Virus record (IMG/VR): IMGVR_UViG_3300029822_000012
Coordinates: 1 to 56,627 of that record
Length of the DNA stretch: 56,627 bases
Source: a virus
Taxonomy: Duplodnaviria > Caudoviricetes
Direction: 5' to 3' (one strand)
This document shows, one piece after another, positions 1-56,627 of the stretch (positions are counted from its first letter, which is position 1; each line of letters starts with the position of its first letter). A model generated the notes under the pieces. The model worked only from the letters and a program-made list of their open reading frames with translations. It was not told the origin of the DNA and ran no database searches. Both the position numbers and the translations under genes were made by a program.

Positions 1-71
1 TGTAGCTCAGTCCGGTTTAGAGTACGCGTCTGGGGGGCGTGGGGTCGGAAGTTCGAATCTTCTCATCCCGA
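1..71 (+). tRNA. tRNA-Pro(GGG), 5' end cut by window edge; prophage integration target
   Basis: D-arm GCTC..GAGT, anticodon arm CGCGT-CTGGGGG-GCGTG, T-arm GGAAG-TTCGAAT-CTTCT, acceptor 3' strand CATCCCG-A. Confidence 0.93.
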
Positions 72-83
72 CAAATGAAAATC

Positions 84-114
84 AAGCACTTGCGATTCCG
101 TGAGTGCTTTTTTT
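84..114 (+). terminator. Rho-independent terminator after tRNA
   Basis: AAGCACTTGCG-ATTC-CGTGAGTGCTT hairpin followed by T run. Confidence 0.8.
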
Positions 115-139
115 ATATGTATCCCACCGTGACGCGTAC

Positions 140-201
140 CCGATTTAAACCGATTTAAACCGATATAACCGCAGCTTTGTCTGCAAATATTCTGCAAATA
201 T
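140..201 (+). repeat. Short direct repeats, probable att-arm (Int/Xis) binding sites
   Basis: CCGATTTAAA x2 plus CCGATATAAC (140-169); TCTGCAAATAT x2 (180-201) overlapping the integrase ATG. Confidence 0.6.
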
Positions 202-1405
202 GGCTACAATAAGATTATACTTAGACACGCGAAGAGCTAAACAGAATGGCGAGTTCCCGATCAAGATCGTGATAAAACACCGCAAGGACATTATGATTAA
301 CACCCCATACTCGGCAAATAAGAAAGAATGGAGGAATAACCGACTCACGAAAGCAGTACCCAACTTCAAGGCAAAGAATGCAAAGATAACAAAGATGATA
401 TCCGACATAGAGTCAAAGCTACTCGATCTGGATAGAGATGATAAGCTAACTGCATTGTCGGATAAACAGCTAAAACAAATACTTCAAACGAAAAGAAGCG
501 ACAAACCCTCTTTATTTCTTCAGACATTCAAGAAGTACACGGATACACGCAAAGCAGAACAAACACGATATCTCTATGATAACACTCTCAAAAAAATATT
601 AGAGTTTGATCCCGCACCAACTTTCGAAAGCATAAACTTTGAATGGCTGGAAAACTTCGATGCACATTTAGCCCAGCAGGGAAACGCAACAAACACTCGT
701 GCGATTGAAATGAGGAACATCAGAGCCGTTTTCAACTACGCATTGAAGACAGATGCCACGAACATCTACCCGTTCCGTAAATTCGATATAAAGAAAGAAA
801 AAACAAGACACAGGGATTTAGAAATAGAGGAAATACACGAGATAATAAAATATGATGGAAAATGGAAGCACTTCACAGATTGCTTCATGCTGTCCTTTTA
901 TCTTGTTGGAATTAATTTGAAAGATCTATTGTATGCCAAAAAAACAGACGTGAAAAAAGGAAGGCTCGAATACTATCGTAACAAAACGGGGCGGCTTTAT
1001 TCAATCAAAATAGAACCAGAAGCACGAGAAATAATAGACCGGTACCCGGATAGTGAATATTTAGTTTCTTTCTGCCGTATGTATAAAAACTACGATGGAT
1101 TTAAAAGAGCTATAAATTACGCTTTGAAAAAAATAACAAACCAAGAAGGAGAGATCATAGATGAAAATATGTCCACATATTATGCCCGGCACTCGTGGGC
1201 GACAATCGCGTCAAAAATCGATATCCCTAAAGACACAATTTCAGAATCACTCGGGCATGAGTACGGATCCAAAATAACCGGCATATATATCAATTTCGAT
1301 ATGGAGAAAGTTGATCCGGCAAACAGGAAAGTTATTGATGCTATCGTTGAGCCAATAATAAAACCAAAGAGAAAAAGAAAAACCAAAAAAGAAACACAAA
1401 GTTAA
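200..1405 (+). CDS. int: Tyrosine recombinase/integrase
   Basis: N-terminal arm-binding-like region, SAM-like middle, YYARHSWAT..LGH..IY catalytic motifs; adjacent to tRNA. Confidence 0.95.
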   Translation: MATIRLYLDTRRAKQNGEFPIKIVIKHRKDIMINTPYSANKKEWRNNRLTKAVPNFKAKNAKITKMISDIESKLLDLDRDDKLTALSDKQLKQILQTKRSDKPSLFLQTFKKYTDTRKAEQTRYLYDNTLKKILEFDPAPTFESINFEWLENFDAHLAQQGNATNTRAIEMRNIRAVFNYALKTDATNIYPFRKFDIKKEKTRHRDLEIEEIHEIIKYDGKWKHFTDCFMLSFYLVGINLKDLLYAKKTDVKKGRLEYYRNKTGRLYSIKIEPEAREIIDRYPDSEYLVSFCRMYKNYDGFKRAINYALKKITNQEGEIIDENMSTYYARHSWATIASKIDIPKDTISESLGHEYGSKITGIYINFDMEKVDPANRKVIDAIVEPIIKPKRKRKTKKETQS

Positions 1406-1473
1406 AATATGCAAACAGGGTAATACACGAGATACTTATTATATATATATATATTGTTTATCTATACTACTAA

Positions 1474-1575
1474 TGCTTTATTAAAATTTGATAGGGCAAA
1501 ACAAGTGCTTCGTCAAAATTTGATAGAGCAAAACGGGTGCCCTATCAAGTGCTTTATTAAAAAATGACAGGGCAA
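1474..1575. repeat. Imperfect 32-bp tandem repeats with an inverted core copy
   Basis: TGCTTTATTAAAATTTGATAGGGCAAAACAAG (1474-1505), variant at 1506-1537, inverted TGCCCTATCAA (1538-1548), partial third copy at 1550-1575. Confidence 0.8.
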
Positions 1576-1604
1576 TTAATGTAACTTAACAACGAATTAA
1601 CAAG

Positions 1605-1637
1605 AAAAAGGCACCCGATCTTCACAAACCGAATGCC
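1605..1637 (-). terminator. Rho-independent terminator
   Basis: Minus strand GGCATTCGGT-TTGTGAAG-ATCGGGTGCC-TTTTT downstream of 1663..2013. Confidence 0.7.
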
Positions 1638-1662
1638 GCAAAACTAAAATCAAAAATATAAA

Positions 1663-2013
1663 TTATTCTTCCTTGGATACTTCTCCCGCTAACTTAGCAT
1701 ACATAGCAGACCTGATATCGCTATCTTTCTGCTCATCATCGTTCAGTGGGCGAGGAACAAATAATTTAAGAACATCAAGCTTTAATTTAGCCCGCTTGTC
1801 CGCATCTTCTACCATGTCAATATCATTGAAGAATTCGTCTATATACTCAACCTTGCTGACTTTTTCGTAGATAGCCTTACGAACATCGAACTGAATCTTA
1901 TTCTTCGAACCTTTCGGTCTACCAGCAGGGTTATTAGTTCTCCCTTTCGGCAAGCCAACCTTTTTCTTTGCCGTGGTCTCCTTCTTCGCTGTATTTTCCT
2001 TTTTATTTGTCAT
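1663..2013 (-). CDS. Putative terminase small subunit / DUF5681-like basic DNA-binding protein
   Basis: GRTNNPAGRPKGSKNK motif typical of TerS-like N-termini; start set at MTNKKE. Confidence 0.55.
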   Translation of the reverse strand: MTNKKENTAKKETTAKKKVGLPKGRTNNPAGRPKGSKNKIQFDVRKAIYEKVSKVEYIDEFFNDIDMVEDADKRAKLKLDVLKLFVPRPLNDDEQKDSDIRSAMYAKLAGEVSKEE

Positions 2014-2079
2014 AGCCCCTGTTTGTATATCAACAAATATCAACAAAATAAAATAGACTCTCAAATACCCCGTCATTAT

Positions 2080-2123
2080 TTAATTCTATCAACCGATTAG
2101 GCATTTATTATTTACGTTATTTG
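2080..2123 (+). promoter_or_regulatory. Putative phage late promoter (ejection operon)
   Basis: TTAA-N2-CTATCAACCGATT-N22-TTG; same architecture at three other operon starts. Confidence 0.65.
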
Positions 2124-2151
2124 CTTCATTATAACCCCAAAAAGTAGTGAT

Positions 2152-2766
2152 ATGGATCCCATTACAATAGGTTTAGGAGCGGCCGGTTTGGCAACTTCAC
2201 TCTTCGGAGGATGGAAGGCAGGTAAGGAGCGTGAAAAGATGGATGCGAAGATAGGGGAGCTCGAAAGAGACAACAAGGCATTCTACAACGCTAACGCACT
2301 TGGTGACTACACGCAGAGAGCGGATGCGCAGAATGTTATCAGACAGATGCGTAACCAGCTTGACAGACAGACAAAGAGAGCTAACGACACTGCGGTAATC
2401 ACCGGTGCCACGCCAGAAGCTACAGCATTACAAAAGCAGGGAGCAAATGAGGCACTTGCGGGTGCTACAGCTCAAATTGGCGCGATAGGGCAACAATTCA
2501 AAGACAGGGTGACTGACAGGTATCTGAACAGAAAGGACAACTACGCTATGATGCGATTGAATCAATCAGAAGGAGCTGCACAAGGCTACGAAGGGTTAAT
2601 GCAGAGCGGACTGAATGTTATGTCGGGTGCCTTGGGTGGATTGACTGGAGGCTTCAACAAAAAGAGTAAGCCACCCGGCAAAGTTGGCAACGCTTCCACC
2701 ACGCTCAATACGGATCCACTCTCCCCATTAAAGAATCTTGGCGGCATTATTCCTAATCACACGTAA
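2152..2766 (+). CDS. Putative internal virion/ejection (pilot) protein
   Basis: Gly/Ala-rich hydrophobic N-terminus MDPITIGLGAAGLATSLFGG plus helical body; first of three genes of increasing size. Confidence 0.6.
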   Translation: MDPITIGLGAAGLATSLFGGWKAGKEREKMDAKIGELERDNKAFYNANALGDYTQRADAQNVIRQMRNQLDRQTKRANDTAVITGATPEATALQKQGANEALAGATAQIGAIGQQFKDRVTDRYLNRKDNYAMMRLNQSEGAAQGYEGLMQSGLNVMSGALGGLTGGFNKKSKPPGKVGNASTTLNTDPLSPLKNLGGIIPNHT

Positions 2767-2768
2767 TC

Positions 2769-4103
2769 ATGATATCAGTAAAACAAATACTCGAAGAGGA
2801 AAGGCGAAAAACAGAAGAGCCGGTAACAGCTCCTGTTGTTACTCCTGATGAGAATGTACAAATACAACAGCAAGAAGGAACTGTACCAAAAGGAGCGATT
2901 GAGAGCAGAACCAACCGCTACGTGGGACAACTACTCACAAACAAGGAGAACGTCCGGCAGGGCGCACCTAATCAAGCCGAGCAGGTTGTTTACGACAATA
3001 AACCGGAGAGCTGGAATGACGAGCAATATGAAGCAGTTCGCGGGCTTGGTTATACCGACGATCAGATAGCGCAAATGTTTAGCGGCCCTGATCCTCAAAA
3101 CCTAATGAATGGAATATTCTCAAGCATTTTCAAGAATAACACGCCTGAACCACGGGTACCGGATGAAAAGACGCTGAAAAGACAGAGAGCTATCGCGGGC
3201 TTAGGAGATACCCTCTCTCTTGTATCGCAAATGGCCGGTTCCGCAATGGGAGCAAGACCTCGTGAAAGAAAATGGGAAGAATCAGCTACAGCACGCCTCA
3301 ATGCGAATCAAAAGGAGCTGTATGAAAAATACCTCGCGGAGAGTGATCGATACAACAGAGGGCTTGTAAATGCACACATGCAGGACTATCTACAGGGCAA
3401 GCAGGACTGGATGCAAACAAGAAGTAATATACAGAATGCACTTCAATCTGTTAACGAACAACGAATCAAACAGGCAGAAAAAGAACAGAAGGATGCGATC
3501 GAACGTGAGAAGCTCGACATAAGCAAGCAGAATGCAGAATCAATGAGGTTGAAGCGTGAGCACGATATGAAGATGTCAGAACAGAATGCTGCAACTCTAT
3601 CCGCTTACAGGCAGTCACAGATCAACCGCAACAATGCAGAAACATCAAGGAAGGTATCAAGCCTGTCTGGGAAGAAAGCAGATGCTACCTTTTATCTCAA
3701 CTCAGAAAAAGGAGATCCAAATGCTCATGTAGACCAATTCGGAAGATCTATTGTTGAGTACAATCTAAGCAAAGACGAAGTGTTTTCACTTGCACAAGAA
3801 GCAAAAAAAGATCAGGAATTCATGGAGAGAAACGGGCTTGTACTCTCGCGTCCGGATGCACTTGGCAGCGGATCATGGAAGTATTCTCCTGATGACGAAA
3901 TTGCACTCGCGTACGTACAGGAAATGTACAACAAGCAATACCAAGAAGCAAAACAAGGACAAGCGCAATACCCACAAATAGCAATACCAAAGCCGAAATG
4001 GAATGAAAGTCAGGATATATGGCAGGATCCGCTCGATACTCCACCATATGAACAGCAGAAGCTTGAAGAGCAAGACGAGTGGGATAACTTTTTAATTGAC
4101 TGA
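2769..4103 (+). CDS. Putative internal virion/ejection protein
   Basis: 444 aa, Q/E-rich coiled coil with a short hydrophobic segment; lies between pilot-like and giant gene. Confidence 0.55.
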   Translation: MISVKQILEEERRKTEEPVTAPVVTPDENVQIQQQEGTVPKGAIESRTNRYVGQLLTNKENVRQGAPNQAEQVVYDNKPESWNDEQYEAVRGLGYTDDQIAQMFSGPDPQNLMNGIFSSIFKNNTPEPRVPDEKTLKRQRAIAGLGDTLSLVSQMAGSAMGARPRERKWEESATARLNANQKELYEKYLAESDRYNRGLVNAHMQDYLQGKQDWMQTRSNIQNALQSVNEQRIKQAEKEQKDAIEREKLDISKQNAESMRLKREHDMKMSEQNAATLSAYRQSQINRNNAETSRKVSSLSGKKADATFYLNSEKGDPNAHVDQFGRSIVEYNLSKDEVFSLAQEAKKDQEFMERNGLVLSRPDALGSGSWKYSPDDEIALAYVQEMYNKQYQEAKQGQAQYPQIAIPKPKWNESQDIWQDPLDTPPYEQQKLEEQDEWDNFLID

Positions 4104-4119
4104 ATAAACATACATTGAT

Positions 4120-7100
4120 ATGCCTATTTACGAAAGCAACGGGAAAAGATATAGCATACCGGAAGATAAAGTAAATGACTTCCTGAAAGCACGGGAAGGC
4201 GCTAAGCTGGTTGATGAAACACCGTTTTATCTAAGCAATCAACAACCACAAGGAGTAAGCAAACCAGCGGTAAAACAACCACAGCAGCCGAATGTTACAG
4301 TACAGGAAGAGCCGCAAGAAAGCACTATTGATATGTCTAACCTGTTCTCGAAGCACGTTGCTCGGGGTAATGCATTTGACAATGTCGAGGGTGGTATTTC
4401 ACTACGTGATACTGCCAAGGTTGGGCATCTCGGACGGAGCAATAATCAGGGGGGCATACCGGATGCTATGAAAGATGCTTACCAGAACTACAAAAGCGGT
4501 GAGCAGTTTAAAAGCAGTATTCAGGATCAACTCGAAGCATACCGCATTGATAATCAAGGCAAATTACAGGATAGGTATAAAGACTTACAGGCACGTGAGC
4601 AGGAGTATGAGAGAACTAAGTCAGGATTTCAAAAGCTTGCCACAGCAGGATCAGCAAGAATGAGCGACAGGGCTTTAATACAGCTTGACGAGGACTACTC
4701 CAACTACAAGTTTGCGTCCGACTACATTAACGAAGCACAACAATTAATTTCCAACGTTCAGGATGAAAAAGGTATCCTAAAGGGTGTAGGTGATGCCATA
4801 TTCGATTATGACACATGGATATTAGGAATTGAAAACACTCGCAAGAACGCATACACTAACACGGCAATACAGAAGCTTGAGAGGGGTGAAGAACTCACAG
4901 ATAGTGAGAACGCTCTTCTTGATGCTATGGCTCTCAATCTTGCAGCAAGTGCCTACTATGGCTCTGATCTTAAAAGACAATACAACTGGGGGCAGATAGC
5001 AGGTGAATCACTTCCGTTCATGATGGAGTTCATTCTTAATCCTTTCGCTAAAATGGGGAAAGGTGTAGGAAAAGCAATTGCAAAATACGGAATAAAACGA
5101 TTTGGCAAAAAGGGTGCAGGCGCACTCGCAACACGTGTGGGCGGCTCACTCGCGAGTGATATTGTTGGAGCCAGCGCAATGGTCGGAACCACGGGGTTGC
5201 CACGCACATTTGGTGATGCAGCAAGCAGGCATTCAGGTGATGCTTATTACGATGTAGATGAAGAAGGGAAGATAGTATTCGGAGGCACGGAGGGAGCCGT
5301 GGATCCACTCGAAGCAATTACCAATGCATTCCTATCGCAAGGTATTGAATACTTTTCTGAGATGACGGGTGAACGTTTCTCGGAGGTTGGAAGATTGATA
5401 GGAAGAAGCCCGGCACTCAAAGGAATCAAAGCTACAGGATTTGGTCGAGCGATGACTAAATTCAATAGATCACCTGTTGTTAGAGAGCTTAGAGGGCTTG
5501 AGAAACGTGGTCAATGGTCGGGCCTTATAGGTGAGTGGTACGAAGAGAGAGTAGGTACTATGCTTAACTCATTATTCGTTGGTGACTCACATTTGTCGGA
5601 TCTATATGATTTAGAGCAACAGGTCGACACATTTATGGGACTATCCCTCACAGGTGGCCTCATGGGTGGAATCCGGACGACTGGTTATGCAGCAGACAGG
5701 GCGCAATCCGCAAAAAAATTACGCAGGACAGATAGAACAGCATCATCTTTATTCCCCAACTGGGACAAAATGAAGTCACAGATCGAGGGGATGACTTTAG
5801 CAGAAAGGAAAGCGTCTATACTTGATATTGCTATCTCAAAAGATATACCAGGACCGGCAAAAGCAGCATACACGGACTACGTGGGTGCAAAGAACTATCA
5901 AGACGTTCTTTCAGGAATCAAGGAAGAAAGCAATAAAGAAGAGTTGATCGATACCCGGCAAAGAATTAATCAGCTGGTAAATACAGCCGTTAATCCTCAA
6001 ACAAACAGTATCATTATAGCCAATGTTCCAGGTGCGAAAGAAGTTCGTCTATACGGGGATATAGTACTCAATGAAGATGGCACAATCAACGAGATAGACA
6101 GCGGCAGCGTATTTTACACCGCTGAGGACGGGAAGAGGCACGTTGTGTCTCCCAAGTTTGTAGAGATTTTAGAAAACACACCTGCAGATCAGGCAAAAGA
6201 AGAAACCTTAAATATTGTAACGGAAGAAATTGCAAACAGGCAAGCCAATGAAGCGGTAAGGCCTTACGAAATCGGAGAGGTTGTAACATTCTCTACTGAC
6301 GGGAAAACATCCCTTCTGGGGCAAGTAAGTGGACAAAATAAAGATGGCACATACCATATTGCTGTTGATGGCATGCCGGAACCACTTGCGATTGAACCAA
6401 GAATGATTATTCCAGAAGATAATATCAGGGGGATCGAAAATGGCATGCAGGTGCAATACAGGGATCAAGAAGGGAATATCCATACCGGTATTGTCAATGA
6501 TGCATTCGGGCTAAGACAGCAGGGATTAATAGATATAGATGGTAATATGGTGCCAACAACTGATATTATCCCGATTGACGAAATGACAGATATTGAAGCC
6601 GAAAATGAAGCTTCTCCGATAGCCGAAGCCGACAATATGCAAGCAGAAGTAGAAGAAACAGAGCAAAACGACACGACACCAGAACAGCAGGCAGAAATAC
6701 AAGCACAACTGCAAGCCGAACAGGAAAAACAGGCATTCATGGACTCTCTCCCGGTATTCGAAAAAGGGAAAAATCAAGGGGAGATAGACCAGTCAAGAAT
6801 GACACCTGAGCAGAATGTTCAGTACTTTGAATACACCTACGGAAAAGAGAAAGCGTTGCAGGCAGCAGAGAAGCAGGTGGACAACCTCAAGAAAAGACTC
6901 AAATCCGAACGAACGAAGCTTGATAATGATCCGTTTAACATTAAGCAAAACCAAAAGGTTGAAGACATTCAGACTCAATTGGATGCCTATTCTAACTACG
7001 TTAATCAGGAGAAACAAAGGCTGACAGAGGAAAACATCAAAAGTACACCGAAATCCTCTATAGCCGAAGACAGGCAAGCCAGAAGCGAAGATATAAGGCA

Positions 7101-10100
7101 GGAAGAAGCCGGTGCAACTGGTCAAGCAGATCAGTCCATCATTGAGAAGTGGAGTAACGCAGAAAAGATAGAGGGAATCGAAGATGTTATCACTCTATCA
7201 AATGGTGAGAAAATTGAAGGCAGGTATGTACTTACAACGGCAGATGCACCTTCACCAAGCCATGATATCGAGAGAAACTTCGCGAAAACGGTCGGTTTCC
7301 CAGTTAATGAACAGGGAAATACTGTTAATGACAGAGATTACGAGGCTGATCTCACGGCACAAACACTTGTACAGCAGAGAGCAAACAACTATGACGAGAG
7401 AGCGGTACAAACACCCGTGGTTGTTAGTCAGGATGGCGTTGTCTTATCAGGGAATGACAGAACAATGGCTGGACAGATTGCAGCAATAAACGGCACGGAT
7501 GGCGCATACACGAGCTACATTGAACGATATGCCAATAGGTGGGGGTTCACACCAGAACAAGTGCAATCAGTGCAGAATCCGCGCATTGTGTTCGTTCCTA
7601 ATAATCCCATGCCGTACAATACAGCGACGTTCGCTAAATTCAATGCAGAAGAAAAGAAAACGCAGAACTCCCTTGAAGCAGCCATAAAAGCGAGCAAAAG
7701 CATTTCAAGAGAAGTTGTTATTCCGTTAGCAGAGACCATCGAGAATTTCGACAAGCTTACTGATTTCTATAGCAGTGCACCTGCAATCAAGAAAACCATC
7801 GATGCACTACTGCAGAATGGAGTGATCCAGCCTAACGAGCTGCCTCGATTGATGGATGGCAACTTGTTGAGTGCAGAGGGGAAATCGTTCCTTGAAACGA
7901 TAATGTTAGGGTCTGTCCTCGGTGAGCAGGCACTCAGAGAAGTAGACCAGATGCGAAGCGTAAGACAAACCCTTATGCGGACCATGCCTCAACTGTTCAG
8001 GAACTCTTCATTGAAGGAATACTCTTTAATGGGTGAGCTAAACAATGCAATCCATCTGCTGTATGAAGCCAAACAAAATGGAAGCACCATCACCCTGCAC
8101 CTAAAGCAGGGCAATCTGTTTGAGCTTTCAGCGGAAGAGGTATATAGTGAAACTGAAAAATTGTTATCTTTGATGCTCGAGGGCGAAAAGGATACTACTT
8201 TCAGAAATATCTTTGAAGCGTTCAATAAAAAAGCAGTATCTATTGAATCCGGGCAGGTGGATCTTTTCGATGGTATCATGGAAAAGCCTGATTTATTAAA
8301 ACAAATACTTGAAATATATGGACAGCAAGAAACAGAAAGCAGTGAACAAGCTGAATCTCCTGATGGAATCGATAGTCGAAGTGAAGAGCGAAGAGAAGAA
8401 CAGCGACCAGAAGAGCAATCAACAGACGAAGGAACAGGACAACAGCAAGAAGTAGAAGAACCGGACAGCTACATTCAAAAGACTGTTAATAGATGGGTAG
8501 ACCTTTACGAAAAGGGAGAGTATGAGGAAATATTTGATGACGTGGTGTTCAACAATGTTGATGCGAATAGGCCATACATCAAGCCATTCGAAGAAAGAGT
8601 TGGTATAACCATACCTGATATTTCTACCAAGAAGAAGAAAAGGGACTTCATTAAATCGCTTAGGGAGAAACCCATTATCAACATTGTTGAACACGCTAAC
8701 AATGTTGTCAAGAATGAAGAGATCCGTGTAGAAGCCGACAAGACAGATACTAAACCATCAGAAGCACAAAAGAAAGCCGGGAACTACCGTAAAGGCCATG
8801 TAAACATCCAGGGTTTCGATATAACCATCGAAAACCCGGCAGGATCCGTTCGCTCCGGTGTGAACCAGGACGGAACTGAATGGAGTAACACAATGCAAAA
8901 CCATTACGGTTACTTTAAAAGAACAAATGGCAAAGATGGCGACCAAATTGATGTTTTTGTAGGTAATAAGCCCGAAAGCAATCATATATTTGTTGTAGAT
9001 CAAATCAACACCGAAACCAAAGAGTTTGACGAAAGCAAGGTTATGCTCGGCTTTGATACCTTGCAGGAAGCTAAAGATGCCTATCTATCGAACTACGAGG
9101 AAGGATGGCAGGGATTAGGGTCCATCACAACAGTTGATGTTGATACATTCAAAGAATGGGCAAAAGATAGAAAATCACAAAGAAAGCCCTTCAGTGAATA
9201 CAGAGATGTCCAATCCAAACAAGTACCAAAAGAATACGGTGCAGAGAACAAAGGAGTAACTACCGAGCAGTACGAAGAGCTTAAGCAGCGTATGAGGGGC
9301 TTGCTTAACAACCTGAACGTGGGCTTTAATCCTGAAATATTTACCATAGGGGCGCAAATGGCAGCCTACCACATGGAGGCAGGCGCACGAAAGTTCGCGG
9401 ACTACGCAACCAGAATGATTAATGATTTAGGTGAAAATGTAAAGCCTTACCTGAAATCATTCTACGAGGGCGTGCGTGCAATGGGCAATGAGTACGAGGG
9501 CATGGACTCCTATAAGTATGTAAAGGATTTTGATGTTGAAAGTTTAGGCAAGGAAGTACAGAAAAAAACAGAAGAAAAACAAACTGATAATAAAAAAGAT
9601 GATGTACCTTTGAGGAAAGGACCTCAACAGGGATCACTATTTGACAACGTAAATACAGAAGAAGATGGAAGCAGACAACAAACAAACACCCGAGCAGATA
9701 ATAGACAGTCTGAATCTGACAGAGGAAGACTTCCCGAATCTGAACAGGTACCAGAGCAAGGAGTATCTTCTGAGGACGCTTCAAGGACTGGCGAAAGCGA
9801 GCGGATGCTCACTGAAAGCGGCAGCGGTCAACCTCGAACACGACATGAGCATGACGTAAGCAGGGAGTACTCCAATGAAGAAATACACGGCATTGTATCA
9901 TCAGTAACCGAGATAAAAGACGGCAAAGTTGAAATAACCGGCGAGATTACCGATGATATCAAAACCATCGCGGGAAGATACAAGAGCGGTGGTGTTGCAA
10001 AAGAAGGCAGGGGAGTACTCGATGAATATTACACGAGTGAAAGGATAGTTGATGCAGTAGCAGAAATACTATCAAAATATATTAAACCTAATACTAATAC

Positions 10101-13100
10101 ACGTGCATTAGAGCCAAGCGTGGGAATTGGCAACTTCATAGATGCGCTGCCAAACAAAGGCGAGATTGTTTCCTTCGAGATAAACGAAACAACAGCACGA
10201 ATAGCGAAAATACTTCATCCGAACATAGAGGTTAATCTTCGTCCGTTTGAAACAGAGTTTATCGATGAAAAGGGCAATAAAAAGCCAATGCCATCGAAGT
10301 ACGATATTGTCGTTGGTAATCCTCCCTACGGACAACACAGAGGTAAATACAAGGGATTAGGTGAAGAAAGCAGAATCAGCAGGTACGAAGATTACTTTGT
10401 GAAAAGAGGCCTTGATGTACTTAATGAAAACGGTATTCTCGCGATGGTCCTTCCAAGCGGATGGATGAATCGCAATAAGCTTGAAAATGGATATAGAATA
10501 CTGGATGCCTACAGGCTTCCTACCGGCGTGTTTGAAGGCACTGACATCGGCACTGATATTGTGGTGCTGCAGAAAGACTCAAAGCATAAATCTAAAGAAA
10601 ATCACAACTACTTTGATAGCAATCCGGCGAACATATTAGGTGAAACCAAAGAGAGAAAGAATCGCTTTGGCAGAATGGAAGAGTACGTTGATGGAGACAT
10701 TGACAGTGCGATGGATGCGTTAAGGCAAAATGAGGCAAAAAAGATCGCCTCCGATCTACATATTGAACCAACTCGGGACAATGTAAATGAAATTGACGAA
10801 GCGGTTAAAGAGGCTACAACAAGCGATGGGGCGAAAAAGGTAGTAAGGGCTACAAGAGCAAAGAAAAGCACTGCTACAGCACCCGAGAGTGGCAAAATAG
10901 TGATTACACCGAGTCAGCTAAAGTATGAATTTAAAAGGGGCGATGAAGTTGTACCGGCAGCTGATCAATTCCCGAATAAATTCAGCAAAGAGGAATCGGA
11001 TGCATTTAGGGACACCGACTATTCAGGGGTATTCAAGAATCCCGAAAAACACCGGAGATATGCAAATTACTACGCGGGTAAATGGATGCATGACTTCTAT
11101 TACGCGGAAGGTAATATATACGACAGGCTTGAGCAGTTAGAGAGGGATAGGGATAATATTAGCAAAGAGCAGTACGACAAGCAGAGACAAATGCTGCAAG
11201 ATGTTCTTCCAGATCAGAAAACACTGGGTGAAATTAATATTAATCCGAACACCGCGTTTGTGAAGAACCTTAATCTTCCATCTTCTGAGAGTGAAAAAAA
11301 ATCATTGCAAGACCGGTTCCTTGAGTTTGCCGGGAATCTCCCGAGAGACGCATTTGGCAGCTCTAACTACTGGGAAGTTAGATCGTATGTTCTCAACGAA
11401 CAGGTGTATGGCCAAGACAAGGCAAGAAACCAGCTTGTACGCGAAAGAAGAAAGAGAGTAGGCAAAGATTTGTTCCATAAGTTCCTGAGAGAAGAGCTTA
11501 CGGATACGCAGAGGAAACAAGTAGAATATGCATTCAACAGGGAGTATAACGCTGTTTATAGACCAGACTATGCAAAGGTGCCAATGTTCTCAAGCATCCA
11601 TAAAAACTTTAGAGGGAAGCCTTTCGAGCTTACAGAGGTGCAGAAAGCCGGTATCGGTCGCATGACCGTAAAAGGCGTTGGGGTGCTGGCCCATGAAGTT
11701 GGGTTTGGAAAAACACTAAGTGCTATTCTCTCCATGCATGAAGCGATGGATAGGGGATATACTAAAAAACCTCTTATAGTAGTGCCAAACGACAGCATAT
11801 TGAAACAGTGGGTTGAAACAATAAATGACATCCTCCCGGAAGCGACGGTGAATGTGCTTGGAAATTTAGGTGTAAAATACAATCTCGATAACTTCAATGT
11901 AAACGATGGGGAATACACTATTGTAACGTATCAAGGATTTAAGAAGCTATCCTTTAGGAACAATGTTTACGACAAGCTTGCCCAAGACTTTCATTATATT
12001 TCTGACACAGATCTTGATAAACAGAAATCGACACGTGAATCGGAGAAAGAAAAAGCCGATATTCAAGAGACAGTTGGTAAAATGCAACGTCAAGGATCGT
12101 ACAGTTTCGAGGATGCCGGGTTTGATTACCTTACATTTGATGAAATCCATAACGCCAACCACATTGTAGGCAAAGTGCAAATTGACCGAAAAGACCATTC
12201 GGATTTCAGGAGTCAATCACAAAACACGTCAGATTTAGGCATTAAAACGTGGGTGGCCGCACAGTACATTCAGCAACAGAACGATGGTAGAAACGTACTG
12301 TTATTAAGCGCGACGCCGTTCACCAATAAGCCACTCGAATACTACTCTATCTTGTCGCTCGTGGCAAATTCGACATTGAAACGTATGGGCTTCTACCAAG
12401 TGGATCAATTCTTCGAGACATTCATGGAAGCTGATAACGATCTTGAAATTGCTGCCAACGGCAAAGCACAACAAAAAACCAATGTTCGCAGGTTCAGGAA
12501 TAATGGTCTGTTTAACCAGCTTCTTGGAGAATACATTGACATTAAAGGCGAGCAGGACAACCCCGATCTTGTAAGACCGGAGAGGATCAACAAGGAGTAC
12601 AAAATACCGCAGAACAATCTCACGCAGGATGCACTTGCGCAAGCACAGGCATTATTGGAAGATGGAGAGACTGTATTGTCAGGGTTAACTCAATCGAGAC
12701 TGATAGCTTTCTCCCCTTACGCTTCGTACTTGTCTAACGAGTCTCCACAGTCACATAAAGAGTTTGTTGAGAATAGCCCCAAGATACATGGCACGATTAA
12801 GCTTATAGAGCAGAACAGAAAGGACAACGCGGGTGCCGGGCAGATCGTATATTCTGAATTAGGGGTAGATTTCTTTCCATATATCAGGGATTACTTGATA
12901 AACGAAAGCAAATTTAAAGCCAGTGAAGTAGCAATAATAGCGGGGTCCACTTCTGCAACAGAAAGGACAAGAATACAGAGTGAATTTAACAAAGGCGCCA
13001 TAAAAGTTATTCTCGGTTCACCGGCAATCAAAGAAGGAATGAACCTTCAGGAGAATACAACAGATATGTATATTCTTTCCCTACCCTATAACTTCACACA

Positions 13101-16100
13101 ACTAAGGCAAGTAGAAGGTCGTGGATGGAGGCAGGGTAACACTTGGCAGAATATCAGGGTAAACTACATGCTGACCAATGATAGCGTTGATATTTTCATG
13201 CTTCAGAGGCTTCAAATAAAACAAGGGCTCTACAACGAAGCAATGAGGCAGGGGGCAGAGACCATAGATGTAAGCGACATCAATACAGAAGAGCTAAAGA
13301 ACGCGCTTATAACCAATCCCGAAACACGTGCAGACCTTGAGATAACAGTCGAGAGGAACAGGCTCGAAGCAGAAAAAGAGCGTATAAATGCCGACCTGGC
13401 ATTTATATTGAGGAAGCACAAAAAGTTCAACGAGTTACGGTCAACGGTTGATCAAAAGAGGGAGAGTGTTAGAAATTACGAGAAAAACGCGGAAAAAGAC
13501 AGCTGGTGGAACGGGTATGTTGAAAGAGAAAAAAGGAACCTGTTAAAATACGAGAATGATCTTCAAGAGGAAAAGTTGAACATAGAGAAAAAGGGTGTTA
13601 ACGTTGATGATATTGATAATCAAATTGAAAAATCAAATGCTCAAATACAATCCCTCGACAATGAGATAGAAGGATTAAAAGATGAATACACCAAGCTGGT
13701 AGATAAGTATAGGAAAGAGAGAGAAGAGCTCTCAAAAGAGAGTGGTAACCTTCTTGAAAGCCACCTACAAGAGAGAGCCAATGAAAACAAAGGAGGATTC
13801 TATGAAAAAAGAGACAACACACTCTTCCGCTCTAATGATTCTCGTGAAGCTTATGCTGAAAGAGAGTGGAATCGAGCAAAGAATGCAGCAAATGAAATAG
13901 CTTCCCGTTTGGGTGTAGAGATTGATATCCTCGAAACCACCGATGGGCTTACCGGAAAGAAAGCGGAAGCCAAGGGATGGTATGATCCTGAGACGGGGAA
14001 GATAGTCATCGTAATGCCAAACCATAGGAGTTCAGGTGATGTTCAAGCCACATTGCTACATGAGACGGTGGGGCATCATGGCTTACGTGAGCTGTTTGGT
14101 GAACACTTTGACACTTTCTTGGATAATGTGTTCAACAATGCTGACGAGGGCATCCAGAGAGCCATACGCAATATAGAAAAAGAGCAGAGGCTTGACAGAA
14201 GAACCGCCACGGAAGAATACCTTTCGTGGTTAGCAGAAGACGGCAGCCTTCTGGAAGGGGATGGAATGAGAAGCTGGTTCGGCAAGGTAAAGCAATTCTT
14301 CCTCGATATGTTGGCCAAGGTAGGGATAAATCTTGATTTCAGGTTATCGGATAATGAATTACGATATATCCTTTGGCGAAGTTACCAGAACTTGGCAAAT
14401 CCGGGAAGGTACAAGACCCCCTCGGATCAGGCAAGGGATTCAGCGATGCAATCAGAGCTTAAAGTGGGGAGTTTTGCGGAAGTAGAACATATCGAGAATG
14501 AGGTAGCAGATCTAAGATTCCGAATGACGCAACCTCCACGGAATGTTTCAGAAGCCGCAGAAGCCGCAAATTCAAGCATGACCGAGCAATTAAGACAGGA
14601 GTACGACAGGAAGTACAGCAAGTTTGCCACACGATTCCGAGAGGCATGGGAAGACATGTATCTTCCGGTTAAACAATTCTTGGATGTATTAAGAGGGAAC
14701 GGTATTGAAGTTGCAGAGTATAACGACTTCTATAAGCAAGCTACAGCACTGTCAGGTAAGAATGATGCACAACTGGATCATTTCAGAAAGGCATTCCAAA
14801 AACCAATTACAGAGCAAATAAGCAACCTTGAAAAGCTCGGTTTCGAGTACCGAGATATAGAGAACTATGTTTTTGCCAAACATGGACTTGAACGTAATGA
14901 CTTCATGGCAAAACAGGAAGCAAGAGATCGCTATGCAAAAGACATTCAGGACCTGCAAAAAGACTACAAGGATGGCAAGATCGGTGAGGAAGAGCTTGAA
15001 ATGGGCATAGATGCTATAAATCTACAGATAGAAGATCGTTATGAGCATCTTTTGGAGACAAAGGACTATTCAGGTATAACAGCACTTGAAGAAGAATTTG
15101 ACAAGACAGCTGAAGAGTACATAACTGAATTTGAACAAAAAGCCGAAGAAGAAAACATAGCCAAGTTATGGGATGCAATCAAAAAAGCAACCGATTACAC
15201 GCTTGAAAGGCAGTACAAGTCCGGAATGATCAAGAAGGAAACCTTGGATGAGCTTAGATCGAGGTATGATAACTATGTTCCATTACGCGGACATGATGAA
15301 ACAACAGCAGAGGATCGTTGGGATTATACACCCGATATGGGTACATATTTCTCCGCTCCACTGTTGAAAGCACACGGTAGAAGATCAAGGGCAGAGAGTC
15401 CATTTGCATACATAGAGCAGATGGCCCACTCGGCTATTACATGGGGAAATAAGAATGATCTTAAACAGACGATGCTGAGACTGGCACGCACTGACACAAA
15501 AGGTTTAATGAGTGCTTCCCAAACATGGTACCGAAACATGGGAACCAAGGAGGATCCGAGATGGGAACAGGTTAGTGCCGAATACAACGAGAATGTAGAT
15601 CAATACCTGCAAAATCAGCGTGACTTTGAAGAGCAAATGCGAGAGCTTCATGCAGAGGGAATGGCATTCCAAAGTGGTGCGAGAAAACTTGATATCGGAG
15701 GAATATTTATCAAGCCAAAACAGGCAGAGCAGCATGAGCTGCGTGTGTACCAGAACGGAACAAGTTACACTGTTTACATTAACGCTAACCCCGCGGTTGC
15801 ACAGGCAATAAACGGATCTAACAGGAAAGATAAATCGAAGAGTTTAGGCGCATTTAGCACTGTTACACGAAACATGGCCGCGAACTTCACTACTCGCAAT
15901 CCACTTTTCGTGATGACTAACTTATCGAGAGACTACATTTTCGCATCATCCATATTAACAGTAAAAGAGTCTCCGGCTTATGCAGTTAAGTTTCAAAGGA
16001 ACATTCCTAACGCAATGGGGTCATTGCAGAGATACGTAAGAGGTAAGCTCGATATGACTAACCCGAACGATGTAATGATGTATGAATACATTATGAATGG

Positions 16101-17535
16101 AGCCAAAACCGGTTTCTCCAGCATCTTCGAGCTTGATAGGGTTGCAAAGAAGCTGAAGCGTGAAGCCGAAAAAGGGAACAAGAAAAAAAGTGCTCTTGAT
16201 TACGGGAGAAATGTTCTTGATGTTGTGGATTCATTAAACGAAATAGCAGAAAACATGAGCAGACTTTCGGTTTACATAACATCAAGGAAGGAGGGTAGAT
16301 CAATTACACAGTCAGTGCATGATGCAAAGAACGTAACAGTCAACTTCAACCAGAAGGGCGCAGGTAGGAGTGCGGCAAAGAACAGGTTTGAAGCATTCAT
16401 ATTTAATGCTTCAAGTTATGTGAGGCCTCTTTACCTATTTAGTAATGCAGCTATACAATCATTGAGCAATTTCTCAAAGGTCGCAGTCAAGAACCCTAAA
16501 GGAATGTCAGCACTTGTAGCCTCTTATGCACTTAGTGGATTTATTGCACCGTTCCTTGCAGGGTTAATAGGTGGTGATGATGGAAAAGAGGACTACATGA
16601 AGCTATCGGACTGGGAGAGACAAAACAACTGGTGTATTTGGCTTCCAAATGGATTTGTAAAAATACCTCTTCCCCATGAGTTGAGGGTTTTCCACAGAAT
16701 GGGTGACAATATCTACCAAGCTGCATTCGAAAACAGAGACATTTTCCAAACACTACTCGATGTTTCCATGGGATTTAGCGACTTGCTACCTGTCAATCCT
16801 TTGGGAGCCACGGATGCGAGCTGGGCAGAACTTGCACCAGATGCTATCAGACCATTCGTTCAACTCGTACCCAATACCAATTTCATGGGAAGCAGGATAT
16901 ATGATAAATGGGCAAGGAAGCACGCACCCGGATACCAAAAGGTTAGAACAAACAAAAAAGGAGAACCTTATGCACCAAAAGCATTAATAGGTATATCGAA
17001 ATGGATAGACAACACTACCGGTGGTGATGGGGTTAAGAAAGGCGTTATCAGCCCTCCTAATCCAGATATAGTGCATCATTTAGCAAGAGGGTACTTCGGT
17101 GGCTTGTATACATTAGCAGAACAAGGGATTAATATTATCGCGCAAGCATACAGCTGGACGCAAACAGGGGATCTTGATCTAAAGATAAGGCAAACACCAC
17201 TTCGCACCTTCTATGCAGATGCAAACGACTTGAATATACAAGGAAGCGGACTAAATAGTAGGTACTGGAAAGTAACAGATGATATTCTTAAAAGCAGAGG
17301 ACTAATCAAAGGCTATTCCGATCAGCTCGTGAATGGCGAAATAACGCATGATGCATTTCAAGAAAAGATAAAGGGCTTGAATGTTCCGCTTGTTAACGAG
17401 ATTAACGACTACATTAAAACAATAAGAAAATACGAGAATGCATTGAAGGAGATGAATTCAGACGAGCAGAAAGAAGCGGAGAGAATCATTTCAGACCTTA
17501 AAAAAACAGTTATAGAGTTGGGAAATGGAATTTAA
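4120..17535 (+). CDS. Giant DarB-like polyvalent protein (ParB-like, inorganic pyrophosphatase-like, N6-adenine methyltransferase, SNF2 helicase, metallopeptidase, LPD38-like domains)
   Basis: 4471 aa; VVLSGNDR; GNYRKGHV..DGDQIDVF; ALEPSVGIGNF and GNPPYG; AHEVGFGKT, DEIH, LSATP, QVEGRGWRQGN; LLHETVGHHGL. Confidence 0.88.
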   Translation: MPIYESNGKRYSIPEDKVNDFLKAREGAKLVDETPFYLSNQQPQGVSKPAVKQPQQPNVTVQEEPQESTIDMSNLFSKHVARGNAFDNVEGGISLRDTAKVGHLGRSNNQGGIPDAMKDAYQNYKSGEQFKSSIQDQLEAYRIDNQGKLQDRYKDLQAREQEYERTKSGFQKLATAGSARMSDRALIQLDEDYSNYKFASDYINEAQQLISNVQDEKGILKGVGDAIFDYDTWILGIENTRKNAYTNTAIQKLERGEELTDSENALLDAMALNLAASAYYGSDLKRQYNWGQIAGESLPFMMEFILNPFAKMGKGVGKAIAKYGIKRFGKKGAGALATRVGGSLASDIVGASAMVGTTGLPRTFGDAASRHSGDAYYDVDEEGKIVFGGTEGAVDPLEAITNAFLSQGIEYFSEMTGERFSEVGRLIGRSPALKGIKATGFGRAMTKFNRSPVVRELRGLEKRGQWSGLIGEWYEERVGTMLNSLFVGDSHLSDLYDLEQQVDTFMGLSLTGGLMGGIRTTGYAADRAQSAKKLRRTDRTASSLFPNWDKMKSQIEGMTLAERKASILDIAISKDIPGPAKAAYTDYVGAKNYQDVLSGIKEESNKEELIDTRQRINQLVNTAVNPQTNSIIIANVPGAKEVRLYGDIVLNEDGTINEIDSGSVFYTAEDGKRHVVSPKFVEILENTPADQAKEETLNIVTEEIANRQANEAVRPYEIGEVVTFSTDGKTSLLGQVSGQNKDGTYHIAVDGMPEPLAIEPRMIIPEDNIRGIENGMQVQYRDQEGNIHTGIVNDAFGLRQQGLIDIDGNMVPTTDIIPIDEMTDIEAENEASPIAEADNMQAEVEETEQNDTTPEQQAEIQAQLQAEQEKQAFMDSLPVFEKGKNQGEIDQSRMTPEQNVQYFEYTYGKEKALQAAEKQVDNLKKRLKSERTKLDNDPFNIKQNQKVEDIQTQLDAYSNYVNQEKQRLTEENIKSTPKSSIAEDRQARSEDIRQEEAGATGQADQSIIEKWSNAEKIEGIEDVITLSNGEKIEGRYVLTTADAPSPSHDIERNFAKTVGFPVNEQGNTVNDRDYEADLTAQTLVQQRANNYDERAVQTPVVVSQDGVVLSGNDRTMAGQIAAINGTDGAYTSYIERYANRWGFTPEQVQSVQNPRIVFVPNNPMPYNTATFAKFNAEEKKTQNSLEAAIKASKSISREVVIPLAETIENFDKLTDFYSSAPAIKKTIDALLQNGVIQPNELPRLMDGNLLSAEGKSFLETIMLGSVLGEQALREVDQMRSVRQTLMRTMPQLFRNSSLKEYSLMGELNNAIHLLYEAKQNGSTITLHLKQGNLFELSAEEVYSETEKLLSLMLEGEKDTTFRNIFEAFNKKAVSIESGQVDLFDGIMEKPDLLKQILEIYGQQETESSEQAESPDGIDSRSEERREEQRPEEQSTDEGTGQQQEVEEPDSYIQKTVNRWVDLYEKGEYEEIFDDVVFNNVDANRPYIKPFEERVGITIPDISTKKKKRDFIKSLREKPIINIVEHANNVVKNEEIRVEADKTDTKPSEAQKKAGNYRKGHVNIQGFDITIENPAGSVRSGVNQDGTEWSNTMQNHYGYFKRTNGKDGDQIDVFVGNKPESNHIFVVDQINTETKEFDESKVMLGFDTLQEAKDAYLSNYEEGWQGLGSITTVDVDTFKEWAKDRKSQRKPFSEYRDVQSKQVPKEYGAENKGVTTEQYEELKQRMRGLLNNLNVGFNPEIFTIGAQMAAYHMEAGARKFADYATRMINDLGENVKPYLKSFYEGVRAMGNEYEGMDSYKYVKDFDVESLGKEVQKKTEEKQTDNKKDDVPLRKGPQQGSLFDNVNTEEDGSRQQTNTRADNRQSESDRGRLPESEQVPEQGVSSEDASRTGESERMLTESGSGQPRTRHEHDVSREYSNEEIHGIVSSVTEIKDGKVEITGEITDDIKTIAGRYKSGGVAKEGRGVLDEYYTSERIVDAVAEILSKYIKPNTNTRALEPSVGIGNFIDALPNKGEIVSFEINETTARIAKILHPNIEVNLRPFETEFIDEKGNKKPMPSKYDIVVGNPPYGQHRGKYKGLGEESRISRYEDYFVKRGLDVLNENGILAMVLPSGWMNRNKLENGYRILDAYRLPTGVFEGTDIGTDIVVLQKDSKHKSKENHNYFDSNPANILGETKERKNRFGRMEEYVDGDIDSAMDALRQNEAKKIASDLHIEPTRDNVNEIDEAVKEATTSDGAKKVVRATRAKKSTATAPESGKIVITPSQLKYEFKRGDEVVPAADQFPNKFSKEESDAFRDTDYSGVFKNPEKHRRYANYYAGKWMHDFYYAEGNIYDRLEQLERDRDNISKEQYDKQRQMLQDVLPDQKTLGEININPNTAFVKNLNLPSSESEKKSLQDRFLEFAGNLPRDAFGSSNYWEVRSYVLNEQVYGQDKARNQLVRERRKRVGKDLFHKFLREELTDTQRKQVEYAFNREYNAVYRPDYAKVPMFSSIHKNFRGKPFELTEVQKAGIGRMTVKGVGVLAHEVGFGKTLSAILSMHEAMDRGYTKKPLIVVPNDSILKQWVETINDILPEATVNVLGNLGVKYNLDNFNVNDGEYTIVTYQGFKKLSFRNNVYDKLAQDFHYISDTDLDKQKSTRESEKEKADIQETVGKMQRQGSYSFEDAGFDYLTFDEIHNANHIVGKVQIDRKDHSDFRSQSQNTSDLGIKTWVAAQYIQQQNDGRNVLLLSATPFTNKPLEYYSILSLVANSTLKRMGFYQVDQFFETFMEADNDLEIAANGKAQQKTNVRRFRNNGLFNQLLGEYIDIKGEQDNPDLVRPERINKEYKIPQNNLTQDALAQAQALLEDGETVLSGLTQSRLIAFSPYASYLSNESPQSHKEFVENSPKIHGTIKLIEQNRKDNAGAGQIVYSELGVDFFPYIRDYLINESKFKASEVAIIAGSTSATERTRIQSEFNKGAIKVILGSPAIKEGMNLQENTTDMYILSLPYNFTQLRQVEGRGWRQGNTWQNIRVNYMLTNDSVDIFMLQRLQIKQGLYNEAMRQGAETIDVSDINTEELKNALITNPETRADLEITVERNRLEAEKERINADLAFILRKHKKFNELRSTVDQKRESVRNYEKNAEKDSWWNGYVEREKRNLLKYENDLQEEKLNIEKKGVNVDDIDNQIEKSNAQIQSLDNEIEGLKDEYTKLVDKYRKEREELSKESGNLLESHLQERANENKGGFYEKRDNTLFRSNDSREAYAEREWNRAKNAANEIASRLGVEIDILETTDGLTGKKAEAKGWYDPETGKIVIVMPNHRSSGDVQATLLHETVGHHGLRELFGEHFDTFLDNVFNNADEGIQRAIRNIEKEQRLDRRTATEEYLSWLAEDGSLLEGDGMRSWFGKVKQFFLDMLAKVGINLDFRLSDNELRYILWRSYQNLANPGRYKTPSDQARDSAMQSELKVGSFAEVEHIENEVADLRFRMTQPPRNVSEAAEAANSSMTEQLRQEYDRKYSKFATRFREAWEDMYLPVKQFLDVLRGNGIEVAEYNDFYKQATALSGKNDAQLDHFRKAFQKPITEQISNLEKLGFEYRDIENYVFAKHGLERNDFMAKQEARDRYAKDIQDLQKDYKDGKIGEEELEMGIDAINLQIEDRYEHLLETKDYSGITALEEEFDKTAEEYITEFEQKAEEENIAKLWDAIKKATDYTLERQYKSGMIKKETLDELRSRYDNYVPLRGHDETTAEDRWDYTPDMGTYFSAPLLKAHGRRSRAESPFAYIEQMAHSAITWGNKNDLKQTMLRLARTDTKGLMSASQTWYRNMGTKEDPRWEQVSAEYNENVDQYLQNQRDFEEQMRELHAEGMAFQSGARKLDIGGIFIKPKQAEQHELRVYQNGTSYTVYINANPAVAQAINGSNRKDKSKSLGAFSTVTRNMAANFTTRNPLFVMTNLSRDYIFASSILTVKESPAYAVKFQRNIPNAMGSLQRYVRGKLDMTNPNDVMMYEYIMNGAKTGFSSIFELDRVAKKLKREAEKGNKKKSALDYGRNVLDVVDSLNEIAENMSRLSVYITSRKEGRSITQSVHDAKNVTVNFNQKGAGRSAAKNRFEAFIFNASSYVRPLYLFSNAAIQSLSNFSKVAVKNPKGMSALVASYALSGFIAPFLAGLIGGDDGKEDYMKLSDWERQNNWCIWLPNGFVKIPLPHELRVFHRMGDNIYQAAFENRDIFQTLLDVSMGFSDLLPVNPLGATDASWAELAPDAIRPFVQLVPNTNFMGSRIYDKWARKHAPGYQKVRTNKKGEPYAPKALIGISKWIDNTTGGDGVKKGVISPPNPDIVHHLARGYFGGLYTLAEQGINIIAQAYSWTQTGDLDLKIRQTPLRTFYADANDLNIQGSGLNSRYWKVTDDILKSRGLIKGYSDQLVNGEITHDAFQEKIKGLNVPLVNEINDYIKTIRKYENALKEMNSDEQKEAERIISDLKKTVIELGNGI

Positions 17536-17575
17536 TGCAAACAACCAATAATCAGTTATAACACAATTATATTTG
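17532..17575 (+). promoter_or_regulatory. Putative phage late promoter (portal operon)
   Basis: TTAA-N2-CAAACAACCAATA-N22-TTG, ending in a canonical Bacteroidota -7 box TATATTTG. Confidence 0.6.
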
Positions 17576-17579
17576 CGAT

Positions 17580-19577
17580 ATGGCAAAACGCAAGGCAAAC
17601 ATAAATTTAGCGAAGAAGCTGTTTCCAAAGGAAGCGGCTATAGATACCGTAAGGGATGCTAAGAAATGGGGCAACCAAAGGATTGATGTCGTTAAAGATG
17701 CATTCGCTGCATGGCACGCTCTTGAACCTCTTAGAGAGCAAGAAAAGCGGAATGAAAGGTACGTTTTTGGTGATCAGTGGGGAGATAAGATGAAAAAAGG
17801 TGGCAAGACAATGACCGAGCGAGCCAACATCATTAATCAGGGTAATGCTCCACTTCAAAACAACCGTATCCGGAAGATTACACGAACAGTGGTAGGGCAA
17901 TTCCAAAACAACCAGACAGAGCCTGTATGTATCGCGCGTGAGCGTGATGAACAGGAGAAGGGAGAGATGATGTCTAATGCCATCCAGTATGTTTACCAGA
18001 CAAACAAGTTGTGGAACCTTGACGGCCTTGCATTATACAATATGCTGATATCAGGTATTCCTGTAAATAGAAGCGAGTGGGGAAGGCGTGAAGATCGGTG
18101 GGATGTTTGGAGCGACCTTGTAAACCTCGAGAGATTTTTTGTTGACAACAACATGAAAGATCCAAGAGGATTTGACTGCAACCTCGTGGGGATGCTGCAC
18201 GATATGAGTTTAAATGATGTTCTTGCCAAGTTTGCATCGTCAACAGACGACAGGGATAAGATATTAGGATTCTACGGAGGATTGGGGATCCAAAGAGGAT
18301 TTGATGAATTTACAAGTCGTTTCACGAAAGATAGGTCAGACCTTAATTTCTTCATTCCGGAAAACAACTCGTGTCGTGTAATTGAAGTGTGGCGAAAAGA
18401 AAGCAAGGAAAGGATCGAGTATTGGGATACATACACGGGAGACTATCATAAGGCCGAGCTGTCTTACGTTGATACTATTCGCAGGGAAAACGAGCAAAGA
18501 AGAATAGATCAAGCTGCAAATGGAGTCGCACCGGAGGATATGAGGCTAATAAAATACAGGTGGTTCGTGGATAACTACTGGTATTTCTATTTCCTTACTC
18601 CTCACGGAGAGGTCTTAAAAGAAGGAGAGACGCCGTTCTGGCACAAAACGCATCCATTCACGTTCAAGATGTACCCGTTCTATAACGGCAGGGTGTACCC
18701 GTTTGTTGGTGATTTCATTGATCAGCAGCGGTACATCAACCGCTATATGATGCTTTACGACTTTATAGTTCGTAATTCTGCAAAAGGTGTGCTCGTGGCT
18801 CCACGTGAATTGCTTGACGAATACACGCAAGAAATGATTCGTGACGAGTGGACGCGCGTGGACGGTATTATCTTGTACAATGCGTCGGCGTTGCAAAAAT
18901 TACCAAACGCTAAGATCGAGCAGATTAAGAACGCGAGTGTACCGGTTGGAATAACCGAAATGATTGCAATGCAGACACAAATGATGGAAGAAGTATCAGG
19001 TGTATCCGGTGCACTTATGGGGCAAGAAGCAAAGTCCGGAACGCCATCATCACTATACCTACAACAGAGCCAAAACTCATCTACATCGCTTACCGAGATC
19101 TTTGAGTCATTCAGGGAGTTCAGGGAGTCGAGAGATATGAAAAACATGAAGCTCATCCAACAATATTATACCACTGAAAGGCATATTAATATCAGTGGAG
19201 CGGATTCTAACTCAAAGTCCATAACCTATACCCCAGAGCTTGTAAGAGATACAGAGTTTGACCTAACGATTACTGAAAGTACATCAACGGCATCATACAG
19301 GCAGATAATAAATGACATGCTACTGCAATTCTGGCAAGCAGGCGCGATTAACTTGAAGCAGATGCTTGAGAATGGTGCATTCCCATTCGCAGATAAACTT
19401 CTGCAATCCATAGAGACGGAAAATCAGCAAATGGAGGAAGCCATGACAGAACAAGGGCAGTTAAATGGACAACATTTGCCACAGATTGATCCGGAAGTAG
19501 CAAATCAAGTATATGCAAACGCCAATCCTCAAGCTATGGCAATGTTGAATCAAGGAATTAATAGACAATCAGCATGA
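17580..19577 (+). CDS. Portal protein (P22-like)
   Basis: 665 aa; YVFGDQW, NRIRK..VVG, FIDQQRYIN, EEVSGVSGALMG..SG motifs; Q-rich tail. Confidence 0.85.
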   Translation: MAKRKANINLAKKLFPKEAAIDTVRDAKKWGNQRIDVVKDAFAAWHALEPLREQEKRNERYVFGDQWGDKMKKGGKTMTERANIINQGNAPLQNNRIRKITRTVVGQFQNNQTEPVCIARERDEQEKGEMMSNAIQYVYQTNKLWNLDGLALYNMLISGIPVNRSEWGRREDRWDVWSDLVNLERFFVDNNMKDPRGFDCNLVGMLHDMSLNDVLAKFASSTDDRDKILGFYGGLGIQRGFDEFTSRFTKDRSDLNFFIPENNSCRVIEVWRKESKERIEYWDTYTGDYHKAELSYVDTIRRENEQRRIDQAANGVAPEDMRLIKYRWFVDNYWYFYFLTPHGEVLKEGETPFWHKTHPFTFKMYPFYNGRVYPFVGDFIDQQRYINRYMMLYDFIVRNSAKGVLVAPRELLDEYTQEMIRDEWTRVDGIILYNASALQKLPNAKIEQIKNASVPVGITEMIAMQTQMMEEVSGVSGALMGQEAKSGTPSSLYLQQSQNSSTSLTEIFESFREFRESRDMKNMKLIQQYYTTERHINISGADSNSKSITYTPELVRDTEFDLTITESTSTASYRQIINDMLLQFWQAGAINLKQMLENGAFPFADKLLQSIETENQQMEEAMTEQGQLNGQHLPQIDPEVANQVYANANPQAMAMLNQGINRQSA

Positions 19578-20092
19578 GTAAATTAGAACCAATATTAGTG
19601 CCGTACATGTTTTCCCACGATCATATAATGACCGCAGTCAAACAAGAGTCATCATTGTATGCAGAAAGGAAGCGATCAGAAACAGGTGATGTATTGTTCG
19701 ATGAGCTTGTTTTCGACGAAGAGTATTTAACTAAATTCAGGGAGTTGTTTTTTGATGCACAGGCGAATGTTCTTGATAGGTATAGCCCTTACTTGAACTA
19801 TCTGCCTGATCCTCCTGTAGAAATATTCGAGGAAGCGGACTCGGAGAAAAATATCGACTTCACCTTTAGCTTGCTTATGCCATGTGACTACAATCATCAT
19901 TACAACAAAATGGTGAGCGTTAAGACACGAGAATACATTGAGGCATACATAATGTACCGATGGCTTGAAACAAAGGTACCGCAAGAAGCAGCTATCTATA
20001 AAGATAGGGCAGATAGCGTGTTGATTGATGCACGTGCTTACCTTGAAAAGAGAATTGTCAGGAGACGAATGATCGCTGGAAATATGTTCTGA
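19574..20092 (+). CDS. Putative head-tail adaptor / hypothetical virion protein
   Basis: 172 aa, ATGA-coupled to portal. Confidence 0.5.
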   Translation: MSKLEPILVPYMFSHDHIMTAVKQESSLYAERKRSETGDVLFDELVFDEEYLTKFRELFFDAQANVLDRYSPYLNYLPDPPVEIFEEADSEKNIDFTFSLLMPCDYNHHYNKMVSVKTREYIEAYIMYRWLETKVPQEAAIYKDRADSVLIDARAYLEKRIVRRRMIAGNMF

Positions 20093-20567
20093 TAACCCAA
20101 AATAAGACACCAAGAGCGAATGAGATAACATGTACGAAGAAGTTGCTATTCTTCGAAAAAAGCGAAAATATCAACATTAACGCCAGTGAAGCGCAAAACA
20201 TTATCTTTTGTTCTTTCCTGGCGTTATTTCTTATCACAATAACAAGCAACATCCCAAACATTGCATAGATCATCCCGGAGCATCCAACAGTAGGTAGATC
20301 AGGAATAAAAAACAATGATGACACCAATGACGCCATGTAAATAACAGGAAGCAGGACATACCATTTAACACGCCTCTCCAAAGATCCAAAGCTATTTATA
20401 AACACGATTGAGTTTATGATCAGGTGAACCCACCCTGCGTGCTGAAAAGCAAACGTCAGATGGGTCCACCAAGGAGATGTTGCAGAAAAACCTAATGAAG
20501 TATCAGACAGGAGAAATACTGCAAAAAGTATTAATACAAACAGATATTTAACTATCACCTTTATCAT
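20058..20567 (-). CDS. Rhomboid family intramembrane serine protease
   Basis: About 6 hydrophobic segments; FQHAGWVHLIIN (HxxxxHxxxN), TVGCSG (GxSG catalytic Ser), NFFVH..G (catalytic His). Confidence 0.88.
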   Translation of the reverse strand: MIKVIVKYLFVLILFAVFLLSDTSLGFSATSPWWTHLTFAFQHAGWVHLIINSIVFINSFGSLERRVKWYVLLPVIYMASLVSSLFFIPDLPTVGCSGMIYAMFGMLLVIVIRNNARKEQKIMFCASLALMLIFSLFSKNSNFFVHVISFALGVLFWVIRTYFQRSFVS

Positions 20568-20823
20568 TGCACTTATTTTTGTACTCCTTGTATGCTTCGA
20601 GCATACTCATTGAACCGGTTTCTTGTTGAGCTTCTACCTCTATTTTATATAAAAACATTTGTCTTTCCAGTTCTCTCTCATATTGAATCTTTTGTTTTTT
20701 CAGCTCATTTTTATGAGCTTCTACTAAACTATCTATTTTACTTTGATAATATCTTTGAAGACTCTCCCTTTCAATGCCTTTCTTATTGAATACACTTTTA
20801 AACCAGCTTAATATTTGCTTCAT
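20548..20823 (-). CDS. Hypothetical coiled-coil protein
   Basis: 91 aa, amphipathic N-terminus, overlaps rhomboid start. Confidence 0.65.
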   Translation of the reverse strand: MKQILSWFKSVFNKKGIERESLQRYYQSKIDSLVEAHKNELKKQKIQYERELERQMFLYKIEVEAQQETGSMSMLEAYKEYKNKCNDKGDS

Positions 20824-20835
20824 AATTTAATAATT

Positions 20836-21234
20836 TTAATATGTTATGCTTTTGTTCATTAACTTGTAGTATAGGATTGTAGCGTAATCTTCGCTCAGAT
20901 AAAAACGCGGGGCGCCTTGCTTGAATATTTCTTTCGCATGCCATGATATTGATTTCCCGTTATTTTCGGATAGTGAAGTTTTATACCTGTTATAGATCTC
21001 ATTGTGTTTTTCTGCTATATGCGGTATTGATGATGGCACGTACCGGTCAGTGTTCATTTGCAGTATGAGCCATTTTATATACGCGACGGAAGTAAAGAAT
21101 GAAGAGCATTCGGTCGCCTCTGCCCTAACAGCTATATCTCTCGTGCTAATATATTCCTTCGCTTCACTTCTTATCTTTTCACAGATGTGAAAGAACTCTT
21201 CGTTTTTCTCTTTTTTGAGGAACAGCTTCGACAT
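20836..21234 (-). CDS. Hypothetical protein, possible DNA-binding regulator
   Basis: 132 aa with two similar halves (CSSFF.., APRFYLS..); first gene of antisense operon. Confidence 0.6.
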   Translation of the reverse strand: MSKLFLKKEKNEEFFHICEKIRSEAKEYISTRDIAVRAEATECSSFFTSVAYIKWLILQMNTDRYVPSSIPHIAEKHNEIYNRYKTSLSENNGKSISWHAKEIFKQGAPRFYLSEDYATILYYKLMNKSITY

Positions 21235-21305
21235 GATTGAAAAAATAATTGATTGCTTACCATCAAAGTAATAGAGTGTTGCTTAAACTTAAAATTAAAA
21301 CCTGC

Positions 21306-21313
21306 CAAAGATA
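21306..21313 (-). promoter_or_regulatory. Bacteroidota housekeeping -7 promoter box for rhomboid operon
   Basis: Minus strand TATCTTTG matches TAnnTTTG, about 70 nt before the 21234 start. Confidence 0.5.
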
Positions 21314-21332
21314 CTTACAGCAACCAATATAA

Positions 21333-21376
21333 TTAATCCTATCAACCGATTTAGCCCTTATTAATTGCTTTTTTTG
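21333..21376 (+). promoter_or_regulatory. Putative phage late promoter (scaffold/capsid operon)
   Basis: TTAA-N2-CTATCAACCGATT-N22-TTG. Confidence 0.65.
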
Positions 21377-21415
21377 TGTAGATATAAATTAATCTATCAT
21401 AACAAGTTATGCAAT

Positions 21416-22243
21416 ATGGATAATGAAGAGAAAAAATCGGTCGAGGAAGTTGCCCAAGACGCGCAAGCTCCACAAGATACAGCACTGCCACCTCAAGAGG
21501 AAGCTCCCATAAGGGGAAGAGCTGCAGCTATGGAGAGATACCGGGCTGCTAATCCCGATATCGAAACGGATCCGGAAGATGATGACCTTTATGACTATGC
21601 CATATCGCAGGCAGATGACTACAAAGGTAGGTATGACCAGCAAAACGAGATTAATAGCGCACTCTCAGAGAGAATCTCCGAAGACCCACGATTGGGAGCA
21701 CTTATAGCCGGTATCATGGAAACGGATGAGGAAGGTAATAGAAAGAATCCCGCGTACGTGATGGCAAAGCTGTATGGCAAAGATTTCCTTGAAGATGAAG
21801 ACTCGATGAAGGCTCTTAACGAAGGTTACGCGGAGTACCTTAATGGCGCCAATCAAACCAAGGAAGCAGGCGAAAAAGCATCTCAGAACTTTATTCAGTC
21901 CATGGATGAAGTGGATAAATACGCACAGGCTAATGAATTGGGAGAAGAGCAGGTAGAGGGCTTGCGCCAGGCATTAGTGCAAGCTGCGGATGATATGCTT
22001 AACGGTATTTTTTCATCAGCATTCATCGAGACGGTCGCGAAGGGCATAGCTTACGATGCAGACGTACAGGAAGCAGCCGACACTGGATTCGTAGAAGGTA
22101 AAAACACGAAGATTGAAGCAAAGATGAAAGAAACGCCTGATATCCCGAGCATGGGTGGCACAAGCAATGTGCAGCGGGATGTCACACCTCCCAAGCCAGA
22201 GAAAAAAGGAAGCTTCTTCGACGAGATGGAGACAGTTAGTTAA
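21416..22243 (+). CDS. Putative capsid scaffolding protein
   Basis: Highly acidic helical protein directly upstream of capsid gene; start set at MDNEEKK. Confidence 0.7.
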   Translation: MDNEEKKSVEEVAQDAQAPQDTALPPQEEAPIRGRAAAMERYRAANPDIETDPEDDDLYDYAISQADDYKGRYDQQNEINSALSERISEDPRLGALIAGIMETDEEGNRKNPAYVMAKLYGKDFLEDEDSMKALNEGYAEYLNGANQTKEAGEKASQNFIQSMDEVDKYAQANELGEEQVEGLRQALVQAADDMLNGIFSSAFIETVAKGIAYDADVQEAADTGFVEGKNTKIEAKMKETPDIPSMGGTSNVQRDVTPPKPEKKGSFFDEMETVS

Positions 22244-22277
22244 GGAACACAATAAACAACCAAATTAAAACAGGATT

Positions 22278-23660
22278 ATGAAAAAGTATTTACAGAAAAT
22301 GGAAGGTTCAGGAATATTGATGTTCCTGATAATTGCTTTGCTTGCCATCTTTGGTATTGCAGATGCAGGGGTAATGACAGCTGATGTTGTCAAGCCAACT
22401 GATGGAGGCGCGATAGATATTAGTCCGGACAGTGATATCTCTCGTACGCAAACCGATGAAGAGTCTGTTCATCTAATCTTAGACCAGATCGACAAAGAGG
22501 TTACCAAAATTCGACCTTACGATGTTGTGCTTGACACCATTTCACGAAATGTGAAAGACGTCAAGACAAGCTCCGGACAAGTAGTAAGGCATTATGCGAT
22601 TGATGTGATTGACGTAATAACCAAAGTCAAAACAGCACATACTTATCAAGCAGGAACAGCCCAAATAGCTCTTGACACGCAAGACAATTCAATAATTGCA
22701 AGCGAGCAAACTCTACTTTTTAGAGGTGTTCCTGGTTATCTGCCTGATGGCACTACGCAGGATCCCAAGCATGATTTACTTCTTTATGTGGTAGGTCGAA
22801 ATGATTCAGACCAGCCAATAGTTAGGGCATTTAACGGACGGGGAGCCAATAATAATGACATACCTACTATTGAAGCTGATACTGAAATAGTAGTTATGGG
22901 GCGTGCAGCCTCTGAAAAGCAAATTGCAACTGATGCTTATTCAGGCGTACCGACTGACTTCGAGCAGTTTTTGCAGAAATTCATTGCTCAAGTAGAGATG
23001 ACAGATATCTTCCAAAAAGCCGACAAGGAGGTTAAGTGGACTTTCAGTGACGGAGAAGAGGAAGCAATCTTTGACATGAAGCGTAAAACGAATCTTTCAT
23101 TCTGGCTGTCAAGTAAACACAGAAAGAAATTCAAAAACGCTCACTCGTCTAAAGAGGAAGATGTATTTACTACCGAGGGTATTTGGCATCAGGCAGGAAA
23201 AGACTACTCGTTTGAAGGTTCAGTTACACCCACGAAGATGACCGCGTTAATGAAGATGGCATTTACCGGGAACAATAGTGGAAAAAGGAAACTATTGATT
23301 TGCGGATCAGACGCACTTGAGGATTTTGAGAACCTGTATGTTAATTCAACAAATGGATATACAGCCAATATCAAAGTAGGTGAGCGTAAAGCCGCTTATG
23401 GTATAGAGTTCACCGAGTATATCTCCAAATTTGGAACGCTGATGGTAACGCATGATCAGTCCTTGGATGACCTGGGCATGTCGGCTAAAGCATTCATACT
23501 TGACCCGGACTTCTTAAGGAAGTGGACAATGGGATGGAGAGTTACCAACTTCGATTTACGTAAATCAGCTCAATCTGACTCGGATGCACGTGCCCTGATG
23601 GAGATCTGCGGTCTCGTTCTCAAGAACCCTAAAGCACACGTGAGAGTATCTATTGATTAA
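22278..23660 (+). CDS. Major capsid protein with hydrophobic N-terminal extension
   Basis: 460 aa, follows scaffold; EEAIFDMKR..FWL, TTEGIW and C-terminal GLVLKNPKAH resemble HK97-fold coat proteins; residues 12-30 are TM/signal-like. Confidence 0.78.
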   Translation: MKKYLQKMEGSGILMFLIIALLAIFGIADAGVMTADVVKPTDGGAIDISPDSDISRTQTDEESVHLILDQIDKEVTKIRPYDVVLDTISRNVKDVKTSSGQVVRHYAIDVIDVITKVKTAHTYQAGTAQIALDTQDNSIIASEQTLLFRGVPGYLPDGTTQDPKHDLLLYVVGRNDSDQPIVRAFNGRGANNNDIPTIEADTEIVVMGRAASEKQIATDAYSGVPTDFEQFLQKFIAQVEMTDIFQKADKEVKWTFSDGEEEAIFDMKRKTNLSFWLSSKHRKKFKNAHSSKEEDVFTTEGIWHQAGKDYSFEGSVTPTKMTALMKMAFTGNNSGKRKLLICGSDALEDFENLYVNSTNGYTANIKVGERKAAYGIEFTEYISKFGTLMVTHDQSLDDLGMSAKAFILDPDFLRKWTMGWRVTNFDLRKSAQSDSDARALMEICGLVLKNPKAHVRVSID

Positions 23661-23676
23661 ATAAGGAGGTCTTATT

Positions 23677-24231
23677 ATGGCAAGAAAGATATATAAATCA
23701 ACTACAGGCGTGGAATATATGTTCCACGTCCCTGTAGGCAATAAAGAAGTGACGATCTGGACTCGTGAAAGTGGGAACACGTTCAGCACATCGGACAAGG
23801 AAGTGCAGCAAGCTATAGAGAAGCATAGACTGTTCGTGAACCGGAGTATCGTGTTAGTTGGCACTAATACTGAACCCGAAGATACGACGGGAACGGAAGA
23901 TTCAGGTACCCCTGGGGATAAAACGCCAGAAGTCATAAAGACAACTGAACCTCCGGTGGTTCCTAAAGACGAAGATCCAGTTGACGAAAGTAAAGGCAAG
24001 GGTAAGGAGATCACGGATACCACAGAGGCTGCAAAAACGGAAGATGCCGATGAGCAAACCAACCAGACTAACCAAGCGCAGAATGAATATCCGGAAGTAA
24101 AGTACTTGGGCGACGCGATAGAAGTATTGAGATCAGAACCATATAGCGTGCCGGAATCGGAGTTGTTGTTAAAAAAACAAGTGGTTGCAAAGGCAAAAGA
24201 ATTAGGAGTGAAATTCCCTAACTACCGGTAG
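23677..24231 (+). CDS. Hypothetical protein
   Basis: 184 aa with acidic low-complexity linker, follows capsid. Confidence 0.7.
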   Translation: MARKIYKSTTGVEYMFHVPVGNKEVTIWTRESGNTFSTSDKEVQQAIEKHRLFVNRSIVLVGTNTEPEDTTGTEDSGTPGDKTPEVIKTTEPPVVPKDEDPVDESKGKGKEITDTTEAAKTEDADEQTNQTNQAQNEYPEVKYLGDAIEVLRSEPYSVPESELLLKKQVVAKAKELGVKFPNYR

Positions 24232-24262
24232 ATTACCATTGCCGCGAATTAATTATAAACTC

Positions 24263-24304
24263 AAGGGTGTTAGTAGTCAGTTTAGGACACTGACACCCTT
24301 TTTT
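24263..24304 (+). terminator. Rho-independent terminator after capsid genes
   Basis: AAGGGTGTTAGT..ACTGACACCCTT plus T run. Confidence 0.75.
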
Positions 24305-24315
24305 CTAAAACTAAA

Positions 24316-25029
24316 ATGGCGATAACTAAAGAACAATACATTACACGTGTGCTCCTTATAATGAACGAGGCTCAGATGACAGATAAGGAGAATAACTTCT
24401 ATCTGGGAGCAGACACGGCTCAAATTGATCGCTATATAGAAGGCAGCTACGTTGATGCATGGAGAAGATGTGTGGCCGTGATGCCACGTATATGGTTCGA
24501 GAATAAACAGATGGAGGCCACACAAGATAAAGTGAACTTTGACTCCAGTACAGGCGTAGGATATATAATACTTCCCGATGATTTCTACCTGTTGTCAAAA
24601 TTCAAAATGAAAAAATGGTTGAAACCTGTTTTTGAAGCGAGCCATGATAACGAAAAAGTATCAAGCATACAGAGCAATGAATTTACACGTGGAAGTGAAA
24701 TCAGACCGGTATGCGTAATAAGCAGCAAGTTCATAGGGTTAGATTACAAGCCAGTAATGTATTTCTACTCTCTTCCTAAAGGCACTATAAACCCCGAAGT
24801 GGAAGATGCTATATATGTTCCTAATGCAAAGCCTATATCAGATGTTCCTCCAGCAGAAAATCTAAAGATTGATGACAGGGTATTGGAGCCAATAGCATAC
24901 CTCTCGGCATCAACAGTATTCACGATGTTTGAAAAATATGACATTGCAAAAGCATTAGATCAGAAAGTGATTGAAATGTTTCCTGCATTAAGATCACAAA
25001 AAGGAAATTCCGTAACATTCAAACAATAA
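24316..25029 (+). CDS. Putative tail adaptor/tubular protein
   Basis: 237 aa; YIILPDDF..L motif and C-terminal helix resemble podovirus adaptors; position. Confidence 0.5.
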   Translation: MAITKEQYITRVLLIMNEAQMTDKENNFYLGADTAQIDRYIEGSYVDAWRRCVAVMPRIWFENKQMEATQDKVNFDSSTGVGYIILPDDFYLLSKFKMKKWLKPVFEASHDNEKVSSIQSNEFTRGSEIRPVCVISSKFIGLDYKPVMYFYSLPKGTINPEVEDAIYVPNAKPISDVPPAENLKIDDRVLEPIAYLSASTVFTMFEKYDIAKALDQKVIEMFPALRSQKGNSVTFKQ

Positions 25030-25033
25030 AGAA

Positions 25034-25813
25034 ATGAATTGCTGCCCAGATCCCAAAACTATAAAGATTGCAGGGTTAGACAGGATACCACTCTTGTATT
25101 ACCTAAAGGATCCGGCACGATCATTATTGGATGTATATAAAAGATATCCAAACGGTGGCGAGAGAGGCTGGTTTCTCCTTGTAGAGAAAGCCGGAAGTTT
25201 CGCCTTCTGGAACGCAGAAGAAGACAAGTGGGATTTTATCGGGCTGAAAGACGCGTATGAGCTACAGGAAAAACTTAAAGAGTATCTCGATGCCATTAAC
25301 TCCATGTTTCCAGATGGCCGGCTTATTAGAGACAGGGGAGCATGGAGCCTTGAGACGGCACAATCAGATAACCCTTATAGATACACGGATATATTACAGG
25401 ATGATGTTTGGCGGCCATGGGGAAGATACCGCTGCATAGTTGACAAAACCACGCAGGAGCCCAAGTTTGGTAGTACTGACTGGATAAAAATAGATGGCTG
25501 GTCTGATATCTACATGACAATAGACAAAGGCGGTGATGATTTTATTGGATTCGGGGAGATAAGAATTATTACCTGTAAAGTATTTGAAGGGTATCAAGAT
25601 ATCACGGATACGGTAACAAGGTGGGATGTTAGAAGAAATACAGGCTATTCAGCTGCAGACGAAGAATGGAATATAGCTCATAAGTCATTCGATGGAGTGC
25701 TCACTCTATTTAATACAGCCGAGTATTCAGATTTAGGATCAGCTAATAATGCAGAATTCAGCTTTTTTGCAACAAACGATATAGTATCAGCAGAACATTC
25801 ATTGGTAATATGA
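25034..25813 (+). CDS. Putative tail fibre-associated protein
   Basis: 259 aa, Trp/beta-rich, in tail operon. Confidence 0.55.
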   Translation: MNCCPDPKTIKIAGLDRIPLLYYLKDPARSLLDVYKRYPNGGERGWFLLVEKAGSFAFWNAEEDKWDFIGLKDAYELQEKLKEYLDAINSMFPDGRLIRDRGAWSLETAQSDNPYRYTDILQDDVWRPWGRYRCIVDKTTQEPKFGSTDWIKIDGWSDIYMTIDKGGDDFIGFGEIRIITCKVFEGYQDITDTVTRWDVRRNTGYSAADEEWNIAHKSFDGVLTLFNTAEYSDLGSANNAEFSFFATNDIVSAEHSLVI

Positions 25814-27036
25814 TTAGAAGTAGTAAAAATAGATTAAGGAAAGACTATCAACCGCTAACCACGGTATGTAATCTGAGGACATTAACAACCGGTAGTACAG
25901 CTATACAGGTGTATGATGCTTATTCAGGCACGTACGATCCAGATAGAACAATAACGCCGTTGGTTATCTTTCCGGAGGTTATAGCAGATGCTATTGACGG
26001 CAGCTGGATATACAAACAGGCAAACTTCATGTTAACTAACATGACATGGTTTGCTAATGGAGTAGATATAACAACCAGATCAGAATGGGAGGGTCTCTTT
26101 GAAATTGTAGATTCCGGAGCCAACAAAGGTGCAATTTCAATATTCCGAAACCTTGACTCTTCCGAATCCATTGACCTTAGATTCGAGGCAGTACTTCCTG
26201 ACAATAGGATTGGAGCCAACATACCAATTACATCGGGATCAGCAGTGCTGTTGACCGAAAACAAAACAGAAGACACTTACTCAATCTCGATTAACGATAG
26301 CGATAAGATCGCCTATAACCCGTTTCTCGATAAGTCTCTACTATGGGAATACATGAATGCAAATAACATTCCCCCAGGACTTGAAGTAATTGACAGCAAT
26401 TCATACAAGAAAACCATCAAGGTATCGGTATTCAAAGGGACTAATAAAATGAGCGGTGGCTATACATTAAAGATGTACCGGATAAATGGCTTAGAAAACA
26501 TACTTGTAGCCACGGCCGCAGACACGGAAGTTATCATAGAACCCGAAAACTATGAAATAGTATCATTCGGACAAGATCAATTTCAACTCGATCTTAGAAT
26601 CATCGAGAAAGCGGACTATTTGCTTATCGCAGAGGTAGAAGTGGAATCAGTTGTAAAGCAAGCAGCGCAAATACAGTTTGGCATTTACAGAGACTATCCA
26701 AACTACACATGCGATTTAATGAGCAGGGCCTACATCCAAAATACAGACAAGATACATACGAACAAAGCCATAATACATCACAATGCACACGTGGTTCCCT
26801 ACCCAGCATTGATAGTTGATATGGTATGGAAGGTTCAGTCGGCCACGAAAACAACAGAATGGCAGGCAGGCGAAAATGCAGTAATAGAGCTTGACAGGAC
26901 AGGCTTGGGCAACACATTCCAAGACAACTGGCTTGACGTGTGGGTCGAGACAGAACAGTACAAGGCCATGCAGGTGATGACAGATGAATTTGGGGAGCCA
27001 TACACAGACGAGAACGGCAATATATACATAAACTGA
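25810..27036 (+). CDS. Putative tail fibre-associated protein (Ig-like)
   Basis: 408 aa beta-rich; YDPDRTITPLVIFP motif; ATGA overlap. Confidence 0.55.
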   Translation: MIRSSKNRLRKDYQPLTTVCNLRTLTTGSTAIQVYDAYSGTYDPDRTITPLVIFPEVIADAIDGSWIYKQANFMLTNMTWFANGVDITTRSEWEGLFEIVDSGANKGAISIFRNLDSSESIDLRFEAVLPDNRIGANIPITSGSAVLLTENKTEDTYSISINDSDKIAYNPFLDKSLLWEYMNANNIPPGLEVIDSNSYKKTIKVSVFKGTNKMSGGYTLKMYRINGLENILVATAADTEVIIEPENYEIVSFGQDQFQLDLRIIEKADYLLIAEVEVESVVKQAAQIQFGIYRDYPNYTCDLMSRAYIQNTDKIHTNKAIIHHNAHVVPYPALIVDMVWKVQSATKTTEWQAGENAVIELDRTGLGNTFQDNWLDVWVETEQYKAMQVMTDEFGEPYTDENGNIYIN

Positions 27037-27041
27037 TCAAC

Positions 27042-27272
27042 ATGAAATATATAGTTGTAAAAAGGAAAATAGCTAAAGATGCCGGATTACGATTGATCGG
27101 GCACTTAACCAAGGATGACCGGATCATCGTAAATGAAAAGGAAGTGGACAACCTTATGATCAAGGGCAGTCTTGAAGAAAAAATCACCTACCTGGAAGGT
27201 AAGGTTTACTCGACGATAGAAATGACAAAAGAAATAAAGCAAGGAGGCTGGAAATATGACACAAGTCTATAA
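27042..27272 (+). CDS. Small hypothetical tail-module protein
   Basis: 76 aa, tightly packed in operon. Confidence 0.65.
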   Translation: MKYIVVKRKIAKDAGLRLIGHLTKDDRIIVNEKEVDNLMIKGSLEEKITYLEGKVYSTIEMTKEIKQGGWKYDTSL

Positions 27273-28293
27273 TGTACAGAACGCTATCACCATTTACAGG
27301 CTTAGAAATGGTGACAGCTTAAACTTGAGCTTCAAATTAACGAAGCAGTTGCACCAGATTATAAGCAAGGAGACAGGTGTTATATTTCCTGACTGGTCCG
27401 TGGAATCAGAGCAGCCGGTTATTACACCGATCGCACGTTCGACCATGGGTGCGGTTGTAACAACAAGCTTCTACGGCTGGGAATACAATGGTAATGATCT
27501 CAACTTCTCAGGGGAGATTGTTGGTGAATGGCAAAAAGACTTGACGGGTAAGTTTGCAATCAGATGGAGCGATGGCTCATTGAAGATAATCCAAAACCTC
27601 GCGAGCGAAACCAACATAGCTGGTGATATACTTACATTTAAATGTACAGCAACCGTTTCAGGCGTAGAGTATAATATCAGCGGCACATTAAGCGTGACTA
27701 TCATACAAGCAAGCGCGAGCGCATATTACATGCACATTCAATCAACTACTGATACCTTAACGTCAGAGACGCCAACGGCAACATTAACCGTCACCTTACT
27801 GAATGAGATGGGCAAGGTTGAAGCATTCGAGGTCGAGTGGTTCAAGGACTATGATGAAGAGACAGCTTGGAAAGCACAGTCAGCAGCGAACAAATCAATC
27901 ATAGTAACAAGAGATGATATAAGTGGAGCACAGCTATTCATAGCAAAGGCATATAAGCCTGGTGGAACAACACCATTATGCCAGTTTGGGATTATCATAA
28001 AAGACTTGGCAGACACATACCACGTGGACATGTATATCTCATCTCCTAATCAAATTGTCGCGCCAAACAAGGATGTAGAAGTTAGCGGAAGGATAGTGAA
28101 TCTAAACAAACCGGAAGGTAACCAGATCGAGAACCCGGCTAATGCAGCATGGAAACTTAGAATATTATCAAAAGAAGACTGGGTAGTGCTCGACCAAGTA
28201 TTAGATAACAAAATTACAGTTACTACATCTCATACCGACAGGGGCGGTGTAGAGTACGAGTCTGTAATAGTTTTGGGAGAAGTAACTTTTTAA
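27256..28293 (+). CDS. Putative tail fibre-associated protein (Ig-like)
   Basis: 345 aa beta-rich, FPDWS..QPVITP motif; directly upstream of DGR target. Confidence 0.55.
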   Translation: MTQVYNVQNAITIYRLRNGDSLNLSFKLTKQLHQIISKETGVIFPDWSVESEQPVITPIARSTMGAVVTTSFYGWEYNGNDLNFSGEIVGEWQKDLTGKFAIRWSDGSLKIIQNLASETNIAGDILTFKCTATVSGVEYNISGTLSVTIIQASASAYYMHIQSTTDTLTSETPTATLTVTLLNEMGKVEAFEVEWFKDYDEETAWKAQSAANKSIIVTRDDISGAQLFIAKAYKPGGTTPLCQFGIIIKDLADTYHVDMYISSPNQIVAPNKDVEVSGRIVNLNKPEGNQIENPANAAWKLRILSKEDWVVLDQVLDNKITVTTSHTDRGGVEYESVIVLGEVTF

Positions 28294-28306
28294 AAAGATA
28301 TAAAGT

Positions 28307-29596
28307 ATGAATCAATTAGGAAATGCCGACTTAGTGCAATCCATGACACGCAAAGATCACGTGCTGGTTTCTATTGGAGGCAGGGTAAAGAGGATTATGC
28401 TTGACAACCTCGCGAATGCAATAAATATTGCAGGCTCTGAGATGTTGAGACAGACAGCTTGGGGGGTGCCTGTAAAGCAATCAACCCAGTCAAATACAGA
28501 TTGGGGCAGAATAGGCAATCTAACAGCTTGGCAAGAGTATAAACGAAGGAGCGGTCGATTTCTGGTAACAGCAGACGGCAGGGCCGCAAAACTCAACCCT
28601 TCAAGTTCTACTATTTACGCGGACGGAACGCCACTGGACGAGACAAAAGGCAATATTATGGTTATCGCTCCACGTCTCTATTTCAGAGTGGAAGAAGACT
28701 CCGTACTGGGATTAACATTGTGGATGTCGGAGCTTCCTATCGGTGGGTATTACATCGGGAACACGGGGTACAATGTTATGGGCTCATATTTAGGAACGAT
28801 GGACGGCTCAAAGCTTGTTTCACGCAGAGGCAGTCCTCCAAAGGGAGCAATGGCTATTGATGCATTCTGGAATGCCGCACAAGTAAATGGCTCATCGTGG
28901 GGATTAGTTGATTATGATCTTCGCAAACTCATGATCATGATAGCACTTTCTGAGTACGGGAACACCAATATTCAAGAAATGCTTGGTTATGGAATGGGAG
29001 GATCCGGTGGATCCACATGGGATGAAGCAATATTAAAACCCACAGGTGAAACTGCACACTTGGGAGACCACTTCGGTACAGCACTATCAGGATTAGAGAT
29101 TGGTACAGATACATGCCATGTAAGCTTGATGGGTATCGAGGATCCATATAGCTGGCTCTGGGAAAACGTCCAAGGTATCTACTTTGGATCATCGGATAAT
29201 GTAACACAGACAGGAGCGGAAGTGTTTTTGTATTCCGGAAACAGGATGCCATCGGCAGCAGAACTGGCAGATAAACCACAGGGCGATTACAGGGTACTTG
29301 AGAGGATCCCTTCAGCATCAAGTTCATACATAAAAGAGATGATTATAGGACCTCAATTTGATATAATACCTACTGTTATAACCGGAGGAGGATCTACCTC
29401 ATATTGGGCAGACGGTTATTGGTCAGCACCTACAGGTCAGCTTGCCCGGTGGGGCGGGTCTGCGGCTGGCGGGTCGGTCTACGGCTTGTCGGCTCTGTCT
29501 GCGGGTTTCGCTTGGTCGTATTCGAATGCGTCCTTCGGCTCTCGCCTTGCGTATTATGGCGATTTAAGGTTTGTTAACGGCCGTGAGATCAATTGA
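28307..29596 (+). CDS. DGR target protein, probable receptor-binding protein with C-type lectin (Mtd/FGE-like) C-terminus
   Basis: GIEDPYSWLWE and C-terminal WGGSA..G..YG..SFGSRL; contains the VR. Confidence 0.9.
   Translation: MNQLGNADLVQSMTRKDHVLVSIGGRVKRIMLDNLANAINIAGSEMLRQTAWGVPVKQSTQSNTDWGRIGNLTAWQEYKRRSGRFLVTADGRAAKLNPSSSTIYADGTPLDETKGNIMVIAPRLYFRVEEDSVLGLTLWMSELPIGGYYIGNTGYNVMGSYLGTMDGSKLVSRRGSPPKGAMAIDAFWNAAQVNGSSWGLVDYDLRKLMIMIALSEYGNTNIQEMLGYGMGGSGGSTWDEAILKPTGETAHLGDHFGTALSGLEIGTDTCHVSLMGIEDPYSWLWENVQGIYFGSSDNVTQTGAEVFLYSGNRMPSAAELADKPQGDYRVLERIPSASSSYIKEMIIGPQFDIIPTVITGGGSTSYWADGYWSAPTGQLARWGGSAAGGSVYGLSALSAGFAWSYSNASFGSRLAYYGDLRFVNGREIN
29439..29549 (+). repeat. DGR variable repeat (VR)
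   Basis: 111-bp ungapped match to 29661-29771; 20 mismatches, all opposite TR adenines. Confidence 0.97.
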
Positions 29597-29614
29597 TCTT
29601 TGAAATAATAAAAC

Positions 29615-29642
29615 CCTCCACCCGATTATTAGAGGGTGGAGG
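29615..29642 (+). other. GC-rich hairpin between VR and TR (candidate DGR homing/cruciform element)
   Basis: CCTCCACCC-N10-GGGTGGAGG perfect 9-bp stem. Confidence 0.6.
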
Positions 29643-29660
29643 TTGGAGGAAGGGATTGAG

Positions 29661-29771
29661 AGCTTGCCCGGTGGGGCGGGAATGCGAATAACGGGTCGAT
29701 CAACGGCTTGTCGGCTCTGAATGCGAATAACGCTTGGTCGAATTCGAATGCGAACAACGGCTCTCGCCATG
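29661..29771 (+). repeat. DGR template repeat (TR)
   Basis: Intergenic copy of VR with 11 AAY codons in the VR reading frame. Confidence 0.97.
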
Positions 29772-29968
29772 ACAATATTAATCGTATTAATTTACGAAAT
29801 CCCTGATCCATGACCCTACTGGAAAGCGGTAGCGTAGTGGCATGGCCACGAAGTCAAAACATATAAGCGGAAAGGTCTCGTTTCTTGCGAAGAGACAAGC
29901 AGTGTTAGTAGGTTAATTCTCGAAAGCTCTGGGCAAATAAAAATGCAAGCCTGAAGAAGGCAAACGTT
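29772..29968 (+). ncRNA. Spacer portion of DGR RNA
   Basis: Non-coding TR-RT interval with stems (CCATG..CATGG, GTCTC..GAGAC) and a GTTAGTAGG..CGAAAGC motif. Confidence 0.5.
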
Positions 29969-30601
29969 ATGGTAAAGAGGAAAGGATACATATTAGAGAA
30001 GATTGCAGACATGGATAATCTTAGACAAGCAGACAGGGATGCACAAGCCGGAAAGGTTCATAAGAACAGGCAAATAAGGCGTCATAACATGCGTGCGGAA
30101 GAGAATCTATCGAAGCTTAGGCAAATGATCTTGAGTTTAGACTTTCCAAAACCTAAGTACACGAAGATGACTGTTGTAACCGATGCAGGCAAAGAAAGGG
30201 AAATAGAAAAGCAAAACTACTTCCCCTGGCGGATCCTGCATCATGCAATATTCAGGGTAATAGGTGATGATATCCACAAGAGCCTCATATACGATACATG
30301 CGCGTGCATAAAGGGCAAAGGCTTACATTTCGGCGTACACCGAATGAAGATGTTTTTGCGGAGATATCCACAGTATAAAGTATTTGTTAAGACTGACATC
30401 CGTAAATTCTACCAAAGTGTGCCACACGACATTGTAGTAAAGGCATTGAGGCGCAAGTTCAAAGATGAAAGGTTTATAAGATTGATCGAGATCACATTAT
30501 TGTCTTACGACAGCGGTCTGGACATAATCCAAAAATTGAAGAAAGATGAAGAGAAAAAGAGGGGTTCCTATTGGAGCGTACCCCAGTCAGCCACTGGGTA
30601 A
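29969..30601 (+). CDS. DGR reverse transcriptase, N-terminal piece
   Basis: MVKRKG.., GKEREI, RILHHAI, CACIKGKGLH, KTDIRKFYQSVPH, FKDERF. Confidence 0.85.
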   Translation: MVKRKGYILEKIADMDNLRQADRDAQAGKVHKNRQIRRHNMRAEENLSKLRQMILSLDFPKPKYTKMTVVTDAGKEREIEKQNYFPWRILHHAIFRVIGDDIHKSLIYDTCACIKGKGLHFGVHRMKMFLRRYPQYKVFVKTDIRKFYQSVPHDIVVKALRRKFKDERFIRLIEITLLSYDSGLDIIQKLKKDEEKKRGSYWSVPQSATG

Positions 30602-30893
30602 TTTCGTGTTGAGCGTGGTAGACCACCATGTAAAGGAAGTATTAAGAGTAAAATGTTACGAAAGGTATTGCGATGACAGCGTGATGCTGGCTAAAACTAA
30701 ACCAGAAGCAAAGTTCCTCCTTAAGGAATACAACCGGGTATGCACCGAGTTGGGATTAGTTGTAAAAGCGGACAGTTTTATCGCGCCAATTGAACATAAA
30801 AAAGATGGCAAGAATAAGAGAAAAAGAAAGCGTATGCGGTCGAAGAATAGACTTTCTGGGGTACCAGTTCACAAACGAAAAAACATTGCTTAG
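30546..30893 (+). CDS. DGR reverse transcriptase, catalytic middle piece
   Basis: GVPIGAYPSQ (DGR-type SQ motif) and RYCDD; own ATG in +1 frame. Confidence 0.85.
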   Translation: MKRKRGVPIGAYPSQPLGNFVLSVVDHHVKEVLRVKCYERYCDDSVMLAKTKPEAKFLLKEYNRVCTELGLVVKADSFIAPIEHKKDGKNKRKRKRMRSKNRLSGVPVHKRKNIA

Positions 30894-31383
30894 AAAGGCT
30901 ACAAAGAAACGGTTCGCAAAGAAAATAAAAAAGGTAAAAAGTAGAAAGCGAAGAAAAGAAATACTCGCTTCATACTGGGGAATGTGCAAGCATGGAGATT
31001 GCAATAATTTATGGAGCGTAATAACAGATGATTATATGGGATTTTCAAAAAAAGGAATAAGGCAGAGTAATAGGACAAAGGAAGGTAAGAAGTTCTATGA
31101 TGTTTCAACAACCCGTCTTATAGATATACTGAATGTTCCGGTGACGATAATTGACTTTGAAAGCGGTATAAAGACAAAACAGGGAGAAGACAGGTATTGT
31201 GTATTGTTCGAGTTGGAAGGCAAGAAGCAGAAGTTTATTACCAACTGCTTTAACATAAAAGATATACTCGACCAGAGCAGGGAAGCAGAGGAAAAGGGGA
31301 GAAAGATATTTCCTGTTGACAATGTAATAATAAAACGTAGACCACTAAGTGAAGGCAAGAGTACATATTACTTTGAAGAATAA
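30805..31383 (+). CDS. DGR reverse transcriptase C-terminal piece fused to an extra ~115-aa domain
   Basis: IDFLGY, LLRK, ASYWGMCKHGD, then in-frame domain from MGFSKKG (ATG 31036); ATG 30805 in +1 frame. Confidence 0.82.
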   Translation: MARIREKESVCGRRIDFLGYQFTNEKTLLRKATKKRFAKKIKKVKSRKRRKEILASYWGMCKHGDCNNLWSVITDDYMGFSKKGIRQSNRTKEGKKFYDVSTTRLIDILNVPVTIIDFESGIKTKQGEDRYCVLFELEGKKQKFITNCFNIKDILDQSREAEEKGRKIFPVDNVIIKRRPLSEGKSTYYFEE

Positions 31384-31406
31384 TAACAACTATAAAAAAT
31401 ACAACT

Positions 31407-31772
31407 ATGAAATGTCAAGGTTCTTTTTCAAGCGATGAATTACAAGTTATTAAAGAGGGTAATCTGTTAAGAATATTCTTCGATTTAACACCCGCGAAGG
31501 ATGAGGAAAACGAAGTGATTGAAGGCATGTATGATTGCGAAAACGTGGATGTCGATAGCATGCAGTACGGGGATATTGTTTCTGCAATAATCCGAAGCAG
31601 ATACACTCAAGACACCGTAGAAGCGATCCTCTCCAATTACGAGGAAGCTAAAGATGCAACCTCTGATCTCGCACAGGAAAAAAGAGAAGAATATTCAGAC
31701 GAATACACTGATTACCAGAATTGGAGAAAGCATGCCAAGGATATTGCCCGACAAGTTTCCGACTTGCTGTAA
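31407..31772 (+). CDS. Hypothetical protein (possible tail-fibre chaperone)
   Basis: 121 aa acidic; IVSAIIRSRY..EAILSNY..YQNWRKHAK. Confidence 0.65.
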   Translation: MKCQGSFSSDELQVIKEGNLLRIFFDLTPAKDEENEVIEGMYDCENVDVDSMQYGDIVSAIIRSRYTQDTVEAILSNYEEAKDATSDLAQEKREEYSDEYTDYQNWRKHAKDIARQVSDLL

Positions 31773-31791
31773 CACTATAGGAGATAAACTT

Positions 31792-32982
31792 ATGGCTATT
31801 ATAAAAAAGATAATGGGCTTTATAACCATACACAGAAGCCCTAAAGATGGCGATAAAGGTGAGCCCGGCAGGGACGGCACCAACTACCTTGTCATGGGCT
31901 GGTGGGATCCTACTATAAGCTACAAATTAAGTGATGCAGGAATACCGATTGTAAAGGTTGAAGATGAATCAGACGATGGATTTTCTGTTTACAAGTTGAC
32001 AGCTACAGCCTCTACAATTGGCGCCAAGCCACCAAACAATGAATGGGAGAAAGTCCAAAGCGCAGAATTTATCTACATGCAGCAGGCTTACATCGAGCGA
32101 CTGCAATTTGAAAGCGCACTCGGTGGTGGGTTTGAAATTGTTGACGGCCAATTCCAATCCATCGCAAAGGATACGAATGGAGTGAGATTAATGGTTTTTG
32201 ATGGGTTGACCGGAGGCGGTCATTTGGCAGGTGGCAATATATCATGGGATGAAGAGGGCAATTCACTGTTTACCGGGTCAATCCAATCCTCTGATGAGGG
32301 CAACAGAATTGTTATTGATGCCGGGGATAGGAGTCTGAAAATGATAAATAAATACGACAAACAACTTGTCAATTTTCATTTCTATGAAGGCACGGACGGC
32401 TGGGGGACTTCATATCCTATTTTAAGGATGGATTCATGGAGTAAAGATGCTATAGGTGATTGGAGTTCAGATTATTTTACTGACTATTCACCATTTGGTA
32501 TAAATTTTAGAAGCTGGGATAACAATCTTCCTTGGGACGGTCAATTGAATTCTCACGGGATGAATATTTCATACGGGTGGCAGGGAACAGATAGCGAAAG
32601 AAGTATAAGAATTGGGTTAATTGATGATCAGTATCTTGAAATGAGGATGAAGGGATCAGTAATATCTAACTTATCTTTAAAGCCAAAGGTAATCTTAGGG
32701 AGTGCCTCAGTATGGCTTGATCACTGGGATGTATTTGTGACATGCTATAATTCTTCGAACATTAATGTTTACTTGCCCTCCTCTCCTTCTCTTGGTGCTA
32801 TTAAATTTATACGTAGAATGAATGCATCAAATGTTACTGTGATGGGGAATGGAAAGCAGATTTCACACGGGAACGGCTCTATATCGTCTTCTATTTCAGC
32901 GGGCTCAGGACGCGGTGATACAGCCGTATTTTTTTGGGACGGATCGTATTGGTCATACAACTATTGGGTTAGAGATGCTTAA
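31792..32982 (+). CDS. Putative tail fibre/spike protein
   Basis: Collagen-like GDKGEPGRDG, Gly/Trp-rich beta repeats; start set at MAIIKK. Confidence 0.65.
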   Translation: MAIIKKIMGFITIHRSPKDGDKGEPGRDGTNYLVMGWWDPTISYKLSDAGIPIVKVEDESDDGFSVYKLTATASTIGAKPPNNEWEKVQSAEFIYMQQAYIERLQFESALGGGFEIVDGQFQSIAKDTNGVRLMVFDGLTGGGHLAGGNISWDEEGNSLFTGSIQSSDEGNRIVIDAGDRSLKMINKYDKQLVNFHFYEGTDGWGTSYPILRMDSWSKDAIGDWSSDYFTDYSPFGINFRSWDNNLPWDGQLNSHGMNISYGWQGTDSERSIRIGLIDDQYLEMRMKGSVISNLSLKPKVILGSASVWLDHWDVFVTCYNSSNINVYLPSSPSLGAIKFIRRMNASNVTVMGNGKQISHGNGSISSSISAGSGRGDTAVFFWDGSYWSYNYWVRDA

Positions 32983-32992
32983 TAATGATAAT

Positions 32993-33280
32993 ATGAAAAA
33001 AATAAACTTTGAAGAAATGGAGTTTTTTCTGAACATCGAGAAAACTCAAAAAAGAACACAGGACGTAAAGAGTCAGTTTGCGAATGCTATATATGTAGGT
33101 GCAACGGGCATTGAGATGCATGCCCTGGCCATGAAGATATATAATTCAAAAGGTGCTACTGAATTTACTGACAAAGAATGCAGTATGATATTGCAGGTAT
33201 CAAATCGGTTTACTCCGATGTTTATTGATGCGATAAATGCTGTACTTGACAAACAGGCTGACAATAAATCGAAAAAATAA
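32993..33280 (+). CDS. Hypothetical phage protein
   Basis: 95 aa MKKINF..FANAIY..HALAMKIYNSKG. Confidence 0.7.
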   Translation: MKKINFEEMEFFLNIEKTQKRTQDVKSQFANAIYVGATGIEMHALAMKIYNSKGATEFTDKECSMILQVSNRFTPMFIDAINAVLDKQADNKSKK

Positions 33281-33394
33281 AACATTATGGCAGATAAATA
33301 GGTAAAAGGATTAAACAGCGCGCCTATGGTTACGCAGATGGGTGGCAGGGGGTGGCTATTTGGCGGAAAGAATGATAATAATTGGACTTAAAAC

Positions 33395-33571
33395 ATGATG
33401 AAACTATACATACGGTTCGGGAGCCTCGCAAGGTTCGAACGACTATACAAAAGCAGCGAATTTTTGCAAGCGGCTCTAACGAAAGAAACTGGGGTCAGGT
33501 GGATCTTCGACAGCGAGGACAAAGACGATATAGTGAAATTGCTGAAAGGCGTAAATTATGAAATGGCATGA
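33395..33571 (+). CDS. Small hypothetical protein (not in ORF track)
   Basis: 58 aa MMKLYIRFG..YEMA; stop overlaps holin start (ATGA). Confidence 0.55.
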   Translation: MMKLYIRFGSLARFERLYKSSEFLQAALTKETGVRWIFDSEDKDDIVKLLKGVNYEMA

Positions 33572-34059
33572 AATCGGTATTGTTGAGTTTGGCAAGGATA
33601 GCGGATAAACTGGAGATGGCCCTGCATAGCGTGTGGGGATGGATTTTGGTCGCGATAACGTCAGCGGCCACATTCCTACAGCCCGAGGCGTGGTCGTTCT
33701 ACGTCGTGGCCGGGGCGGTAGCTGCTGATCTTTTCTGGGGCATCCTCGCAGCGATGAAGCTAAAGAAATTCATACTTTCAAAAGCACTCCGGGAGACCGT
33801 CAAGAAAGTGGGGATATACGCCTACGTGATGATCGGGGTATTCGCTATCGAGAAAATCACTCACACGGAAGGGAGTTTCATAGCCCTGCGGACAATAGCC
33901 ATCTTTGCCGCGGTATGCGAATTGTGGAGCATGAGCGGATCTATGCTTATAGTTAAGCCCAACATGCCATTTCTAAAATTATTCCGCGGGCAACTCAAAG
34001 GAGAGATCGCGGCAAAAGTAAGCAAGAATGTAAACATAGATGATATTTTGGAAGAATAG
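33568..34059 (+). CDS. Holin
   Basis: 163 aa, 3-4 TM segments, directly upstream of endolysin. Confidence 0.8.
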   Translation: MKSVLLSLARIADKLEMALHSVWGWILVAITSAATFLQPEAWSFYVVAGAVAADLFWGILAAMKLKKFILSKALRETVKKVGIYAYVMIGVFAIEKITHTEGSFIALRTIAIFAAVCELWSMSGSMLIVKPNMPFLKLFRGQLKGEIAAKVSKNVNIDDILEE

Positions 34060-34061
34060 AT

Positions 34062-34637
34062 ATGAGGCAATTCTACGATTCTATAACTAATAGCCTTTTT
34101 GGAGGAGGCATAACCACTTCGCAAAGGGAAGGATTAGAGTTCAAGCTTAGAGCTTTCGCGGAGGCGAGGATAACTGACCTTCGATGGCAGGCGTACATGC
34201 TTGCAACTTCCTATCATGAGACCGGGCGGACAATGCAGCCCATTGAAGAATGGGGTAAAGGGAGAGGCAGGCCATACGGGCAGAAGATAAAGCACAGCAG
34301 GAAGCCTTACACGTACCCTGACAAGCTTTATTTTGGGCGGGGCGACGTGCAGCTCACTTGGTACGAAAATTACGAGCTTATGGGCCGCTTGCTGGGTATC
34401 CCCCTACTCGAACAACCCGAGTTGGCTTTAACCCCCGAAATATCCGCTAAAATAATGATCGAGGGGATGACAAAAGGGAAATCGAATAGAGGCGATTTTA
34501 CAGGCGTATCACTTGAAAGCTATTTCAATTCGCACCGGGATGATCCTATTCAAGCAAGGCGCATCATCAACAGGCTGGATAAAGCCAATTTGATAGCCGG
34601 GTATCACGATAAATTCTTAAAAGCATTGCAGTTATGA
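34062..34637 (+). CDS. Endolysin, glycoside hydrolase family 19-like
   Basis: AYMLATSYHETG, YFGRGDVQLTWYENY, ARRIIN motifs. Confidence 0.88.
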   Translation: MRQFYDSITNSLFGGGITTSQREGLEFKLRAFAEARITDLRWQAYMLATSYHETGRTMQPIEEWGKGRGRPYGQKIKHSRKPYTYPDKLYFGRGDVQLTWYENYELMGRLLGIPLLEQPELALTPEISAKIMIEGMTKGKSNRGDFTGVSLESYFNSHRDDPIQARRIINRLDKANLIAGYHDKFLKALQL

Positions 34638-34894
34638 AAACAAAGATTAAAGAGATAGCTGGCCAGTATTACTTCCATTGCCCGGGGTGCGAGATGATTC
34701 ACGGGATCGGCAAGTCGTGGGAGTTTAACGGTGACTTTGAAAAGCCAACATTCTCTCCTTCTATCCTCGTCAGGGGAGGTGATATACATTGTCATTCCTT
34801 TGTCAAAAACGGGATGATACAGTTCCTTGGTGACTGCCACCATAAGCTAAAGAATCAAACAATTGAACTTCCAGATTATGAAAACGAAAGCTAA
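34634..34894 (+). CDS. DUF6527-like small Cys/His protein
   Basis: HCPGC..H, WEFNGD..PTFSPSIL, CHSFV..G.IQFLGDC. Confidence 0.7.
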   Translation: MKTKIKEIAGQYYFHCPGCEMIHGIGKSWEFNGDFEKPTFSPSILVRGGDIHCHSFVKNGMIQFLGDCHHKLKNQTIELPDYENES

Positions 34895-35459
34895 ACATCG
34901 AATATGGTTCGCGATCCTCCTGATCGGGCTGATAGCCTTGTTCGCTACCGGGTGCAAACCAAAGGAGATTATCACCGAACGTGTGATAACGAAAATAGAC
35001 AGCACTGCAATTTGGAAGCTGCAAATGAAGTTGGCTCAGAAGGAAGTTCAAGTTAGTTCGCTTGAATTAGAGCTAAACAAGACAAGAAGCGAAAACACCC
35101 GACTGAACAGCGAGGTTTCATCCAAAAGGACAGAGTATGACACGAGTCGGCCAGTAAACCCGGATACCGGCAAGCCTCCCGTTTCCAGCGAGACGGAGAC
35201 TCACACTAAAAGTCAACTTGAAAAAGATATTCAGGAAAAGGAAACGATTATTCGAGAGTTCCGAAAAGAGGTTGAAACGCTCACTACAAAAAATAGCAAC
35301 CTTGAATTAGAAGTGGAATCATTTAAGCAAGAAAACAGTGACCTGAAATCGAAAACGGTTCCTGCTTTTAACCTGAAATGGTTTTTATGGGGAATAGGTA
35401 TAGGTGTAGGGATAAACGTTGCGATTTATTTAGCGTTACGTAGAAGAAAGATAATTTGA
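34878..35459 (+). CDS. Putative unimolecular spanin (lipoprotein with C-terminal TM)
   Basis: Signal peptide with FATG-C lipobox, coiled coil, C-terminal TM and basic tail; in lysis cassette. Confidence 0.7.
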   Translation: MKTKAKHRIWFAILLIGLIALFATGCKPKEIITERVITKIDSTAIWKLQMKLAQKEVQVSSLELELNKTRSENTRLNSEVSSKRTEYDTSRPVNPDTGKPPVSSETETHTKSQLEKDIQEKETIIREFRKEVETLTTKNSNLELEVESFKQENSDLKSKTVPAFNLKWFLWGIGIGVGINVAIYLALRRRKII

Positions 35460-37561
35460 ACACGATAGATTCCATACTAAAAGAGAACACTAAGCGAAAC
35501 AAAAATAAAAACAGAGAATATGATCCGGTTACAGGGATTGGCTCGTATGGTGAAAGAGTGCGTTTCGAGATAGAAGATGCACCCTTTCCTTTATTATGGC
35601 TGCCCAAGCCTATGCTCGATAACGAGTTTGTAAAAGAGATTGCAAAATACAAGTCATTCGAGAGGATGTATGAAGCCAATAACCTTGAGTTTGATGAAGA
35701 TGAAAAACAGAACTGCTGGATAGACTTTTGCGAGACCAGGATATTATACGATTTTGAATACTACGCATGCCAATATGAAACGATAGAGGATGGTATAACT
35801 GAAGAGATGATCCCATTTAGGATGAACCTCGCGCAAAGGAAGTTTAACGAAATAGTCATGGGCGATCTTCTAAGCAATAAACCCGTGAGAGTGATAAGCC
35901 TTAAAGCAAGACAACATGGAATCTCAACCTATATTCAAATATTATTCTCTTGGATTCAAAAAGTAAAAAAGAAGCGATGGAATAGCGTTATCTGCGCCCA
36001 CGTAAACGATGCCGCTAAAAACATTAGAAGTATGTACACCCGATCCATGGAGTACACTATACCTATTGGGGGAATAAAGTACACCGTTAGCCCTTTCGAA
36101 CAAACGCAGAATATCAAAGAGATTAAACAAAGAGGCTGCAGGATTACAGTAGGAACAGCAGAAAAGCCAGAATCAGTAAGATCACAAAACCCTAAATTAG
36201 CTCATTTTTCGGAGGTTGCGTTCTATCCTAACACGGACAAAAAACAAACATCTGCATTGATTGGCTCAATTTTAGGGACCATGAAGTTGTCACCATGGAC
36301 TGTTGTGGTGCACGAGAGTACAGCTAATGGTTTCGGGGATTACTTTCAATTGGAATATGCAAAAGCAAAAAAAGGGGAAAATGCCTACACGCCAACATTT
36401 CTCGCATGGTTTTATAACCCTAACTATGTTGAAGAATTTGACGGAACATATTACACGTTTTCAGGTAAAAAAACAGACGGTGCCATAGAAGAATTTATAC
36501 TCTCGATGAATGATTATGAAAAGAATTTATTCAATAATCATAAGGATTGCACGCTTGAAAACCTTAACTGGTACAGGGGAAAAAATGGAGAGATGGTATC
36601 ACGCGCGATCATGAAGCAAGAATTCCCAAGTGATGACAACGAAGCATTTCAAGACTCCGGAAGACCTGTATTTAGAGATGACGACATCGAGCGCATGAGA
36701 TCCGACTGCAAGGATCCAGTAGCCATCGGAACACTCGTGGCAGATGCAGATCCAAGTACAGCCAATATTCATCCGAAGAACAGGGCTTCAATACTTGAAA
36801 ACATTAGATTCATAGAAGATCCCGAAGCAATGGAAGCAATGCGAGGGAGTGATGTTAAGTTGCGCGCAAGGAAAACACAAGATAAGATTAAGGTATGGAG
36901 AATGCCTTCACCGCTGAAAATTAAACACCGGTATCTCGTAATATTTGACCCTCAAAAGGGTATAACAGAAAAGGCAGACTGGGGCGTAATCACCGTTATT
37001 GATAGGTTGCCAATGATGAGTGGCGAGAAACCGGAGATTGTTGCCCAGTTCAGAGGGCACATTGATAAGGATATCACCATATGGATTGCAATGCAGATCG
37101 CGAAGTGGTATAACGATGCTCTACTCGTGGTCGAGAGCAATACCTATGATGCAGATAACAACAGCAGGGATGATGATGCAGAAATGATCTTTGAGGTGGT
37201 TAAAGAATACTACGACAATCTTTACACCCGTACCTCTGCCGACAAAATTAGAGAGGGGTATCCCGTAAAATGGGGATTCAACACCAACAGATCTACCAAG
37301 CCAATGATCATAAACAACTACATCTCTATAATAAGAGAAGATGGTTATGTTGAAAGAGACAGCGAGGCTCTTGATGAAGCTCGAATGTACGAGCAAAAAG
37401 ATGATGGCAAATATGGAGCAAAGGAGGGGCAGCATGACGATATACTGATGACAAGGATGATCGGTCTCTATATAGCGTACACCATGCCTATTCCTAAATT
37501 AATAGAAGAAAAAAGGAACACGCAGCCAAGGAGTAGGGCCGGCTCCATGAGCGATATATAA
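35456..37561 (+). CDS. terL: Terminase large subunit
   Basis: LKARQHGIST (Walker A), AHFSEVAF (Walker B), HESTANG, nuclease DPQKG..DW, VVESN, HDDILM; TTG start. Confidence 0.92.
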   Translation: MNTIDSILKENTKRNKNKNREYDPVTGIGSYGERVRFEIEDAPFPLLWLPKPMLDNEFVKEIAKYKSFERMYEANNLEFDEDEKQNCWIDFCETRILYDFEYYACQYETIEDGITEEMIPFRMNLAQRKFNEIVMGDLLSNKPVRVISLKARQHGISTYIQILFSWIQKVKKKRWNSVICAHVNDAAKNIRSMYTRSMEYTIPIGGIKYTVSPFEQTQNIKEIKQRGCRITVGTAEKPESVRSQNPKLAHFSEVAFYPNTDKKQTSALIGSILGTMKLSPWTVVVHESTANGFGDYFQLEYAKAKKGENAYTPTFLAWFYNPNYVEEFDGTYYTFSGKKTDGAIEEFILSMNDYEKNLFNNHKDCTLENLNWYRGKNGEMVSRAIMKQEFPSDDNEAFQDSGRPVFRDDDIERMRSDCKDPVAIGTLVADADPSTANIHPKNRASILENIRFIEDPEAMEAMRGSDVKLRARKTQDKIKVWRMPSPLKIKHRYLVIFDPQKGITEKADWGVITVIDRLPMMSGEKPEIVAQFRGHIDKDITIWIAMQIAKWYNDALLVVESNTYDADNNSRDDDAEMIFEVVKEYYDNLYTRTSADKIREGYPVKWGFNTNRSTKPMIINNYISIIREDGYVERDSEALDEARMYEQKDDGKYGAKEGQHDDILMTRMIGLYIAYTMPIPKLIEEKRNTQPRSRAGSMSDI

Positions 37562-37564
37562 AAT

Positions 37565-37594
37565 GTGGTTACTAACCTCACGGCCAGCAACCAC
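37565..37594. terminator. Possible hairpin between convergent genes
   Basis: GTGGTTACT..AGCAACCAC imperfect stem. Confidence 0.35.
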
Positions 37595-37644
37595 CATACA
37601 CGTAAATTAAACAAAACTTACAAATACATGAAAAAAGTCATTTT

Positions 37645-38055
37645 TCAAACAGGCTTCCGACTTAACCTGCCTGACACCTTATTTACAGTCCTTATCGATT
37701 TAGCGTACCTGACATATTTTTTAGTAGCTTTCTTCCGATCTTCTTTTGATATATTATTGTTGTTACTTAGGGGGGTTGCATAAAAACATTTGTGCTCAAG
37801 ATCCAAAGTAGTCATTGTTTTTGGAAGCCATTTCTTTCGTTTGTATGCCCGAAACATGTACTTATCAAATATCTTTAACCTCTCTCCACGTGGGGTTACG
37901 ATAATCGAGACAAAAAAACGCCTGTTGTATGTTTTCTGCATGATGTTAGCCATGAATATCAATAACCGGATCTTTGTCGTTGACGTAACAGTGGTTATGG
38001 CCAAGCCAATATACTCTCTAATTTCTCTAAAGTCGCTTCTAATCTGCTTAATCAT
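37645..38055 (-). CDS. Hypothetical basic protein
   Basis: 136 aa, starts immediately after the stop of the upstream gene. Confidence 0.7.
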   Translation of the reverse strand: MIKQIRSDFREIREYIGLAITTVTSTTKIRLLIFMANIMQKTYNRRFFVSIIVTPRGERLKIFDKYMFRAYKRKKWLPKTMTTLDLEHKCFYATPLSNNNNISKEDRKKATKKYVRYAKSIRTVNKVSGRLSRKPV

Positions 38056-38056
38056 T

Positions 38057-40648
38057 TTATCTCATTTTTTCGTTATTGTATTCCTGGGCTACTTCAAACT
38101 CCGCGAACTGTATTTCACTATCATCATCAACAGTACCCGTAAACATGAATATATAGTGCCTGAATTTCATGCGTGCCATCAATCCTAAATCAAAGTCTTT
38201 ATAATTGCCTACCTTGGAAAACCTTATGCCTATCGCAGGTCTGAAGTTGACAGAATCATCCGAGTAAAATACAGACAGTTCAAACTTATCAGGATTACCC
38301 TCGGTCTCATTTACATTGAGCATGACAGCTCTCAATATCACTCTTTCGAGCTTCTTTATGTCGAGTGTGCCAAATGATAATGGCCTCGTGACTATCTTAA
38401 CCTCTGTAGCCTTTTTATCAGTCTGTGAGTAGTCTTTCAGCTTTGTTCCGGCGACAGTATTTTCACCTACCAATACTTTAGGATATGCATTAAAAACCAG
38501 TTGATCTATTTTTTCAGTAGATATGTAGAATGACTTAGTGGGTAGATCATACACGTAACTGTACGGATATTGATTATTGGATATAATCACTTCATCATTA
38601 TACGGGTTATATATCATATTGCTTACACCCGAAATATACTCCCTAAATGGTACGTCTGGATAAAGGTTTGGCACCGGAAGATCACTTCCATCACCGTTGA
38701 AAAAGTTTATTATATCATCATCCTCTCTAAGTTCTGGACTAATAAACCTCGTTTCATGCTGGCTTATCATCATCAGCCCCCTTTGTGTTACAAACGCAAC
38801 CCCGTATGGTGTTGGGCAAACTACATCGCTTATTGGGGCTTCCATGTAAGACGGAGCCTGAATGGATGCATGTACAGTTTCAGGTGTTTGAGCGGCCATG
38901 GTGTATATGCCATCAGTTGTGAAGACAAACACTGGGTACATTCCATAGTTACGATCAGTAACATTCATTATGATACTTGATTCATTCAGGATATCACCGG
39001 TGCCAATTTGATACGTGTTAGCCGGAGGAAACATAAATGGGTTGTTTACTTCCGACACTTTGATTTTATTTTTCTCTGTAATAGTTACGTCATAATCGTA
39101 GTGAGGTGTACCGCCTCCAACGTTAACTCCGGTTGATAATATAAATGGCTTTAAATCTGCATTTATAGCGTATGCCAAATTTAGCGATGGATGTGGAGAC
39201 AGGCTTACATCAAGAAGCAGGTACCAGTAGCCGGTTGCTCTTTGAGTGTATATCCGCATATTTGTAGCACGTGAATCAGGATACGAAATCATTGCTCCCA
39301 GAAGATTCACGTTGTCTGTAATGATATTTCTTACTACAAATTCACCATGATCAGTCTTGATGGTTGTATAAACCTGATATGTTGTTGATGTAGGAGTGTT
39401 ATTGGCTTCACCGTTATAAGCAGAACGCCACGCGAAATGCTTTATATTATACCCTTGGTATAGCCGTGTTTTTAAACCGGCAAGCCTTAGCCTGTTATTT
39501 AACACGGATACTTTGTCGGCAGTATATTTATGATGGGAAAAAGGATCATCGAGCATTAGCTCCTGATAAATTATATTTTGGAACTCCTTGCCTACCGTAT
39601 TTTCAGTGTTTGGAAATGTTATTGTTTTTGAACCGCTAAATTCGTCTTCACTAAAATAATGATAGAACAGACTGTTTTTTATTGCTTTATCCTCTGGCGT
39701 TTCATCGGGAGTTGTCCCCGGGAGACTTGAATAATACAATCTGTATATGTCATTTGAACCCCGATTCCAAAATCTTGTCAATAGATTTTCAGGTGACTGC
39801 AACCCGATATATGGGCTGACAAAGAAATCGACCGACTTGATGATATCACCCCATGCTGAGAGGCTCGAAAAATCATAAATCAGATTTAATTTATAGCACA
39901 TCAATCTAACTTCTGCAGCCGATCCATAACTTTGATTAGGGTGAGTTCCTGTTCTCGGCAAATATGCCGTAGCAACATATCTATACGCGTCTTGCGGCAT
40001 GACCAGAATGGGCTGTGAGTGCTTGATTACTGAACCATCATACAGCCTGAATGCATACCTTATAAAAAAAGAGTCATAAAAATAATTTGCTTGATTCTGC
40101 TCAACCAACACGTTAAGCAGCCCTTTTGTCATGTTATAAATTTCATCGTAATTATTCACACCCGTGTTGACGTTGTGGGTTGGATAAGGGAGTGTTTGAT
40201 TATATTCAGCCTGAAACGTTCTTGATCTATTTACTGATGCAGCGGTTGAAAACTTAACATCCGGAAGCTCCGGTATTTCACCCAAATAGCTGTAATTTGG
40301 GTGCGTGTATAAAGCATAGTATATTTTACTGTCGGTAATGAAAGAGAGAGTGTTACCGATCTGCTGTACAATTTTAACAGCCTCCGGTATGCCAGCCAAT
40401 AACTTTCTTTCTCCTAAAATATTATAGAAAACCTGAGAGTGGCTTACGCCTATCCAGTTTTCATAATTATTGCCTCTGTGAAGGAATATAATATTATATT
40501 GATGGGATAATGCTTGAAGCACTTTACGTGGCGCTACAGGCTTCTTGAATCCGTTCTTTGGCTTTAAATTTACAAGTGACCTGCATTCTCCATCCACAGG
40601 GTTTGAATGTGTTGTGTGACCTAAAAATGGAACTCTCTTTCTTGCCAT
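38057..40648 (-). CDS. Putative tail nozzle/DNA stabilisation protein (P22 gp10/T7 gp12-like)
   Basis: 863 aa beta-propeller-like; DGECRSLVNL, IKVSEVNNPF.FP, PVFVFTTDGIY, GVAFVTQRGL; start set at MARKRV. Confidence 0.65.
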   Translation of the reverse strand: MARKRVPFLGHTTHSNPVDGECRSLVNLKPKNGFKKPVAPRKVLQALSHQYNIIFLHRGNNYENWIGVSHSQVFYNILGERKLLAGIPEAVKIVQQIGNTLSFITDSKIYYALYTHPNYSYLGEIPELPDVKFSTAASVNRSRTFQAEYNQTLPYPTHNVNTGVNNYDEIYNMTKGLLNVLVEQNQANYFYDSFFIRYAFRLYDGSVIKHSQPILVMPQDAYRYVATAYLPRTGTHPNQSYGSAAEVRLMCYKLNLIYDFSSLSAWGDIIKSVDFFVSPYIGLQSPENLLTRFWNRGSNDIYRLYYSSLPGTTPDETPEDKAIKNSLFYHYFSEDEFSGSKTITFPNTENTVGKEFQNIIYQELMLDDPFSHHKYTADKVSVLNNRLRLAGLKTRLYQGYNIKHFAWRSAYNGEANNTPTSTTYQVYTTIKTDHGEFVVRNIITDNVNLLGAMISYPDSRATNMRIYTQRATGYWYLLLDVSLSPHPSLNLAYAINADLKPFILSTGVNVGGGTPHYDYDVTITEKNKIKVSEVNNPFMFPPANTYQIGTGDILNESSIIMNVTDRNYGMYPVFVFTTDGIYTMAAQTPETVHASIQAPSYMEAPISDVVCPTPYGVAFVTQRGLMMISQHETRFISPELREDDDIINFFNGDGSDLPVPNLYPDVPFREYISGVSNMIYNPYNDEVIISNNQYPYSYVYDLPTKSFYISTEKIDQLVFNAYPKVLVGENTVAGTKLKDYSQTDKKATEVKIVTRPLSFGTLDIKKLERVILRAVMLNVNETEGNPDKFELSVFYSDDSVNFRPAIGIRFSKVGNYKDFDLGLMARMKFRHYIFMFTGTVDDDSEIQFAEFEVAQEYNNEKMR

Positions 40649-40673
40649 TTTGCTAATTAATTTATTGTCTATG

Positions 40674-40717
40674 CAATGATATTTAATTAATAGCCGACAA
40701 TTGGTTGATAGGGTTAA
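40674..40717 (-). promoter_or_regulatory. Putative phage late promoter (nozzle operon)
   Basis: Minus strand TTAA-N2-CTATCAACCAATT-N22-TTG; overlaps an inverted repeat at 40700-40737. Confidence 0.65.
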
Positions 40718-40753
40718 ATTATACCCTACCAACCAATGAATCCTGTCGTCCAA

Positions 40754-41425
40754 TTACAAATCACTAATAATATTCGCGAGCTTGACCATATTAGCATCAT
40801 TGACACTAAGAAGATCTTCCACTTTTAACACGGCATTCCTAACTGAAACATGCGAGAATCCAAGAGCTTTGCCAATACGGGTATAGCTATTATGATGCTT
40901 GAATAGCTTCCACATCACAACTTGACGTTTATCAAGTGTTTCAGACTGCCGACTTCTGCTGTTTAAATCAACATCAAGAACGATTGATAACGTCTTCGCT
41001 TCTTCCCTGACCATTTCAATTAACATCTGCTTATCGTAATTCGATGACGTTACGTCAACTACATTATATTTCAGCTCCTTTCCCGTTAACATTTTTACTA
41101 TATTTTGAAGTTCATGAAGATATGACACCTTCACGTCGTGATACATCGAGTTTATCATATTTATATCGTCGAATTTATCCGAAATAGAAAATCCGCTCGG
41201 ATAGCCACCAAGCCAATACCTCCCACTCAATTTTTCAAACCCGCACCTCAAAAGCACCTCTTCGGTCAGTGGGATGGGGTCGAGTTCCTCCGGGAGATGG
41301 ATGTAGCTCTCTGTCCCCCCATCCCAATGGGTTTCAATCAGCGTTCTGCTCATTGATGTGACCACGTGTGTAGTCTGCTCGTACATCACGTAGTTTCCTA
41401 AACGCAGTTCTTTTTTATCAATCAT
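40754..41425 (-). CDS. Phage protein with C-terminal DnaA domain IV-like HTH
   Basis: N-half paralogous to 44192..44608; C-half SRSRQ..RQVVMW..SYTRIGKALGFSHVSV. Confidence 0.65.
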   Translation of the reverse strand: MIDKKELRLGNYVMYEQTTHVVTSMSRTLIETHWDGGTESYIHLPEELDPIPLTEEVLLRCGFEKLSGRYWLGGYPSGFSISDKFDDINMINSMYHDVKVSYLHELQNIVKMLTGKELKYNVVDVTSSNYDKQMLIEMVREEAKTLSIVLDVDLNSRSRQSETLDKRQVVMWKLFKHHNSYTRIGKALGFSHVSVRNAVLKVEDLLSVNDANMVKLANIISDL

Positions 41426-41610
41426 ATCAGTCTCCTTTTATCGTTTACCTGAACTCTGTCTAACTCCCCCGACTTCGCATAATGATCTAAAATCACTACC
41501 GCCACGTCGATAGCCTCCCCGACCTGCTTGGGATCGGGCTGTTTACCCGCTCCACCTCTTCGCCATTTGTTGTGCTTTTTTAGCACGTTTATCGCTTGCT
41601 TTATCGTCAT
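41422..41610 (-). CDS. Small hypothetical phage protein
   Basis: 62 aa HNKWRRG..GEAID; coupled to neighbours. Confidence 0.65.
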   Translation of the reverse strand: MTIKQAINVLKKHNKWRRGGAGKQPDPKQVGEAIDVAVVILDHYAKSGELDRVQVNDKRRLI

Positions 41611-41770
41611 AATTCAATGCTTTAAAAATCAATACTCCTAAACTAAACGGAAGCCATATCGGGGATAGGATCGTGAGAACCACATCCCAAAACGTCCACT
41701 TGTCATCCTCTTGCGCGGCTAAACAAAAACCCATGCAGAATAAAACGTATACGTAAATAAATGCTATCAT
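41543..41770 (-). CDS. Small membrane protein
   Basis: 75 aa, two hydrophobic segments. Confidence 0.55.
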   Translation of the reverse strand: MIAFIYVYVLFCMGFCLAAQEDDKWTFWDVVLTILSPIWLPFSLGVLIFKALNYDDKASDKRAKKAQQMAKRWSG

Positions 41771-41844
41771 AATTTATCTATTTCTTGTTTAATTATTATC
41801 CACTTCAATTATTCGTAAACGCCACGTTGTATGCAATTGTAGAA

Positions 41845-42042
41845 CTACATACCCATGCCATCTTGTAATGCTTGATATTGATTATAGTCGTAGCAATCTT
41901 GGCACACTATTTCTCCGTACATATCAAACTGCTCTTCGGGTTGTTCTATTGATTTTCCGCACATATAACAACTACATACAACACCAGCTATATCCAAGCT
42001 GGGTTGCAGTGGCGTATTTAAGTTTTCTGCTTTCTTTGTCAT
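41845..42042 (-). CDS. Small Zn-finger-like protein
   Basis: 65 aa, CYMCG..CQDC; starts within attC-like element. Confidence 0.55.
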   Translation of the reverse strand: MTKKAENLNTPLQPSLDIAGVVCSCYMCGKSIEQPEEQFDMYGEIVCQDCYDYNQYQALQDGMGM

Positions 42043-42106
42043 TTTGTATAATTTGATAAGTTTGTAATTCTAAATCCCATCCTGTACATAGCTGTAAACG
42101 TTATAA
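41976..42106 (+). other. attC-like imperfect palindrome
   Basis: ATACAAC (R'') .. CAGCTATATCCAAGCTGGG / CCCATCCTGTACATAGCTG .. GTTATAA (R'). Confidence 0.55.
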
Positions 42107-42204
42107 TCTATCTGTGTGAATTGATTACATGTCAGCTTGACATTTATCACACATCATTAGCTCACATCTTTCGCAAAATGTTTTAGTCTGTTTTGTCTCC
42201 ATAA

Positions 42205-42420
42205 TTATTTCTTTAGTTTTAAAATTGAATTCACGTCTATACTGCAACTCCCGCAACTCCACGGATCTTCCTTTATCACCCTTGCATTATCTGCCGCATC
42301 TTTTAAAGCCTGATTGTAGGCTTCTTTTACCGCTTCCTTAGCGTGCTCGTATCCCACATACTCTTTATCGTCACCAGTATGATAGAATGATAGGGCTTCC
42401 AATTTTTCAAGTGCCTTCAT
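42205..42420 (-). CDS. Small hypothetical protein
   Basis: 71 aa in packed early operon. Confidence 0.6.
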   Translation of the reverse strand: MKALEKLEALSFYHTGDDKEYVGYEHAKEAVKEAYNQALKDAADNARVIKEDPWSCGSCSIDVNSILKLKK

Positions 42421-42634
42421 TCTTCCTCTCCTTCCTGATTATTATTTCATCCTTATCGTCGTAATCCCAGCATTCGTCGCAATAATGCTTGTCTCCCTCG
42501 GTGTGCCAATACGTTCCTTCCATGCTTTTAATTGCGTCCTCCTTCGTGAGCCACCAGTCGTAATCCGATTCCGCTCCGCAAATTTCACCGCAGTTGTCGC
42601 ACTTGACCGCGAATATTTTCTTGTCTACTATCAT
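42407..42634 (-). CDS. Small Zn-finger-like protein
   Basis: CDNCG..HYCDEC. Confidence 0.65.
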   Translation of the reverse strand: MIVDKKIFAVKCDNCGEICGAESDYDWWLTKEDAIKSMEGTYWHTEGDKHYCDECWDYDDKDEIIIRKERKNEGT

Positions 42635-42659
42635 ACTTATAACTCTTCAAGTTCTTTGC

Positions 42660-42842
42660 TTATAAATGATCTTCTTCTATTTCCTCCCACGTAATACCGT
42701 CGAAGGTTATCTCGTTTCTGGCTCTATCAATGACAATCATGTCGTAATCGGGGTTATAGTGATTTTCGGTTTCAAACCATTCAGAGGAAAACGCTTGCTG
42801 CACACCTGTTAACGGATTTCGTGTTATTACTATGTACCTCAT
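42660..42842 (-). CDS. Small hypothetical protein
   Basis: 60 aa, coupled to ASCH gene. Confidence 0.6.
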   Translation of the reverse strand: MRYIVITRNPLTGVQQAFSSEWFETENHYNPDYDMIVIDRARNEITFDGITWEEIEEDHL

Positions 42843-43369
42843 ATCTCTTTCTCTTTAATGCAATCCGGCTCCTGCTGCCCTCCTTTCGTGCAATGATAAA
42901 AGCACGCTTCATCGCATTGAGGTGAGGGGTAATCCCAAAAGCTCAATTTTCCCTTTACATCCAGAATAGGTTTATCAAATAAGATCGGATCTGCTACTAC
43001 CCAGTTATAAATAGGTCTGAGTGGGTGTAATGCCAGATTGACCTCATAGTGTGATTTCTCAGCCCAAATGCTCTCGTGATTAATAACACAATCAACAAAT
43101 CGAACTGATCCGATGATGGAAGAGTATTGATTGCGTAACGCATAATATTTATGCAATTCTTTAAGTGGTGTATATCCGCAATGTAAATACTCAATCTGAA
43201 CATCATTGAGATAGTCTCCTTCAAGACCTTTCATTTTTGTTCCACTCGCATGAATCAACACCCTCTCACCTTTGTATTTTTCAGGTAATCTCCAAGTACG
43301 ATTTTCGATATCCTTAATTCCTGAGCATAGCAAATATGCCCAAGGCTGTTTGACTGAAATTACTTTCAT
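42839..43369 (-). CDS. ASCH domain protein
   Basis: MKVISVKQPWAYLLCSGIKDIENRTW..IHAS..IIGSV..KGKLSFW. Confidence 0.88.
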   Translation of the reverse strand: MKVISVKQPWAYLLCSGIKDIENRTWRLPEKYKGERVLIHASGTKMKGLEGDYLNDVQIEYLHCGYTPLKELHKYYALRNQYSSIIGSVRFVDCVINHESIWAEKSHYEVNLALHPLRPIYNWVVADPILFDKPILDVKGKLSFWDYPSPQCDEACFYHCTKGGQQEPDCIKEKEI

Positions 43370-43833
43370 AAATCCTCCATCTCTATCGGTCGCCAATGGG
43401 TAACATCTGTAATTTCATCATCATTAAGATCAGCCCAGTAGTAGAATCCTTCATGCTCTTCAATAATTCTATACCCAACGTATCTAAAGTCTCCGCTTTT
43501 AAGCAGGACTTCTTTGTATTGTTCCGGTAATTCCTGACTTGCATCACGCCACCTGAACGCTTCTCTATACCCCTCCAAGAAAAACGCCCCCGCGTCAGCC
43601 CAGTTAATTTCATTCCCCGGCTCCTCTTTCGCGAAACAAGCGTAATCTGTTTGCTTCGCCATTTTTTCTGCCCATCCAAGCGTCATTGTTTCTTTTCCTT
43701 CTGTTGCCATGATTTTTATATCGTTACTTTTACCCTCTCTTGCCTTGTCTCTGTCGGCTTTCATTTGCCTTTTAATATCTTCGGGCAAAGAGTCTTTAGC
43801 CTGTTTATCGAATGTTATGCAATTTATCTTCAT
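43366..43833 (-). CDS. DUF551-like protein
   Basis: WRDASQELP..VLL..VTHWRPI. Confidence 0.65.
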   Translation of the reverse strand: MKINCITFDKQAKDSLPEDIKRQMKADRDKAREGKSNDIKIMATEGKETMTLGWAEKMAKQTDYACFAKEEPGNEINWADAGAFFLEGYREAFRWRDASQELPEQYKEVLLKSGDFRYVGYRIIEEHEGFYYWADLNDDEITDVTHWRPIEMEDL

Positions 43834-43996
43834 GCTCTTTTTTCTTTATAAACCCCTCGCAATTTTCAGGGGTGAAATTGTTATGCCGGTACTCGTCAAA
43901 GGGAAGCCTATCCAGCCAGCGTGCGCATTTAGCGTGCTTCGGGCAGTCGTCTCTCCCGCATCGGGCGATGTCCTTCGGTAAAAAATATTTACTCAT
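43805..43996 (-). CDS. Small Cys-rich hypothetical protein
   Basis: DIARC..CP..CARW..CEGF. Confidence 0.6.
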   Translation of the reverse strand: MSKYFLPKDIARCGRDDCPKHAKCARWLDRLPFDEYRHNNFTPENCEGFIKKKEHEDKLHNIR

Positions 43997-44195
43997 TCTC
44001 CTCCATTATTTTTTCGTATTCTTCCTGCATATCCCTTTCGTATTGCTCTTCCATGTCCTTTTGCATGGCCTCGTAGTAATCATCAATAGATGGTCCTTGT
44101 GAATACTTCCGCTCCGCTTCTTCTTGTGCTCTGTTCCTGCAATACTTACTGCAGTACGAGCCATTGCACCACACGCCACACCAACCGCACATCAT
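43989..44195 (-). CDS. Small Cys-rich hypothetical protein
   Basis: MMCGWCG..YCSKYC; start set at ATG overlapping upstream stop. Confidence 0.55.
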   Translation of the reverse strand: MMCGWCGVWCNGSYCSKYCRNRAQEEAERKYSQGPSIDDYYEAMQKDMEEQYERDMQEEYEKIMEENE

Positions 44196-44608
44196 AACTT
44201 CACCTCCAGCTCTTCGCCTGTCGCGATAAAATGAATGTTTTGAAGCTCGTGTAAATATTCGATCTTCATTTGAATGTTCACGTTTTCGCATTGACAAGAA
44301 ATTTTCCATTCATCCATCCTTCTGAATACGGCCAGATAGTTACTTCCGCGATACAGGTCGTAATCCAATGTCGCTTCGTTATGTTCAAACCCGCATTTCA
44401 CAAGGACTTCCTCCGTGATAGGGATAGGGTTAACCTCGTCTGGATCCCATGCCAAAACATCAGTATCCTCGCTAAATCGCCCCTTTGTCTTAACCACGAT
44501 ACGCCGAAGGTATCCGGGGTAATAACTTTGACCCCTTAAGCTCATAACTGCCCCGTTGCCGTAGGGTGTGTTCACCCAATTTCCTAATCTTAATTCACTT
44601 GCTTTCAT
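44192..44608 (-). CDS. Hypothetical phage protein
   Basis: MKASELRLGNWV..PIPITEEVLVKCGF..YLHELQNI; paralogue of the N-half of 40754..41425. Confidence 0.75.
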   Translation of the reverse strand: MKASELRLGNWVNTPYGNGAVMSLRGQSYYPGYLRRIVVKTKGRFSEDTDVLAWDPDEVNPIPITEEVLVKCGFEHNEATLDYDLYRGSNYLAVFRRMDEWKISCQCENVNIQMKIEYLHELQNIHFIATGEELEVKL

Positions 44609-44610
44609 GT

Positions 44611-44878
44611 TTAATCTGTTTTTATGTACGATAAAATGTGTTTTATAACCTCGATGGTCCAGCCGTTCCCAAGCATTTTGTACCTCTGCGTATCACTCAC
44701 GCAGGCCGTGTAATTCCACAACGCTCCCTAATTGAATAGTATCGGGATAATTGCGTTGTGTCACCTGAATAGCGTACTTATCAATTTCACTCGCGTAATA
44801 TCTACTAACTTTTAACCCCGCTCTTTCTAATGCTTGTCTCCCGCAACTCATGCCGTCGAATAGCGACAATACTATCAT
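44611..44878 (-). pseudogene. DNA cytosine-5 methyltransferase remnant with large internal deletion
   Basis: Motifs I-III (VLSLFDGMSCG..SEIDKYA) joined out of frame to motif X (RYKMLGNGWTIEVIKHIL); no PC motif. Confidence 0.85.
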
Positions 44879-44969
44879 CTCATTCCTTTCATTCTAATCG
44901 TTTCTTTTCTTTCTCTCGACCTCTCCCTCTATTTTCACGAGAAAGTGGCGCAAAATTGATTTAAACACC

Positions 44970-46295
44970 CTAAAAAGGGGCTTCCTCTTCATGCCTTATC
45001 ATTTCGTTTAATTCTTTGAAGTGTGTTGTTTCCGCATCGAAGCTGCATATGAATTTCAATAGCCCTATATTCCTTCCCTTTGCAATGTCTATCATCGCCG
45101 TATCTTTCGTGGCGTAACTCTGAAATGGCTCGGGGTAGAATTTTTCATACAGTTCAGGGCGATAGACGAATACAACCACGTCCGCAGCTTCCGCTATCTG
45201 CCCGCTGTCTCTTAGCCTGTTTAAATTAGGTACAGGGTTGTGCATGTCCCTGTTCAGTTGCGAAAGAGCCAAAATCCAAATATCCAACTCCTTGGCAAGG
45301 TTTTTAAGCCTCCTTGCCACGTCACCCATTGCCTGTTCTTTATTCATCGTTTTTTGGTTGACGTTCAAAATTTGCAGGTAGTCTACCACCGCGCCTGAAA
45401 TGTCGTGCTTGGCTTTTAGCGACCTTATCGAAGAGATTATCTTGTCGATGTTTGAAGTTGAATTATCATCGAAGTAGATGGGGAGGTTGTAGATTTTATT
45501 TACCCCTTTGTCTACCACCTCGATGTAATTTTGATCCAACTTCGAGTAGAGTATTTGGCTTGAAGGAACACCGCTGTTCATCGAGAGCAATCTCGCCGCG
45601 CACTGCTCTTTCTTCATCTCCATCGAGTAGATTGCGACTCCCTCCCCGCTTTTAGCCGCCGTGTCCGATATGGACAACGCGAGTGAAGTTTTCCCGTTAG
45701 AGGTCGCCCCGGCTATGATTATTAAGTCACTCTTTTGAAGCCCTCCGGAAGCCCTGTTAATCTCTGAAAATCCCGTGTCCGTTCCCGTTAAGTGATTGCC
45801 CTTTAAATTATTTTCAATCTGCTTGTAAACGCCACTGATAGCGTCTTTGAGCGTGTGAACATCCGACGACGCGATCTTCTCGCCTATCCCTGATATTTCG
45901 CTTTGCAGGCTACTTATTAGCTCGTTGGTATCTTTCTCGCCGAAAACATCCGCCGAGACTTGTTTGCCTATCTGCCACAATTTTCTCCTGATGTACTTCT
46001 CTTGAATGTTTAAGGCGTGGTCATAGTAGTCGATTGAAAAGCATCCTGAAATATCTGCTATTCTCAATACCGCGTCGGTGTTGTTCCTGTGCCTCTCGGA
46101 TAAAAGAACCATGTCTGGAGATTTCCCCTTCTCGCTTATTTCGACTATATTCTCGTATAGCTCCCTGTGGAACGGATCGTAGAACATTTCAGCACTTACC
46201 ATCACGCTAACTTCCGAAAAGGCGTTCACGTCGGTCAATATTGACCCTATGACTATTTTCTCGCTGTCTAAATTGTGCGGTAGTATTTTATCCAT
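44970..46295 (-). CDS. dnaB: Replicative DNA helicase
   Basis: LPHNLDSE, AGATSNGKT, SMEM, VVDYLQ, LSQLNR, LRDSGQI, IAKGRN. Confidence 0.95.
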   Translation of the reverse strand: MDKILPHNLDSEKIVIGSILTDVNAFSEVSVMVSAEMFYDPFHRELYENIVEISEKGKSPDMVLLSERHRNNTDAVLRIADISGCFSIDYYDHALNIQEKYIRRKLWQIGKQVSADVFGEKDTNELISSLQSEISGIGEKIASSDVHTLKDAISGVYKQIENNLKGNHLTGTDTGFSEINRASGGLQKSDLIIIAGATSNGKTSLALSISDTAAKSGEGVAIYSMEMKKEQCAARLLSMNSGVPSSQILYSKLDQNYIEVVDKGVNKIYNLPIYFDDNSTSNIDKIISSIRSLKAKHDISGAVVDYLQILNVNQKTMNKEQAMGDVARRLKNLAKELDIWILALSQLNRDMHNPVPNLNRLRDSGQIAEAADVVVFVYRPELYEKFYPEPFQSYATKDTAMIDIAKGRNIGLLKFICSFDAETTHFKELNEMIRHEEEAPF

Positions 46296-46980
46296 ATTCT
46301 TTTTTAGCCCAATTTTGAAATGTCAAGTTCACGGAGACGTATTTTTTAGGAGCATCCTTGTAATTCGCCAAATCGGTTAAAACCTTTCGCATCTGAATCC
46401 CGTTGTATTTCTCCGTCAACCTACAATATTCCTCGAATGTTATCTGGTCTCTAATTTTTCGCAGGTAGGGGATAGTTTTATCTATCCACTCGTTGAATCT
46501 GTCGAACTCTTTTTCTTTGTCGGTCTTTTTCTCTTCGCTCGCATATGTATTATTCTTTTCATTCTTTACATTATTATCATTCTTATCATTATTGTTTGGG
46601 TCGGCTTGCGTTTGCGTTGCGTTCGGCTTGCGTTTGCGTTGCGGTTTCTTTGCGTGCGCTACCGTCTGATAATCGTCATAATTTAAGATAGTTACCCGTG
46701 TTGTAACCGTGACGCTTTCCGTGGCAATCATCCCGTCCTTTTTTAGCAGGTCGAAAAAACTCCTAACGGTGCTTTTTGATACCATCCAACGCTTTGCCCA
46801 GTTCTGTAAACTTCTCACGCTTTGACCTCTTTTGCATTCTATTAGTTGCATGCCGATGTTAACTGCTCCATCGGCATGATTTACCTCTAATAGCATATCA
46901 ATCCACCATTTGAGTTTTACAGGATCATCCCATATCCAGTGATCCTGTAACTTCCGATGAAGCATTATCCACCCTTCCAT
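46288..46980 (-). CDS. Phage replication initiation protein
   Basis: MEGWIMLHRK..RGQ..S wHTH N-terminus, internal repeats, upstream of dnaB. Confidence 0.82.
   Translation of the reverse strand: MEGWIMLHRKLQDHWIWDDPVKLKWWIDMLLEVNHADGAVNIGMQLIECKRGQSVRSLQNWAKRWMVSKSTVRSFFDLLKKDGMIATESVTVTTRVTILNYDDYQTVAHAKKPQRKRKPNATQTQADPNNNDKNDNNVKNEKNNTYASEEKKTDKEKEFDRFNEWIDKTIPYLRKIRDQITFEEYCRLTEKYNGIQMRKVLTDLANYKDAPKKYVSVNLTFQNWAKKEYG
46545..46643. repeat. Putative replication origin (iterons plus AT-rich tract)
   Basis: TCGGCTTGCGTTTGCGTTGCG at 46601-46621 and 46623-46643 next to TTATCATT repeats inside initiator gene. Confidence 0.65.
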
Positions 46981-46981
46981 G

Positions 46982-47206
46982 TTATGCTGTTTCTCTTCTC
47001 TCTTTCATGAACTCGTCGAACATTTCCTTTACTACCTCTTTGCTCGGGTACTTCTTATATCGGTGCTGGTCGTTCATCATGCTTACGAACCCGTACGCCA
47101 TATCCTCGTCGGCTTCGCCTATCTTCACGTATTGCCCCATGAGCGTATATTCCCCACGATTAAAATGAAAAGCATCTTGCACCTCGCTAAATTCAATGGA
47201 AACCAT
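46982..47206 (-). CDS. Small hypothetical protein
   Basis: 74 aa, abuts initiator gene. Confidence 0.6.
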   Translation of the reverse strand: MVSIEFSEVQDAFHFNRGEYTLMGQYVKIGEADEDMAYGFVSMMNDQHRYKKYPSKEVVKEMFDEFMKERRETA

Positions 47207-47253
47207 AATCGATTTTATTTACCCCGCCCACCTTTCGAGTGAGCGGGAATTGT

Positions 47254-47676
47254 TTAATACTTGAACACGTCCAAAATCTTCGTTTCCTCGATCTTTACTA
47301 CGTCGTAGTCGATCATCGTCTTTTTCATTTCTTCCACGATGGTATTTCTCGCTTCCTCGATTGAACTCGCTTGAACCAAGAAATAGACTCCTTGCTTTTT
47401 CTCTGATCCGCTCTTTTCATCAAGCGTTATGTACTCTAATTTGCTTCTGTAATACCTGTCGCCAGTTTCGTTTAGAAATGACTCGGAAACTTTATAATGG
47501 CTAATAGCTGTCACTGCGAAGTTGCCCGAAACGCACGATTCCATTTCTTTTATGATTTTCTTTTCGGCTTCACAAAAGCTCATTGCGTCAACAAGGTATG
47601 ATTCGGTTACACTCTTCTGTAACCCTGTTTCCATCATCTTTTCGTACTTTACTTTAGTTAGCATCCAGTTGTTCAT
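47254..47676 (-). CDS. DUF4494-like protein
   Basis: W..TKVKYEK..G..K.VTESYLVDAMSFCEAE; ETKILDVF. Confidence 0.8.
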   Translation of the reverse strand: MNNWMLTKVKYEKMMETGLQKSVTESYLVDAMSFCEAEKKIIKEMESCVSGNFAVTAISHYKVSESFLNETGDRYYRSKLEYITLDEKSGSEKKQGVYFLVQASSIEEARNTIVEEMKKTMIDYDVVKIEETKILDVFKY

Positions 47677-47779
47677 ATTGTAAATTATTTAGTTTGTAAA
47701 TTTTAAATTGTTGTCCGTTTTAGAAAATTTACACGGTGTTTTAGGTGTCAATGTTTCCCATTTGGGTCAACATTGTTTC

Positions 47780-47932
47780 TTACCTCTTCCTCAATTCAAT
47801 TGTTTTTTCATCTACTCTCACTTTCTTATAATTCTCTAAATACATCTTCCCGATAGGGGTTAACTTCTCCACCTGTTCACGGAGCATGAAGCTCTCGGAA
47901 ATTGCGTTGTTGGATAATAAATTTCTGCTCAT
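47780..47932 (-). CDS. Small hypothetical protein (not in ORF track)
   Basis: 50 aa MSRNLLS..LRKR; start overlaps upstream stop. Confidence 0.45.
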   Translation of the reverse strand: MSRNLLSNNAISESFMLREQVEKLTPIGKMYLENYKKVRVDEKTIELRKR

Positions 47933-48258
47933 ACCTCTTTAATTTGAATATCATGAAAGAAAAGCATCAGCTTTCGTTTAATCTTGTACACTTCCGTGCG
48001 GTAACCTTTCGTGTCCTCCACGACCGTATTCCCTTGTTTATCCACGTACTGAAAATCGGCAATGTATTTCATCGATTTTTCAATGCACTTTCTTTTCCCG
48101 TCTACTACTCGATATTGAGAAGGGGTTAATTCGTACGGTACTTGCGTTTCAAGGCTTGATATTTCTCCCGCCCTTTCGAGTAATCTCAATTCGTTGTATC
48201 GGTAATACTCTTTTTTGGAGTCGAATCCTTTATATTTCTTGTTTTTGTACTTACTCAT
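47929..48258 (-). CDS. DUF1064-like PD-(D/E)xK endonuclease
   Basis: FDSKKE..Q..Y..YIADF..VVEDTKG. Confidence 0.85.
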   Translation of the reverse strand: MSKYKNKKYKGFDSKKEYYRYNELRLLERAGEISSLETQVPYELTPSQYRVVDGKRKCIEKSMKYIADFQYVDKQGNTVVEDTKGYRTEVYKIKRKLMLFFHDIQIKEV

Positions 48259-48635
48259 AACCCCTTCTCTTTTTTTAATCTTTTTACCTCTTTACGATAA
48301 TGTCTTATCAATCCTTCTAATTCGTTTTTAGAGTACTTCATGTAGGTGCTAGCCATTATCCTTAGAGTGTAGGTTATCTCTTCCCCGTAATCCTTTACAA
48401 GGTGTTTCTCGTACTCTTTTAAATTACCGTTCAAGTTGATGTTGCAATCGTAACAGCACGGCTTGCAGTTCTCGTCGAAAAACCGCGTGTTGGTATACCT
48501 TCTATTCATGTAATGCCCGTTTTGGGCTTCCTTCCAGAAAATTGAAACACCGCAACAATAGCATCTCACGTACCCGCTCATGTCAGCATCCTTTAGCCGT
48601 ATGTATTGCGAGTAAACTCTGTCAAGCCTTTCCAT
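48255..48635 (-). CDS. NinG/Rap-like recombination endonuclease
   Basis: YSQYIRLKD..CYCCG..GHY..R..TRF..N..C..CN. Confidence 0.82.
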   Translation of the reverse strand: MERLDRVYSQYIRLKDADMSGYVRCYCCGVSIFWKEAQNGHYMNRRYTNTRFFDENCKPCCYDCNINLNGNLKEYEKHLVKDYGEEITYTLRIMASTYMKYSKNELEGLIRHYRKEVKRLKKEKGL

Positions 48636-48876
48636 ACCACGCCTTTTTCATCTTCTTATACTCGTCGATGCACTGTTCGGCCAAGATTTCCGCGTCACCA
48701 AGGGTTTGCGCTTCCCCCGCGGTCCATGCCTTGCCTTTAACCTCCATCTCAACCGTGTAATGCCTGTGTATCGTTATTTTTATTCCGTCTTTTTCAATCG
48801 TTTTTACTTTTTCTTTCATATGCTCCATACCTCCTTCAAAGGCATTATCTCTTGTTTGATTATTCCACCTCTTCAA
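48622..48876 (-). CDS. Small hypothetical protein
   Basis: 84 aa in operon. Confidence 0.5.
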   Translation of the reverse strand: MKRWNNQTRDNAFEGGMEHMKEKVKTIEKDGIKITIHRHYTVEMEVKGKAWTAGEAQTLGDAEILAEQCIDEYKKMKKAWYGKA

Positions 48877-48883
48877 AACAGTC

Positions 48884-49276
48884 TTAATATCCTGTTTTAG
48901 TTAATCTTAAATTTTCTTTCTCATAGCTTAGTATTGATCGAAGCGTGTCCTGTTGATGCTTTGTGGTAGCATTTATCCTGTCTAACCAGTCTACGAGGAA
49001 GGCTTCGTCTTGTGCCATACTATCCACGAGAGCGTTCTGTGCTTTGGCTGACAAGTAGTTTTCTTTAGCTATAGACACGATGGTTTCAGAAATCTCGCTT
49101 GACCTTTTGAGCCTGTACATTTTCTTGGATTCTGCCAATAGAATCCCCGATCTTGCCTGGATCACGTTTAATCGTTTCAACCTCTCAACCACCTCATCGG
49201 GATTGTCGGAGCACTCATCCTGCATGTAGGTCTGCATTTCTCGCGCTTCATTTAATATCTGCTCGTACTTTGTCAT
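48884..49276 (-). CDS. Hypothetical helical protein
   Basis: 130 aa, packed after MBL gene. Confidence 0.75.
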   Translation of the reverse strand: MTKYEQILNEAREMQTYMQDECSDNPDEVVERLKRLNVIQARSGILLAESKKMYRLKRSSEISETIVSIAKENYLSAKAQNALVDSMAQDEAFLVDWLDRINATTKHQQDTLRSILSYEKENLRLTKTGY

Positions 49277-49277
49277 T

Positions 49278-50012
49278 TTAATAAGGGCTATTACTTAAAT
49301 CAATAACCAGTCCTGCATCTGCAATTTGAATGTTTTTACCGGTTGCTTTTGTAAGCACGTCGATAAACTGTTTCCTGTTTGAATTATACCTTGATAAGTG
49401 CAGTAGTAGAATATTATACACGTTTGTTAAGTCGTGCGACGTGAGGAACTTCGCCACTGTCTGCAACTCCATGTGCGTAGTCATCAACCTCCGACGCATT
49501 GCGGAATTGGTAACACCAAGCTCAATTGCCTCTAATAATGCTTCATCTGAATAGTTGCATTCGATTAGCACGTGATTCACATCCTTGAATACATGATTGC
49601 ACATAAAGCTATCTGTCAGGAATACCAAGTTTCCCATATCTGGGTGATTGATGAAGAATCCAAGTGTAGGTATATCGTGGAATGCTTCAAATGCAATAAT
49701 CTTAAACTTGCCAACGTCAAACCTATCTCCTGCTTTTATTTCTGCTGCTTGGCTTAATCCTTTCATGCTTATTACATGACTGTTTGCAAATACAGGGAAT
49801 GCCAACTCGTACTGACGCGCATATTTTGAATGATCGCCATGCGCATGCGTGATGAGGCACCCATTCACCTTTGAAGTATTGAAATTCAGAGCGTCGTGTT
49901 TAGTAGTTGATAAACTGGATCCTGCTTCGAGAAGAAGAGCTTCATCTTCCGACTGAATGACATAAGCATTGCCGGAAGATGAGCTGCTAATCACTGTCAA
50001 GGTAATTCCCAT
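49278..50012 (-). CDS. MBL-fold metallo-hydrolase (probable exonuclease partner of RecT)
   Basis: SSSSGN, THAHGDH, HD, TD, ECNY, HLS. Confidence 0.9.
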   Translation of the reverse strand: MGITLTVISSSSSGNAYVIQSEDEALLLEAGSSLSTTKHDALNFNTSKVNGCLITHAHGDHSKYARQYELAFPVFANSHVISMKGLSQAAEIKAGDRFDVGKFKIIAFEAFHDIPTLGFFINHPDMGNLVFLTDSFMCNHVFKDVNHVLIECNYSDEALLEAIELGVTNSAMRRRLMTTHMELQTVAKFLTSHDLTNVYNILLLHLSRYNSNRKQFIDVLTKATGKNIQIADAGLVIDLSNSPY

Positions 50013-50932
50013 TAGTACGGAGCTTGAGGGGTTTCATCATTATCACCATCTGCAGGCTGGCCTGTACCGCTGTCATCATCATCCATGCTGATTATGGTCG
50101 CTTCCGTGTCTTCAATAGCCTGATCCCTTTCGCCCTGAACATCTGTCTCGATATCGTTAGCGATTGCATTTTGCATCTCAATAGATAGGTAGCCCCATTT
50201 CGACAATAACTCTCTAAGCACTGTCTTTAGGGCCATGCTGTCAAAGTCACCGGCCCAGCCAATACCTGTAGGATCCTTTCCGGCAAGAGCCATCAGGCTT
50301 TTTACTGTAACCTTATTTGAAAACTTGATTGATGGCGCGTACTGTTTTGCATGCTTAGCGATTTGCTCAACTTCCGAAAAAAGCGTTTTTCGGAAGCCAT
50401 TCATGAGCTCTATGTGAGCAAAGTACCCGATAACCTTATCGGACTTTTTTTCACCCGTGAAATCAATCGCTCCTGTCAGCTTGTCTTTTCCCTTGATCTC
50501 GCCTTCATAGACAATGTCGGTATTGATATGCCTATACTGGCCGGTTCTCATCGCAAGCTGAATTAAGCCCTTGTAGCCAATGATAAATGTTGGAGTAGGT
50601 ACCTTCACCCATTTAACCACCTCTTCACCCGTTTCGGGCTTGATGCTTGTTTCTTTCTTGCTGTTGTTAAAGCTCAGCACATAAGCAAACCCCAATGATT
50701 TGTTTATGGGTAGCTTTAATACTGCCGCCTTAAGAGCCTCCATTACTACCTGATTGGGGTTGCACTCTTGCAGCGATACATCTGTATTGTACAGGTCGAT
50801 CACGCTTGCCACGAATGAGTTGGAATTTGCCCCCAAAGCATTCTGAAATTGCTCCTTGACACTATCTGCCCCAAGAATGTTTTTTAATTTATCGATCGGT
50901 CGTGTTGAAACCGCTTTATTTTGTGCTGCCAT
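50012..50932 (-). CDS. recT: RecT-family single-strand annealing protein
   Basis: LPINKSLGFAYV, FIIGYKGLIQLAMRTGQY, VYEGE, MALKTVLR. Confidence 0.92.
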   Translation of the reverse strand: MAAQNKAVSTRPIDKLKNILGADSVKEQFQNALGANSNSFVASVIDLYNTDVSLQECNPNQVVMEALKAAVLKLPINKSLGFAYVLSFNNSKKETSIKPETGEEVVKWVKVPTPTFIIGYKGLIQLAMRTGQYRHINTDIVYEGEIKGKDKLTGAIDFTGEKKSDKVIGYFAHIELMNGFRKTLFSEVEQIAKHAKQYAPSIKFSNKVTVKSLMALAGKDPTGIGWAGDFDSMALKTVLRELLSKWGYLSIEMQNAIANDIETDVQGERDQAIEDTEATIISMDDDDSGTGQPADGDNDETPQAPY

Positions 50933-50937
50933 AATAA

Positions 50938-51099
50938 TTATTGTTGTTTATTAAATTCGGTAATTGCTATCTTTCGCTTGTCGATCTGGTTGCCATAGCC
51001 GTCAACCGCGACAATTACGATTGGTTCATTCTCATCGATGAGTAGCCTTACGGCTGTTTTTCCATCGAAGTCAATATCGAAAAGTCTGTTTTTAGTCAT
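50938..51099 (-). CDS. Small hypothetical protein (not in ORF track)
   Basis: 53 aa MTKNRLFD..; fills the ATPase-RecT gap. Confidence 0.45.
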   Translation of the reverse strand: MTKNRLFDIDFDGKTAVRLLIDENEPIVIVAVDGYGNQIDKRKIAITEFNKQQ

Positions 51100-53027
51100 T
51101 TCACTGTTGGTTTGTCGTACGCCGGATCAACGTACAAGTTGATTATTTGAGTGAGTTCGCTCATTTCTGGGATATCAGTGGTTGACTCCCTGTTATCTAT
51201 GAATATAGGAGCGTGCATCATCTCGTGGTTACTAATCGTTCTAATGATATCCAACCCCGCGTATATCTCTTGTGATCTACTGAATGAAGAGAAATTAATG
51301 CCGTCCATTGTAGCCTCGCAATCTGGCACTACCTGCCCATTTATTTGCTCCTTGAATAGCCTGAATTGAACTTCACCAAACAGCGTGTTAATCCGGTTTT
51401 CATATTCAGCGTTCTTAGCGTACTCGAATTGCTTCACGATGTACTCTTTACGCTCAATATCTGATAGTTCTTGATTTAACAGGGCCTTACGCTCATTCAA
51501 TTCGCTGATATATTCTTGAAGTTTCTTAATGGCATCGCGAGCGTATAGCCTCTTTTTCAAGGAGTCGATTTCTGAGGTTAATTCTCGCTTACGAGCGGTA
51601 AAATCGGCTATTGACGATACCGAAGGCCTGTTATTAAGTTGTTTCTGCAACTCTTCTATTTTCTTCAAGTTTGCCTGATAGAGAATAGACTTTTCATGCT
51701 GTGGAGTCTTTGCTCTTAATACTGCTATCTCTTCTTTGATGCGATCAATTTCAGCCTGCTTGGCTGACACATCAGGTGCTTCTGGCACGTTAAGCATTTC
51801 AATCTCTTCATTAATGCCTACAAGCATTTCCTTGATCTTTATGCCTTCCTGCTTGTTCGCTTCCAACTTTTCAGCCTTAGACTTATTGAACGCTGCCTGC
51901 ATATGTGCTTGTTTCTCTTCAATATCATGCTCCGGAAGAGATTGCTCGCATGTAGGACAGATCAATTCGTTTTCATCAAAGCTCAACGTTTCTGCACTGA
52001 TCTTGACCCACTGCTCGCGAAGAGCATTGATCTTATCATCGTAAAAACTCTTACTTTGAGTAAGGCTATCAAGTCGTGCCTTCTTGGTTTTGTAATCACG
52101 CTCATCATCACCAATAGACATCAGGAGCTTACGAGCTGCACTCTCCTTCCTCTCTATATCATCCTGAAGTTGCTCTTTCTCTTGCCTTTCGATCTTGGCG
52201 TTGTCATTGTAGAAACCATTGATCTGTTCTTGTATTTCAGCAGCTGCTTTATTCTCGGATTCCAACCGCTTCGCTATATCAAGCATGGAGGCTTCAATTT
52301 CCTTTAGCGAGGTCTCCTTGTCAGAGATAGATGCCTGAATCGCGCCCCAGTCCTCTGATTCAGGCATGTTCCTGTTGGTTGTCTCTATCTGAACCGGTAT
52401 TTTATCGATATCCTCCTTAAGCAGCCTCATCTTACTGGACAATTCCTTCTTGAAGTTTTCAAATGACAGTCCAGAGACCTCTTTTAGTATAGCCTTGAAA
52501 TCCTCATTGTCACTTGCCACCTGTTCATTAGTCACTTCCGGAATTAACGAGAACAGAAGGGCCCTCTGTTGTTCTTTGCTTAGACTGGTGAAGTATAGAG
52601 GGTTGGTGATTGTCTTGAATAACTCTTCGCTGCACAAGCCAGCAACGAACTCGACGTATTCTTTTTTCTTAACCCCCACGTCGTTAATGTAATAGTCGGT
52701 AGTGTTCCCCTTGAACACTTCCTCATTTTCCCCATGAGGCTTAACCCATTCCTCACGGTATACACGCCCGAGTTTGATCTTTCTGTCTCCTGCAGAAATG
52801 TCTGCAGACACCTCCACATGTTCACGTTCGCTCCCTTGGGTTTTAAGCTCGTGATCTTGCCTTCCTTTATGGTCCTTCCCAAACAAAAGCCATAGCCATG
52901 AGTCATAGATTCTCGTTTTTCCAGACCGGTTCTTTCCGTATATGTTCAATACATCAAGAACGTAAAATTCCATATCTCTCAACCCCTTGAAGTTTCGAAT
53001 GACAAGTTTGTTAATTGCTATTTGCAT
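51096..53027 (-). CDS. SbcC/Rad50-like AAA ATPase
   Basis: NFKG, GKNRSGKT, coiled coils, CPTC zinc hook, PIFIDNRE. Confidence 0.88.
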   Translation of the reverse strand: MQIAINKLVIRNFKGLRDMEFYVLDVLNIYGKNRSGKTRIYDSWLWLLFGKDHKGRQDHELKTQGSEREHVEVSADISAGDRKIKLGRVYREEWVKPHGENEEVFKGNTTDYYINDVGVKKKEYVEFVAGLCSEELFKTITNPLYFTSLSKEQQRALLFSLIPEVTNEQVASDNEDFKAILKEVSGLSFENFKKELSSKMRLLKEDIDKIPVQIETTNRNMPESEDWGAIQASISDKETSLKEIEASMLDIAKRLESENKAAAEIQEQINGFYNDNAKIERQEKEQLQDDIERKESAARKLLMSIGDDERDYKTKKARLDSLTQSKSFYDDKINALREQWVKISAETLSFDENELICPTCEQSLPEHDIEEKQAHMQAAFNKSKAEKLEANKQEGIKIKEMLVGINEEIEMLNVPEAPDVSAKQAEIDRIKEEIAVLRAKTPQHEKSILYQANLKKIEELQKQLNNRPSVSSIADFTARKRELTSEIDSLKKRLYARDAIKKLQEYISELNERKALLNQELSDIERKEYIVKQFEYAKNAEYENRINTLFGEVQFRLFKEQINGQVVPDCEATMDGINFSSFSRSQEIYAGLDIIRTISNHEMMHAPIFIDNRESTTDIPEMSELTQIINLYVDPAYDKPTVK

Positions 53028-53039
53028 ATCTAATTTGTT

Positions 53040-53720
53040 TTACTTGTGAAAAAAATCCTGAATAGCCCTGCTCCCGTATTCCCTTTTAGTCAGCTCGATC
53101 ACCTCAGAGATGGTATACTTCTCTTTTTTCGATTTAAGCCTATTCTCGACGAATCCCCGTGTTCCCGAGCTGCACGCTCCTGTAATAACCCGGTACATTT
53201 CGATTGCCTCCTCGAAAGTTACTTCCGATTCGAGCGTCATGTTCTCGTAGTCGCTTTTATCCCGGTCTGATATTTTATATATCAGGTCTTTTTTAGCTTC
53301 TTCGAGCGTGTCCCCATGCGCCCATCTACCTCTCCCGTTCGTCACCAGATAGGTTATTTCTGTTTTGGCGATCTGTCGGATCCGGTATACATTGCCTCTT
53401 TGAGAGACTATCACGGAAAAGATATTATCCGCTTTGATATATCTTCTGTCTCGCCACGTGTGGAAAGTCGGAGCATTCCGGTTTACTTTACTCTCGTCAG
53501 TGATCCCCGTGCCATCGAGGTAGAGGTAGCCGCCCACGGTCAAGTTATCCGGCAGGGAAGTGATCCCCGTGCCCCTGATGTCGAGGGAGCCGCCCACGGT
53601 CAAGTTATCCGGCAGGGAAGTGATCCCCGTGCCCCCGAGGTCGAGGTAGCCGCTGTAATGTAGTTTTCCGTCTTTCTTTTCGAGAGTAACCCCTGCAATT
53701 CGTTCCAATTCTGTTTTCAT
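53040..53720 (-). CDS. Protein with LRR-like 20-aa repeats
   Basis: GxLxLxGTGITSLPDNLTVG repeats; C-terminal AHG.T..EA, YRVITGAC..G. Confidence 0.8.
   Translation of the reverse strand: MKTELERIAGVTLEKKDGKLHYSGYLDLGGTGITSLPDNLTVGGSLDIRGTGITSLPDNLTVGGYLYLDGTGITDESKVNRNAPTFHTWRDRRYIKADNIFSVIVSQRGNVYRIRQIAKTEITYLVTNGRGRWAHGDTLEEAKKDLIYKISDRDKSDYENMTLESEVTFEEAIEMYRVITGACSSGTRGFVENRLKSKKEKYTISEVIELTKREYGSRAIQDFFHK
53499..53653. repeat. 60-bp coding tandem repeat (about 2.6 copies)
   Basis: Units start at 53501, 53561 and 53621; identical except at four codon positions. Confidence 0.92.
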
Positions 53721-53977
53721 ATTTTTACGTGTTTAGTTCAATTGTATTTGCTATCTGTATTACTGCATTGAGGAGCGTGGAGGCTCGAACTCCATCAGCA
53801 TATATGGTTAGCGCAACTTCCTCCTGTCTTACGACTATTAACCTCTGCATTGTCTCGTCTTGCTTACCGTCAACCGTTAGCGCCTTTTCGCTTCGCTCCA
53901 CCGGTCTTTCCCGGTCGTCATCCACTTGCATCACACGTCTGCAATGCCAATCCTCTTATGGCCGATTATTCCCTTAG

Positions 53978-54049
53978 TTGCGGGGGACGGAATCGAACCG
54001 TCGAGGTTGGGGTTATGAATCCCAATTGAGAACCAACACTCTCCCCACA
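53978..54049 (-). tRNA. Atypical tRNA with CAT anticodon (Met/Ile2), possibly pseudo-tRNA
   Basis: Acceptor TGTGGGG/CCCCGCA, T-arm GACGG-TTCGATT-CCGTC, loop TTCATAA; aberrant D-arm and A-C mismatch in anticodon stem. Confidence 0.65.
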
Positions 54050-54092
54050 TATGTGCAATCGTTTCGCAACGACCTTTATGCACTCAAATAAA

Positions 54093-54287
54093 TTAAATCA
54101 CCGTTTCTATTGCCGTTTCAAGTCCTTCGTTAAGGATGTAGTAGCCGACTATTCTTCCCTTCTCCCGCTTCGGCACGATGTTTTTGTACGGGAGGCCATT
54201 TTCCCTTGCCGTGTTGATCGCTATGTTCAAAAGGAAGTCTATCCTCGTCATGCAGCGACCATCTTTTGTTACCGGTTTTGTGATCAT
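54093..54287 (-). CDS. Small hypothetical protein
   Basis: 64 aa. Confidence 0.45.
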   Translation of the reverse strand: MITKPVTKDGRCMTRIDFLLNIAINTARENGLPYKNIVPKREKGRIVGYYILNEGLETAIETVI

Positions 54288-54347
54288 AGCAGCATCTTTA
54301 CAATTTCAGTTATTATTAATGTCGCCAGCACTATGTTATGCGCAAGG

Positions 54348-54590
54348 CTACAAATCAAGCCCCAACGCACGTCTCATTTTACTTTGAGCTGAGCACTCAC
54401 CATTATTGTAGGCAAGTTCCTTCTCATGGTTTACAATTGCATTAATCACACGCACAATATCATTACAGTGAGCTAATGCAAAATTAAAGTATAGTTCGTG
54501 GTTGCTATCCCAAAAACGTTTTGATTCTTCTTCGTAGAAGTATCCACATTTTTCTAAAATCTCTAAGTTTTTAATCGTTTCTTTATCCAT
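54348..54590 (-). CDS. Small hypothetical protein
   Basis: 80 aa with A-rich start context. Confidence 0.6.
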   Translation of the reverse strand: MDKETIKNLEILEKCGYFYEEESKRFWDSNHELYFNFALAHCNDIVRVINAIVNHEKELAYNNGECSAQSKMRRALGLDL

Positions 54591-54616
54591 CGTTTTTGTA
54601 AGTTACACCGCCCAGC

Positions 54617-54747
54617 GCATAACAACAGCTATAAAAAATAGTGGAGTCAGTGCCAGTTGGTAGGTTAATATTTCAATTTTACTGTATCTCATTTTGATAG
54701 TGTTGCGCTTCGGTTTCCGCTACTTTTCATAGCATTAAACGATAGCC
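54617..54747 (+). other. Degenerate attC-like palindrome
   Basis: GCATAAC .. GCTATAAAAAATAGTGGA / TCCGCTACTTTTCATAGC .. AAAC-GATAGCC (GTT mutated). Confidence 0.45.
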
Positions 54748-54870
54748 GCCACAAAAGCCGCCGCCACGCATCGTTCTATCTTCTCCCTCATAGCCAATTC
54801 AGTATTGAGATCAACAGCATCGCCAAAGACCATCCACCGATAATCGAGAGAGTTATTTTTATTGCTTTTT

Positions 54871-55074
54871 TCATACCACTCTGTTTTTTTCAAGTAATCT
54901 ATCAATACTCCTTTTATCATGCCAATACATTGAGCCTATCCTCGTAAAACTTATGCTTGCACTATCGCGCAAGCTTCTAAGTTTATCATCCTTGATATCC
55001 AAGTAAGCCTTTGCCTCACGAGAAGAGAGCCAAACTTTTTCTACAGGCTGCACTTTCCCTGCCCTCCTTCTCAT
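54871..55074 (-). CDS. Excisionase-like HTH protein
   Basis: KVWLSSREAKAYLD..LRSLR..IG..W..SIDRLLE. Confidence 0.75.
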   Translation of the reverse strand: MRRRAGKVQPVEKVWLSSREAKAYLDIKDDKLRSLRDSASISFTRIGSMYWHDKRSIDRLLEKNRVV

Positions 55075-55844
55075 GCTACCTCCTTAATAAATTTGTTCAT
55101 GAAATATACCTGCCCTTTCGTGGTAACCTTTACCGTATGTTTCACGAATGAGCTGCTACCGACAGATATCACCTGCTCCGACACGAAGAACACCTTTAGA
55201 TCAGCAGCTCTTTGCGTGGGCATGTAGTCATACTGGTAGGTTTGCTTCTTACTGCTCCAACGAGAGTTGCGAATAAGGAACCCACTATCAACCATCCAAT
55301 CATATAATCTTACCTCTCCAATATCAATCCCGTTTTGACAAATAAGCTTAGCGAGATCTCTCATGAGGATATTCGTGCTTGCACCGGTCACGGCATTGGT
55401 GAAAGCAACAGCAGGTTTTTGCTCTTCAATCACTTTCTCCGCTTCAATTCTTCGCACCTGTTCATCTTTCCAATTTTGAGCCAACTGCAATACAGTATCA
55501 GGGTTAGAGAAGTCTATCAGACTGTTTCTCTTGATAACCTCCTCCATCCGGTTGAAGGCATCTATGTATTCTAATTTGAATTTTAACGCTTTTTTTCCTG
55601 TAAACCCCATCACAAGAAGGGAAAATCCATCACGTGTCATAATGTATACTCTATACGACTGCTTGTTTTGCGGGTGAATGTATTCAGTCTCATAAAATAG
55701 GTCTGCGGATTTTTCCGCAACCCCACTAATAAGCTCATCAATAGAGGCTAATACATCACGATGGTTCTTACCGAATTTTTCCGAAACAAGTAAACTTGTT
55801 GTTACTGGATTTCCTTTATCAGATCTAAATACTAATTCATTCAT
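55071..55844 (-). CDS. Rha family regulator / antirepressor (Rha + KilAC)
   Basis: TTSLLVSEKFGKNHRDVL, MTRDGFSLLVMGFTG, PTQRA, KVTTKGQVYF. Confidence 0.9.
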   Translation of the reverse strand: MNELVFRSDKGNPVTTSLLVSEKFGKNHRDVLASIDELISGVAEKSADLFYETEYIHPQNKQSYRVYIMTRDGFSLLVMGFTGKKALKFKLEYIDAFNRMEEVIKRNSLIDFSNPDTVLQLAQNWKDEQVRRIEAEKVIEEQKPAVAFTNAVTGASTNILMRDLAKLICQNGIDIGEVRLYDWMVDSGFLIRNSRWSSKKQTYQYDYMPTQRAADLKVFFVSEQVISVGSSSFVKHTVKVTTKGQVYFMNKFIKEVA

Positions 55845-55861
55845 GCTATTTAGTGTTTGAT

Positions 55862-56065
55862 TTATTTTATACGTGACACTCTTGTTTTATCAATAAGCCC
55901 ATCAGTCGAAACAATATAGTTTCTACCCTTAGCATTAAGTCTTGTAGCTGCATTCCTAAGAGTTTCTGTTTTAATATCCTTATAGGAGATTGCCTGTGTT
56001 TCTCCGACTCTCATAGCTTTCAATGTACCTGCCGCTGATATTTTTTTCACAATAAATGCCGCCAT
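55862..56065 (-). CDS. Cro-like small DNA-binding protein
   Basis: 67 aa basic, first gene divergent from repressor. Confidence 0.6.
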   Translation of the reverse strand: MAAFIVKKISAAGTLKAMRVGETQAISYKDIKTETLRNAATRLNAKGRNYIVSTDGLIDKTRVSRIK

Positions 56066-56095
56066 TTTAAATAAATTTTATATTTTTGTTTCCTT

Positions 56096-56203
56096 GCTTT
56101 CATTTGATTGCATTGCAACCACCATTCTTATTGATGATGCAAATATAAGTATTCATTTGAATACCCAAAAGAAAAATAAAGGAAAAAGAACTCATTTGAA
56201 TAC
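56096..56203. promoter_or_regulatory. Lysis/lysogeny switch: three 16-bp operators and leftward promoter
   Basis: GTATTCATTTGAATAC (56149-56164, palindromic), GAACTCATTTGAATAC (56188-56203), GCTTTCATTTGATTGC (56096-56111); minus-strand TATATTTG at 56140-56147. Confidence 0.7.
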
Positions 56204-56262
56204 AATTTATAATCATTCTAAATAATAAAAATAGGTAACAATATAATATACAGAAGGAAGCA

Positions 56263-56627
56263 ATGAAAAATGAAATTGTAAAAAGAATTAGAGAGTTTGT
56301 AAAATCCAAAGGGATTACAATTAAAAAGTTCTGTGAGATCACGGGAATACCTGAGGCATCGTTTAAAACTATGGCTCAAAGAGGGTCTAATCCCAAGATT
56401 GAAATGATAGAAAGTATTATAAGCGCATTCCCCGATTTGGATTTAAATTGGTTGATCACTGGCAGCGGCGAGCAAATTAAATCTGATTCATCTTTGAAGG
56501 TGTTTGTTCCAGAAGATTTACCTAAAGAAGTGGGAAAATTATACCGTGCGCCCATATATGAATCATACCCGGTAAGCGCAGGGCTTCACGGGTTGGCCGC
56601 CATTAGAGAGGAGAAGCCTGATGGTTA
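56263..56627 (+). CDS. CI-like repressor, truncated by window end
   Basis: MKNEIVKRIREFVKSKGITIKKFCEITGI..NPKIE..FPDLDLNWLITGSGE HTH, then P.Y..VSAG linker typical of S24 repressors. Confidence 0.85.
   Translation, partial: MKNEIVKRIREFVKSKGITIKKFCEITGIPEASFKTMAQRGSNPKIEMIESIISAFPDLDLNWLITGSGEQIKSDSSLKVFVPEDLPKEVGKLYRAPIYESYPVSAGLHGLAAIREEKPDG

Follow-up and report, generated by a model that had tools for sequence, protein, structure and literature searches.

A phage rhomboid protease gene co-distributed with a signal peptide-like capsid leader: a possible protease-substrate pair

Head gene module

The window, i.e. the whole analysed stretch of DNA from a Bacteroidales phage (IMGVR_UViG_3300029822_000012:1-56627; 56,627 nucleotides), contains a gene for a 169-aa mini-rhomboid intramembrane serine protease (20058..20567, minus strand), identified by Pfam PF01694 and by an AlphaFold2 model with Foldseek. 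The gene is located between a P22-type portal gene (17580..19577, plus strand; PF16510, E 6.8e-54; phrog_156, E 5.8e-70), given here as context only, and a gene named scaffold-like by its position (21365..22243, plus strand; phrog_22323, E 9e-22). The scaffold-like gene, for which the ATG at 21416 was read from the sequence as the probable true start, is divergent from the rhomboid cassette and directly 5′ of the capsid gene, and syntenic homologues were found in every close relative. Relative to scaffold and capsid, the rhomboid gene is encoded on the other strand, which the first-pass annotation had not mentioned. Two further minus-strand ORFs are the p132 gene, encoding a 132-aa protein with no assigned function (20836..21234; phrog_27246), and, between it and the rhomboid gene, a 91-aa coiled-coil-like ORF (20548..20823). 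The latter was present in the window phage only, with homologues in 0/79 genome loci and none in family searches.

The major capsid protein precursor (22278..23660, plus strand; 460 aa) has the HK97 fold of the SU10/DUF5309 type, according to both profile and predicted structure. It matched SU10_MCP PF17236 (E 4e-28, 99.2 bits, cut-off 24.1) and phrog_26635 (E 3.4e-47, residues 11–458 covered), and its AlphaFold2 model (pLDDT 76.8) was matched by Foldseek to the capsids of VP1, phicrAss001, SU10 and HK97, with Vibrio phage VP1 as the top match (E 6e-24). In the model, residues 1–27 are helical, an acidic, disordered stretch spans residues 28–66, and the folded body begins at about residue 67. 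As the first-pass annotation had stated, no conventional prohead protease was recognised among 21 window proteins searched against Pfam and/or PHROGs. Other membrane proteins in the window are a holin (33568-34059) and, at 34863-35459, a 198-aa protein in which two segments are hydrophobic.

Capsid leader

Residues 1–35 of the capsid protein (22278..22382, plus strand) form a leader, recognised by direct reading and by conservation in 89 distinct relatives. It is composed of a Lys-rich tip (residues 1–8), a hydrophobic core of 15 residues (13–27), a small-residue hinge A-D-A-G (28–31), and G-V-M-T-A (31–35), and this architecture is kept in the 89 relatives despite sequence drift. The N-terminal transmembrane or signal-like helix that had been noticed in the capsid protein is upheld. 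The N flank is more positive than the C flank in 89/89 leaders, and the net charge of the n-region is at least +1 in every one of them.

The basic n-region, the 15-residue core of the window protein, and the mostly small residues at P8 and P6 (counted from A35 as P1) resemble those of a Sec signal peptide, with putative export and cleavage by signal peptidase I. Because the core has only 15 residues and the N-in secretory charge pattern recurs in all 89 leaders, the leader resembles a signal peptide more closely than it does a stable anchor. The earlier idea of membrane-tethered coat subunits is accordingly uncertain.

The leader is translated; the annotated capsid start is preceded by A-rich sequence, and conservation of the leader is seen at the protein level. 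Translation from Met33, which had been raised as a caveat, fails as a family-wide start, since the three closest relatives have Val at this position and the leader is conserved in all. Leader and rhomboid are both under purifying selection.

Phage rhomboid

The 169-aa ORF matched the Pfam Rhomboid profile PF01694 of the rhomboid proteases, MEROPS family S54, over residues 33–159 (E 2.6e-14, 54.1 bits, cut-off 22.6). Its catalytic set is G95-C-S97-G and H146, with Ser97 at the start of TM4 in the GxSx motif and His146 in the last helix (TM6), and H43/H48/N52 make up the HxxxxHxxxN motif of TM2, which aligns with that of Haemophilus influenzae GlpG. These six catalytic or structural residues are the sole invariant columns across 32 diverse phage rhomboid homologues with 18–41% identity to the window protein. 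When the window protein was joined with 150 library representatives, five of the six were found in 151/151 and H146 in 150/151. The description of a minimal rhomboid with intact GxSG and His motifs between portal and scaffold was accordingly confirmed by Pfam, by the invariant residues and by the ORF map.

The AlphaFold2 model (pLDDT 95.4, pTM 0.91) comprises a six-helix core only, the predicted structure being that of the six-helix rhomboid fold. By Foldseek it was superposed on H. influenzae GlpG (2NR9) and Escherichia coli GlpG with a TM score of 0.71, and about 30 GlpG entries were matched with TM scores of 0.62–0.71. The phage enzyme thus shares core fold and catalytic residues with these GlpG proteins; unlike them, it lacks the cytoplasmic domain at the N-terminus and its L1 loop region is very short, and it falls outside the GlpG equivalog TIGR04239 (15.8 bits, cut-off 250). 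Its best NCBIfam match was rhombosortase TIGR03902, with 44 bits under the equivalog cut-off of 84, which places it outside that family as well. The loops on the canonical cytoplasmic side were richer in Lys and Arg in 32/32 rhomboids (mean 8.5 vs 1.2). Judged by residues and model, the phage rhomboid looks active, and its enzyme activity is predicted.

Co-distribution of leader and rhomboid

Both traits were scored for 97 distinct capsids: leader and phage-type rhomboid occurred together in 87, neither was present in 9, one had the leader only, and none the rhomboid only. Viewed from the capsid, 8/8 IMG/VR relatives and the Bacteroides phages BF1-TP2 and BS-TP4 have a rhomboid beside the head genes. 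Viewed from the rhomboid, the capsid gene is 1.3–3.6 kb away in 32/35 viral loci, the other three being cut by contig ends.

The 80 prokaryote genome loci comprised 59 with a strongly hydrophobic leader (class A), 11 with a weaker, Ala-rich leader (class B), nine leaderless (class C), and one truncated and unscored. The rhomboid was within the locus in 49/59 of class A. All 11 class B genomes had a short phage-type rhomboid (74–96 bits), encoded at a distance from the capsid gene; its place was mapped in one genome (G014), on the same contig and about 10–25 kb off. The co-distribution is hence not accounted for by physical linkage. A phage-type rhomboid was found in 0/9 leaderless genomes, which had host rhomboids only (about 300–377 aa, at most 45 bits), although absence from a metagenome-assembled genome (MAG) is no proof. 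The single leader-only locus (L058) belongs to a MAG with neither phage-type rhomboid nor p132; this MAG is probably incomplete, as p132 is a near-universal neighbour.

In relatives, the p132 gene is directly 5′ of the rhomboid gene and mostly overlaps it. It was present in 49/59 class A loci and adjoined the rhomboid in 6/6 class B loci, and was also found in 7/9 leaderless genomes without a phage-type rhomboid; p132 is not tied to the leader system. The gene order at the class B locus is X1-rhomboid-p132-Y versus X1-p132-Y in class C, i.e. an empty site with flanking genes 51–66% identical.

In the tree of capsid bodies, the leaderless capsids fell into four lineages, one of them nested among leader-bearing capsids at a distance of 0.14 substitutions per site. 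This gave three independent contrasts on supported branches and four in all, every one concordant (sign test p = 0.25). The proposed check of co-occurrence between rhomboid and capsid extension hence came out positive as far as genomics reaches: the extension is conserved and present wherever the phage-type rhomboid is, and the four leaderless lineages are without it. These distributions show leader and rhomboid to be inherited, lost or gained together. No paper on a phage rhomboid paired with a leader-bearing capsid was found in the literature.

Candidate cleavage site

The candidate processing motif is G31-V-M-T-A35 / D36-V37 (22368..22388, plus strand), delimited by position counts in the 89 leaders. 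With A35 as P1, both P4 and P2′ are Val in the window protein. P1 is Ala in 88/89 leaders and a small residue in 89/89, and P5 is Gly in 63/89. P4 is most often Val (54/89; V/M/L/I in 63/89), and P2′ is Ala in 54/89 and Val in 16/89 (A/V/I in 71/89). Further upstream, P6 is A/S/G/T/C in 84/89 leaders and P8 is A/V/S/T/C/G in 79/89.

Rhomboid substrates have, according to the AarA motif study (PMC2941825), a small P1 and hydrophobic P4 and P2′. Compared with this rule as worded in its text, the P1 counts agree throughout, and those of P4 (63/89) and P2′ (71/89) in most leaders. The AarA/TatA matrix, as that text reports it, disfavours Ala at P4 and Asp at P1′, which occur in 23/89 and 29/89 leaders, respectively.

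Just 5′ of the motif, A28-D-A30 / G31 is a site of signal-peptidase type, with conserved small P8 and P6, five residues upstream of the A35 site. It coincides with the IADA/GV site of the first-pass annotation, whose remark that this also fits the AxA rule of signal peptidase was correct; as a rhomboid site it is not the best-conserved candidate, a place taken by the Ala five residues on. Leaderless relatives start about four residues ahead of the next conserved block, near the end of the leader motif, where the cut would fall. Among the window proteins, a hydrophobic segment followed by the motif is found in the capsid protein alone.

Proposed processing and known systems

We consider it an even chance that the phage rhomboid removes the capsid leader by cutting after the invariant Ala A35. 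The phage would in that case encode a dedicated protease-substrate pair, with the capsid protein made as a precursor whose signal peptide-like leader would direct it, during or soon after synthesis, to the inner membrane, N-in. The active site of the mini-rhomboid would open on the periplasmic face, and the N-in orientation predicted for 89/89 leaders would bring the motif to that face, on the membrane side of the predicted active site. The enzyme would cut the flexible stretch beyond the hydrophobic core, most likely after A35 (G-V-M-T-A / D-V), and thereby free an assembly-competent capsid subunit with an N-terminus like that of the naturally leaderless relatives. An N-in orientation nominally places the 425-aa capsid body in the periplasm. 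Possibly translocation is aborted, so that entry into the translocon would be limited to the leader and the acidic, disordered linker (36–66) and the body would stay cytoplasmic. We infer the rhomboid as the cutting enzyme, the exact bond, and the capsid body's staying in or returning to the cytoplasm.

More broadly, and with slightly less than even confidence, a large clade of Bacteroidales tailed phages may have an obligatory membrane step for an HK97-fold head, in which a Sec-type leader targets the capsid protein and a viral rhomboid cuts an N-in (type II) substrate for cytoplasmic assembly. If true, head maturation would gain its first enzyme of the intramembrane protease type, and viral rhomboids their first defined class of natural substrates. 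The pairing of leader and protease hints at a membrane step in tailed-phage head building.

Conventional prohead proteases (HK97 gp4, T4 gp21 and similar) are soluble, packaged in the procapsid and cut there, and by trimming an N-terminal portion off the major capsid protein they commit either subunit or shell to maturation. The proposed processing likewise removes an N-terminal part of a phage capsid protein, but the phage rhomboid is an integral membrane protease and could act only at the membrane.

A bacterial parallel is AarA of Providencia stuartii, a bacterial-type rhomboid that, according to PMC2941825, removes a short N-terminal extension from one specific membrane-inserted protein, TatA, and so activates it; the capsid leader around A35 largely fits the AarA/TatA recognition rule given there. 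TatA, however, is N-out, cut N-terminal of its helix, and keeps the helix, whereas the capsid leader is predicted N-in, with the motif on the C-terminal side of a helix that would be lost entirely; moreover, here a phage-encoded enzyme would act on a shell protein of the virus. By charge bias the leader is thus predicted to differ in orientation from substrates of AarA type (single-pass, N-out, type I or III), and the AarA motif study screened for N-out substrates, the opposite orientation.

The N-in orientation appears to be covered by one precedent alone, cleavage of the type II protein Star by Drosophila Rhomboid-1, for which the same study proposes that a motif at sufficient distance from the helix can loop back into the active site (PMC2941825). 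The capsid leader similarly has a flexible small-residue hinge between helix and motif, although the Drosophila system is a eukaryotic regulator in the secretory pathway. Rhombosortase offers a parallel in distribution, being described in PMC3237569 as a dedicated rhomboid subfamily co-distributed with the GlyGly-CTERM signal, with adjacent genes when there is a single target. In both cases one dedicated rhomboid accompanies one recognition sequence, but GlyGly-CTERM is a C-terminal arrangement of motif, helix and basic tail on secreted proteins, the phage signal is an N-terminal leader, and taxa and biology differ, the phage case concerning a head.

Alternative explanations

An unlikely alternative is that host signal peptidase I removes the leader at A28-D-A30 / G31, and that the rhomboid has a leader-dependent secondary job of signal-peptide peptidase or quality-control kind, clearing from the membrane either the released leader peptides, of which there would be hundreds, or precursors that are jammed or uncleaved. 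The three Sec parts of the leader (basic tip, 15-residue core, small-residue c-region) and the small-type residues at P6 and P8 agree with this, the co-loss of leader and rhomboid follows from it just as well, and quality control of orphan membrane proteins is reported for bacterial rhomboids (PMC7232013). On the other hand, G-V-M-x-A beyond the AxA is better conserved than the AxA itself, with its Ala in 88/89, which is hard to explain if these residues merely open the mature chain, since leaderless relatives manage without them. Rhomboids are not known to serve as signal-peptide peptidases.

It is rather improbable that rhomboid and leader are not enzyme and substrate at all, and that the rhomboid has a different membrane protein of phage or host as its target (e.g. 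in envelope remodelling, superinfection exclusion or the timing of lysis), with rhomboid and leader travelling together only by ancestry and head-module linkage. There are just three to four independent contrasts, the rhomboid gene is on the opposite strand to scaffold and capsid, and the phage has further membrane proteins (the holin and the 198-aa protein). Yet the leaderless lineages are without exactly the rhomboid while keeping its neighbour p132 and the flanking genes, one of them at only 0.14 substitutions per site from leader-bearing capsids; the class B rhomboid is kept though away from the capsid gene; and the motif is in no other window protein.

Least probable is that the shell-building capsid protein starts at an internal Met at P3/P2 (Met33 here), the rhomboid acting on a long, leader-bearing isoform that is minor or regulatory: ATG does occur at P4–P2 in 74/89 leaders, against 3.1% Met in the capsid body, and the N-terminus would equal that of leaderless relatives in length, but the Met enrichment may equally mirror a protease subsite preference, the A-rich context is at the annotated start of a leader conserved as protein, 11/89 leaders, including one of the three closest relatives (L003), have no ATG, GTG or TTG at P4–P2, the other two (L002 and L004) have only GTG there, and GTG is not enriched among P4 Val codons (18/54 vs 855/2619 in the body).

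Gene neighbourhood of the rhomboid and capsid genes

The window is an entire virus record (56,627 bases, rated as 98% complete). Its tyrosine integrase gene (200–1405) makes a temperate lifestyle probable. The P22-type portal gene (17580–19577, + strand; P22_portal, E 6.8e-54) has a 172-aa gene beside it on the same strand, and is followed on the opposite strand by the rhomboid (20058–20567; Pfam PF01694, E 2.6e-14), a 91-aa gene (20548–20823) and the 132-aa gene p132 (20836–21234; phrog_27246). The + strand then resumes with a scaffold-like gene identified by a PHROG match (ORF from 21365, likely start 21416) and with the capsid gene (22278–23660; SU10_MCP PF17236, E 4e-28). PHROG matches for the capsid, scaffold-like and portal proteins agree with Pfam. 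The pairing of a phage rhomboid with a leader-bearing capsid protein, reported in the first-pass annotation, was confirmed by ORFs, families and models, and the accompanying statement that no conventional prohead protease is recognisable was borne out among the 21 window proteins scanned.

Metagenomes from fermentation, compost, wastewater and digesters contained the stretch (four runs; shares 0.25 to 1.0). A contig from an RNA library (run X17) spans 22027–23700 including the leader; such libraries may hold DNA, and transcript ends are invisible in contigs, so the contig was given no weight as evidence.

The phage rhomboid as a putative enzyme

Alignment of the rhomboid with Haemophilus influenzae GlpG matched the HxxxxHxxxN motif of TM2, the GxSG serine and the TM6 histidine, and the invariant columns among 32 phage homologues (18–41% identical to the rhomboid) were exactly H43, H48, N52, G95, S97 and H146. 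A profile of this alignment identified a large clade of 162 clusters (50% identity, E ≤ 1e-30) among 1.84 billion representatives. The best 150 of the 162 had a median length of 167 aa, and with the window protein added, H43, H48, N52, G95 and S97 were kept in 151/151 and H146 in 150/151. The intact GxSG and His motifs claimed for the window protein are thus upheld by both alignments. The AlphaFold2 model (pLDDT 95.4) superposes on GlpG structures with TM of up to 0.71, and on the basis of sequence and model the protein looks like a working enzyme. By the NCBI models it is neither GlpG proper (15.8 bits, cut-off 250) nor rhombosortase (44 bits, cut-off 84).

A word-based homologue search returned 11 proteins and added nothing. 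A tblastn query of the rhomboid against a phage collection gave no match at E ≤ 0.01; since two phages of that collection carry annotated rhomboids, this blank represents a failure of sensitivity, not absence. Complex prediction of the rhomboid with capsid residues 1–70 gave a score of 0.02, where the mark is 0.32, and was counted neither for nor against binding.

Capsid leader and candidate cleavage site

The capsid model (pLDDT 76.8) consists of a helix (residues 1–27), a disordered acidic stretch (28–66) and an HK97-fold body with matches to the capsids of Vibrio phage VP1, phicrAss001, SU10 and HK97. The leader (residues 1–35) begins with a Lys-rich tip and proceeds through a hydrophobic core of 15 residues (13–27) to A-D-A-G and V-M-T-A, with D-V-V following. 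Among the window proteins, only the capsid joins a hydrophobic segment with the motif. Strain variants from public runs were I13 to M, I19 to V, and silent at A35. The leader was also considered as a lipoprotein signal, which was rejected, as Cys occurs past the small-residue hinge in few sequences only.

In total, 92 distinct leaders were aligned, from which three were dropped because extraction had ended before the motif, and the remaining 89 were counted with A35 as anchor and candidate P1. Residue P1 was Ala in 88 leaders and Ser in one, preceded by mostly Gly at P5 (63), Val, Ala or Met at P4 (54, 23 and 5), Met or Leu at P3 (41 and 18) and Met or Thr at P2 (46 and 20), and followed by Ala, Asp, Glu or Asn at P1′ (30, 29, 17 and 9) and Ala, Val or Gly at P2′ (54, 16 and 10). 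The AarA rule, as given in PMC2941825, calls for a small P1, a large hydrophobic P4 and a hydrophobic P2′ of any size; judged by residue counts, the leaders appear to fit it well at P1 and partially at P4. The first-pass annotation had placed a rhomboid-type site at IADA/GV. This is not the candidate with the strongest conservation: the near-invariant Ala is A35, five residues on, where a candidate site beyond the helix was retained. IADA/GV coincides with a signal-peptidase-type AxA site formed by the mostly small P8 and P6. Leaderless relatives start about four residues ahead of the next conserved block, and so the mature end of processed capsids should lie near A35.

An alternative that stays alive is that translation starts internally at P4–P2, where an ATG is found in 74/89 leaders, although ATG, GTG and TTG are all missing there in 11/89. 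The narrower caveat that translation starts at Met33 fails family-wide, as the three closest relatives have Val in its place and keep the whole leader. The Met counts at P3 and P2 (window residues 33–34) compare with a Met frequency of 3.1% in the capsid body, an enrichment that may reflect either a subsite preference of the protease or an occasional internal start.

Co-occurrence of rhomboid and leader

Starting from the capsid, a rhomboid homologue was located at the same place in 8/8 IMG/VR relatives. Database records already name these genes rhomboids in two isolated Bacteroides phages, BF1-TP2, where the gene is at the same place, and BS-TP4, where it overlaps a gene labelled tail spike but structure-matched to terminase in its own record. 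The "tail spike protein" genes of these two phages (L001 4056–6083 and L053 4853–6949, respectively) carry structure notes matching terminase and occupy the expected place of the large terminase, so the label is probably a mis-annotation; the gene order in both is a hypothetical gene at the p132 position, the rhomboid and the terminase-like gene. The search in the other direction, from the rhomboid, gave 35 viral loci; in 32 of them the capsid gene was 1.3–3.6 kb off on the opposite strand, and the contigs of the other three (L045, L050, L052) end short of the capsid distance. All 29 distinct capsids of this viral set had a hydrophobic N-terminus.

A scan of genome contigs gave 156 relatives, from which the best 80 loci, by title mostly Bacteroidales or related Bacteroidota with few other or unclassified bacteria, were sorted by capsid N-terminus; L084 was left out, as this locus is cut inside the gene. 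Among these best 80, class A (strong leader) comprised 59 loci, with the rhomboid in the locus in 49 (48 ORFs and one fragment at a contig edge). Upstream sequence was shorter than 2.3 kb in eight of the other ten; L073 had a phage-type rhomboid on a different contig (157.7 bits), and L058 (genome G001), the single discordant case, had none (best hit 34.8 bits). Class B (weaker Ala-rich leader, Prevotellaceae) comprised 11 loci with no adjacent rhomboid (0/11), and short phage-type rhomboids were found elsewhere in 11/11 genomes (74–96 bits), in one of them on the capsid's own contig. Class C (no leader) comprised nine loci, and no locus had its own phage-type rhomboid. In eight of these genomes the rhomboids were exclusively host-type (open frames of 303–377 aa, ≤45 bits) or there were none. 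In the ninth, G007, a phage-type rhomboid was present, but on a contig belonging to a second prophage (L115), itself with a leader-bearing capsid. No leader remnant was found in any frame upstream of the class C starts. Absence of the rhomboid is weak in G017 (L109) and in G001, because both also lack p132.

A tree of 105 distinct rows was built from capsid bodies with leader columns removed, leaving out or collapsing L084, the duplicate locus of the window and identical bodies. For the 97 rows with both traits known, both were present in 87, neither in nine, the leader only in one and the rhomboid only in none; the co-occurrence named as a check in the first-pass annotation is borne out at the genomic level. 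The fewest changes were four for the leader and five for the rhomboid. Independent contrasts numbered three on supported branches and four in all, every one concordant (sign test p = 0.25, the lowest reachable with so few). Leaderless rows formed four groups, one of which, L102, was nested in class B at a distance of 0.14 substitutions per site. The gene order where the rhomboid itself resides is X1-rhomboid-p132-Y in class B and X1-p132-Y in class C, with flank identities of 51% (X1), 66% (p132) and 59% (Y), and p132 inverted between them.

Across the clade (including loci L149–L153 and L159–L165) p132 directly precedes the rhomboid, in most cases with an overlap, and in the ESM Atlas it matched clusters of hypothetical proteins only. 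It was rejected as a third component, being kept in 7/9 leaderless-class genomes without the phage-type rhomboid; the 91-aa ORF had homologues in none of the loci. In the Prevotellaceae prophages L087, L093 and L110, bacterial-looking genes, not scaffold or portal, lie upstream of the capsid. The rhomboid-p132 pair, where located in this family, is elsewhere (in G014 on the same contig, roughly 10–25 kb off), and the prophage may have been opened at a different point, or the head module rearranged.

Predicted topology and proposed processing

Lys and Arg residues on the GlpG-type cytoplasmic loops averaged 8.5 versus 1.2 (32/32 rhomboids), and the N-terminal flank of the leader was the more positive (mean +2.7 versus −2.2, 89/89 leaders); from these charges, the rhomboid active site and the leader motif are predicted to come together on the periplasmic side. 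Whatever comes after an N-in leader should be exported, which conflicts with the need of capsids to assemble in the cytoplasm. As a guess, translocation would be aborted, with only the leader and the acidic linker entering. The proteins screened in PMC2941825 were N-out, unlike the predicted N-in capsid leader; the same paper suggests that type II Star is perhaps cut if its motif loops back. The small-residue hinge of the leader could allow such looping back.

Tailed-phage heads are thought to be built from soluble subunits, and proteolysis, where present, is performed within the procapsid by soluble enzymes. Leader and rhomboid are likely to be functionally linked, and the best single mechanism, at roughly even chances, is that the rhomboid removes the leader directly. 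If true, a membrane leader on the capsid with a co-inherited intramembrane protease would constitute an assembly checkpoint of a new kind. Rhomboid research would also gain a rare one-enzyme, one-substrate pair, in which both partners have hundreds of natural sequence variants and the substrate is predicted to be N-in. As the clade includes isolated Bacteroides phages, the idea is directly testable. No description of a capsid protein as the target of a phage rhomboid was found in the literature outside subscription journals and supplements. The closest described logic is rhombosortase with GlyGly-CTERM (PMC3237569), alongside AarA/TatA.

Additional features of the phage genome

The lysis cassette (33568–35459) contains a holin (PF05105), an endolysin-like protein (phrog_181) and a 198-aa protein with hydrophobic segments at its N- and C-terminal ends, and a terminase-like gene (35456–37561) is immediately downstream. 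A polyvalent protein of 4471 aa (4120–17535) has inorganic pyrophosphatase, LPD14, LPD38, Eco57I-type methylase, SNF2/ResIII helicase and ParB-like domains; its BS-TP4 counterpart is about 5390 aa. A diversity-generating retroelement (28307–31383) includes a pair of 111-nt repeats, one at the 3′-end of a tail protein gene (29439–29549 in 28307–29596) and the other at 29661–29771, the core copies differing only at positions where the second has A. The reverse transcriptase that follows gave a weak RVT_1 match (29969–30601, 23.6 bits, below the cut-off) and is apparently split from a second ORF at 30790–31383.

Follow-up and report, generated by a model that had tools for sequence, protein, structure and literature searches.

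A diversity-generating retroelement reverse transcriptase spread over three overlapping +1 reading frames: separate subunits or programmed frameshifts?

The reverse transcriptase (RT) of a diversity-generating retroelement (DGR) in the window (the whole stretch of viral DNA that was analysed, 56,627 nucleotides) is encoded by three overlapping open reading frames, and this layout is neither an error nor a product of decay. We favor, at a probability of about one half, a reading in which the three pieces would be separately initiated subunits over one in which two +1 frameshifts would join them, a preference that comes from comparing sequences. The choice narrows to the two alternatives put forward by the first-pass annotation, a heterotrimeric split RT and a pair of +1 recoding events. 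The layout that it described is real, and it is already in print for Quimbyvirus and LoVEphage (PMC8008677), which that annotation did not reflect.

A DGR cassette with an RT in three pieces

The cassette is best explained as an active DGR of a temperate tailed phage of the Quimbyvirus/LoVEphage type (Table 1). Its RT belongs to the DGR clade, and its template repeat (TR) and variable repeat (VR) differ only at TR adenines: all 20 mismatches fall on these adenines and none on the 86 other bases, which bears out the earlier claim that the repeats show no non-adenine drift. The VR is placed in the last 160 nt of the target gene, whose protein had no Pfam family match. The LoVEphage cluster shares this split RT; its 24 distinct VRs, compared with 3 TRs, vary at 23 of the 24 TR-A columns and at 10 of the 72 non-A columns. 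The Bordetella DGR RT works with the accessory protein Avd, which is not universal among DGRs. A sequence-level search of the 56.6-kb record for Avd (PF05635) gave no match at E <= 0.01, and the same search matched the control genome.

Table 1. Coordinates of the retroelement features in the window
Feature	Position	Strand	Evidence
DGR target gene, tail protein, 429 aa, VR at 3' end	28307..29596	+	PHROG 5302 'tail protein' E 9.9e-46
Variable repeat (VR)	29439..29549	+	82% identity to TR
Template repeat (TR), 111 nt, 25 adenines	29661..29771	+	
RT piece 1 (fingers and palm motif A)	29969..30601	+	ORF, Pfam, PHROG, PDB 8ub7_A E 2.2e-6, median dN/dS 0.08
Junction-1 ATG, +1 frame, 5 codons before G-V-P-I-G, over 0-frame GAT-G	30546..30548	+	
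RT piece 2 (motifs B, C with YCDD, and D)	30546..30893	+	ORF, Pfam, PHROG, median dN/dS 0.18
Junction-2 ATG, +1 frame, 11 codons before G-R-R-I-D-F-L-G-Y (30838-30864), over 0-frame GAT-G	30805..30807	+	
RT piece 3 (motif E/primer grip, thumb, extra C-terminal domain)	30805 (30790)..31383	+	ORF, PHROG, median dN/dS 0.04
C-terminal domain of piece 3, ~115 aa	31036..31380	+	PHROG 19665

Mapping of open reading frames and profiles confirmed that the RT at 29969-31383 is spread over three overlapping ORFs, each in the +1 frame relative to the preceding one. Along the PHROG 1423 'reverse transcriptase' profile the pieces follow one another in order, piece 1 matching positions 95-273, piece 2 positions 282-364 and piece 3 positions 365-521. 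Hits to Pfam RVT_1 were obtained with piece 1 (profile 10-101) and with piece 2 (profile 115-186), both under the curated cut-off, and piece 3 had no match in the Pfam search, so that Pfam alone under-calls the pieces of this RT.

The best match of piece 1 among PDB sequences belongs to the 8ub7 series, which we take to be the DGR RT of Bordetella phage BPP-1; a group II intron RT followed at E 1.4e-4. Pieces 2 and 3, each searched alone against PDB sequences, had no match. For P0002, a single-ORF relative, 8ub7_A was again the best sequence match (E 2e-20) and also the best fold match of its model (TM 0.89 over the target). Motif B reads I-G-x-x-x-S-Q, as it does in the Bordetella enzyme. That enzyme, unlike the RT described here, is a single 328-aa polypeptide with short loops at both junction sites and without the extra C-terminal domain.

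The conserved part of piece 1 stops at K-K-R (30554-30562), and its final 13 codons form an unconserved tail over piece 2; in relatives the length of this unconserved read-on ranges from 7 to over 60 codons. Similarly, piece 2 ends in a basic stretch (30810-30845) followed by an unconserved tail that overlaps piece 3. The basic motif, R-K-R-(K/Q)-R-(G/S), is conserved while the codons beneath it change synonymously, and it is found only where junction 2 is split. The extra C-terminal domain of piece 3 begins at a nearly invariant Met, at which stand-alone proteins of 112-123 aa also begin. Its AF2 model has a pLDDT of 80, and a fold search with it returned weak OB-fold-like matches (best E 0.039) and none at E <= 0.001.

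Distribution of the split and its maintenance

The records of Quimbyvirus/LoVEphage that we compared (GenBank MW660583, OY725593, PQ571265, PQ571302) have the same three overlapping ORFs in +1/+1 arrangement with breaks before motif B and before motif E, the same cassette order of target gene, TR and RT, the same extra C-terminal domain, and adenine-specific VR change as here. They differ in being only ~67% identical in nucleotide sequence over the cassette and in their junction sequences. Furthermore, the phage described here has 56.6 kb and encodes a 4471-aa ORF, and metagenome contigs that match its DNA come from wastewater, compost and bioreactors rather than from human gut.

Among 65 unique RT sequences the +1/+1 layout occurs in 51, the window included, and these fall into 15-16 clusters at 80% amino acid identity. 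Both offsets are +1 in all lineages. Conservation in relatives, a check that the first-pass annotation had proposed, was thus found for the three-frame split, kept in 50 other unique sequences, and not for the words of the inserts, which are peculiar to the window. Splits arise and vanish independently at the two junctions, which counts in favor of separate initiation. Junction 2 is the more widely shared, and four loci (L044, L045, L178 and L179) are split there alone. Conversely, proteins P0001 and P0022 begin with M-x(3,4)-R-G right before motif B and then continue through junction 2. A search of viral and metagenome contigs for DNA of this lineage, which would be split only at junction 1, found only relatives of <=48% identity. 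The viral-contig loci obtained run through junction 1 in a single frame in 49 of 50 cases, the exception (L135) having a short upstream ORF, and the 12 metagenome loci comprise L178 and L179, one that is too short to be classified (L180), and others in one frame.

Single-ORF relatives with the same C-terminal domain (P0002 with 477 aa, P0006 with 492 aa, and loci L100 and L118-L126) have a continuous frame. P0002 and P0006 are 52-53% identical to piece 3, and their domain order is the same, extra domain included. Their group differs from the split lineages in a short junction-2 loop without R-K-R-Q-R-G and in a longer loop at junction 1 (...K-K-R-x-x-C-x-W-x-S...R-G).

It is highly improbable that this layout stems from a mistake in sequencing or assembly, or that the RT is a decaying pseudogene. 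The junctions are indeed A-rich, and some relatives do carry decayed copies: L112 and L113 are without piece 2 and thumb, L079 and L080 carry an extra break at YCDD, and P0004 and P0018 are deletion forms. However, contigs from three other studies cross the RT region with 0 gaps and no indels; contigs X3 (29900-31052) and X5 (29900-31279) each cross both junctions and X7 bridges junction 1 alone, a comparison of contigs rather than raw reads, under which rare variants could still exist. The 50 other unique sequences have the same frames despite very different nucleotide sequences, and the per-piece dN/dS analysis called for earlier gave values of 0.04-0.18 across the three pieces, which shows purifying selection. 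Population variants in the productive frames are 15 synonymous and 6 non-synonymous, and those in the overlap regions are silent in the downstream piece in 4 of 4 cases; variants 30594 and 30596, for example, alter the tail of piece 1 and are silent in piece 2. Together with VR change at adenines only, these results uphold the view of the first-pass annotation that decay and assembly error are the less likely explanations. An RNA run (X19) yielded a single 203-nt contig at 30047-30249, which is no proof of transcription and is uninformative on frames.

Junction sequences

The two junctions had been described as two related inserts of ~45 nt. The three shared blocks do lie where they were placed: TGRACATAA at 30519 and 30791, AAAGATG at 30542 and 30801, and AAGAGAAAAAGA at 30549 and 30816, and each AAAGATG provides the ATG of the following ORF. 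A 12-base word common to both junctions was reached in none of 200 shuffles. The window has 4 copies of this 12-mer where shuffles predict 0.04, and at both junctions the word codes for K-R-K-R in the piece-2 frame. However, it is shared between junctions only in this window, Quimbyvirus/LoVEphage included in the comparison, and the relatedness of the inserts is not conserved: in 37 other unique lineages the longest word common to both junctions has 5-9 bases, approximately the shuffle level.

That the stretches are loop insertions is supported at one junction and not at the other. The K/R-rich stretch at junction 2 is an insertion, since nothing but short loops occupies this site in single-ORF relatives and in the solved Bordetella DGR RT. 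At junction 1, the nearest long-loop single-ORF relatives carry a longer, not a shorter, loop. The 0-frame read-on past junction 1 is K-K-R-C-S-D-W-S in LoVEphage and K-K-R-G-S-Y-W-S-V-P in the window, and resembles the C-x-W-x-S loop of single-ORF relatives. We take the likeness as chance because the spacing differs.

Separate initiation or recoding

Under separate initiation, piece 1 would be translated from 29969, piece 2 would be initiated at the ATG at 30546 and piece 3 at the ATG at 30805, and the three polypeptides would join into one RT fold composed of fingers and motif A, motifs B-C-D, and motif E with thumb and extra domain. One line of evidence for such initiation is the ATG itself. 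Ahead of the conserved motif, an ATG in the +1 frame is present at junction 2 in all 52 other unique sequences and at junction 1 in 50 of the 52, the remaining two having TTG. The 0-frame codon over this ATG is always NAT followed by G. At junction 2 its first position takes all four bases (AAT, GAT, CAT and TAT, encoding Asn, Asp, His and Tyr) and at junction 1 three; residues near this codon vary freely, and in these genes the share of NAY codons with T as third base is only 62%. An invariant AT-G beneath a varying overlapped amino acid is what frameshifting fails to explain. One single-ORF lineage, L118 (of two with the long loop), has a +1 ATG at the spot homologous to junction 1, and the junction-1 ATG could therefore be partly inherited.

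The context of these putative start sites gives a mixed picture. A start-site matrix trained on the window without the RT gives the two junction ATGs the best start-like contexts among the 30 ATGs of the RT, at the 98.9th (junction 1) and 99.1th (junction 2) percentile of internal ATGs. In BI-TP1, a cultured relative from Bacteroides intestinalis, scored with its own 42 annotated starts, the junction-2 ATG ranks at the 92nd percentile of internal ATGs and the junction-1 ATG at the 50th, a poor start context that would favor frameshifting. Junction ATGs of relatives score low with the matrix of the window (medians -3.4 and -1.6), and just 4% and 8% of them exceed the 95th percentile of internal ATGs. 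Adenine at position -3, with a background of 40%, is enriched at junction 1 (23/31) and not at junction 2 (15/35).

The alternative of two programmed +1 ribosomal frameshifts, which would produce one polypeptide by shifts just before R-G-V-P-I-G and G-R-x-I-D-F-L-G-Y, we regard as rather unlikely. Under this reading the basic stretches would be internal loops and unshifted ribosomes would give truncated products. It was proposed for Quimbyvirus in a passage of Benler et al. 2021 (PMC8008677), which reads the RT layout of that phage in this manner. Offsets of +1 at both junctions in all lineages agree with it, and it would account equally well for the handover of protein-level conservation from the 0 to the +1 frame, which takes only a few codons at each junction. 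The long, variable 0-frame read-on of piece 1 over piece 2 would be harmless under frameshifting, and it counts against separate cistrons, being long for overlapping genes. Several sequences at junction 2, and 29 of 35 at junction 1, have the word AG-AGG-G or a near variant at the switch; its frequency at junction 1 also counts against separate initiation.

Several properties of the switch nevertheless speak against frameshifting. No shift site is invariant: GCG-CGG, GCG-TGG and GAG-AGC also occur at junction 1, junction 2 of the window reads ATG-CGG-TCG, and the junction alignments contain no conserved slippery word from the ATG to R-G. The Arg codon that precedes Gly in the +1 frame shows synonymous variation (AGA, CGC, CGT, CGA). 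The switch codon at junction 1, across 35 sequences, is AGG in 29, CGG in 3, AGC in 2 and TGG in 1, and AGG, with 29% of Arg codons, is common in this phage and hence is not a rare codon. RNAalifold predicted 0 conserved base pairs at either junction across 21 lineages, a result that covers neither pseudoknots nor upstream rRNA pairing. The shift site of prfB is fixed and includes an in-frame stop (CUU-UGA), whereas here the switch has no 0-frame stop, no invariant word and no rare codon. In Bacteroidia, whose phylum also contains the hosts of the LoVEphage relatives, prfB too has a +1 change of frame within its coding sequence, and this frameshifting reaches only ~7% in F. johnsoniae, a Bacteroidia species (Naeem et al. 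2024, PMC10798248). Two frameshifts at such an efficiency would leave well under 1% of full-length product.

Mixed or other schemes are less probable still. Separate initiation could be accompanied by a minority of fused frameshift forms, the shift could occur at the NAT-G word, or the frame could change at the RNA level. Both frames are constrained near the junctions, as such schemes would have it, and in one contig (L019) A8 rather than A6 precedes the junction-2 ATG and puts pieces 2 and 3 in one frame; this contig comes from an old metagenome and its A8 may reflect a miscounted homopolymer. Neither junction has a conserved homopolymer, and LoVEphage junction 1 has none, which makes transcriptional slippage unlikely. 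A shift at NAT-G would moreover drop the conserved 0-frame motifs K-K-R and R-K-R-Q-R-G, which vary synonymously.

Separately initiated subunits would have a further consequence, to which we give somewhat less than an even chance: an obligate heterotrimeric RT with its palm distributed over three chains (motif A, motifs B-C-D, and motif E with thumb), under selection in at least 15 lineage clusters with active adenine mutagenesis. The basic tail of piece 2 and the OB-like domain of piece 3 might then replace the missing Avd in holding the template RNA. An RT palm assembled from three polypeptides is not known to us, and a literature search on the phrase 'split reverse transcriptase' found only unrelated work.

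Implications

What is new here is the +1 ATG kept in nearly all lineages under varying NAT codons, the lack of any conserved slippery site, rare codon or RNA structure in the comparisons at the switch, the wider sharing of the junction-2 split, and the confinement of the relatedness between the two inserts to the window. Tools for targeted mutagenesis based on DGR RTs are under development, and a single-chain structure was solved only recently. If the RT works as three small chains, it would be, to our knowledge, the first known split RT; a polymerase palm would then tolerate two chain breaks, and split or inducible mutators could be modelled on this natural arrangement. If instead two +1 frameshifts join the pieces, Bacteroidota phages would provide a rare example of recoding in tandem, in a phylum whose prfB itself shifts with low efficiency, and mutagenesis might be throttled in this way. 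The question concerns a common element, because the lineage includes LoVEphage, which is given in part of a survey of 1,241 gut viromes as the most common induced phage, at ~8% (PMC12629997). For the window itself the result is modest, and extends a published oddity to a diverged phage of engineered and compost habitats.

The RT gene and its retroelement cassette

The reverse transcriptase (RT) of the diversity-generating retroelement (DGR) is encoded by three overlapping open reading frames (ORFs), pieces 1, 2 and 3, which meet at junctions 1 and 2 and are each shifted one base rightward with respect to the preceding frame. Pfam RVT_1 matched piece 1 (profile 10-101) and piece 2 (profile 115-186), both below the curated cut-off, and did not match piece 3. 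The phage-specific RT profile PHROG 1423 was matched by piece 1 at positions 95-273 (E 1.8e-41), piece 2 at 282-364 (E 1.3e-19) and piece 3 at 365-521 (E 6.9e-16). Since the three pieces cover this profile end to end and in order, they constitute a single RT across three frames; ORF coordinates and collinear coverage thus agree with the layout described in the first-pass annotation. Sequence inspection also confirmed where that annotation had placed three blocks shared by the junctions, each AAAGATG supplying the ATG of the next ORF.

Features of the phage record
Feature	Coordinates	Strand	Basis or remark
RT piece 1	29969-30601	+	ORF scan
RT piece 2	30546-30893	+	ORF scan; +1 relative to piece 1
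RT piece 3	30790/30805-31383	+	ORF scan; +1 relative to piece 2
C-terminal domain of piece 3, ~115 aa	31036-31380 (also locus L112, 2642-2971)	+ (window)	PHROG 19665; starts at nearly invariant Met
Open frame of 4471 aa, 13.4 kb	4120-17535	+	Nearly a quarter of the phage genome; between small ORFs and portal gene
tRNA-Met (CAT)	53977-54049	-	Sole tRNA gene in the record

Upstream of the RT lies a tail-protein gene (429 aa, PHROG 5302), whose last 160 nt contain a 111-nt repeat of the intergenic segment 29661-29771. The two copies differ at 20 positions, all of which are adenines in the intergenic copy; its remaining 86 bases show no difference. A profile search for the Avd family (PF05635) found no match anywhere in the 56.6-kb record, and the cassette comprises only target gene, template repeat (TR) and RT. 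The best PDB match of piece 1 was 8ub7_A, from an entry titled 'DGR ribonucleoprotein reverse transcriptase'. The record (completeness estimate 98%) also encodes an integrase, a portal, a terminase-like protein, a DnaB-like helicase, RecT and an SbcC-like protein.

Sequence integrity and selection

Logan contigs of three other studies, in which rare variants may be missed, were aligned to 29900-31450 and revealed no inserted or missing bases. One wastewater contig (run X3, 29900-31052) carried 2 substitutions and one compost contig (X5, 29900-31279) carried 17, both without gaps, while contig pieces from a bioreactor (X7) bridged junction 1 and not the A-run of junction 2. In the productive frames, 15 of the 21 substitutions listed were synonymous and 6 non-synonymous; the four within overlaps were all silent in the downstream piece and altered the upstream tail. 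Median pairwise dN/dS among relatives was 0.08, 0.18 and 0.04 for cores 1, 2 and 3 (114, 55 and 79 ungapped pairs with dS of 0.1-1.5). Decay does occur in this RT family: in one copy (L079/L080) piece 2 is further broken at its YCDD motif, the 0 frame reading HRYCDACTNKG and then a stop (L080 being 1 of 65 unique RT sequences), and another (L112/L113, 1770-2971) has lost piece 2 and the thumb. The window does not resemble these copies. Given the gapless contigs and the low dN/dS, an artefact or decay of the gene is very improbable, as initially supposed.

Near-identical DNA occurred in runs labelled fermentation, wastewater, compost, bioreactor and anaerobic-digester metagenomes (contig alignment confirmed for wastewater, compost and bioreactor), whereas the published sister lineage comes from the human gut.

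Distribution of the splits

Blastn retrieved six phage records of about 67% identity (LoVEphage, Bacteroides phage BI-TP1, Phocaeicola phage PV4-TP1). Their annotations give an RT CDS and, after it, a pair of small CDSs labelled 'hypothetical'; both break sites and the +1/+1 offsets match those of the window. In IMG/VR, piece 1 as query retrieved 41 loci, and an alignment of piece-3 homologues retrieved 80; many loci of the two sets share contigs. Using core queries from several lineages, we classified loci by their offsets at junctions 1/2; counting the window and duplicates, 105 were +1/+1, 10 were 0/0, two each were 0/+1, +1/0 and +1/+2, and four were incomplete. Collapse left 65 unique RT sequences, of which 51 (window included) were +1/+1, 10 single-frame and two (L044, L045) split at junction 2 only, as were metagenome contigs L178 and L179. 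In one further sequence from an old metagenome (L019), an A8 run replaces A6 and junction 2 is in frame. In this LoVEphage-like locus (also L051; 1270-1435) the run lies just before the junction-2 ATG, pieces 2 and 3 share one frame and the basic tail is dropped; the run reflects either an error in the homopolymer or a naturally occurring fusion.

Clustered by core 1 at 80% identity, the loci split at junction 2 fell into 16 groups, 15 of them split at junction 1 too, and more distant DGR RTs were single ORFs in 49 of 50 loci. Piece 3 had 231 matches among 1.84 billion representative proteins. P0002 (477 aa) and P0006 (492 aa) are full-length single-chain RTs with the same C-terminal domain, and P0001 and P0022 start with M-x-x-x-R-G just before motif B and continue through junction 2. 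Junction-2-only loci, single-ORF RTs and these last two proteins, set beside the double splits, thus suggest that the junction-2 split is the more widely shared, and that the two splits occur in all four combinations.

Anatomy of the junctions

Among 35 unique junction-1 sequences, the upstream-frame protein is conserved as far as [DN]-E-x-x-[KR]-K-[KR], and downstream-frame conservation starts at R-G-[VIL]-[PT]-I-G. The +1 Arg codon before this Gly varies synonymously (AGA, CGC, CGT, CGA) as the upstream frame changes from K-K-R to K-A-R, S-A-W or C-A-R; the +1 frame is therefore read from that codon at the latest. Four to eight codons upstream of it stands a +1-frame ATG in 33 of the 35 sequences (TTG in L111 and L114).

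At junction 2 we listed 39 unique sequences; three R-I-S-F-L-G-Y loci lie outside the pattern, their ATG being seen separately. The upstream frame encodes a basic motif, R-K-R-[KQ]-R-[GS]. From lineage to lineage its Arg, Lys and Gln codons show synonymous changes, and the motif is therefore translated and selected. Over this stretch the +1 frame is not conserved, becoming so again about three residues before G-R-x-I-D-[FY]-L-G-Y, and a +1-frame ATG stands immediately upstream of the basic stretch in every lineage.

Excluding the window, the ATG is present in 50 of 52 unique RT sequences at junction 1 and in 52 of 52 at junction 2. The overlying upstream-frame codon is AAT, GAT or TAT at the former and AAT, GAT, CAT or TAT at the latter, with G always next; neighbouring residues vary freely, and among the NAY codons of these genes T is the third base in only 62%. 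What stays invariant is the word ATG and not an amino acid.

The first-pass annotation had described two related inserts. The split points are conserved, but the inserts are not. The window contains the 12-mer AAGAGAAAAAGA four times (0.04 expected), once at each junction and twice outside them, and none of 200 shuffles of the junction segments shared a 12-base word; in the other 37 unique lineages the longest common word is 5-9 bases, mostly as in shuffles. Because the 12-mer encodes K-R-K-R in the piece 2 frame at both ends, piece 2 starts M-K-R-K-R-G and ends N-K-R-K-R-K-R. The likeness would be lineage-specific rather than a mobile or conserved insert. At junction 2 the loop is short and lacks the basic stretch both in single-ORF relatives and in the solved Bordetella-type RT, so the stretch is an insertion peculiar to the split lineages; an insertion does not fit junction 1, where the nearest single-ORF relatives have the longer loop. 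Past junction 1, piece 1 has an unconserved read-on, K-K-R-G-S-Y-W-S-V-P (30563-30601; K-K-R-C-S-D-W-S in LoVEphage, L001 3632-3735), resembling with different spacing the C-x-W-x-S...P loop that follows K-K-R in single-ORF relatives, probably by chance or as a trace of a split-making deletion.

Expression of the split gene

We favour, at a probability of about 0.5, three separately initiated polypeptides that would assemble into one RT. The conservation of ATG over NAT is the main argument; mixed start contexts and long unconserved overlaps are the main counterpoints. We scored start context with a matrix trained on 38 ORF starts in the window (RT left out) against 1001 internal ATGs. Of the 30 ATGs in the RT, the top two are those at 30546 and 30805, which reach the 98.9th and 99.1th percentiles of internal ATGs and the 68th of true starts. 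The same matrix scored relatives' junction ATGs low (medians -3.4 and -1.6, versus -5.85 for internal ATGs), and a BI-TP1 matrix (42 annotated starts) ranked the junction-1 ATG no higher than the 50th percentile, against the 92nd for the junction-2 ATG. An A at -3, a positive determinant in Bacteroidetes (PMC6847099), occurs in 23 of 31 junction-1 and 15 of 35 junction-2 contexts (background 40%). Of the two single-ORF lineages with a long loop, one (L118) likewise carries a +1 ATG at the position homologous to junction 1. The window's strong start contexts do not generalise to relatives. Mixed or other schemes of expression are improbable, if less so than artefact.

Two +1 frameshifts yielding one chain, the published reading of the sister lineage, are a possible but less probable scheme. 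Comparison of junction sequences revealed no invariant word between ATG and switch: the junction-1 switch codon is AGG in 29 of 35, CGG in 3, AGC in 2 and TGG in 1, and the window's own junction 2 has CGG. No 0-frame stop stands at the switch; such stops lie at variable distances, mostly formed downstream where I-D/N is encoded by ATT-GAT or ATT-AAC. In this phage 29% of Arg codons are AGG, which the RT uses 14 times, making a 'hungry codon' unlikely. Across 21 diverse lineages, RNAalifold predicted no conserved base pair around either junction. Even prfB shifts at only about 7% in Flavobacterium johnsoniae (PMC10798248).

Structure and the C-terminal domain

The AlphaFold2 model of P0002 (42 aligned sequences, mean pLDDT 93) best matched DGR RT entries 8ub7 and 8ubd (TM 0.87-0.89 over the target); group II intron RTs, G2L4, DRT9 and retron RTs ranked lower. 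Aligned by sequence to 8ub7_A, junction 1 falls between a block ending near motif A and one starting G-I-P-I-G, and junction 2 within A-P-V-S / R-G-I-N-F-L-G-Y.

The C-terminal domain (model pLDDT 80) gave only weak OB-fold-like matches (PrgE, RPA70N, SSB; best E 0.039, TM about 0.3). Many database proteins of 112-123 aa begin exactly at its initial Met (e.g., P0009, P0013, P0024, P0051, P0052 and P0065), which in BI-TP1 has the best start-like context of 34 RT ATGs. Deletion variants (P0004, P0018, L112/L113) keep the domain and lose catalytic parts. The domain may be produced separately or serve a function of its own.

Prior publication and significance

The three-frame layout is already in print for Quimbyvirus (Benler et al., PMC8008677), where near-identical genomes differ at 22 adenine sites of the variable repeat (VR). 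Quimbyvirus and LoVEphage belong to the same lineage, because each is about 95% identical to one and the same Bacteroides dorei prophage. Literature searches on 'Quimbyvirus' and on DGR with 'programmed frameshift' returned only Benler et al. in the literature collection covered; passages of the LoVEphage paper and of a 2025 Nature paper on gut temperate phages (PMC12629997) do not mention frameshifts. LoVEphage is reported to have nine tRNA genes, the window one.

Applying the activity test of Benler et al. to the LoVEphage cluster, with 24 distinct VRs and only 3 TRs, we saw the VR vary at 23 of the 24 columns where the TR has A, and at 10 of the 72 others. It is firm, and in print for the sister lineage, that the three-frame RT exists, is conserved and selected, and accompanies adenine mutagenesis, whose activity shows in the LoVEphage cluster. 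More speculatively, an RNA-holding role could be filled by piece 2's basic tail and piece 3's C-terminal domain.
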